Assembly: GCA_001724265.1 (NCBI GenBank)
Contig: MEDY01000087.1
Location: 124,001 to 158,660, forward strand
Source: Rhizaria sp. SCN 62-66
Taxonomy: Eukaryota
DNA length: 34,660 nt
Direction: 5' to 3'
Below the pieces are notes generated by a model. It saw only the letters and a program-made list of their open reading frames with translations, was not told the origin of the DNA and made no database searches. The translations under genes and the position numbers were made by a program. Shown here piece by piece: positions 1 to 34,660 of the stretch (position 1 is the first letter of the stretch; every line of letters starts with the position of its first letter).

Positions 1-1641
1 GGGCCCGCCAGCGCAAACGGCATCAACGCCGCCGGGTCGCGGCTCAACTTCCCCGCATGGGTCGCGGACCTCACTGGCGGCCTGACTAAAAGCGCCCGCT
101 TCTCGACGCTGACCCCGATAGAGGAAGGCTCCGACCTGGAGGCGACCGTGGCCGCCACGGCCGCCTCGTCGCCATTCTTCTCCCCCAAGAGTGCGTCCGC
201 GGCAGGGAGCAAGCGTGTGCCGCCTGCGGTGATCCTGATTGCGGGAGACATCCATCTCGCTGAGCTGTCGCACACCGAAGTGCCCTTTGTGACCCCCGTC
301 GGAACTTTCGACTCCGATCTGGCGACCGGCATGAGCTCCGCCCCCTCGGGCGCCCCCGCCGGCGCCGCCACCAACGCCGCCGAGGCCGCCGTGCTCTGGT
401 CGCTGCCGGCCTTCGAGCTGACCACCTCGGGCATGACGCACGCGTGGGGGTACTCGGGCTCGCAGGGCCACCCGGCCGACTCACTCATGCACAAGGCTGT
501 CACGGCCGCGTTCCCCCACGTCATGAACTCGCACGTGACGGCGCTGGCCCCCGGCGCGGCGCACGCGCGCGGCGCGGTGGCCAAGGCGGCCACGGTGGCG
601 GCCATGACGCTCGCGCGCACGCTGCACCGCCTCGCGCTGGGCGCCATGGAGCGCGCGCGCGTGACGCGCACGGTGCCCGCGCCGCCCGCGCCCGGCGGCT
701 GCCCCGTGGCCGCGACGGTGACCGAGTTCGTGCGCGTCATGGCGCTGCTCAAGGGCACGGCGACGCTGCCGATCGCGCAGATGCCCGAGCAGGGCATCTC
801 GCAGGTCGCTCTGTGGGCCTGCCACCACGCCGACCAGGTGCGCCGCGCGGCCGAGCAGTGGCTGCTTGAGCAGAGCACGCAGTACATGGGGCTCAACTAC
901 GCCACCGTGGACCTGGTGTGGGGCGCTGAGGACGCCGCGGCCACCGCGCGCGCGCACTCGCCCGCCGGCACCGCGGCGGCGGGGCTATCCGGCCTAGAGC
1001 TGCCAGCGGGCATCGCGCCGGTGCGCTGCCCCTGGTTCCTGTCCGCGGCCGAGGAGGGCGAGAGTAGCGCCGTCGTCGCCGTGCGCGACGCGTCGTCGGG
1101 CGAGCCCGTCGTCGTGACGCCGCTGCCCTTCTCCTTCCTGCGCCCGCGCCCCGTCGCCGTCGTCGCCCCCAAGGCCGCCAAGACCAGCGCTGAGAAGACC
1201 TCTCCTGCTCACGGTCACGGCGAGGGTCTCCCGGTGGTTGTCGGTCTGGCCAGCGCGGCGGGCGCAGACCCGGCGGCTCTGACCCGCGCGGCCGCGTCCG
1301 CCGCTGCCATCGCACTCGAGGAGGCGACCCTGCGGCTCGTCCGGCCCGCCAAGATCACCGCCGGCACGGTGCTTATGATCGCCGTCCCGCTGCTCGGGCT
1401 CCTCGTGGCAGTAATCCTTCTCGTCAGGACGCTCGCCAAGCTGCTGTGCTGCTGTTGCTGCCGTAGTCGCCAGTCGAGCGGCCAGAGTGACAAGAGCGGT
1501 AAGAGCGGCGAGAAGGTCGAGAAGGCCGGGAGGGGGCGCGACACCCGTGACGCCCGCGGCGGCCCGACCGGCGTTGGCAGTAGCTCCGTCGCCGTGAACG
1601 GTAGCAGCACCAATGACGAGGGCTTGCGCAAGCGCAACTGA
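1..1641 (+). CDS. PhoD-like (alkaline phosphatase D family) metallophosphatase, 5'-truncated, with C-terminal TM helix and Cys cluster
   Basis: Frame 1 is open from base 1 to TGA at 1639-1641. Motifs match the C-terminal half of eukaryotic PhoD-like proteins in order: VILIAGDIH (GDIH 244-255), FELTTSGMTH (~412-441), NYATVDLVW (895-921). These are followed by the hydrophobic VLMIAVPLLGLLVAVILLV and CCCCC (1447-1461). Confidence 0.75.
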   Translation, partial: GPASANGINAAGSRLNFPAWVADLTGGLTKSARFSTLTPIEEGSDLEATVAATAASSPFFSPKSASAAGSKRVPPAVILIAGDIHLAELSHTEVPFVTPVGTFDSDLATGMSSAPSGAPAGAATNAAEAAVLWSLPAFELTTSGMTHAWGYSGSQGHPADSLMHKAVTAAFPHVMNSHVTALAPGAAHARGAVAKAATVAAMTLARTLHRLALGAMERARVTRTVPAPPAPGGCPVAATVTEFVRVMALLKGTATLPIAQMPEQGISQVALWACHHADQVRRAAEQWLLEQSTQYMGLNYATVDLVWGAEDAAATARAHSPAGTAAAGLSGLELPAGIAPVRCPWFLSAAEEGESSAVVAVRDASSGEPVVVTPLPFSFLRPRPVAVVAPKAAKTSAEKTSPAHGHGEGLPVVVGLASAAGADPAALTRAAASAAAIALEEATLRLVRPAKITAGTVLMIAVPLLGLLVAVILLVRTLAKLLCCCCCRSRQSSGQSDKSGKSGEKVEKAGRGRDTRDARGGPTGVGSSSVAVNGSSTNDEGLRKRN

Positions 1642-2057
1642 GCAAGCGCTGGCACGCTGTGAACACCGTGTGCGTGGATGGTCAACATAAACGCGCGACT
1701 GAGCTTGTGTTCTGTTACATATAATTAATGATATATGTGCTTGTCTGAAGGCACCTGAATTGAACTGTGATAATTCGCAATGTAAACATCAATACAAAAC
1801 TATAAACCTGACGCATGATACATCTTCGTGTTCGCAGACGAAGGGCCCTGCAAGATGAAATCACGTTTGTGTGTATTAATGGTAGTATAAGTCCGCTATA
1901 TACAATGCTAACATAACAGTATCATTGGCCATCATCTCCGAGAAAGTCACCGACACGATCGCATCCTAACACGCGCGATCGCACTGGCACATGGCACTGG
2001 CACCAGCGACGGCGCAGATAGATAGGAAGAAGTAAAGCCGCGTGTGTAAAGTCTCTT

Positions 2058-2190
2058 GCACTCACATTCGTTCACCCACTCTGAAAGCGTATTATTCGTG
2101 GTGAAACACAGCACGCACGCTTGCTCAGTCGTTCACCCAGTCGTTCACTCATTCGCTCAGTCGCTCACCTCATGTTCAGCATGTTCAGTC
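2058..2190. repeat. Degenerate tetranucleotide-like repeat (ACTC/GTTC/ATTC/AGTC) in the PPP4R2 3' flank
   Basis: For example CAGTCGTTCACCCAGTCGTTCACTCATTCGCTCAGTCGCTCAC and the tandem CATGTTCAG x2. Confidence 0.6.
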
Positions 2191-2199
2191 CCCCTGCTC

Positions 2200-3165
2200 T
2201 CAGTCCTCCTCGTCCTTCATCATGCGGCCGCCGCCCTCTGTCCCCGCGGCCCCCGCAGTCGCGCCGGCGACGAGGGTGGGCGTGGCGGAGCGCGGCGTCA
2301 CGCTGCCCGGGTTGGGCCCATACGCCAGCGGGTCGGCGGCCGTGAGCGCCGACTGGGAGAGATAATAGGAGCCGAGGCGCGCGTCCTCAACGTCGTCGTC
2401 ATCAAGAAGCAGCTCGAGCGCGTTGCCGTCGCCGTCGAAGAACACAACCTCCTCCTCGCCGGGCGCGGGCGCGATGGGCACGCCCGCGGGCACGGCGGGT
2501 GCGGCGGCGAGCGCGCCGGGGAAGGAGCCCAGCGGGAGGACGCCGACGGGCACCGCGGTGGGGTCCGCGGGCCGCGCGGTGACGCCGCACACGGACTTGG
2601 AGAAGGCGAGCAAGAACTTGCTCGGGGAGGTGTAGCGGAAGACGGGGACGCGGGGCGGGAGGTGCTGCTGTAGGATGAGCTCACAGAGGCGCTGCGCCGT
2701 GAAGGGCGGCGTGTCCCAGCGGTCGATGATGGAAACGATGCGGCGCGCGCGCGTCTCCCACGGCTCGCCGTCCTCGAGCGGGATCGTCTGGCCGCTCGAG
2801 GCAAGCAGGCCAACAAGGATCGAGTAGAACTCGATGCTGATGAGACGCTTGAGCACGGGCCACTGCGCAGGCGGGAGCTCGCCCGTGAGCGCGCAGCGGT
2901 TCAGCGCGCTCCGGAAGCGCTGAGTGTCCGCCGCCGTCAGGGGCGGCGTCGCATTCACAAAGTCTAGCAGGAATGCAGAATAGCAGGCAACAATGCGCGT
3001 GTGAGAGGGGAGAGGCACGGTTGACGGTAGTAGTGAAAGAGTACAGTGTGCAGGATGAAGATAGGAAGGGGGAAGTGACGTACCTTCGAGCTCTTTGGGC
3101 TCAAATGGGAAAACAGGTGCCGCGAGATCAGACGCGGGCGCCTCGGCGCCAGAATAAGACGACAT
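2200..3165 (-). CDS. PPP4R2: Protein phosphatase 4 regulatory subunit 2-like; exons 3165-3084 and 2963-2200, ~281 aa
   Basis: PPFTAQRLCELIL...Y.SPSKFLLAFSK matches the PPP4R2/Psy4 signature (PPFTxQRLCELL...Y...K.L.A..K). Acidic C-terminal part. ATG at 3165, TGA at 2200-2202. Confidence 0.85.
   Translation of the reverse strand: MSSYSGAEAPASDLAAPVFPFEPKELEGTSLPPSYLHPAHCTLSLLPSTVPLPSHTRIVACYSAFLLDFVNATPPLTAADTQRFRSALNRCALTGELPPAQWPVLKRLISIEFYSILVGLLASSGQTIPLEDGEPWETRARRIVSIIDRWDTPPFTAQRLCELILQQHLPPRVPVFRYTSPSKFLLAFSKSVCGVTARPADPTAVPVGVLPLGSFPGALAAAPAVPAGVPIAPAPGEEEVVFFDGDGNALELLLDDDDVEDARLGSYYLSQSALTAADPLAYGPNPGSVTPRSATPTLVAGATAGAAGTEGGGRMMKDEED
2964..3083 (-). other. Spliceosomal intron of PPP4R2 (120 nt, phase 1, no in-frame stop)
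   Basis: Donor GAAG|GTACGT and pyrimidine-rich acceptor TTCCTGCTAG|AC. GC is lower than in the flanking exon. Splicing gives ...PKELEDFVNAT... Confidence 0.75.
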
Positions 3166-3431
3166 AGATTTGGTCTTAGCTTAAATACCCTTGGTGTGTG
3201 CTAGAAATGCGCTTGTCGGACGCAAAGAGCAGATTGCTTCTTAAAGAAATGGCGCCACGACACCCTCGGCCCCGTGCTCGATCAACCACAAGTCGCATTT
3301 GACTCAGTGAAACTCAAAACAAAGAATATTGCGACCTTGATGCATAGGTAGCAATTAAAATTGTGTTTATTAGAAAGGAAACTATGAAAACTATGTTAAA
3401 AGTTCAGTGTTTTTTAAAAGGCTGTGCGCCC

Positions 3432-6400
3432 TTACTCGGAGAAGAAGACGTCGGGGATGTCGAGGTCCTCCATGTGCGTGTTCTTGGGGAAGTGATCTGT
3501 GAAGGACGACGCCGAGATGTAGAGCTCGTCGAACATCTGCCTGTGCGCGGGGTACACCACCGTGGTGCGCCTGCGCGGGAAGCAGCACCGCAGACAGAGG
3601 CATGCGAGCACGACGCGGCCCAGGAAGGACTTGCGCCACGTGCCCTTGGACGAGGTCGAGGGCATCAGGTGGTAGATGCGGCCGGCCAGCGCCGTGCGCG
3701 CAATGTACCCGGCGTCCTTGGCGTCCGTCACCAGCCCCGGACTCGCCGCGCCGCCCGCGGCGTCGCCCAGAGGGACCGGGACGGCGTCGGAGGTGTTGCG
3801 GCCGTTACCGTTGCGGTCACTACCGTTGCTGCAAGTGCCGCCGCTCTCGTTGCTGTTGTTCATGCGCAGCGCGGCGGCGCTGGTGGCGTAGTCGTAGTGT
3901 GGGTCATACTCGATCGCGCCCATGAACGACTCGTACGAGTCGTTGCGGCCTACCTCGCCCAGCGCGGCGCCGTTCTCGTCAAACTCGCCGTCGTCGCCGT
4001 GGTCGCCAGCGCCTGTGCCCGCGGTGTGGCGGCCGGCGTAGTCGCTGTAGTCGTAGCCCAGCGCGATGGCCTCGGTCATCTCGGTCACCGCCAGCGCCAG
4101 CTCGCGGTCGCTGTCAGTCTCCTCGCTCCTGCCGCCGCCGCGGGGGTTCGGGTGGCTGTGGCCGGTGAGGGTGGAGTAGTTCGGATGGCCGTGGACCGAG
4201 AGACGCGCCTCGGGGACGATCGGACTCACACCGGCGCCCGCACCGGCGCCGGCAGACTGCTGCTCGTGGCTGGGCAACGAAACCATGGCGACCGAGCTAT
4301 TACCACCTGTTGCGCCGCCGCGAGACATCACGGTCACGCCCTTGGGCACGGTGGGGGCGAACTCGGGCGACGTCGCACTCGAAGTCACGCCAGATGCCAC
4401 ACCGGAGCCGGAGCCGGAGCCAGAGCCAGAGGCGATGTCATTGGCGTTACTGTTGTTGTTGCCGTTGGCGCTGAGCGTGCCGCTGCGCGAGCGCGCCATC
4501 TGCTGCTTGGCCTGCGCGCGCCGCAGCTTGGACCGGCTCTGCGCCGTGTCCGCCCGGGGCCGGCCGCTGGCGCCGACGCCGCCGACACCGACGCCGCTGC
4601 CATCCTCGGCCTCGGAATCAGAGACCACGCCGAGCTGGTGGATGTCGCGGGGCGGCGCGGTGAAGAGCGTGTCGTTGAAGCCCTCGTCAAAGCGCCAGTG
4701 CGGCGGGAGGCGGGTGCGGTCGAACATGTCGCCGTGGCGGCGGTCCAGACTCGCGCGGAAGATCTGGAACTTGTTGCCCGCGCACACCTTAAAGGCGTTC
4801 ATGATCTGCTTCTTAAGGCGGAACAGCGCGACGAGCGAGAGCCGCGAGATGAGGTCGTAGCGGTACGAGATGGACGTGACGGCGTCGCGCATCTTCTCCG
4901 CGAGCGCGGGGTCGACGCACAGCGGCGGTGCGAAGGCCACGCATTGCAGCGAAGGGTACTGGCGTGCGAGCAGCACCGTGAGCAGCGTCGCCACGCCCGC
5001 GCCCAGCGAGTGGCCCGTGAGCAGCAGCGACAGCGGCCGGCCCCGCGCCGCGCGGTCGCGCAAAAAGCCGTGCATGGACCAGCCCGAGGCGCCGTCGAGC
5101 TCACGCATGAGCCACTCGGCCGAGACCAGAATGCCCTTGTGCGCGTAGTAGGACGGCGCGCAGGGGATGTAGGCCATGCGCGCGTCCAGGTCCGTCACCG
5201 TGTCGGCGAGCGACATGGTGCCGCGCACGGCGATGACGAGACGGCCTGACTTTTCGTCGACGGCGACGAAGTAGGACACGGTACCGTAGCGCGACTCGAT
5301 GTTAGCGTGCAGGATGTCCTCTGCGCGGAGCCCGGTGTGCGTGAGAAACGCCTTGGCGGAGGAGTTGAGGCACAGCGCATCGCAGCAGCCGGAGCCGTTA
5401 AGCACGCCGCGCGGGAACGTGTAGCCGCAGTCGATGAACCCGCCGGGGCGGCCGCAGCCGAGCCCGCAAGCCTGGCAACCGAAGACGCCGCGGCACGGGT
5501 TGTCGAACACAAAGAGCGGCCAGCCGTACGCGCCCTGTGCGTAGCGCGCGAAGTACTTGGCGAGGCGCACGCGCTCCCAGTCCTCCTCGGCCAGCTCGGG
5601 CTGGCGGCCCGACATGACCTCGTCGACCATCCACTGCTAGTGGCCCAGCGCCTCGGCCTCAGCGCGCGAGAGCGAGAAGCGCGACACGGGCCGGCTGTTG
5701 CTGGTCCCCGCGGGCACAGCCACACTCGCGTCGAAGCCAGTGCGGGCACTGGCGGTCACCGACGCAGAGGCTGTAGTGGCTGATTTAGGAAGGACGGAGA
5801 CGGAGAGGGCGGCGCCGCTGTCGGTGAACGCGGCGCTCTCCGTCTACGCCTCCGTCTGAGCCTGCGACTGCGGCTCGGCGAGCGCGCCGACACTGGCCTT
5901 GTCGACGGTGACCGCGACGGCAGCGTCGGCCTGCACGGCGGAGTTGCGCCACGGCACCGCGACATCGATGCCCGTGCCGGAAACCGTGGGCAGGTCGAAG
6001 TTCCCCGACTGCGTCATATCGCCCTTCGCAGCGCCCGCGTCGGCGGACTCGGCCGCGGCGGACTCGGCCGAGGCCGGGAGGGGCACGACGCCGGTGCGGC
6101 CGCGCGTGGCGGCCCCCGCGGCGCGCTCGCGGTCGCCCGCGCTTTCGGCCGCGCGCTGCGCCTGCTCGCGCAGCCCCGCCGCGCGCTGCGCCTCGTGCCC
6201 GTCGCCAGCCCCGCGCTCCGCGGACGCCGCCGCGGCGGCAGACGCGCTGGCCGCGGCCGACGACAGCGCCGCCGCGGCGGACTCGGCGGTCGTTCCCGCT
6301 CCAGCAGCCGGCCCACCGGCGGCGCCCGCTGCGAGCGACTCGGGGGCGTTGATTGTCGCGACGGGCAGCGGCGACGTCGCCAGTGTGCGCGGCGGCGGCG

Positions 6401-8746
6401 GCGGCGGCGGCAGCAGCGTCTCGATCGGCCGGTTGGTCCGCGTGATCAGCCGCAGCATGGTCCGCCGCGCGCGCGTCAGAGCGCTCTCGCCCTCCCCGTC
6501 CAGCGCGTCTGCAGCAGCGCCCGCGCCGGCCGCGGTGCTGCCCTGCTGCTGCAAGAGCGTACGACGCTCCTCCTGGTCCACAGGGGCGTCTTCATACGCA
6601 GTGGCCAACGCGGCCGCGGCGGCGCGGGCGCGAGTGCCGTCCCAGCGCGTGCGCTTGTCCGCGATGAAGAACTGGTGGCCGGCCTTGGTGGCCTGGCGCT
6701 GCGCCGCCTGCACGAGCAGCAGCCCTACGGCGACGTCCGACGGCACCATGCGCGCGTCCTCGTCGCCGTTAGTGAAGAGCTCAGCGATCACCGGCGCGAG
6801 GGAGTCGTACACGCCCGACGCGTTGTCGTCAGAATAACAACAAAAGACCTTGCGGAGGCGGCGCGCCCACGTGTCCTGGCTCGTGCGGTTGCGCTTGGCG
6901 GGCGCGGCGAGGTAGAATGAGCACGCGGTGAGGCAGAGCGTGAGGATGGTGCTCGTCCACGCTAGCCCGAAGAGCGCGATCACGATATTGCGGATGTGGT
7001 AGAACAGCGCGTGCGGCGCGACAAAGCAATCCTCCTGCAGCTGCGCGATGGCGTAGGAGGAGAAGACCGTGATGCCGAGGAGTACTGCGAGGAAAAAGAT
7101 GCGGCAGTACATGAGCCCCACCATGGCGCGGTTGCGGCGGAACATGTTGCTCTTGAGCGCGGCGATGATGACTGCGGTGTCGAGCGCGACGTGCGCGGAC
7201 CAGAGACAGATGTGGGCCAGCACCATGGCGCGCAGCAGGTCCATGTCGGTGACCGTGCACGCGGGCGAGTCGGCCGAGGACGGGCTCGCCGAGTGGTCGT
7301 CCTAGAAAATATAGAGAATACACATTAAGGCATGGATATGTGAGTAATTGTGCTTCTTTTTTAGACAGAAGAAGCACATATATTCAATGTCATAATTGAG
7401 TCCAGAATATAATATCATATGGAGAACAAAGCACACCGATAAAAGATATCTTTGTTAAACGTAAAACCTGCTGTCACTCCTCGTCAGCGACCTCGACGTA
7501 CCTGGTAGATGAGGCCGCGCGCGGTGGCGGCCAGCACGAGCATGACGACGGACCAAAGCAGCGAGCACACACCCGGGCAGACCATGTCCTCGCTGCCCAG
7601 GTACCAGTTGCGGCGGAAAAGTTTGAAGCTGCTCTGCGGCATGCGGGGCGCGATGTCATCGAAAGTCACGTCGTTGTGCAGCGAGCCAGTGAACGAGGCC
7701 GCCGTCTTGGCCTTGCGTATGCTGCTACCGGCGCTGCCGGAGCGCGGGGTAGCGACGCTCACGCCGCGGCGCGACGGCGTCATCGCTGACGCCGAGCGAC
7801 CGTGAGAAGAGTGACCGTGAGCGGTGCCAGTCGCGCCAGAGAGAGACGACGAAGACAGAGACACGGTGGTGGACGCTGTGGGGGCGTTGGGCGCGGGGAC
7901 GGGGTCGTGGTCAGAGTGCTGGTAAGACGCACCTGCAGCAGCACCTCCAGCCGCACTCGCGCCCGCCTGGGAGTCCGCGTGTGCGCCTGAGTTGGTGTCG
8001 CCATGCTCTGCTCTGCTGTTGCCGCGATTGGCGTCACTGCCGCTCGCGCCGTCGTCGCTCTGCGGACTCGCGGCGACCGCGGCGGGGTAGTCGCTGCTGT
8101 CCGAGCCCAGCAGCGGCGTGTTGAGCTGCTGCCCCGCAGCCACGCCAGAGCCAGTGCCCGCACGGCCACGGCGTCGGCCGCTTAACTGGCGCTCGATCCC
8201 GGGGGCAGAGATCGCGGCGGCGCCGGCGGGGGTGGCGGAGAGCGGGCCGGCGGGGCCCAAGTCGGAGTTGCCGCTGCCCTCTCTGCTGTCCACGACAAAG
8301 GTGTCGTAGCGGCTGCCCTGAGGCGGCGGCGGGGTCATGCCGGTTGCACCGTAGTCGGCGGGGGCGCGGTGCGACGCCGAGACAGACGCAAGCGGGGAGC
8401 CGGCGTCCGGCCGCGTGGAGCGACGAGCGGAGTCGGGGTCATCTGTGAGAGACAGCACTGCCGCGATCGACGCGAACGCGCGGGGCGGCACGGGCGGGCC
8501 GTGCAGCAGACCGGCGGCAGCAGCCGGGACAGCAGCAGCCGCAGCGGCGGCGGCGGTGGGGCGGCGGGCGGCGGACGGGGAGTTGCGGGGGCAGCGCGCG
8601 AGGCCGTCGTTGTCGTCGTCGCGGAGACCGTGATCGCCGTTGTCGCCGTCGTGCTCATGCTCAAACGCGTCTGCAGTCAGGGACTGTGAAAGGGCATTGG
8701 GGAGCAGCGAGGCAATGTCCTCGGCAGGGTGCGCGAAGGGAGGCAT
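3432..8746 (-). CDS. DAGL: sn1-specific diacylglycerol lipase (DAGL alpha/beta-like, lipase class 3); exons 8746-7502 and 7301-3432; two in-frame TAG codons; ~1704 codons if read through
   Basis: DAGL N-terminal motif MP...FRRNWYLGSEDMVCP (ATG 7642), about four TM helices, VPSDVAVGLLL, A.Y..AYGWP, VIAVRGTMSLADTVTDL, HKG, nucleophile elbow TGHSLGAG (~4995-5019), DLISRLS and terminal DHFP. The three ORF-track pieces join via one intron and one continuous frame with TAGs at 5844-5846 and 5637-5639. Ends in TAA. The start at 8746 is inferred. Confidence 0.85.
7302..7501 (-). other. Spliceosomal intron of the DAGL-like gene (200 nt, phase 0)
   Basis: Donor CAG|GTACGT, AT-rich body, CTTAAT branch-like site and acceptor TATTTTCTAG|GAC. 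Joins ...GLIYQ to DDHSASP...MDLLR in frame. Confidence 0.9.
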
Positions 8747-10142
8747 GGCGCGGGTGAGGCGCGAGCGCGGGGAGAGAACCGGGGCGGTAGCGCGTTGAGG
8801 GCTCGGTTGGGAGGAGAGGTTACGGAAACTAAGATACGGAAGGGAAGAACAAGATTGGCGGAGTGCCTTGAGATATATGCTAATAAAGACAATTATTAGA
8901 TAGTAATTTTTGAGTGGCAGTTTGATTGGACGCTCGAGATCCTGTGAATTTGTTGTGTGAAGAACTGAAGACGACACTTCACACGTCGAAGGGTGGACTG
9001 ACGCGTTTTGCGCAAGAAGACATGTGAACAGAGTATTCCTGACAAAAAAAATAACAATAAAGAGAAGGATAGATCGCATTCAGCATGGATAACACATCAC
9101 ATCTGATCATTCTATTCTCTATCTTCACTTGCAGGCATTCTTCGTTAGCAGCCACAAGCTCGCGCACTCGGGCACTTGGTTGTTGTCGCTCTCAGGCAAT
9201 AACAAGACGGTGGATTAATGATAATATCCCCGAGTGAATAAAATCGATTTGACACGATGATTACATGTGTTGGTTTATTGTGTAATTCGTTGTTTTGACT
9301 TGAATCATGCACATACCACTTGTTTGCCACCTTGAAATGTGACAGAAAGACGACGGCACTCAAGCGTCGTGTGAACTCTCTTCGAGCTGTCATGGCGCGA
9401 TATGAGAGCGCCGGAAGCTCTTCAGCAACTTTAAGCTCGTACCTGCCATTTAATTCGGAATACTTGCGCGGTATTTCGACCAAACCTCATTAGTGCCTGA
9501 CTTGAATCCCGTATATGAATGTTCGCTCTGTCGCACATGGTTGGTTGTCGTTGAAACATGCCTGCGAATACGTTCCAACAAGGTTCTGACATGACACGGA
9601 CTGCGCGACGTATAGTGATCCAAGCAGAACAAGCATGTTGAGCAGCAAGAGCAACCGGCAAGTTGATTATGACTCCTCTGATGTCTCTACTAGACTACGG
9701 AAGTCGGGCTTAAGACGAGGGCTGCGTTGGCATTGAGAAACACTGATGAACAAAATGGTGTCCTCCGACAGTATCGCAAATGTATAATATAATATTGCCA
9801 CTTTTAAACCTGAACTTCGAGCGACATTGCAATCAGACGTCGTTATACCTGTGAACGTGTTTGTTTTGCTGATGATGTCACAGTTGCACAGGTCGCCCAC
9901 GAGGCTGACAGAGCCTTGGGTGAAGACGCTGACGCAGCATTGGTATTCTCCACACATATTCGTTAAATAGGCATATTGTAGTGATAACACAATGTAAACA
10001 TGAGTACCACCTATTATTATATTTTTTTACTGCAAGAGGGCTTGATCTTCACCGTCAATTATGCATAAATCTTATCCTCCTTCGTCACTTCGCGATATCT
10101 CGACGCTTCTCTCCCTTGCCCGCGCTCCACAGCGGCTCCCCC
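8747..10142. promoter_or_regulatory. Divergent intergenic region between DAGL-like and SLC35B1 genes
   Basis: AT-richer 1.4-kb spacer between two head-to-head start codons; no convincing CDS. Confidence 0.4.
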
Positions 10143-11336
10143 ATGGCTCAGCCTGTCGCCCGCAAGGCCAATAAGAAGCCTTCCGCGACCTCTACGGCCT
10201 CCGCGGACTCCAAGCCCACTTCGCTGCCCTCGGACGCCAACTCGATCAACGGCGGCGATGAGGTCGCCGGCGCCGCCCCGGCCCCGACCTCTGCGATGCG
10301 CGACGTGCTCGAGCTCCTGGCATGCACGCTCTCGATCTACGCCTGCTACATCGGCTACGGCCTGCTCCACGAGAAGATCACCCGCACGGCGTACGGCACG
10401 GACGCCGAGACCGGCAAGCCCGCGCGCTTCGTGCACTCGCTGTTCCTCACCACCGTCCAGTGCCTCGGCAACGCCGCCTGGGCGCTGCTCCTCATCGTCA
10501 TCGCCGCTTGCCGCCGTCCCTCGCACCACGCGCACGGCCCCGGGCACATTTCCGTTGGCACACACATCTATCACCTCGTTTTTGACCACGTTCCCAAGCA
10601 CAAGTACGCCCTGATCGCTTTTTCCTACTCGTTGGCGATGTTTTCATCCACGTCCGCGCTCAAGTTCGTCTCGTACCCGATCCAGGCGCTGGCCAAGTCC
10701 TCCAAGCTGATTCCCGTCATGGTTGGCCGCATCCTCACGGGCGCTAAGTACACGGTCCGCGAGTATCTGCACGTATTCCTCATCACGGGCGGCATCGCGG
10801 CCTTCTTCTACTTCGAGACGCCCAAGGCGGCCGCCAAGGCCGTGGCCGAGAACAGCTGGTGGGGCGTTCTGCTGCTCGGCGTGTCGCTCGCCATGGACGC
10901 CGTCACGGGCCCCACGCAGGAGAAGGTCTCGCACGACTACAAGCCGACGGTGATGACCATGACGTTCTGGATCAACATCTTCCCTTTCGTCGCCATGGCG
11001 GCCTTTGTCGCCTTCACGGGCGAGCTCCACCAGGCCGTCGCCTTCTGTCGTGACCACCCTGAGGTGCGGCTCGACCTGGCCGTCTACTGCTTCCTCTCCG
11101 CAGTCGGCCAGAGCGTGATCGTGTGGGCGCTGTTCCGTTTCGACAGCATGACCGTTACCGTAGTCACCACCACGCGCAAGTTCTTCACCATTCTCGCCTC
11201 GGTCTTCTGGTTCAACAACTCGCTCAACTTCCTCCAGTGGCTCGGCGTCGTCGTCGTGTTCATCGGCATTGGTGCAGACTCGCAGTACAAGTACGCGCTC
11301 AAGAAGAAGAAGCACAGCAAGGTCAAGGCCGAGTGA
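10143..11336 (+). CDS. SLC35B1: SLC35B1/HUT1/UTR1-type nucleotide-sugar transporter family protein (ER), 397 aa, single exon
   Basis: Multiple TM helices. Family motifs YGLLHEKI, SYPIQALAKSSKLIPVM, DAVTGPTQE and TTTRKFFTILASV. C-terminal KVKAE is a KxKxx ER-retrieval signal. ATG 10143 marks the start of GC-rich codon usage; ends in TGA. Confidence 0.92.
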   Translation: MAQPVARKANKKPSATSTASADSKPTSLPSDANSINGGDEVAGAAPAPTSAMRDVLELLACTLSIYACYIGYGLLHEKITRTAYGTDAETGKPARFVHSLFLTTVQCLGNAAWALLLIVIAACRRPSHHAHGPGHISVGTHIYHLVFDHVPKHKYALIAFSYSLAMFSSTSALKFVSYPIQALAKSSKLIPVMVGRILTGAKYTVREYLHVFLITGGIAAFFYFETPKAAAKAVAENSWWGVLLLGVSLAMDAVTGPTQEKVSHDYKPTVMTMTFWINIFPFVAMAAFVAFTGELHQAVAFCRDHPEVRLDLAVYCFLSAVGQSVIVWALFRFDSMTVTVVTTTRKFFTILASVFWFNNSLNFLQWLGVVVVFIGIGADSQYKYALKKKKHSKVKAE

Positions 11337-11897
11337 GCAAAATCACGGTGAGTCACCGTCACAAAGCCTCGCCTTAGCGAAGGGGAAGCGAGTCGCATCT
11401 TTCATTACAGGTGTGGCTGAGTCAGAGAACAATGTCACTGGCAAACCTCAGTGACTGTGGGCATCATCTGCTGTGAAATGCAGCATATATGAAAAACTGC
11501 ACTTGGAGCTTTTGCCCGTCCTTGTAGGTGTCATGATGTTGATTGATCTAACGCTGTGTTTGATTCGTACAGCGACTATTTGCAATACATAATGGTCAGT
11601 TTAGCCTCATCGTCATATATTTATTGTTTTTGTGTCCTTTTGCATGTGTTCTATTGTCGCCAATATTCCATGTGGGCAGTATTCACGAACATGTTGAGGT
11701 GTGACAATATGCTTTATTAACTTTTATGTAACGCATCAAGCACACTTCTGGTGACAGCCAAATCGCAAAAATAATGCATATTTTAAGATCTTTAAATCAA
11801 GAAAGCGATCTTTTCAATATATAATTCTAGGTAACAATCAATTTAGTCACGATACCACGCCAAATTGTCAAATTAGTTTGAACAACTTTTTGTTTTC

Positions 11898-12696
11898 TTA
11901 CATGGTGACGCACTCGGGGACGCCATTGCGCCCGCCGCCGTGCCCGCCGCGGCCCCCGCCGCGGCCCCCGCCGCCGCCGCCGCGCGACATGGCCATGACG
12001 GCGGCAACCTCCCGCATGAGCATGGCGCGGCGCCCGTCCTCATCGTCGCTATCATCGCCGCCGCCACCGCCGAGGCCGAACGGGAAGGGGTCGTCGTCGC
12101 TGTCGGAGAAATTGGGGCTGGAGTCGTCCTCGGCCCCGCTAACGTGTCCGTCAAACACCATGTTCCCGTTCACGTCGAACCTATGCCCGCCATAGCCGCC
12201 GCCACTGCCGCCGCCGCCGGAATGTTCGCCCATGCAGCGCTTGGCAAGGGAGATTTCGTGCAGCAGCGCCTCGGTACCGACGGGCCCGCGCGCCTCGTCG
12301 CGCAGGCGCACCAGAGTGGGCGCTAGCTGCGCCAGTCGCTCCTGCAGCAGGATCCGGTTGCGCAAGTGCCGCGCCCTCTCCATCGCAGTGAAGGACTTCT
12401 TGTTCGACCCCACGAAGCCGGGCTTCGCGCTGGCGCTGGCGCTGGCGCTGCTGCTGCTGCTGGCGCAGCTGTCGTCGTCGTCAAGATCGTCGAGGTCGTT
12501 GGACGCGCCGATAAAGCCGTAGCCAGAGCCGGGGTTGCCGATCATGCCGCTGGCGCTGGCACTGGCGTCCGCGGCCGCGGCGGCCGAGGCGGCCGAGGCG
12601 GCAATTGTGGCGGACTGACTGAGCGGCAGCGTGTTGCTGCGACTGACCAGACTGGTGTTGGGGCGGCCATCCGTCATGGCAGCACCGGCAGCATCG

Positions 12697-12740
<44 letters not shown>

Positions 12741-14138
12741 GATGCTGAAGCTCGCCGCCCGGCTGGCCACACCGCCGCCGCCGCCGCCGGCCTCGGCGTT
12801 GTCAGCCTCGCGCGGGTCGACGCCCTCGCTGTCGCCGTAGCCGACGTAGAGGCGCCCGGCCGCGTCGAGCCGCACGCCTGCCAGCTCGAGCGCGTCGACC
12901 AGGTTCCCGAAGGCCTCCGCGCGGTCCGTCTCGGAGCTGCGGGCGCCCACCACTGGCACAGGCGTCGCGCCGCCGCCCACGGGGTTCAGCCGGTTGCTGC
13001 GGTCCGGCAGCAGCAGCACGCCCGCGCCGATGTCGTGGCTGCTGTGGGGTGCAATCGCCGCGATCGCGCGCGGCGCGGCGCTGCCGCTGCCCGCAGTCCC
13101 GCTCGCACTCGCGCTGACACTTGGATTCGAGCCAGTGGCTGTGCTATTGGCAATGTTGTTGTTTGCGACGCGAAGCTTCTGCCGCAGCAAGTTAAGCCGC
13201 TCCGGCGTAAAGCCGTCTGCGGTCATGCGCGCCACGCGCGTGTCGGCATCTTGGGCGGCGACGGCAGGGGAGGAGTCGGCGTGGCGGTCCCAGACCGGGG
13301 GCCCGCCGTCGAAGTCGACGCGGTACTGCAGCGAGACAGCCTGCGCGGCCTGCGTCAGGTTCGCGATGAGGCGGCGCAGCAGCGCGGCATATTCGGCGGC
13401 CCAGGCTGAGAAGACGGCACCGGAGACCGGGGACACGAGCGACTCGGACGCGGTGGCTGGCGCCGACGGCGACGCCAGGAACCCGGCTGGGCCGACCACG
13501 GAGCTGGAGGGCATGCGCGTGAACTGGGTGGTGCCCTCCTGCAGTGTGTCCGCGGTCGGCGTGGCCATGGCGACGGGCACGATGACGTTGAAGAGATGGT
13601 GCATCAGCTCGTCGAGCGGGAACTCAACCATGAAGAGCGCGTTGAACTCCTCGCCGACGGCCGCCCACGTAGGGTGTCCGCGCGGGACCAGGTCCAGGTT
13701 GCGCAACACGGCCGTCTCAACCAGCCAGAAGTCCATCGCGGCCGTGAAGGGCGCGAAGAGCGTTGCGTTGTTGACTGCGCTCTGCAACTGTCGTACGCGC
13801 AGCGCGTTGCGGCCTGTGAGTGCGGCCGGGAACGCCGCGCCGGGGCTCGTGTACGCGCCCAGCTCGGCCTCGTGGCCCAGCGCGTCGTAGACCGACTGCG
13901 CGGGGCCGGCTGCGGGCGCGGGCGCAGGCTCGGGCGCGGATGCAGGGGCCGTGGCCGTGGGGGAGGCGGCGACGGCTGCTGCGGCGGTGGCGGCGGCCTC
14001 GGCGGCTGCGGCGGCCACGAAGGGCGCCTGGCTGGCCGCACCGGCCACACCGGCGCCCAGGGGCCCGAGGGCGGGCGCGGGGGCCAGGGACGCCGCGGAA
14101 GGCGCGTCCGCGGACCGGGCGCGCTTCTTGGGCGGCAT
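11898..14138 (-). CDS. Hypothetical nuclear protein (746 aa): N-terminal NLS, divergent Myb/SANT-like repeat, low-complexity regions, C-terminal CaaX-like CVTM
   Basis: Long GC3-rich ORF beginning MPPKKRAR. FTAAMDFWLVETAV...WAAVGEEF...LMHHLFNVIVP (13575-13748) resembles Myb/SANT spacing. Ends ...RGG...GVPECVTM-TAA. The ORF is secure; the domain calls are tentative. Confidence 0.75.
12696..12738 (-). repeat. Coding AGC/AGT trinucleotide repeat (poly-Ser)
   Basis: (CTA)n(CTG)n on + strand, encoding a run of 14 Ser on the minus strand. Confidence 0.9.
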
Positions 14139-15595
14139 GTTGTAGTGCTGCACTCGAAAGAAGGGCGAAAATGATGAGGAGGTTGATAGAGGATTGAAGG
14201 GAGGTCGACAAAAGCCGTGGTGAGATTCGATTGAACCAGAATTAAGAAAACACGCACAAAAACAACTTTCCTATCGTAAACACAAAGAATAAACCGCAAT
14301 AAACGATGATAAGTACACCAGGTCACATGAGATAAGTTGAGGAGCTGGAAGCAACAAGTTTGTCTCAGTCGGCGGGCAACAGCAGCAGGCGAAGGGGTGG
14401 GCCGAAAAACATCAAGCGTCGCGCGCCACCGACCAGCTCGTCGGAGGTTTTACGACGTCATCCAGCCTCGAACTTATGACGGGTTGATTAACGGGGCTGA
14501 AGCGCAACGAGCAAGGCGCGTTTTGACGCGGGAGTTGCACCACGAGCAATAGCTGGGGCTGGCGTGTATCGTGTGCGATTTGATTTTGCACGATCGCGCG
14601 GCGGGGGCGGGTGCGAGGGCCAATAAGGCTGGCGGAGCGTGGTGGAAGAGTCACTGTACCCACCCCTAACGCCGAAAGGAGGGGTGTGATGGGCTTCGGG
14701 CCGCGCGGAGCGCAATTGACGATGCTAATCGGTTTTTTTAAGGAATGAGTAAAGCGTGCTGAAGTGAAATGCCGCGGAGCTGCCGCCAAAGGGGTCCTAT
14801 AGGGCCGTATTAAGGGTGCCGGAAGAGGTCCCAACGTTCGAGGGCTCGCTTACTGAATCGTGCATTTAGCTGCATAAACAAGTGCCTTTGTGAAACTAGC
14901 CGTGTTTTGATGTATGAGAGTGTGTTGGGTAGCTGTTATTACTATGCCCTCAGTGCAACAGTCAATACAGGTGCAGAAAAGTGTCATAAGCTGTAGAGTT
15001 AATAGTTACACCCGCCAATGCTGGGTGCCACAAACGGGCTTCGTACTCTGTGTATTGCGCAGCTGAATGATAAAAAGACATCGAACTCATACAAAGTGCC
15101 CTTAAGAATGACTCCAATGCCGACGAACTGTGCGTGTGCGACGTATGTAGCCCGAAATGTCACGCTTGAGACCCAGGACAGAGACAAGTCAAGCCGCTTA
15201 GAACCACCTGGGTAGAAAATGGCCTGCTCGATTTCTGATTGGGGCATTGTAGAGCGGATCACGACCACGGGGTGAGGCTGGAATCAAACCATATCATAAT
15301 TCTCATGATGTTATTTATGTGCCAGGTTGGACGTGCGTATGTCGTCATGGTTATAGACGGAACAAAGCCCGAGTATGACTATTCCGTGTTACTGTGTAGT
15401 CGCCCCTGCTTGCTCACTGATTCCCATGCATTTTTCGCTCTACCCAACCACTCATTGTTTCTATCCTGCTGTCCCCGTTTTAGCGGTGAGATTTCACACA
15501 CGTTCCTTTTTCTTGCGTAAGTTGTGAGCGAGTCTCAGAGCGGATAAAACTCCAGCGAGAGATCTTCACACTGTGTCATTCTCATACCCCCCCTT
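14139..15595. promoter_or_regulatory. Divergent (head-to-head) intergenic region; GC-box-like and CCAAT elements
   Basis: Lies between ATG 14138 (-) and ATG 15596 (+). GGGGGCGGG at 14603-14611 and CCAAT at 14620-14624. Function is inferred from position only. Confidence 0.4.
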
Positions 15596-18500
15596 ATGTC
15601 GTCGCACCCGCACACCGGGGCGCCCACCGCGTCCCCCGCGCTTGTGCCCGCGACGTCACACCATCTTAAGACTCTACCCGCGTCTTCTCTCTCTAAAACA
15701 GCCACAATCACCGCCCCACGCTCGCTGTTAACGGCTGGTTCAGTCCACTCGTCAGCTACCGTCTCGAATCCCAGCAGCACGAGTACCGCTTCAGGACCCT
15801 CCTCCGCCTCCCTCGCAGCCTCGTCCCTCGCCCGACCGCTCTCGGGCTACGCCTCGCTGCTGCCCGGCACCAAGCCCGCCGCGCTATCGCCCACAGGCCT
15901 GCCCGCCGCAAAGCTCTCCTTGTCCTCGTCGGCCAACACCGCCGCCAAGCCCCTTTCTGGTACCGCCTCCTCTGCCGCTACGGCCTCCGCCTCGGCCGCC
16001 GCACTAGCCGCCGCCGCGGCCAGCCGCCCCGGCGCGCCCAGACCGGCGCTGTCAACGGCGACGCCGCCCGTGGGCCCCCGCCCCGCGCTGTCGACGGCCG
16101 CCTCGGCGCTCGCCCCCGCCCTGCGCGCGTTACCCCCCGCGTCCGTGTCCGCGCTCACGGCGCTCGGCGGGCACGGCAGCAGCAGCAACGGCGGCGGCAG
16201 CGCGGGCGCGGACAGCAAGTACGCGGCCCGGCTAACGGCGGCGTCGTTCCTGACGGCCGCGCACAAGACCGCGGGCGCAGGCGCGGGCGGTGGCGCGGCT
16301 GCCGCGAGCAACACGCAGCAGAGGCTACTGTTCGGCCGCCCCCCTGTCTCGACCTCGGCCGCTGCTGACGGCGGCTACGGCAACGACAACGACGCCGGCG
16401 ACGATACGCATGGCGACGGCGACGACGATGACGACGACGATGGTGACGATGACGACGAGGACGGCGATGGAGACATCTCCCAGGCCCGCGCGCGCCGCCG
16501 CCTCGCCACCGCCGCGGACTCTGACGCCGGCGCCGGCTACGCGGTGGCGGCCCAGCGCGGCCGCGGCGGCACCGGGCGCGGGCGCGGTCGTGGCCGTGGG
16601 CGCGGCCGCGGCCGCGGCGCCGGCTTGGCCGGGGTCGGCCGCGGCGGTGCCAGCGCCCGCGGTGACGCCGGAGTCGGCGCCGGCGTTGTGCCCACGCGCC
16701 AGACGTACAGCGGCACCGGCGACAATGACCACGTCAACGGCGCCGCCGACGAAGACGACGACGACGAGGTCGATGACGATGACGCCGACGGAGACGACGC
16801 CGCCGACCTCGCCACGCCGCGGCAGCCGCGCTCGCGCAGCACGGGCTACGACTCGCGCCAGATCCTCGCTGACCAGCTTCACCAGGTACGATCCGCACTC
16901 GACACACACCGACACACACACGCTCTCAGAGGCACACGAAGTCAGACTCGCGGAGAATGCGAAAGTGTTGACTCGAAGAGATGAATGACAATGAGTCCAA
17001 TTTATTCTAATATACGTTCATAGTCAACCAACTCTTTGTTATTTTTATAAAACAATCATTGTTATGATTAAATGCAAATCTCTCACTTTATCTTTTCTCT
17101 CAACTCCGCTCCTTTTTCTCACTGTCCCCAGGCCGCTGCGGCGTCGACGACGCATTCGTGGGCCCGCGGCCGCGCGCCCCGTGGCCGCGGCGGCCGCGGC
17201 GGTCGCGGTGGTCGCGGCGCGAGCCTCGCCGCCCGCGCCTCGCAAGCGATGGCAGCTGCGCGCGCCGCCGCAGCGTCTGCCGCCGCGTCGCTGGCCCTGT
17301 CTGGCGGCAGCTCCAACGCCGCCGCGGCCGCGGCGGCCAACAACGCGGCGCTCCTCCGCAGCGTCGGGCTTGCGCCCGCGGCCGGCAGCCCCGCGCTGGG
17401 CCACCAACACGCCGCGCACGCGGGGGCGGGCGGCGCGGGGGGCAGTTCTGGCGGCGTGGCGCTGCTGGCCAACCTCCAGGCCGCTGGGCTCTTGCCGCCT
17501 GGGCTTCTTCCGTCGGGGCTCGCCAACCTCGCAGCCGGCCTCAACGCAGCTGGCCTCAACGCCGCGGGTCTTGGCGCGCTGACCGGCGTGGCAGGACTCG
17601 GCGGACTGGCCGGGCTGAGCGGGGCGCCCTACGGCGCCGCGGCCGCCGCGCTCTCAGCCGCCGGGCTCTCGGGTGGCGTGGCCGCACCGGGCGCCGGGAG
17701 CGGCGCGGGCGGGCCGGCGACGGCGAACATCAACACTGTCGCGGGGCTCAACACCGCGGCCTCGGCGGCCTTCAACGCGGCCGCCGCGCTTGCGCTGCCC
17801 GCGACCTCAGGCGTGTCCGTTGGCACCCTCAACGCGCAGGCGCAGCGGCCGAACCTGGTGGACCGGCTCGTGCTCATCACGTCAGGCAAGCACCGCGGCA
17901 AGTCGGGCGTGGTCAAATTCTCCGGCCACGGCTTCTACTGCATCGCCATCGAGGGCGAGGTCGACGTCATGAAGCGCGCCTCAGAGTTCGAGATTGTGCT
18001 CACGCCGCAGCCGGCGCCCGCCGCCGCCGCCGCCGCGGGCCCCGCAGGCGCCGCCGGTGCCACACTTGGGGCCGGGCTCGCGGGTGGACTTGCGGGTGGC
18101 CTTGGGGCCGGGCTAGGAGCCGGACTCGCTGGCGGACTTATGGCAGGCGGCGCCGGTGGCTTGGGGGGCGACGCCTCGGGTGGCAACGCGGCGCTACCCT
18201 TCCTGGCGATGCACCAGCAGCAGCACGTGCTGCAGCAGCAGCAACAGCAGCAGCACCTGCTCCTACTGCAGGCGCTCCAGCAGCAGCAGGCCGCGCATGC
18301 GCAGGCGCAAGCACAGCAGCACCACCAGCACCAGCACCAGCAACAGCAGCAGCACTCGCTGTCGGCGCTCGCCGGCGGCAACTCGGCCCTGACGGCACTC
18401 CTCAACTGGCAGCAACAACAGCAGCACCAGCAGCATCACCAGCACCAGCAGCATCACCAGCACCAGCAGCAGGGCGCCGAGTCCGACTCGTCTGTGTCTA

Positions 18501-19330
18501 ACAGCCCCGTCGGTGTCGTCTCCGCCCTGACCGGCGCCCGCTCGTCAGGGCTGCACAGCGCCGAGAGCCAGGCGGCGCTGCAGCAGGCGCTGGCGGGCAG
18601 CCCGTTCCTGCTCATGCAGCTCATCAGCCGCGGCGCTCTCAGCGCCACCGAGGCTGCCGCGGCCCTTACCGGCAGCAGCAACAACAGCGGCAATGCCATG
18701 CTCGCCAACACCGAGGACATGAGTCTTGAGGCTCTCGATGCCGCACTGAACGGACACAACAACGCCGAGACTACAGATGCCGACGCTTTGCCTGCTGCCG
18801 ATGCTGCGGCCAATGTCAATGAAGCCGACGCGGCTGCTGACAGCGCCAAGACTAACTCTGCCAACAGCGACAAGAACGCCGGCTCTGACGCGGCCCTTGC
18901 TGCCGAGACCGACGCCGCCGTGGCCGACGCTGCGACCGAGACCTCCCCCGTCCCCGCCGGCGCCTCCAGTGTCCCCAGTGCTGCTGACGCCGACGCCGAC
19001 GCCGACGCCGATGCTGAGGGCTCTGAGGCTGAGGTTAACGCCGTCGCCGCTGCCCCGACGGCGACCGCGACTGCGACTGAGAACTCGAGTGCCAACGCCA
19101 GCGTGGCCTCCGGCGTCGACGCGAGCCCCCGCAGCCACGCCCACGGTCAGAGCCAGAGTCAGAGCAGCGCCGGCGCCGGTGTCGGTGTGAGTAACAGTGC
19201 TGCGAACGCGCCTGTGTCTGCGGCAGCAACGCTGCTGGCCGACGCCGCGGCCGCCCCCGCCGCCGTGGCCGCGGCAGGCGGCATCGCGCCCTGGCTCTAC
19301 GACATGTACCAGCACCAGCGACAGCTCGCA

Positions 19331-19368
<38 letters not shown>

Positions 19369-19569
19369 ACAACAACAGCAACAGCAGCTGCAGCAGGTCG
19401 CCGCCGCCGCCGCCGCCGCCGGGGGGGGCAACACCGAGGCGCTGCTTGCGCTGCTGCTGCCGCAGCTGCAGGGCATCCAGGACCAGCAGGCCAAGGCCGC
19501 CGAGCAGGCGCGGCAGGAGCAGCAGCAGCTGTTGCTGCATATGCGCCAGACCCAGCAGCAGCAGCAGCA

Positions 19570-19608
<39 letters not shown>

Positions 19609-19860
19609 CCCGAACCAACAGCACGGCGCCGCGCGCATGCAGCAGATCCAGGCCGCGATCGCCATGGTGCAGCAGCAGCAGCTCCAGCACCAGTACCAGC
19701 AGCAGCAACAGCTGCAACAACAGCAGCAGCTGCAGCAGCAGCCCGGCGCTAGCAGCGGCAACAACAACAACAACAACATCTTTGCCGCAGCGATCGCCGC
19801 CGCCCAGGCCCAGGCCCAGGCTCAGGCTCAGATGCAGATGCAGATGCACGCGCTCGCCCA

Positions 19861-19891
<31 letters not shown>

Positions 19892-20167
19892 GTGTCGGGC
19901 CCCGCCGGCTCCGGTCTGTCCCCGCTGCTGCAGCCCCAGGCCGCGGCGGGCTCCGGCGGTCCCAGCCCCGGCTCCGGCCCCGGCTCCTCGGCGGCGGCGC
20001 TGGCGCAGCTGCTGTTGCAGCACCGCATGAGCGGCCCAGGGAGCGCCGGGGACGACGAGGGCGAGTTCGCCGGCGTTGTTGGCGTCGTGCCCCACGCGCA
20101 CGCGCGCGTGTTGTCGGCCGCCAAGACTGCGGACCCCGCTGCTGCGGTCGGCGCTGCAAGTGGCGTC

Positions 20168-20204
<37 letters not shown>

Positions 20205-20227
20205 GCGCGGAGCTGTCGGTCGAATAA
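15596..20227 (+). CDS. Low-complexity protein (~1461 aa) with RG/RGG boxes, one KOW-like domain and long polyQ tracts; exons 15596-16885 and 17132-20227
   Basis: Two ORFs joined in frame by a phase-0 intron. LVLITSGKHRGKSGVV (within 17852-18001) fits the KOW motif. GRGRGRGRG and RGGRGGRGG tracts, poly-Asp and polyQ/QH. Ends in TAA. Confidence 0.8.
16886..17131 (+). other. Spliceosomal intron (246 nt, phase 0)
   Basis: Donor CAG|GTACGA, AT-rich body, long polypyrimidine tract and CCCCAG|GCC acceptor. Joins ...DQLHQ to AAAAST... Confidence 0.9.
19319..19742 (+). repeat. Coding CAG/CAA microsatellite clusters (polyglutamine)
   Basis: Runs of (CAG)n with CAA interruptions at ~19331-19396, ~19553-19606 and ~19670-19742. 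Further runs occur at ~18215-18470 and 20170-20202. Confidence 0.95.
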
Positions 20228-22586
20228 GCCGTTTGCATCCATTTTCACATGCACATTAACATTCACAGTTGCAGCCACGCCCGCCGTCTCTCGGTGACAC
20301 TGGTTGGGCGCATGGACGGACTGTGTCTGTCTTTTTACCCCTTTATGTTGGTTTTTTTGTCTTCTTCTTTGTTTCATCGTAATGTTATTTTAGTGCCATT
20401 TGTTGCTGCCAAGTTGTTATCAGCAGGCTGTGTCTGTATTTTCCGCTTTTATGCGCGTTTCGCGCTTGTTGTTACTCAGAGCCGACTGCGGGCTGCCATG
20501 AAACTGCAGCCCCCTCGGCCGAGATGCGCAACGTATCCCAAGACCATATCTTTTTTTAACGTAACTATGCTAATATAAGTACAAGTGCACGTTCAAAGAA
20601 AAAGAAAGAAAGAACAAAAAGCGCATGCAAACACACACGCATGTACACAAAATGTCAAGAAAGTTTTGAACACCTCATTCGTCTTCCTTTGCACATTCAA
20701 AAAAATAGTTCCTCTTGTCTTAGTACACGCCAGCTTCACCCTTCAAGCTTCCGTTTTCATCGCCCTACGCCACTTTTCCTTTCCGTCTACTCTGTCGTCA
20801 TCATCCCCCCGGTCATTATCATCTTACTCGGAACGCAACACAGAAAGATCTTCGCTACGGCGGTTTGCATCGGTTGTGTCAGCCCGGAGAGACTTCTTGA
20901 TTGTATCAACGTTATCTCCATTATATTTTGTTTCGAAATATCTTTAAATATATTTTGCTTTAACAAAACTTGTGTTTGCAATTTTACTATTTTACCTCTT
21001 CCTTTTTTCTCTTCTTCTACGTCAGCGTGTGTGTGTGTGTCGTCTCTCGTGTGTTTTCTCTTTTGTTTATGTTATCATTCATTTTTCTCACTTTGATATA
21101 TCGTTTTGATATGCTTTGTTTCGCTGTGCCCCGCTATCACGCGTCGCATTAGTGTTCATCGCGCGGTTTTTGTGTCGCTGTCTCATCTGGCGTTTTGTCC
21201 GCATCTGCACTGTGCTGTGCGGCGCGACTCTACACCACTCTGCACTGCTTCACTCTGCCGCGGGATCCATGTATGCTATGTCGCACCATGTGTGCGGCAC
21301 TGCATCACCCGCGCGCCGTGCTGCTGCTGTGCGTCTAGAGATCCCTTTTGTTCTGACCCCCTCGCTTTGTGTAATCCTTTTTATTGCATTTGCTCTACTT
21401 TCGTTTTTTATGCTGCTGCTGCTGGCGAACGTGTTCCTGGTTATTGTGAGATCGTGCTTTTTTCTCTGAGCATCATTATTATCAGCAACAACGATTCACG
21501 CCCCAGCAGTACCATCACACCACACTCCACACACCCTCCTTCACCCACCCCCACCCACACACACTCTGTGCGAGCAGACATCGGACTCTGACTCCACACG
21601 AGGCTCCCAGTCACAGGCGCGCAGTCGCCCCCATCGGCACAGTCACTCACCCTTATCACGAACCGCCACCAGTGCCACGACTCGAAACGAGTCCTCGCTG
21701 CGAGCCCGTTTGATTTCCCCTCTTTTTTTTTGTCTACCATTTGGTTTGTTTTTTGTTTTTCTACCGCTTGTTGTATGTTAGTTTTTCTTCGTCTGTAGTT
21801 AACCTGTATCAAGGCGTTGCACACTGCAGTCGCTGTAGTGTTGTTGCTTTCTCTTCTTCTTTTTTTTCACCGCAGTGTCGTCAAGTTATCTCTTTCAATA
21901 GGTGCGCTAAGTGTTCCCTGAATGAAACAAGATTGATTTCGATTATCTGTTGTCGCAACAAAACGAGGTATTGGTTTGTCAGCTCAGTGGTTTGAATGTA
22001 ACGGTCTGATTCGAGTTCTTGACTGTTGTTTCATTAAAAACAGCAACCTTAAGGACTTGTTGCTTGCTGTCAGCATCACTGTCTGTACGCTTCCGCTCAC
22101 AACGATAACTACAACTTACTTTGGTTGGACTGTCTACTATATATTTAGACTGCGTTTTTCGTCTTGTCACATCTAATATATCTGCATCTACGATGTCATT
22201 CCGTTGCGCTTGCTTTGGAGACTTGTTTTTGTTAATAGTCGTCATCAAATGATCTCCCCTTCATTGTAAAATAAAGCGTCGACGTTCGTTGTCTCTGGCG
22301 AGAAACACTCTACTATACGTAGCTGCGGCTGACTCGACCCGCAAGCCACAATCATTTACAGATCTAACACAAAGAAACACTTGTTTGAAAAAATCACACT
22401 GTATTCACAACCGATATCTAGGATAAGTAGTGATCCCACTTCTTCGTACATGTACCTATCTAACAATATACGTATTACGTACACATCCGCACTGTCGCTA
22501 CTGTTTTGAGCATCATATCACACTTAAACCCATGCAAAGCAGAACTTTTCACATTGGCAGTTGCTTAGTTGCATCAATCAGATGTG

Positions 22587-25500
22587 TTAATAGTATGTAG
22601 GTGCGCCGTGAGCACCTGAACCTGCTGTGTTCACGTTTGCACGAGCATAGCTGCGCGCCATGTCCCGCTTCACACGGTCAAACTGGCTAGCTGCTGGCGA
22701 CACGCCGAACCCCGCAAGCCGCTCAGCATCGCTGAAAAAATACTCATGCACATTGCCATCCCAGTTCTGGCCCTGTAACGGCACTCGCGACACAGCAGCA
22801 GCTGCAGCTACGCCAGCGGCAGAAGACGCGGCGGCCACAGCGGCCGTCGCAGCTGCGGCAGCCTCCTCGCCGGCGTCGCCCTTGCGCCGGCCCGTGCCCG
22901 CTGCAGCCGCGGCAGCAGCTGCCGCAGCTGCTGCGGGGCCTGCCGCTGCCGTTGCTGCTGCTGATGCCGCAGCCGCAGCAACAATAGCTGCTGCTGCACC
23001 TTCTGCCGCGGCCGCACTTGCCTTGTAAGCGGCGGCGCGCGAAGTCTCTCCGACCGTCGCGACCGTGACAACCTCTGCGCCCTCCGCAACGGCGTCCTTG
23101 GTGAGCACGATGCCGGCACCGAGACGCACGCGTTCGCCTTCCGCAAGCCCGCGGGCCTCGCGCCTGTGCGCGCGGACGGACCCGCTCATCTCCCCGGTCA
23201 AGCCTGCGGGCAGCGCGCGACCACCGCGGTTGGTGACCTCGCCCAGCACCGCGCTCGCGCCCGCAGCGTGCAACGCGCGGCGGTGGGCGCGCGCCGAAGC
23301 CGCTGCAAGCGAGGCGGCAGCTGCAGCGGCGCTGGGAGGAGAGTTCGGCGGAAGAGGCCTCCCACGCGCAGTGGAGTTCGCGGCAGAGATATTGAGCGGA
23401 GCGAATGACACGTTGTGAGTCGTCGTTGACGAAAACGAACTGGTGTTGTTGTTTGCATGCGCACGATGCGACACCAGCTGCGGGAGTGACTGTGGCGCTC
23501 CAGCTCGGAGTGACTGTGAAAGAGAATGTTGCTGTGTAGTTTGGCGGCGAATGCGGGGCGTTGAAGGCCCAGCAGCATCTTCTGGCCGCTCCAACCGGAG
23601 TGTAAAGCTGTGCTCATACAGATCATATGAAGTGAGTCCTGACGCACTCATGGGGCCTGCACTCGAGGCATTTGTCACAGCACTTCCAGGCGCGCCAGGG
23701 CCAGCAATAAGACTTCCGAACGTCGCGGGACGACCTGCTTGCGAGAACGCGCGCCGCTGCTGATACTGCAGCGCGGTCCGCAGCATCTGCGTGGGCACAC
23801 CTGCCAACGGGTCGTTGCTGTTTTTGTCTCCATGAATCGCTGTAGTCGTGCGAGGGCGGCGCAGCGCAGCACGGGGAAGAGAATAACCAGTGCCAGCATC
23901 TGCCCCACCAGTGTCGCCAAAAGAACCCGACTGCTGCAAGCGGTGAAGAGCACTGCGTTCAGTGACAGCGCCGGAAGCTGCTGAGTGGCCTTGCGCTGGT
24001 GCAGGCCGCATTGAGACCGCAGACGCGTGCGCACCAGCGTGCTGTGCCGCGAGCGCAGCCCGGTAGCGCCGCCACCGCTTGTCTTCAGCAAGAGCAAGTC
24101 TGAGGTCGTCCGCGCAGGCGACACCAGTTGCGCCGGCCCCCGCCGCACCGGAGCCAGGGGGCGCGACGGCAGCAACCCCCGCATCAGCGGCGTCGCCGGG
24201 TAGCACTGGCACGGCGATGGGGGCAGCAGAAGCGGACAGAGCAGCCGCAGGGCCCGCGGTGGCGGCAGTGCACGCGCCACTCCGCCAGACACCCAGAAGC
24301 CCGTCGGGAGATAAAACAGCGTCCCAGTCAGCGCGCGCAATGACGACCACGACGCTCTCGCAGTCCCGCGAGACGACAGACGCTGTGCGCACACCCGCAG
24401 CGGTGCGCCAACTTTCACCAAGCACAGTGCCCGCCAGGTGCGCGGTGTACAGCGGCAGCGAGATTAGTCCACCCGCGGAGCGCTCAATGGAGCGTTTCGT
24501 GCTGTTGACGCCACCAAACTCAGCTCCAGCTCCGGCCAACGATGCAGTGCGCGCAGAGATCACATGATCCTGCTGCTGCAGAGGACAAGACGGAGCTGAC
24601 GGCGGGGGCGCGGCGCGCGCGTACAGAGGCTGCATCTCCTTTGCGCGCGCCAGAGGATTCTGCGCGCGCATCAGACGCACCAAATACGGCAGCTGCAGTG
24701 AGAGCGCGGAGAGCTCGCCCAGCAGTGAGTACGGCCCGACAGTGCCCAGATGCAGCACCGATCCATTGCTTTTACCGCTGCCATTTCTGGCAGCGCGTGG
24801 AGGCAGCTCTTGGAGCACGTCGAAAGTGCCAGTGAGCGGTATCACCACGCCGTCGGGCTGCGGCGACTCTGCGAGCGCGGGGATCTGCGTCACGCTGCCC
24901 AGGCCCAGTGCGCGGCAAACACGCGCAGTCGCGGACAGAGGCACCCGCTTCGCACTGGCGGCGATCTTTGCGTTCGCACTGTCGACGGCGCTGGTATTGT
25001 TGAGATTGAGTCCGGGTGACGACGGGAACACGTACGCAGCAGCGGCCAGCGCGTCAGTCGACAGAGCCAGAGAAGCGTTGTGTTCTGCAGCGGCTCGGCG
25101 GCGCGCCAGTGGCAGCGCACCGACCCCGCGCAAATGCGGCGCGCCTTCGTCGACCGCAGACGCCGCCGCCAGCGCACGCGCGGAGGCGTGCGGAGACCAC
25201 AGAGCGCGAGCGCGCGCACGAGCGCGGGCGCGGGAACGGGCGGCAGACGCAGCCGCCGCGGCAGCCGGGTCAGTGCGGGCAGCGCGGCGCAGCGCCGCAC
25301 GACGCTTCTGACGCGTCTGCGCCTCTGCTTCGGTCTTTGCTGCGGTGACTGCAACAGTGTCCGTGTTGTCCGCGTCGGCCTCGTCACCATCGGGGGTCGC
25401 TGCGTGACGCACGCTCGCACAGGCTGTGTCGAGCGTGGTGCGCGCAGGCCAGTGGTACGCCAGCGCGCGCGCAGCCGCGGACAGCAGGTCCGCCTGCATC

Positions 25501-28500
25501 ACCGCCGTCGCCACAGCCGCCGCGGGCGCCGCGCCGCCACCGGAAGCGGAGACCGATGCGGTGACCGCGGTGGCGACGACAAGAGGGCAGCCGCCGCGGT
25601 CGTGTGGCAGCTGCGGCGGGCCAGCGGGCGGGCGCAGCAAGCCTTCGGCTGCAGCAGCCACGTGCAACGCGGGCAGTGCATCAGCCGCAGCCTGCGCATA
25701 CGCCTGCATTGACGGCGCGCCCGGCGGCAGCAGCTGCGGCGGAAGCGAGCTGGGCAGCAAGGCCGGCGCGGACAGATATGCGTCCAGCGCCACCGGGTGC
25801 GGCGCGGTCTGTAGCGGCAGCACGCGCAACACGCCCGCGCACACGAACGACGGCAAGCGGACGCGACGGCTACCAGAGAAGCTGCGGAAAGCGCCCGCTT
25901 CATCGCTGCCTTCGCTGTCATTCGCTTCATTGTTATCATCATCAAATTCGTCGTTCTCGCCGTTCCCATCGTCGCGCTCGTCGATGTCACCGTACTCAGC
26001 AGCATCGGCGGCAGCAGCAGCGGCAGCAGCGGCGTCCACAACCCCACCGACAACCGTGCCATTGAAGTCCGCGTCCTCAGCTGTCGCAAACGACACCGGG
26101 CGGATCGACGCGCCCGGCTCCGCACCGGGGGGCGGCGGCGCGGGGACTCCGTCGCCCAGCGCGCTCGCGTTGGCGACGTGCACGCCCTGCTGCAGCAGCA
26201 CCTGGCCGCGCGCGGGCACGCGCCGCAGCACGGCGCGCGCCGCCAGCGCCGTAATCTCGCGCGCAGTCAGGTGCGAGAGCGCGGGCACGCGCGCGAGCAC
26301 GCGGCGTTTAAAGCGGAGCAGTGCGCGCGCGCGACGCAGCAGCAGCGGCGCGCGGAGGAGCGCGTGCGGCGTGAGCACGGCGACAAGCGAGGGCTCGAGA
26401 GCCAGCGCCGAGTGCGGCTGGCGCCACGCAGCAAGCGGCGCCCATGGGCGCGGCGGGCGACAGTGCGGCGAGAGCAAAAATGGCGAAAGAGCCTCCCAAA
26501 GCCCGTGTCCGCCGAAGGAGCAGCCGGGTCCGAGCAGCGCCAGCGGCCGCTGTTGCTGATTTTGCTGCTGTGCGACGCTAAACCGCGCCGGTGCAGAGCC
26601 AGCTGTGTTATCTAAGCCGTTGTTCGCGCCCGCGAAGAGTGCTGGAGGCACAAGCGGGGACAGACCGGTGCCGGCGTATGGGCCGACAACGGTCGCAGCG
26701 CTGCCCGACGCGCCAGTGGCGTTGGCGGCGGCCGCGGTCGCGGCGGCGCCCGGCGGGAGCGGGACGGCGGGCGGCAGCAGGCGCGTGGCGGGTGGCGCCG
26801 CGGTGCGCGGGGCCGTCGCGCTGGCCACCTGGAGCCGCAGCAGCGCCAGCTCGCCGCCCTCCGCTGGCGCGCTCGCGCCTCCGCTGCCAGGCTCCGGCGC
26901 GGCGGGCGCGGACGGCGGGCGACGGTCACGGTGCCGGTGCTTGTGGCCGTGGCTGTGGTGGCGGTGGCGGCGGCGGTGGCGGTGGCGGTGCTTGCCAGAG
27001 TCCTTTTCGCTCTCACGCGCAGCCTCCTTGTCCGCTCTCTCCGCCTTGGCTGCCGCGGCGGCTGCGGCGACGGCGGCGTCAGCAGCAGCGGCGGCTGACC
27101 GGCCCACAGTCGTTGTCGCGGTCACCTTGGTATTGCCCTTGGTGTCCTCAGCAGCAGCCTCAGCCGCGTTTGCAGCTTCTGCCGCGCGCGCACGCGCCGC
27201 GACCAGCGCACGCGCGCCGCGCACCGTCGCCTCGCTCTCGTGCCCGGCCGCTCCAGGGAGCGGGAGCGCACGCGCGCCCAAGACAAGAGCGACCTTGCGA
27301 TCGAGCTCGCGCACGCGCGCGTCACGCATCGCGGCCTCGGTCGAGTAGCCGACTGGCACGGGCGCAAACGGGGATCCGGGGCCTGGCACGGAGCCTGAGC
27401 CGGAGTGGGAGCCAGGCAACCCCGCGGGGGGCGCGCGCGACGGGACTGCGATGGTGGCGGACGCGGACGTGATGTCGTGTTCGCTGTCACTGCCGGTGTC
27501 GGTGTCGGTATACGAGTCGGAGCAGGAGCAAGAGCAAGAGCAGGACCGCGAGTGCGACTGCAAGTCTGAGCCAGAGCCAGAGGTGGAGTCCTGGTCGGAG
27601 TCGGAGGCGAGGTGCGCGTGCGGTGAGCCAGAGTCAGAGGCCGAGCCAGACTTGCGGAAGAACTGCTTCCTGTTGCACTTCGCAGACCTGCGCCGCCTCC
27701 GCGCCTGGGCTTCAGAGTCAGACTCGGACTCAGAACCAGAACCAGAGCTTGAACCTGAGCTAGAGCTAGAGTGCGAGCCTCCACGCGCTTGCGACAGTGA
27801 CGAAGAAGAAGAATACGACGATGCAGACGTGTCACCGCCGCCATCCGACGCATCACACCCCGCCCACAGGCCGTACACCCCGGTGCTAGCACTGCTGCCA
27901 TGGGTATTCACGGCGGCGCTGGCGACAGTCGCGAGATGGGACAGCGCGCCCTGCATCGCGTCGATCGCGCCCACGTCGCGCGGCCGCGACGGGAACGCGG
28001 CGAGCTGCGTCTGGTTACGATGCAGCGCCTGAGCGCGCGCGCGCTTATGCCGCGCCTGCGCCAGCGTCGTTGCCAACACGGCCACAGGCACAGAAGCCCC
28101 CGCGGTCGCCGGTGCGTCACTGTTATCTGCGTTGCCGTTGCCAGCGGGACCGCCAGCATCGCTGGTCGCCCCAGGGTGATACGGCAGAGCGAGCGAGAGC
28201 GAGGGCATCGGCACCGCAGCCACCGCAACGTCCGGCGGCGCAAGCACTTGCACAGCGCCCTGTAGCACGACGACGAGCGCGGCGCCGGTGACCGTGGGCG
28301 CGCCCCACTGCGCGGCTGAAGGCAGAGCCGTAGAGACAGAGCCGGCGGCGACGACGGGCGCGTGCGCCGGGACGCGGGCGAGCGAGAGCGCGAAGGGCAG
28401 CGAGAGCAAGAGCTCGGCGGGCGTGAGCATCAGGTCGGCAACGAATGGCACCGGCAGGAGCTGCGCAATGAGCGCCGCAGTCGCAGCGGCGGAGGCGGCC

Positions 28501-31500
28501 GACGCAAAGGGGTGCGAGCGCGGGCAGTAGCGCGGCACACCAGCGACGCGGGCACCGAAGGTATTCGTGGCGGTTGGACGGCGCACGGGGGCCGCAAGAG
28601 TGCGAGGGACCTGAGTGGTGCTGCGGGGGGCAGAAGGGGCGCGTGGTGGGTCAAAGAAGCTGATACTGCGCCTTCTGCTTTCGGTGGAACCTGGTGTCGG
28701 TCCCCTCACTGTCTCTCCAATCACGGTCACAGTTGTCATGTTGCTCGTTGAACGCCTGTTGTTGGCGCTGTTGTTATCCTCGCTCTCACTCTTGCGCTCT
28801 TGGCCTCCACTAAGATCCGCTGTTGCATGTGTGTAGACACCAGCAGCAGTATCTTCCCACAGCACGACTCCGCTCCTGCCACCTCCGCCCGCACTCGCAC
28901 TCGCCTGGGCGCCACTGGTGCGCTCGCCGGGCACGTTGAACGCCCTGGCCACGGCCGCGGCCATCCCGACCGCGGCGGCGTCGAGCGCGTCCCCCACCGC
29001 GCTGCCCACGAGCGCGGCGGACAGGAGCGCACACGCGAGCTCGAGCGCAGGGGGCAGGTGGTGCAGGTCGCCGGGCAGCGCGGCGCACGCGTCTGAGAGC
29101 AAGGAAGAGCGGAAGACGGCGAGCTCGGCCGCGAACGGGGCCGCCGGGCCACCGAGACGCTCTGCCGTAGTCGTTGTGGTGGTCGTCGTCGTGGTGACTG
29201 TGGCAGTCGTCGTTGTCGTCAAAGTTGTTGTGTGTGATTGCGCGCGGGAATGTGTCTGTGAGTGCGACTTCGAGTGCAATTGCAGGTGTGATTGCGAGTG
29301 CATGTCATCACTGTCAAGCCTGACCGGCGGCAACGACTCGAGATCTATCGCGATGGCGTTGGAAGTAAAGCCTCCGGCGGCAGTAGGTGCTGCCATCACG
29401 TGAGCCTGTTGCTGGTGAGCAGTATTGGTTGCAGCAACAGATAAGGGACGCGTGATACTTGCCATGGCGCCGAGTCCAGGTCCATGCAACAGCGACTGCG
29501 CCTGCGTCTTTTGCGCTGGTGACGACACGAGAGAGAGCAAGGGCATCAGACGAGGCGGCTGAATGCGCCGCACGCCTGCGAACGGCGTCGACTCAATCGC
29601 CATCGCGGCCAGCGCGGACTCGGCCAGCTCCGCCCCGCCCGCCGACGCAGCGGCGCCGCCGGCGAGCGCGGGCGAGTGCGGACCGGCGAGCGAGACGGGC
29701 AGCGCGGTGCCCGCCGCGGCCGAGGCGGACGCAGACGCGGGCAGCGCGAAGGATGGCGCGCGCATGAAAAGCATCGATGGCGAGCCGCCGGTGGACGAGG
29801 CACTGACACTGCCTGTGCGCCCCACCGTCGACGCGCCACCGGTGTGCGTAGCGCTCGCCATGCGCTGCAGCGTCTGCGGGAGCGGAAGCGGGACGGGCGC
29901 GGGCGGGCCGCTCGAGTTGGCGGTGATGATGCCGCGCGCAATGGTGGCAGCAGTGACTGTCGGCAGCGTTGACAAACCCGCCGTGTTCGAGGCAGCGGGC
30001 GCCATGGTCTCCGGAACGAGCTCGTGGCGGTGGTGAGGCTGGAGCTGCGCTCCTGCTGCCTGCGCGGCAGCGGCGTGCGAGGCGACGCTGACCATCGAAC
30101 GCGGATGCAGGTACGGCGCGTCAGTCACGTGCGCGCTTACACTGCTGCTACTGTTGCTAATATAGGCGCTCGCGGCAGTCTCTCCAGTCGACGTTGCACC
30201 GGACTCGGGAGCAGTGGTGCTAGAAGCGGCTGCGTCAGCATCGGTCGCGTTCTGCTGCGCGAGCGCGGGCGGCGCGGGCGGCGGCGTAAGCCAGGCGGCC
30301 ACGTGGAAAGCGAAGTGGCCAAACGAACAGTGCGGAAGCAGCGGCGCCACGGGCCGGCAGCACCGCAGGCACGAGCCGTCCGCGGTTACAACTGCCTCGT
30401 CGTCGCTGTCGTCGCCGTCGTCGTGGTCTTCTCTCAAGTGCTGTGAAGTCGACGGCGGCCGCGATCCGTGCCTGCGCCCGTGCCCGTGGCCCTGGCCCTG
30501 GCCGTGGCCGTGGCCATGGCCGTGCACGTGCGCAGTCGCGTCAAGATCAGCGGCGTTGGCGGGCGTGGTCGGCAGCGAGCGCCAGATCGAGGACGCGTCG
30601 CCGCGGATGTGCTGCGGCGTCGGAGGCAGCCGCTGCATCGCGGCAGCGTTCAGAGGCGTGTATGCGCGCGAGTGTGAGCGGGAGCTCGAGCGCTGGCCGG
30701 GCACCACCAGCATGTTGCCGCTGTTGCTGCTGTCAGCAACGTCGAGCGTGAGGCCGACCTCGTCGTCGTCGTCGTCGTTGCCGCTGAACGCGGTGTTGGA
30801 GTCACTGGTGGAGCTCGTCGGGGTCGAGTCGCCGCCGCTGCGCGCGCTGTTGTACGCACGCACCAGCTTGCGGCTCGCGCGCTGCCGCCGCCGCAGCTCC
30901 GCCGCTGCCGCGCGCGCCTCGGCCCTCTCGGCGTCTTCGTCGTCCTCGTGAATGCCTCCGTGGTCCGACTCGGAGTCGGAGAAGGAGTCAGAGGACGACG
31001 TGGGGGTGGCCAAGATGAGAGCCAGCGGGTCTCTGTCGCTGTCGTCGTCGCTGTCGTAGGCGTCGTCGCGCGTGGAGCGGCGACCCTTGGATCGACGCTT
31101 GAACGAGCCACGCTTGCCCTTTTTCGCACTCGTCCCGCCCGCAACCGCAGCCGCAGGCGCAGGGGAAACAGTCGTAGCAGGAGCCGCGTCGGCTGTTGCA
31201 GCAACAGATGTAGATCCTGAGGCTGGAGTAGTGCCAGTCGCGTCGCTTGCGCCAGCCACCGTCACATTGATAGCAGATGGAGCTGGAGCCACAGGCGACT
31301 GGCGTTTCTTCTTATCCTGTTGCTCCTGCGTCACGCTCTGTGTGTTTTGCGGAGTGTTTTCCCGCTCCTGTGTCAGCGTCATAGCGTTCTGCACGCTCGG
31401 CGACGGCGTCGGCAGCATAATCCGCACTGGATGCAGCCCCAGCGAGCCGCGCCGCCGCAGCGCCGCCGCGGAGCCCGGCACTGAGAGCGCGCCCGCCCGC

Positions 31501-33599
31501 GCGGGCTCAGCGCCCTTGCCCTCATTCTTCCCCTCGGTCTTGCTCGCGGCCTCGGGGCCGATCTCGGGGACGGCGGCGCGCGGGGGCCTGAACTTGTTCT
31601 TGCGCTCGCCTCGGGGCTCGCAGCCGCAGTAGCGGTGCGCCTGCGGGTGCGCGCGGTCGCCGCGCGCGGGCACATCGCACAGCACCAGCGCCGCGCGGTT
31701 GGCCAGCACTGCGAGCGCCAGCGCCCACAGGGACGGCGGCAGCGTCGCGCCGCCGATTGTGCTCCCGCCGGCCGCGGCCGCTGTGGCGCCGGCAGCCACG
31801 GCAGTACTCGCGGCCGCTGCGTTGCTCACGGTCCCCGCGGGGCCCACAGTCGCAGGTCGGCTCGCCGGCGCCAGCGTGTTCAGAGCGCCGCTATTTGTCG
31901 AGCCGCCGTGTGAATGTGCATCATCAACAACAGCAGCGGTGGAGAAAAGCTCTTGTTGGCTGTGCGCGTTGCGTTCGTTCGCGGTCAAAGGGACGGTGAG
32001 TGTTGCGTCGGCAGCGCCGCGGCACCACAGCCGTGTGTGCGGCAGCGACGCGAGGTGCGCGCAGAGCAGCGCGCGCAGCTGCGTGAAGGGCATAACGGCG
32101 TCGGGGGGCACGTACACGGGGCCGCTGGGCAGCGTGAACGCGGGCATCGCGGGCGCTGCGGGCAGCACACAGAGAGCAGCGGTGCTGTCCACGCTCACGG
32201 CCGCTGAGGAGTCGTGTTTGCCAGCAGCAGCGCGACTGCTCGTGGCAGCGGCGGACGAAGTGGGCAGCGGGGACGGCGACGGCGACGGGGCGGTCGACGG
32301 CAGCTGCACTGTCATCGTCCTCGCCCGCGCAGCGCCTCTACACGCGGGGCCTGCAGGAGTTGGCGTCGGCGCAGTGACCGCGGAAAGCGGGGTGGCGACT
32401 GTGGGGAGGTGGGTCAGCGCTGAGGCCACCAGAGGCGACACGAGCGCGGCCTGCGTCAACGCAGCCAACGCCGGAGCAGAGGCGGAAGCACTCGCAGCAT
32501 CACTACGGTGACTGGCAGGTGTGGACGCGCGCGGGGTCGTTGGCACGGGTAAAGCCGCAGTGTGATGCGCCTGAGCAGTCTGCGTCTGCGTCTGCGTCTG
32601 CTGTGCTGGCTGTGTCAGTGGCGAACTGAGCGTGGAGGCCATCGCGAGCGCGGCCAGGGCGCGAGACCGCTCGCGCGCGCGCGCCTGTGCCTGTGCGCGC
32701 GCCTGAGCCTGGGCCTGGGTTTTGGCCTCCGCTTCGGCCTCCGCTGCCGCCGCTGTCGCAGCCTCTGCCGCCTCAGCCTTTGCCTTTGCTTCAGCCTCAG
32801 TCTCAGCAGTGGTTGCAGTCTCGGTCTCTGTTGTCGGCCGCGGCGAGGGTTGCATACTGCGTGGCGTGTGATTGTGGGTGTGACCGTGCGCACGGCTGTA
32901 AGTGGGCGACGGCGCAGGGCGACTGTGAGCAGTCTGGTGACCGTGGGCAGGCGGACTCACCAGCGCCTCGTCGCCATTACCTACAGTCGCACTCGTGGTC
33001 CCAATATCTGTAGCGGCTGCAACCCCATCGACACCCACAAGAAGCTGTTGCTGATGTTGCTGCTCTAGCAGCGCACGCGCAGAGAGGGGGAACGCGGGCA
33101 GGGCGATCGATGTTTCGAGAACAGGCGCCGTGTTGTGGCCACCGAGTACGGAATTCGGCGCTGTGGTGAGCCTCGTAGCGGGCGCTGTGGGCGAGAAGAG
33201 GCACCAGAGCAGTGTGGACAGTGCGCGCGTGTCTGTGGACGGGGCGGGCAGCGCGGTGTGAGCGACAGGAAGCGGTGCAGGCAGTGATGAGGGCCCGTAG
33301 GCAGTTGGCGGAAGCGACTGTGTAGGCGCAGGCGCGGCGGGACGGACCGAGCCCGGGGGAGCGCTGGAAAGAGATGTGAGCAAGCCAGGGTACGTGGTGG
33401 CAAGCGCAGACTTAAGCGCAAGGTATTCGGCATCTGTGGGAAGTAGCGAAGTGCCGGGAAGCGAGCCGTGGACGGGTGCGGGTGGAGCGGCCGTTGAAGC
33501 TGATGCGGAGGCGCTCGACGACGCTGAAAGTGACACCGAGATCGGCACACGCGCTGGCGGTGGTTGTGGACCCACCAAGGTTGGCTGATGCGCCTGCAT
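22587..33599 (-). CDS. Giant (3670 aa) single-ORF protein with two tandem cyclic-nucleotide-binding (CNB)-like domains split by low-complexity insertions
   Basis: An uninterrupted 11-kb ORF ending in TAA. CNB1 pieces: LLPVPFVADL...VVVLQGAVQV (~28470-28240) and LALLGPGCSFGG...QPHSALALEPSLVAVL (~26550-26370). CNB2 pieces: VLARVPALSHLTAREITALA...GQVLLQQG (~26305-26180), VIPLTGTFDV (~24850-24815), LGTVGPYSLLGELSAL (~24750-24700) and RTASVVSR...VVVIARADWDAVL (~24390-24310). Confidence 0.8.
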   Translation of the reverse strand: MQAHQPTLVGPQPPPARVPISVSLSASSSASASASTAAPPAPVHGSLPGTSLLPTDAEYLALKSALATTYPGLLTSLSSAPPGSVRPAAPAPTQSLPPTAYGPSSLPAPLPVAHTALPAPSTDTRALSTLLWCLFSPTAPATRLTTAPNSVLGGHNTAPVLETSIALPAFPLSARALLEQQHQQQLLVGVDGVAAATDIGTTSATVGNGDEALVSPPAHGHQTAHSRPAPSPTYSRAHGHTHNHTPRSMQPSPRPTTETETATTAETEAEAKAKAEAAEAATAAAAEAEAEAKTQAQAQARAQAQARARERSRALAALAMASTLSSPLTQPAQQTQTQTQTAQAHHTAALPVPTTPRASTPASHRSDAASASASAPALAALTQAALVSPLVASALTHLPTVATPLSAVTAPTPTPAGPACRGAARARTMTVQLPSTAPSPSPSPLPTSSAAATSSRAAAGKHDSSAAVSVDSTAALCVLPAAPAMPAFTLPSGPVYVPPDAVMPFTQLRALLCAHLASLPHTRLWCRGAADATLTVPLTANERNAHSQQELFSTAAVVDDAHSHGGSTNSGALNTLAPASRPATVGPAGTVSNAAAASTAVAAGATAAAAGGSTIGGATLPPSLWALALAVLANRAALVLCDVPARGDRAHPQAHRYCGCEPRGERKNKFRPPRAAVPEIGPEAASKTEGKNEGKGAEPARAGALSVPGSAAALRRRGSLGLHPVRIMLPTPSPSVQNAMTLTQERENTPQNTQSVTQEQQDKKKRQSPVAPAPSAINVTVAGASDATGTTPASGSTSVAATADAAPATTVSPAPAAAVAGGTSAKKGKRGSFKRRSKGRRSTRDDAYDSDDDSDRDPLALILATPTSSSDSFSDSESDHGGIHEDDEDAERAEARAAAAELRRRQRASRKLVRAYNSARSGGDSTPTSSTSDSNTAFSGNDDDDDEVGLTLDVADSSNSGNMLVVPGQRSSSRSHSRAYTPLNAAAMQRLPPTPQHIRGDASSIWRSLPTTPANAADLDATAHVHGHGHGHGQGQGHGHGRRHGSRPPSTSQHLREDHDDGDDSDDEAVVTADGSCLRCCRPVAPLLPHCSFGHFAFHVAAWLTPPPAPPALAQQNATDADAAASSTTAPESGATSTGETAASAYISNSSSSVSAHVTDAPYLHPRSMVSVASHAAAAQAAGAQLQPHHRHELVPETMAPAASNTAGLSTLPTVTAATIARGIITANSSGPPAPVPLPLPQTLQRMASATHTGGASTVGRTGSVSASSTGGSPSMLFMRAPSFALPASASASAAAGTALPVSLAGPHSPALAGGAAASAGGAELAESALAAMAIESTPFAGVRRIQPPRLMPLLSLVSSPAQKTQAQSLLHGPGLGAMASITRPLSVAATNTAHQQQAHVMAAPTAAGGFTSNAIAIDLESLPPVRLDSDDMHSQSHLQLHSKSHSQTHSRAQSHTTTLTTTTTATVTTTTTTTTTTAERLGGPAAPFAAELAVFRSSLLSDACAALPGDLHHLPPALELACALLSAALVGSAVGDALDAAAVGMAAAVARAFNVPGERTSGAQASASAGGGGRSGVVLWEDTAAGVYTHATADLSGGQERKSESEDNNSANNRRSTSNMTTVTVIGETVRGPTPGSTESRRRSISFFDPPRAPSAPRSTTQVPRTLAAPVRRPTATNTFGARVAGVPRYCPRSHPFASAASAAATAALIAQLLPVPFVADLMLTPAELLLSLPFALSLARVPAHAPVVAAGSVSTALPSAAQWGAPTVTGAALVVVLQGAVQVLAPPDVAVAAVPMPSLSLALPYHPGATSDAGGPAGNGNADNSDAPATAGASVPVAVLATTLAQARHKRARAQALHRNQTQLAAFPSRPRDVGAIDAMQGALSHLATVASAAVNTHGSSASTGVYGLWAGCDASDGGGDTSASSYSSSSSLSQARGGSHSSSSSGSSSGSGSESESDSEAQARRRRRSAKCNRKQFFRKSGSASDSGSPHAHLASDSDQDSTSGSGSDLQSHSRSCSCSCSCSDSYTDTDTGSDSEHDITSASATIAVPSRAPPAGLPGSHSGSGSVPGPGSPFAPVPVGYSTEAAMRDARVRELDRKVALVLGARALPLPGAAGHESEATVRGARALVAARARAAEAANAAEAAAEDTKGNTKVTATTTVGRSAAAAADAAVAAAAAAAKAERADKEAARESEKDSGKHRHRHRRRHRHHSHGHKHRHRDRRPPSAPAAPEPGSGGASAPAEGGELALLRLQVASATAPRTAAPPATRLLPPAVPLPPGAAATAAAANATGASGSAATVVGPYAGTGLSPLVPPALFAGANNGLDNTAGSAPARFSVAQQQNQQQRPLALLGPGCSFGGHGLWEALSPFLLSPHCRPPRPWAPLAAWRQPHSALALEPSLVAVLTPHALLRAPLLLRRARALLRFKRRVLARVPALSHLTAREITALAARAVLRRVPARGQVLLQQGVHVANASALGDGVPAPPPPGAEPGASIRPVSFATAEDADFNGTVVGGVVDAAAAAAAAADAAEYGDIDERDDGNGENDEFDDDNNEANDSEGSDEAGAFRSFSGSRRVRLPSFVCAGVLRVLPLQTAPHPVALDAYLSAPALLPSSLPPQLLPPGAPSMQAYAQAAADALPALHVAAAAEGLLRPPAGPPQLPHDRGGCPLVVATAVTASVSASGGGAAPAAAVATAVMQADLLSAAARALAYHWPARTTLDTACASVRHAATPDGDEADADNTDTVAVTAAKTEAEAQTRQKRRAALRRAARTDPAAAAAASAARSRARARARARALWSPHASARALAAASAVDEGAPHLRGVGALPLARRRAAAEHNASLALSTDALAAAAYVFPSSPGLNLNNTSAVDSANAKIAASAKRVPLSATARVCRALGLGSVTQIPALAESPQPDGVVIPLTGTFDVLQELPPRAARNGSGKSNGSVLHLGTVGPYSLLGELSALSLQLPYLVRLMRAQNPLARAKEMQPLYARAAPPPSAPSCPLQQQDHVISARTASLAGAGAEFGGVNSTKRSIERSAGGLISLPLYTAHLAGTVLGESWRTAAGVRTASVVSRDCESVVVVIARADWDAVLSPDGLLGVWRSGACTAATAGPAAALSASAAPIAVPVLPGDAADAGVAAVAPPGSGAAGAGATGVACADDLRLALAEDKRWRRYRAALAAQHAGAHASAVSMRPAPAQGHSAASGAVTERSALHRLQQSGSFGDTGGADAGTGYSLPRAALRRPRTTTAIHGDKNSNDPLAGVPTQMLRTALQYQQRRAFSQAGRPATFGSLIAGPGAPGSAVTNASSAGPMSASGLTSYDLYEHSFTLRLERPEDAAGPSTPRIRRQTTQQHSLSQSLRAGAPQSLPQLVSHRAHANNNTSSFSSTTTHNVSFAPLNISAANSTARGRPLPPNSPPSAAAAAASLAAASARAHRRALHAAGASAVLGEVTNRGGRALPAGLTGEMSGSVRAHRREARGLAEGERVRLGAGIVLTKDAVAEGAEVVTVATVGETSRAAAYKASAAAAEGAAAAIVAAAAASAAATAAAGPAAAAAAAAAAAAGTGRRKGDAGEEAAAAATAAVAAASSAAGVAAAAAVSRVPLQGQNWDGNVHEYFFSDAERLAGFGVSPAASQFDRVKRDMARSYARANVNTAGSGAHGAPTYY

Positions 33600-34660
33600 T
33601 CACGTGATAGTCCGGTCGATCACTCTTAGAAATGACAGTGGTAGCTTAAACGAAGGGGCGAATCTACGGTAGAGAGCGGAAGTGAAGAAACGGCATGAAA
33701 GCCAATGAATTTTGAGAAAATACGCTACATAATCCGTCAGGACCGATTCCAATACGACGACTAAAAATGAAAACCTAACTTTGATATAATACTCTAATTA
33801 TATCACTAAAAATTCACGTTCCATATCACTCTGAGAATCTTGCTGTGTGTGATAGTCTCGCTCCTCCTGCCACCGAACCTGTTTCCGGTGCGATGCGTGT
33901 GCCAGCATCAACAAGAATGAATTAACATTCTCGCTCAAAACAAAGCCTCTGCAGATAACCACGAAGTTTGTGGGATAATTCGATGTGCTGAAAATGGGGA
34001 AACTAAAACTAACCTTGCCTGAACTCATCACATCGCTCCATGGCTGGTTTGCATCAGCGTCGCAGTGCGGCCTTGCATGACTGAACACTGCAAAGGTCAA
34101 GTATAATACACCATGCTGCTGTTGCTGTTGTTGATGACATCATCACTACTAATATTAATACCGTATTAATACACGTATTATTAATGGTCATCAGCTTATT
34201 CGAACTGCTAATATTACTACTATTACTTTACAAGGGACAAGAATATCCGAAGCGCGGGACAAAATATCCTAACTCTGGCCTGACTGCCTTCAGTGCGCAA
34301 AATGTTTGATATGTTTCTGAAAGTTAACGTCGTTCGAATCTGAATAAATAAAATATATAAAGTATTAAATGTGCTACATGCGTAATTACAATTTGACGAT
34401 TCTAGATATCTTCATAAACACCTCATACCTTCTGATGAGCCTGCTTGAACTCTCTCGATGACTTCCGTCGCAGACATGAGGTGGTCAGTCATGCAATGTT
34501 GTCCGACTATATTCGTTGGTGAAATCAAAGCCCGCAGCTGCCTGGGTAACAAACTTCATGCAATGCCTGTAGAACTTCTCAAAATCGAGACATTGGAGTT
34601 CCTCAATTATCGATGTAAGCGCCTCTTGAGCTGAGGTGCACCGACGATGTTCTCAGCTAC

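What the first reader, a model, noticed from the sequence alone, without database searches (positions are those of the whole stretch)
5628..5870. Two in-frame TAG codons in an otherwise intact DAGL gene: candidate UAG-to-Gln recoding or readthrough
Seen: the TM half (ORF ending TAG 5846-5844) and the catalytic half (ORF from 5630) share one frame, and the 68 codons between the two TAGs are open and coding-like in GC content. Translation: ...EPQSQAQTEA*TESAAFTD...AEAEALGH*QWMVDEV. The first TAG lies in a local duplication, CAG ACG GAG GCG TAG ACG GAG, exactly where CAG (Gln) stands in the first copy. The second reads CAC TAG CAG. The stretch lacks the AT-richness, phase-compatible GTACG donor and polypyrimidine acceptor of this window's introns, and the adjacent GC|GTAGAC donor gives the wrong phase. 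Known: DAGLs carry TM and lipase domains in one polypeptide, and nuclear UAG-only reassignment is rare but described in a few protists (e.g. UAG=Gln in Iotanema). Inference: UAG is decoded as Gln at low frequency, by a variant code or programmed readthrough. Caveat: no in-frame TAG occurs in the other six genes, even in long polyQ tracts, so CAG-to-TAG mutations or base-call errors remain real alternatives.
Basis: partly seen in the sequence, partly recalled or inferred. Interest (0 to 1): 0.85.

Follow-up and report, generated by a model that had tools for sequence, protein, structure and literature searches.

The report
Two amber stops inside a lipase gene
A membrane-anchored lipase gene of an uncultured GC-rich microbial eukaryote carries two real in-frame TAG codons where its relatives have ordinary codons, so it is probably a recently broken gene, and leaky reading of TAG is still possible but untested.

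Summary
On the minus strand, TAG 5846-5844 and TAG 5639-5637 lie in one frame with a 4-TM half and a class-3 lipase half of one DAGL-like gene.

- **The TAGs are not errors.** The two ORFs that they bound recur unchanged on 7 and 6 assembled contigs. An independent run matches across TAG2 with no differences.
- **They are not in an intron.** The 68 codons between them score as coding in the gene's frame. Two full-length single-chain relatives (P0120, P0121) align straight across TAG2.
- **UAG=Gln is not supported.** TAG2 replaces a Glu that both relatives share (GH-E-QWMVDEV). The other 8,960 codons of the window hold 376 Gln codons and no in-frame TAG. The two TAGs are clustered (P about 0.015).
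- **My reading (0.45):** two recent nonsense substitutions in ancestral coding sequence, giving a young disrupted allele.
- **Main rival (0.33):** leaky UAG readthrough. TAG1 lies in the gene's most exceptional hairpin, TAG2 is followed by CAG, 0 of 8 gene ends use TAG, and the lipase half shows no accelerated change.

No RNA contig covered the site, so splicing, editing and readthrough remain untested.

The parts
7502..8746 (-). Exon 1 of the DAGL-like gene (415 codons from ATG 8746-8744): low-complexity N-terminus and the first TM helix.
   Evidence: It is an open frame. Alignment A3 shows the block PPRMPxSGF...GAEDMxFPxxC shared with P0120 and P0121. Hydropathy gives a segment at 498-525 of the ORF-plus-exon-2 string printed. 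The choice of start codon is inferred.
7302..7501 (-). AT-rich intron of 200 nt, phase 0: CAG|GTACGT...TTTCTAG|GAC.
   Evidence: Sequence, GC about 0.30, donor found. The relatives' proteins run continuously across the junction. No spliced read was seen.
5847..7301 (-). First part of exon 2: TM helices 2-4, the conserved block VPSDVAVGLLLVQAAQRQ, and an Ala-rich disordered linker.
   Evidence: ORF of 485 codons with GC3 0.90. TM-domain hits to P0120 (50% identity) and P0121 (44%). Hydropathy.
5835..5858 (-). Tandem 12-nt duplication CAGACGGAGGCG / TAGACGGAGAGC. TAG1 stands where the first copy has CAG.
   Evidence: Read directly.
5844..5846 (-). TAG1, an in-frame amber codon in the non-conserved linker.
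   Evidence: P0119, which ends here, is on 7 contigs. No significant local alignment to the relatives covers it.
5794..5857 (-). Predicted RNA hairpin enclosing TAG1. The inner GC stem starts 7 nt 3' of the UAG.
   Evidence: Inverted repeat with arms 5795-5814 and 5829-5848, 85% complementary. MFE -58.2 kcal/mol for 5890-5790, z -3.64, with 1 of 200 shuffles folding as well. Rank 1 of 517 windows of the gene by GC-corrected MFE.
5640..5843 (-). The 68 codons between the TAGs: ancestral coding sequence in the gene's frame.
   Evidence: Codon log-odds 0.575 bits per codon, the 70th percentile of 466 in-frame windows; 0 of 932 off-frame windows reach it. GC3 is 0.83. BLASTP alignments to P0120 and P0121 extend 37 and 14 residues upstream of TAG2.
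5637..5639 (-). TAG2, an in-frame amber codon at the place of a Glu shared by both relatives (GH-E-QWMVDEV), followed by CAG TGG ATG.
   Evidence: The X5 contig on 5439-5665 is identical. P0001, which starts 2 codons later, is on 6 contigs.
3432..5636 (-). Catalytic half plus C-terminal region, ending in TAA 3434-3432. Lipase_3 domain with GHSLG (Ser codon 5009-5007), Asp codon 4856-4854 and His codon 3494-3492.
   Evidence: Pfam PF01764, E 2.5e-17. GHSLG and D259 are invariant, and H713 is conserved in 90% or more, across 11 sequences including named DAGL-alpha and DAGL-beta. Best named hits are DAGL-beta at about 35% identity.

Best explanation
The two TAGs are genuine amber codons that arose by point substitution inside ancestral coding sequence of a single-chain, DAGL-type, membrane-anchored lipase gene. 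TAG2 most simply came from GAG (Glu) by a G-to-T change. TAG1 possibly came from CAG, within a 12-nt tandem duplication.

Under the standard code, which the rest of the window fits, translation stops at TAG1. The product is then an N-terminal fragment of about 900 residues, with four TM helices and no lipase domain. On this reading the locus is a very young disrupted allele: a nascent pseudogene or a truncation.

**Shown:**
- The TAGs are real.
- There is no intron.
- Relatives have sense codons at the alignable site.
- There are no other in-frame TAGs in the window.

**Inferred:**
- The ancestral codons.
- That no recoding rescues the gene.
- That the event is recent.
For: - **Reproducible DNA.** P0119 is on 7 contigs and P0001 on 6. 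An X5 contig is identical across TAG2.
- **Relatives are uninterrupted.** P0120 and P0121 are single chains. Both have Glu at TAG2 inside the motif GHEQWMVDEV, one substitution away from TAG.
- **The inter-TAG codons are coding-like in frame.** So the stops are young lesions in an exon.
- **No sign that TAG is a sense codon elsewhere.** There are 0 in-frame TAGs in 8,960 codons, including 376 Gln and 291 Glu codons.
- **The stops are not conserved in relatives**, unlike typical programmed readthrough sites.
- **TAG is the expected nonsense outcome here.** In a genome with GC3 about 0.9, G-ending codons are common. This step is inference.
Against: - **Little other decay.** There are two stops only 69 codons apart (P about 0.08 within the gene). 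There is no frameshift or other stop in 1,702 further codons.
- **No accelerated change.** The catalytic core has 19 lineage-unique changes against 21 in the intact relative P0120. GHSLG and Asp are invariant and the His is near-invariant.
- **Both stops sit where readthrough is known to be favoured.** TAG1 has a 3' stem at a 7-nt spacer and the most exceptional GC-corrected structure of 517 windows. TAG2 reads UAG-CAG-UGG, which is 5 of 6 positions of the yeast motif UAG-CAR-NBA (passages of PMC3159437).
- **Gene ends avoid TAG.** 0 of 8 use it.
- **The allele is widespread.** It appears in runs dated 2015 to 2025: X1-X3, and the part of it that X5 covers.
Confidence: 0.45

Rival explanations
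1. Leaky UAG. The stops arose by mutation but are read through by near-cognate or suppressor tRNAs, either at these two favourable contexts or because UAG is a weak terminator in this organism. Some full-length DAGL is therefore still made and the gene remains under selection.
For: - The lipase half is intact and not accelerated, and its catalytic residues are kept.
- The GC-corrected structure at TAG1 ranks 1 of 517 windows, with an inner stem 7 nt 3' of the UAG. Known sites have spacers of 7-9 nt (PMC3159437, passages).
- TAG2 is followed by CAG, with C at +4. CAR codons are about 4% of codons.
- 0 of 8 gene ends use TAG.
- The stops are TAG only, they lie close together, and no frameshift accompanies them.
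Against: - I looked for these context features after the fact.
- Reading through two stops multiplies two small efficiencies.
- The stops are not conserved in P0120 or P0121.
- The CAG after TAG2 is ancestral (EQW in the relatives), so it did not evolve for readthrough.
- No tRNA gene lies in the window.
- With a typical 20-30% TAG usage (recalled figure), 0 of 8 has P of only about 0.06-0.17.
- No RNA or protein data exist for the site.
Confidence: 0.33
2. Genome-wide reassignment of UAG to a sense codon (Gln, or Glu), as in Iotanema or the rhizarian exLh.
For: - Two in-frame TAGs lie in a conserved gene.
- 0 of 8 terminators are TAG.
- UAG-only reassignments do exist (PMC5304391, passages).
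Against: - 0 TAG among 7,258 codons of the 7 other genes, and 0 among the gene's other 1,702 codons.
- P(0 of 376 Gln codons) is about 2e-14 at Iotanema's 8% share, and 0.023 even at 1%.
- TAG2 aligns to Glu, not Gln.
- The clustering (P about 0.015) points to a local cause.
Confidence: 0.04
3. Split gene. A TM-only protein ends at TAG1, and a soluble lipase is made separately from ATG 5630-5628, by an internal transcript start or by reinitiation.
For: - The first ATG in any frame after TAG1 is the in-frame ATG 6 nt after TAG2 (read).
- P0002, at 46% identity, is a 484-aa lipase-only ORF that starts at the equivalent place.
Against: - There is no AT-rich intergenic or promoter-like island between the halves, unlike every real gene boundary in the window.
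- The inter-TAG codons keep coding signal in frame.
- The conserved motif spans TAG2 in the relatives.
- Having no ATG in about 213 positions of 70% GC sequence is not unusual (my estimate, P about 0.2).
- P0002 lies on a 2.4-kb contig whose upstream sequence I could not see.
Confidence: 0.06
4. An unrecognised in-frame intron or exitron removes both TAGs. An example is the GC-AG pair GAG|GCGTAG (5849)...CACTAG|CAG (5637), 213 nt.
For: This pair is in frame and removes exactly both stops. It is the shortest of 330 in-frame GY..AG pairs.
Against: - None of the donor hexamers resembles the window's GTACGT/GTRNGT donors.
- GC is 0.67-0.74 here, against about 0.30 in the real intron.
- The segment has in-frame coding signal.
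- It is homologous to translated sequence of P0120 and P0121 right up to TAG2.
- With Ala and Val codons common in the linker, a GY dinucleotide at that spot is expected by chance in about 1 case in 3 (my estimate).
Confidence: 0.05
5. Restorative A-to-I editing turns UAG into UGG in the mRNA, as in the premature-stop-correction genes of filamentous ascomycetes.
For: - In fungi, UAG is the favoured editing triplet, with a preference for hairpin loops. 71 genes of F. graminearum, including PUK1 with its two tandem UAGs, need such editing (PMC11156358, passages; abstract of PMC4817773 from the listing).
- TAG2's A lies in the loop of a predicted small hairpin, CCACU-AGC-AGUGG.
Against: - Editing would give Trp where both relatives have Glu, so it would not restore the ancestral residue.
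- The region around TAG2 folds no better than shuffles (z +0.6).
- The organism is not identified as an ascomycete; its best named hits are animal DAGL-beta at about 35%.
- No RNA reads cover the site.
Confidence: 0.04
6. Sequencing or assembly error, or a chimeric contig.
For: The contig comes from a metagenome assembly.
Against: - The same two ORF boundaries occur on 7 and 6 contigs.
- The X5 contig is identical across TAG2.
- Runs X1-X3 hold 0.98-0.99 of the sampled words of 4800-6800.
- Homology to single-chain relatives is colinear on both sides.
Confidence: 0.02

Closest known systems
sn-1-specific diacylglycerol lipases (DAGL-alpha and DAGL-beta; Pfam Lipase_3 with an N-terminal 4-TM domain)
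   Same: - Lipase_3 domain.
- GHSLG and Asp invariant and His near-invariant when aligned with named DAGLs.
- Four hydrophobic segments ahead of the lipase domain.
- Conserved VPSD..GL.L block.
- Best named hits are DAGL-beta at about 35% identity.
   Different: - The ORF is interrupted by two TAGs.
- It has a very long Ala-rich linker (about 390 residues between the conserved block VPSD..GL and YGWPL), a 415-codon N-terminal extension and a long C-terminal insert.
- Activity was not tested.
Young nonsense-disrupted genes (unitary pseudogenes or loss-of-function alleles)
   Same: In-frame stops created by single substitutions in otherwise conserved coding sequence. Orthologues are intact.
   Different: No frameshifts, no rate acceleration and catalytic residues kept. 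The two stops are 69 codons apart and both lie in contexts that favour readthrough.
Context- and structure-stimulated UAG readthrough (TMV-type UAG-CAR-YYA, yeast UAG-CAR-NBA, MuLV pseudoknot with an 8-nt spacer; PMC3159437, passages)
   Same: TAG2 is UAG-CAG. TAG1 is followed after 7 nt by a stable GC stem.
   Different: - Only 5 of 6 motif positions match.
- The site is cellular, with two stops in series.
- The stops are not conserved in relatives.
- No product has been shown.
UAG-only nuclear code variants (Iotanema spirale UAG=Gln, rhizarian exLh UAG=Leu; PMC5304391, passages)
   Same: In-frame UAG in a conserved gene. UAA and UGA are used as terminators and TAG is not seen as one (0 of 8 gene ends).
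   Different: In those organisms UAG is spread over many genes (about 8% of Gln codons in Iotanema) and aligns with the cognate residue. Here there are none in 7 other genes, and the alignable site is Glu.
Premature-stop-correction A-to-I editing in Fusarium and Neurospora (PMC11156358, passages)
   Same: UAG codons inside an otherwise intact gene, with two in one gene as in PUK1, and hairpin association.
   Different: The ancestral residue at TAG2 is Glu, not Trp. The lineage is unknown. There is no RNA evidence.

Membership tests
DAGL-type lipase | Class-3 lipase domain | tested here: met
   PF01764, 63.5 bits against a cut-off of 22.
DAGL-type lipase | GXSXG nucleophile with conserved Asp and His. 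That these three form the catalytic triad is recalled, not tested. | tested here: met
   GHSLG and D259 are invariant, and H713 is conserved in 90% or more, across 11 aligned sequences including named DAGL-alpha and DAGL-beta.
DAGL-type lipase | Four TM helices N-terminal to the lipase domain, in the same polypeptide | tested here: inconclusive
   A crude Kyte-Doolittle scan finds four hydrophobic segments. Relatives are single chains. Here two TAGs separate the TM part from the lipase part.
DAGL-type lipase | sn-1 diacylglycerol hydrolysis | not testable with these tools
   Needs an enzyme assay.
UAG=Gln nuclear code variant | In-frame UAG spread over many genes | tested here: not met
   0 in 7,258 codons of 7 other genes. 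Only this 34.7-kb window could be examined.
UAG=Gln nuclear code variant | UAG aligns with conserved Gln in homologues | tested here: not met
   TAG2 aligns with Glu in 2 of 2 close relatives. TAG1 cannot be aligned.
UAG=Gln nuclear code variant | UAG absent from true gene ends | tested here: inconclusive
   0 of 8 gene ends (TGA 4, TAA 4). The sample is too small, and the ends of genes D and E may lie in introns.
UAG=Gln nuclear code variant | tRNA with a CUA anticodon; altered eRF1 | not testable with these tools
   No tRNA gene lies in the window and no genome is held.
Programmed stop-codon readthrough | Stimulatory 3' context or structure | tested here: inconclusive
   TAG2 reads UAG-CAG-UGG, 5 of 6 positions of UAG-CAR-NBA. 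TAG1 has a stem after a 7-nt spacer and ranks 1 of 517 windows. These are predictions only.
Programmed stop-codon readthrough | The stop codon and the downstream ORF are conserved in relatives | tested here: not met
   P0120 and P0121 have sense codons there.
Programmed stop-codon readthrough | A readthrough product is observed | not testable with these tools
   No RNA contig covers 5584-5860, and there are no proteomic data.
Pseudogene | Disabling lesions in a formerly coding sequence | tested here: met
   Two in-frame stops where relatives have sense codons.
Pseudogene | Relaxed constraint: extra lesions and accelerated change | tested here: not met
   No frameshift or other stop. The catalytic core has 19 unique changes against 21 in P0120. 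A very young pseudogene would look the same.
Fungal premature-stop-correction editing | The ancestral codon is TGG and editing restores it | tested here: not met
   Glu in both relatives at TAG2.

The most novel reading that the evidence does not exclude
UAG is a weak, ambiguous terminator in this uncultured GC-rich protist, which would make it an early intermediate on the way to a stop-codon reassignment. On this reading TAG is avoided at gene ends (0 of 8). Amber substitutions can then drift to fixation in-frame where the local context (a 3' hairpin, or a following CAG) makes them leaky. The DAGL gene would still yield full-length enzyme through double readthrough.
Probability: 0.15. Interest if true: 0.8.

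Novelty: new member of a known kind. Interest (0 to 1): 0.38.

Why it matters
If the stops are plain nonsense mutations, this is an ordinary young broken gene in an uncultured wastewater eukaryote. The only lesson would be that gene callers will split it into two proteins, as the public collections already do (P0119 and P0001).

If full-length protein is made, it would be a rare cellular case of two amber codons decoded in series. It could also be a snapshot of the ambiguous stage that codon-reassignment theory postulates.

The question is cheap to settle. The organism recurs in public bioreactor and wastewater runs, and a 162-kb contig carrying this same ORF is on record.

Tried and rejected
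**RNA evidence (the single read-laying run).**
- I laid runs X5, X6, X9 and X11.
- No contig of the RNA runs X9 (polyA) or X11 covers 5584-5860. No junction was seen at the known intron either.
- Splicing, editing and transcription across the TAGs therefore stay untested.
- X9 contigs at 3546-3853, 4315-4667, 5381-5583 and 7796-7991 show only that both halves are present in that library, and DNA carry-over cannot be excluded.
- X5 behaves as DNA, because its contig runs unspliced across the intron.
- Only 28 of 149 pieces were listed.

**Whole genome.** None is held, so there was no genome-wide stop usage, no tRNA-CUA search and no eRF1 check.

**Related DNA.** I ran five scans and none gave a locus. 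They were metagenome contigs with the lipase core and with P0002, genome contigs with the lipase core and with P0120, and viral contigs. I therefore could not see the relatives' codons or the sequence upstream of P0002.

**Earlier findings of this scan.** Three look-ups returned nothing.

**Rfam on 5400-6100.** Only two chance-level matches (E 0.77), far below their gathering scores.

**Intron search.** There are 330 in-frame GT/GC..AG pairs that remove both TAGs, and none has a donor like the window's. The polypyrimidine-like patch with CAG at 5780 or 5771, paired with the GT at 5847, gives 68 or 77 nt. That is out of phase, and the new frame is not coding-like.

**Other ideas.**
- Ribosomal bypassing, and Sec or Pyl insertion, were considered and dropped for lack of any signal.
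- The atlas search with the neighbouring SLC35B-like transporter gave no usable taxonomy, so the organism stays unidentified.

**Papers.** Supplementary files were not consulted. The codon tables of PMC5304391 might refine the 8% figure, which I took from the main text.
Full report
**1. What is there**

The window is a GC-rich (0.64) eukaryotic contig with AT-rich intergenic regions and introns. It recurs in bioreactor and wastewater runs. No whole genome is held for it.

On the minus strand lies one long gene:
- Exon 1 is 8746-7502, 415 codons.
- A 200-nt AT-rich intron is 7501-7302, with GTACGT...CTAG ends.
- Exon 2 is 7301-3432.

Exon 2 reads as follows:
- 485 codons
- TAG (5846-5844)
- 68 codons
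- TAG (5639-5637)
- 734 codons
- TAA

All of exon 2 is in one frame. The part upstream of the TAGs carries hydrophobic segments 2-4 of four. The part downstream carries a class-3 lipase domain (PF01764, E 2.5e-17). When aligned with named DAGL-alpha and DAGL-beta proteins, GHSLG and Asp are invariant and the His is near-invariant. The best named homologues are animal DAGL-beta at about 35% identity.

**2. The TAGs are real DNA**

- The ORF ending at TAG1 (P0119, 466 aa) is recorded unchanged on 7 contigs. The ORF starting just after TAG2 (P0001, 732 aa) is on 6 contigs. The longest contig on record is 162 kb.
- No fused or half-fused protein of this species appeared in three searches whose length ranges would have included one.
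- Run X5 comes from a different study. It behaves as DNA, because its 1,533-nt contig crosses the intron unspliced. It has a 227-nt contig on 5439-5665 with no difference, which confirms TAG2.
- No listed piece covers TAG1. Its independent support is P0119 and the 0.98-0.99 word share of runs X1-X3.

**3. The stretch is not an intron**

- The 68 codons between the TAGs score 0.575 bits per codon in the gene's frame, on a codon log-odds trained on the other genes. That is the 70th percentile of 466 true in-frame windows. None of 932 off-frame windows reaches it.
- GC3 is 0.83 there, against 0.90 in the flanks.
- Of 330 in-frame GT/GC..AG pairs that would remove both stops, none has a donor like the window's GTACGT.
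- An exhaustive HMMER search with the TM domain gave the decisive result. It found two relatives that are single uninterrupted chains: P0120 (1533 aa) and P0121 (1524 aa).
- Across the junction and lipase region, P0120 is 70% identical and P0121 is 54% identical.
- Their BLASTP alignments run straight across TAG2 and continue 37 and 14 residues upstream of it (E 5e-21 and 3e-18).

The inter-TAG segment is therefore ancestral translated sequence.

**4. What the TAGs replace**

TAG2 sits in the motif GH-E-QWMVDEV, shared by both relatives, and both have Glu there. GAG to TAG is one transversion. TAG1 lies in the non-conserved linker and cannot be aligned reliably. Its only clue is the 12-nt tandem duplication in which the first copy has CAG.

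That test fails at the one site where it can be applied.

**5. Is TAG a sense codon in this organism?**

- In 8,960 codons of 8 genes there are 376 Gln and 291 Glu codons and no in-frame TAG apart from these two.
- At the 8% share of Gln codons reported for Iotanema (PMC5304391, passages), the chance of none in 376 is about 2e-14. At a 1% share it is 0.023.
- Two random codons fall within 69 of each other with P about 0.015. The cause is therefore local, not a general code.
- On the other side, none of the 8 gene ends uses TAG (TGA 4, TAA 4). The sample is too small to weigh, and two of the ends (genes D and E) may lie in introns.
- No tRNA gene lies in the window.

**6. Broken gene or rescued gene?**

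*For a plain young lesion:*
- The stops are not conserved in the relatives.
- They are one substitution away from sense codons.
- The rest of the window fits the standard code.

*Against long-standing decay:*
- There is no frameshift or further stop in 1,702 other codons.
- A three-taxon count shows no acceleration. In the catalytic core there are 19 changes unique to this lineage against 21 unique to P0120. Downstream of TAG2 overall the figures are 32 against 54.
- GHSLG and Asp are invariant, and the His is near-invariant.

*For leakiness:*
- TAG1 lies in a 64-nt hairpin. The 101-nt window 5890-5790 that holds it folds at -58.2 kcal/mol (z -3.64, 1 of 200 shuffles as good).
- That window has the most negative GC-corrected folding energy of 517 windows along the gene.
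- Its inner GC stem begins 7 nt after the UAG, the spacing seen at structure-stimulated readthrough sites (passages of PMC3159437).
- TAG2 reads UAG-CAG-UGG, which matches 5 of 6 positions of the yeast motif UAG-CAR-NBA (same passages).

I looked for these features after the fact. The CAG after TAG2 is ancestral. The region around TAG2 folds no better than shuffles (z +0.6).

*On A-to-I editing:* editing of UAG to UGG, as in Fusarium (PMC11156358, passages), would give Trp where both relatives have Glu. I therefore rate it low.

**7. Verdict**

- The UAG-to-Gln variant-code reading is not supported.
- I rate recent nonsense substitutions, giving a nascent pseudogene or truncated allele, at 0.45.
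- I rate leaky readthrough that keeps the gene partly functional at 0.33.
- The remainder is split among a split gene (0.06), an exitron (0.05), editing (0.04), true reassignment (0.04) and error (0.02).

The single RNA check available covered neither TAG. The decisive data are raw RNA reads over 5500-5950 and a code and stop-usage survey of the organism's other contigs.

Noticed in passing
window 22587-33599 (-): A single uninterrupted ORF of 3,670 codons ending in TAA. It is very low-complexity (rich in Ala, Ser and Thr), has no Pfam family and holds 125 Gln codons.
   Followed up: partly
window 17072-20227 (+): A 1,051-codon ORF with 154 Gln codons (136 CAG, 18 CAA), so it is polyQ-rich. 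It has no Pfam family. The ORF 15548-16984 just upstream may belong to the same gene across an AT-rich island at 16926-17150.
   Followed up: no
gene ends at 1641, 2200, 3432, 11336, 11898, 16984, 20227, 22587: Stop usage is TGA 4, TAA 4 and TAG 0, although GC3 is about 0.9. Half of the ends being TAA is notable in so GC-rich a coding set.
   Followed up: partly
P0002 (a 484-aa protein from another source, on a 2.4-kb contig): A lipase-only relative at 46% identity whose called ORF starts about 12 residues before the AKHF...YGWPL block, near the equivalent of TAG2. Its DNA could not be fetched. It could be an intron, a stop or a true soluble form.
   Followed up: partly
window 4185 and 6944: Run X5 differs from the window at only two places in the covered part of the gene. 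By my reading, one is a synonymous CAT-to-CAC change and the other is Leu to Phe in a TM helix. The same strain, or a near-identical one, therefore occurs in a different study.
   Followed up: partly
window 5758-5793 (-): A run of 12 codons of which 7 end in A or T (CTT CCT AAA TCA ... ACT ACA ... TCT), in a gene with GC3 0.90. It overlaps the 3' arm of the TAG1 hairpin and looks like a polypyrimidine tract followed by CAG.
   Followed up: partly
window 9933-11336 (+) and 2200-3180 (-): Neighbouring genes. One is an SLC35B-type nucleotide-sugar transporter (PF08449, E 6e-51). The other has a weak PPP4R2-like match that is below the Pfam cut-off.
   Followed up: no
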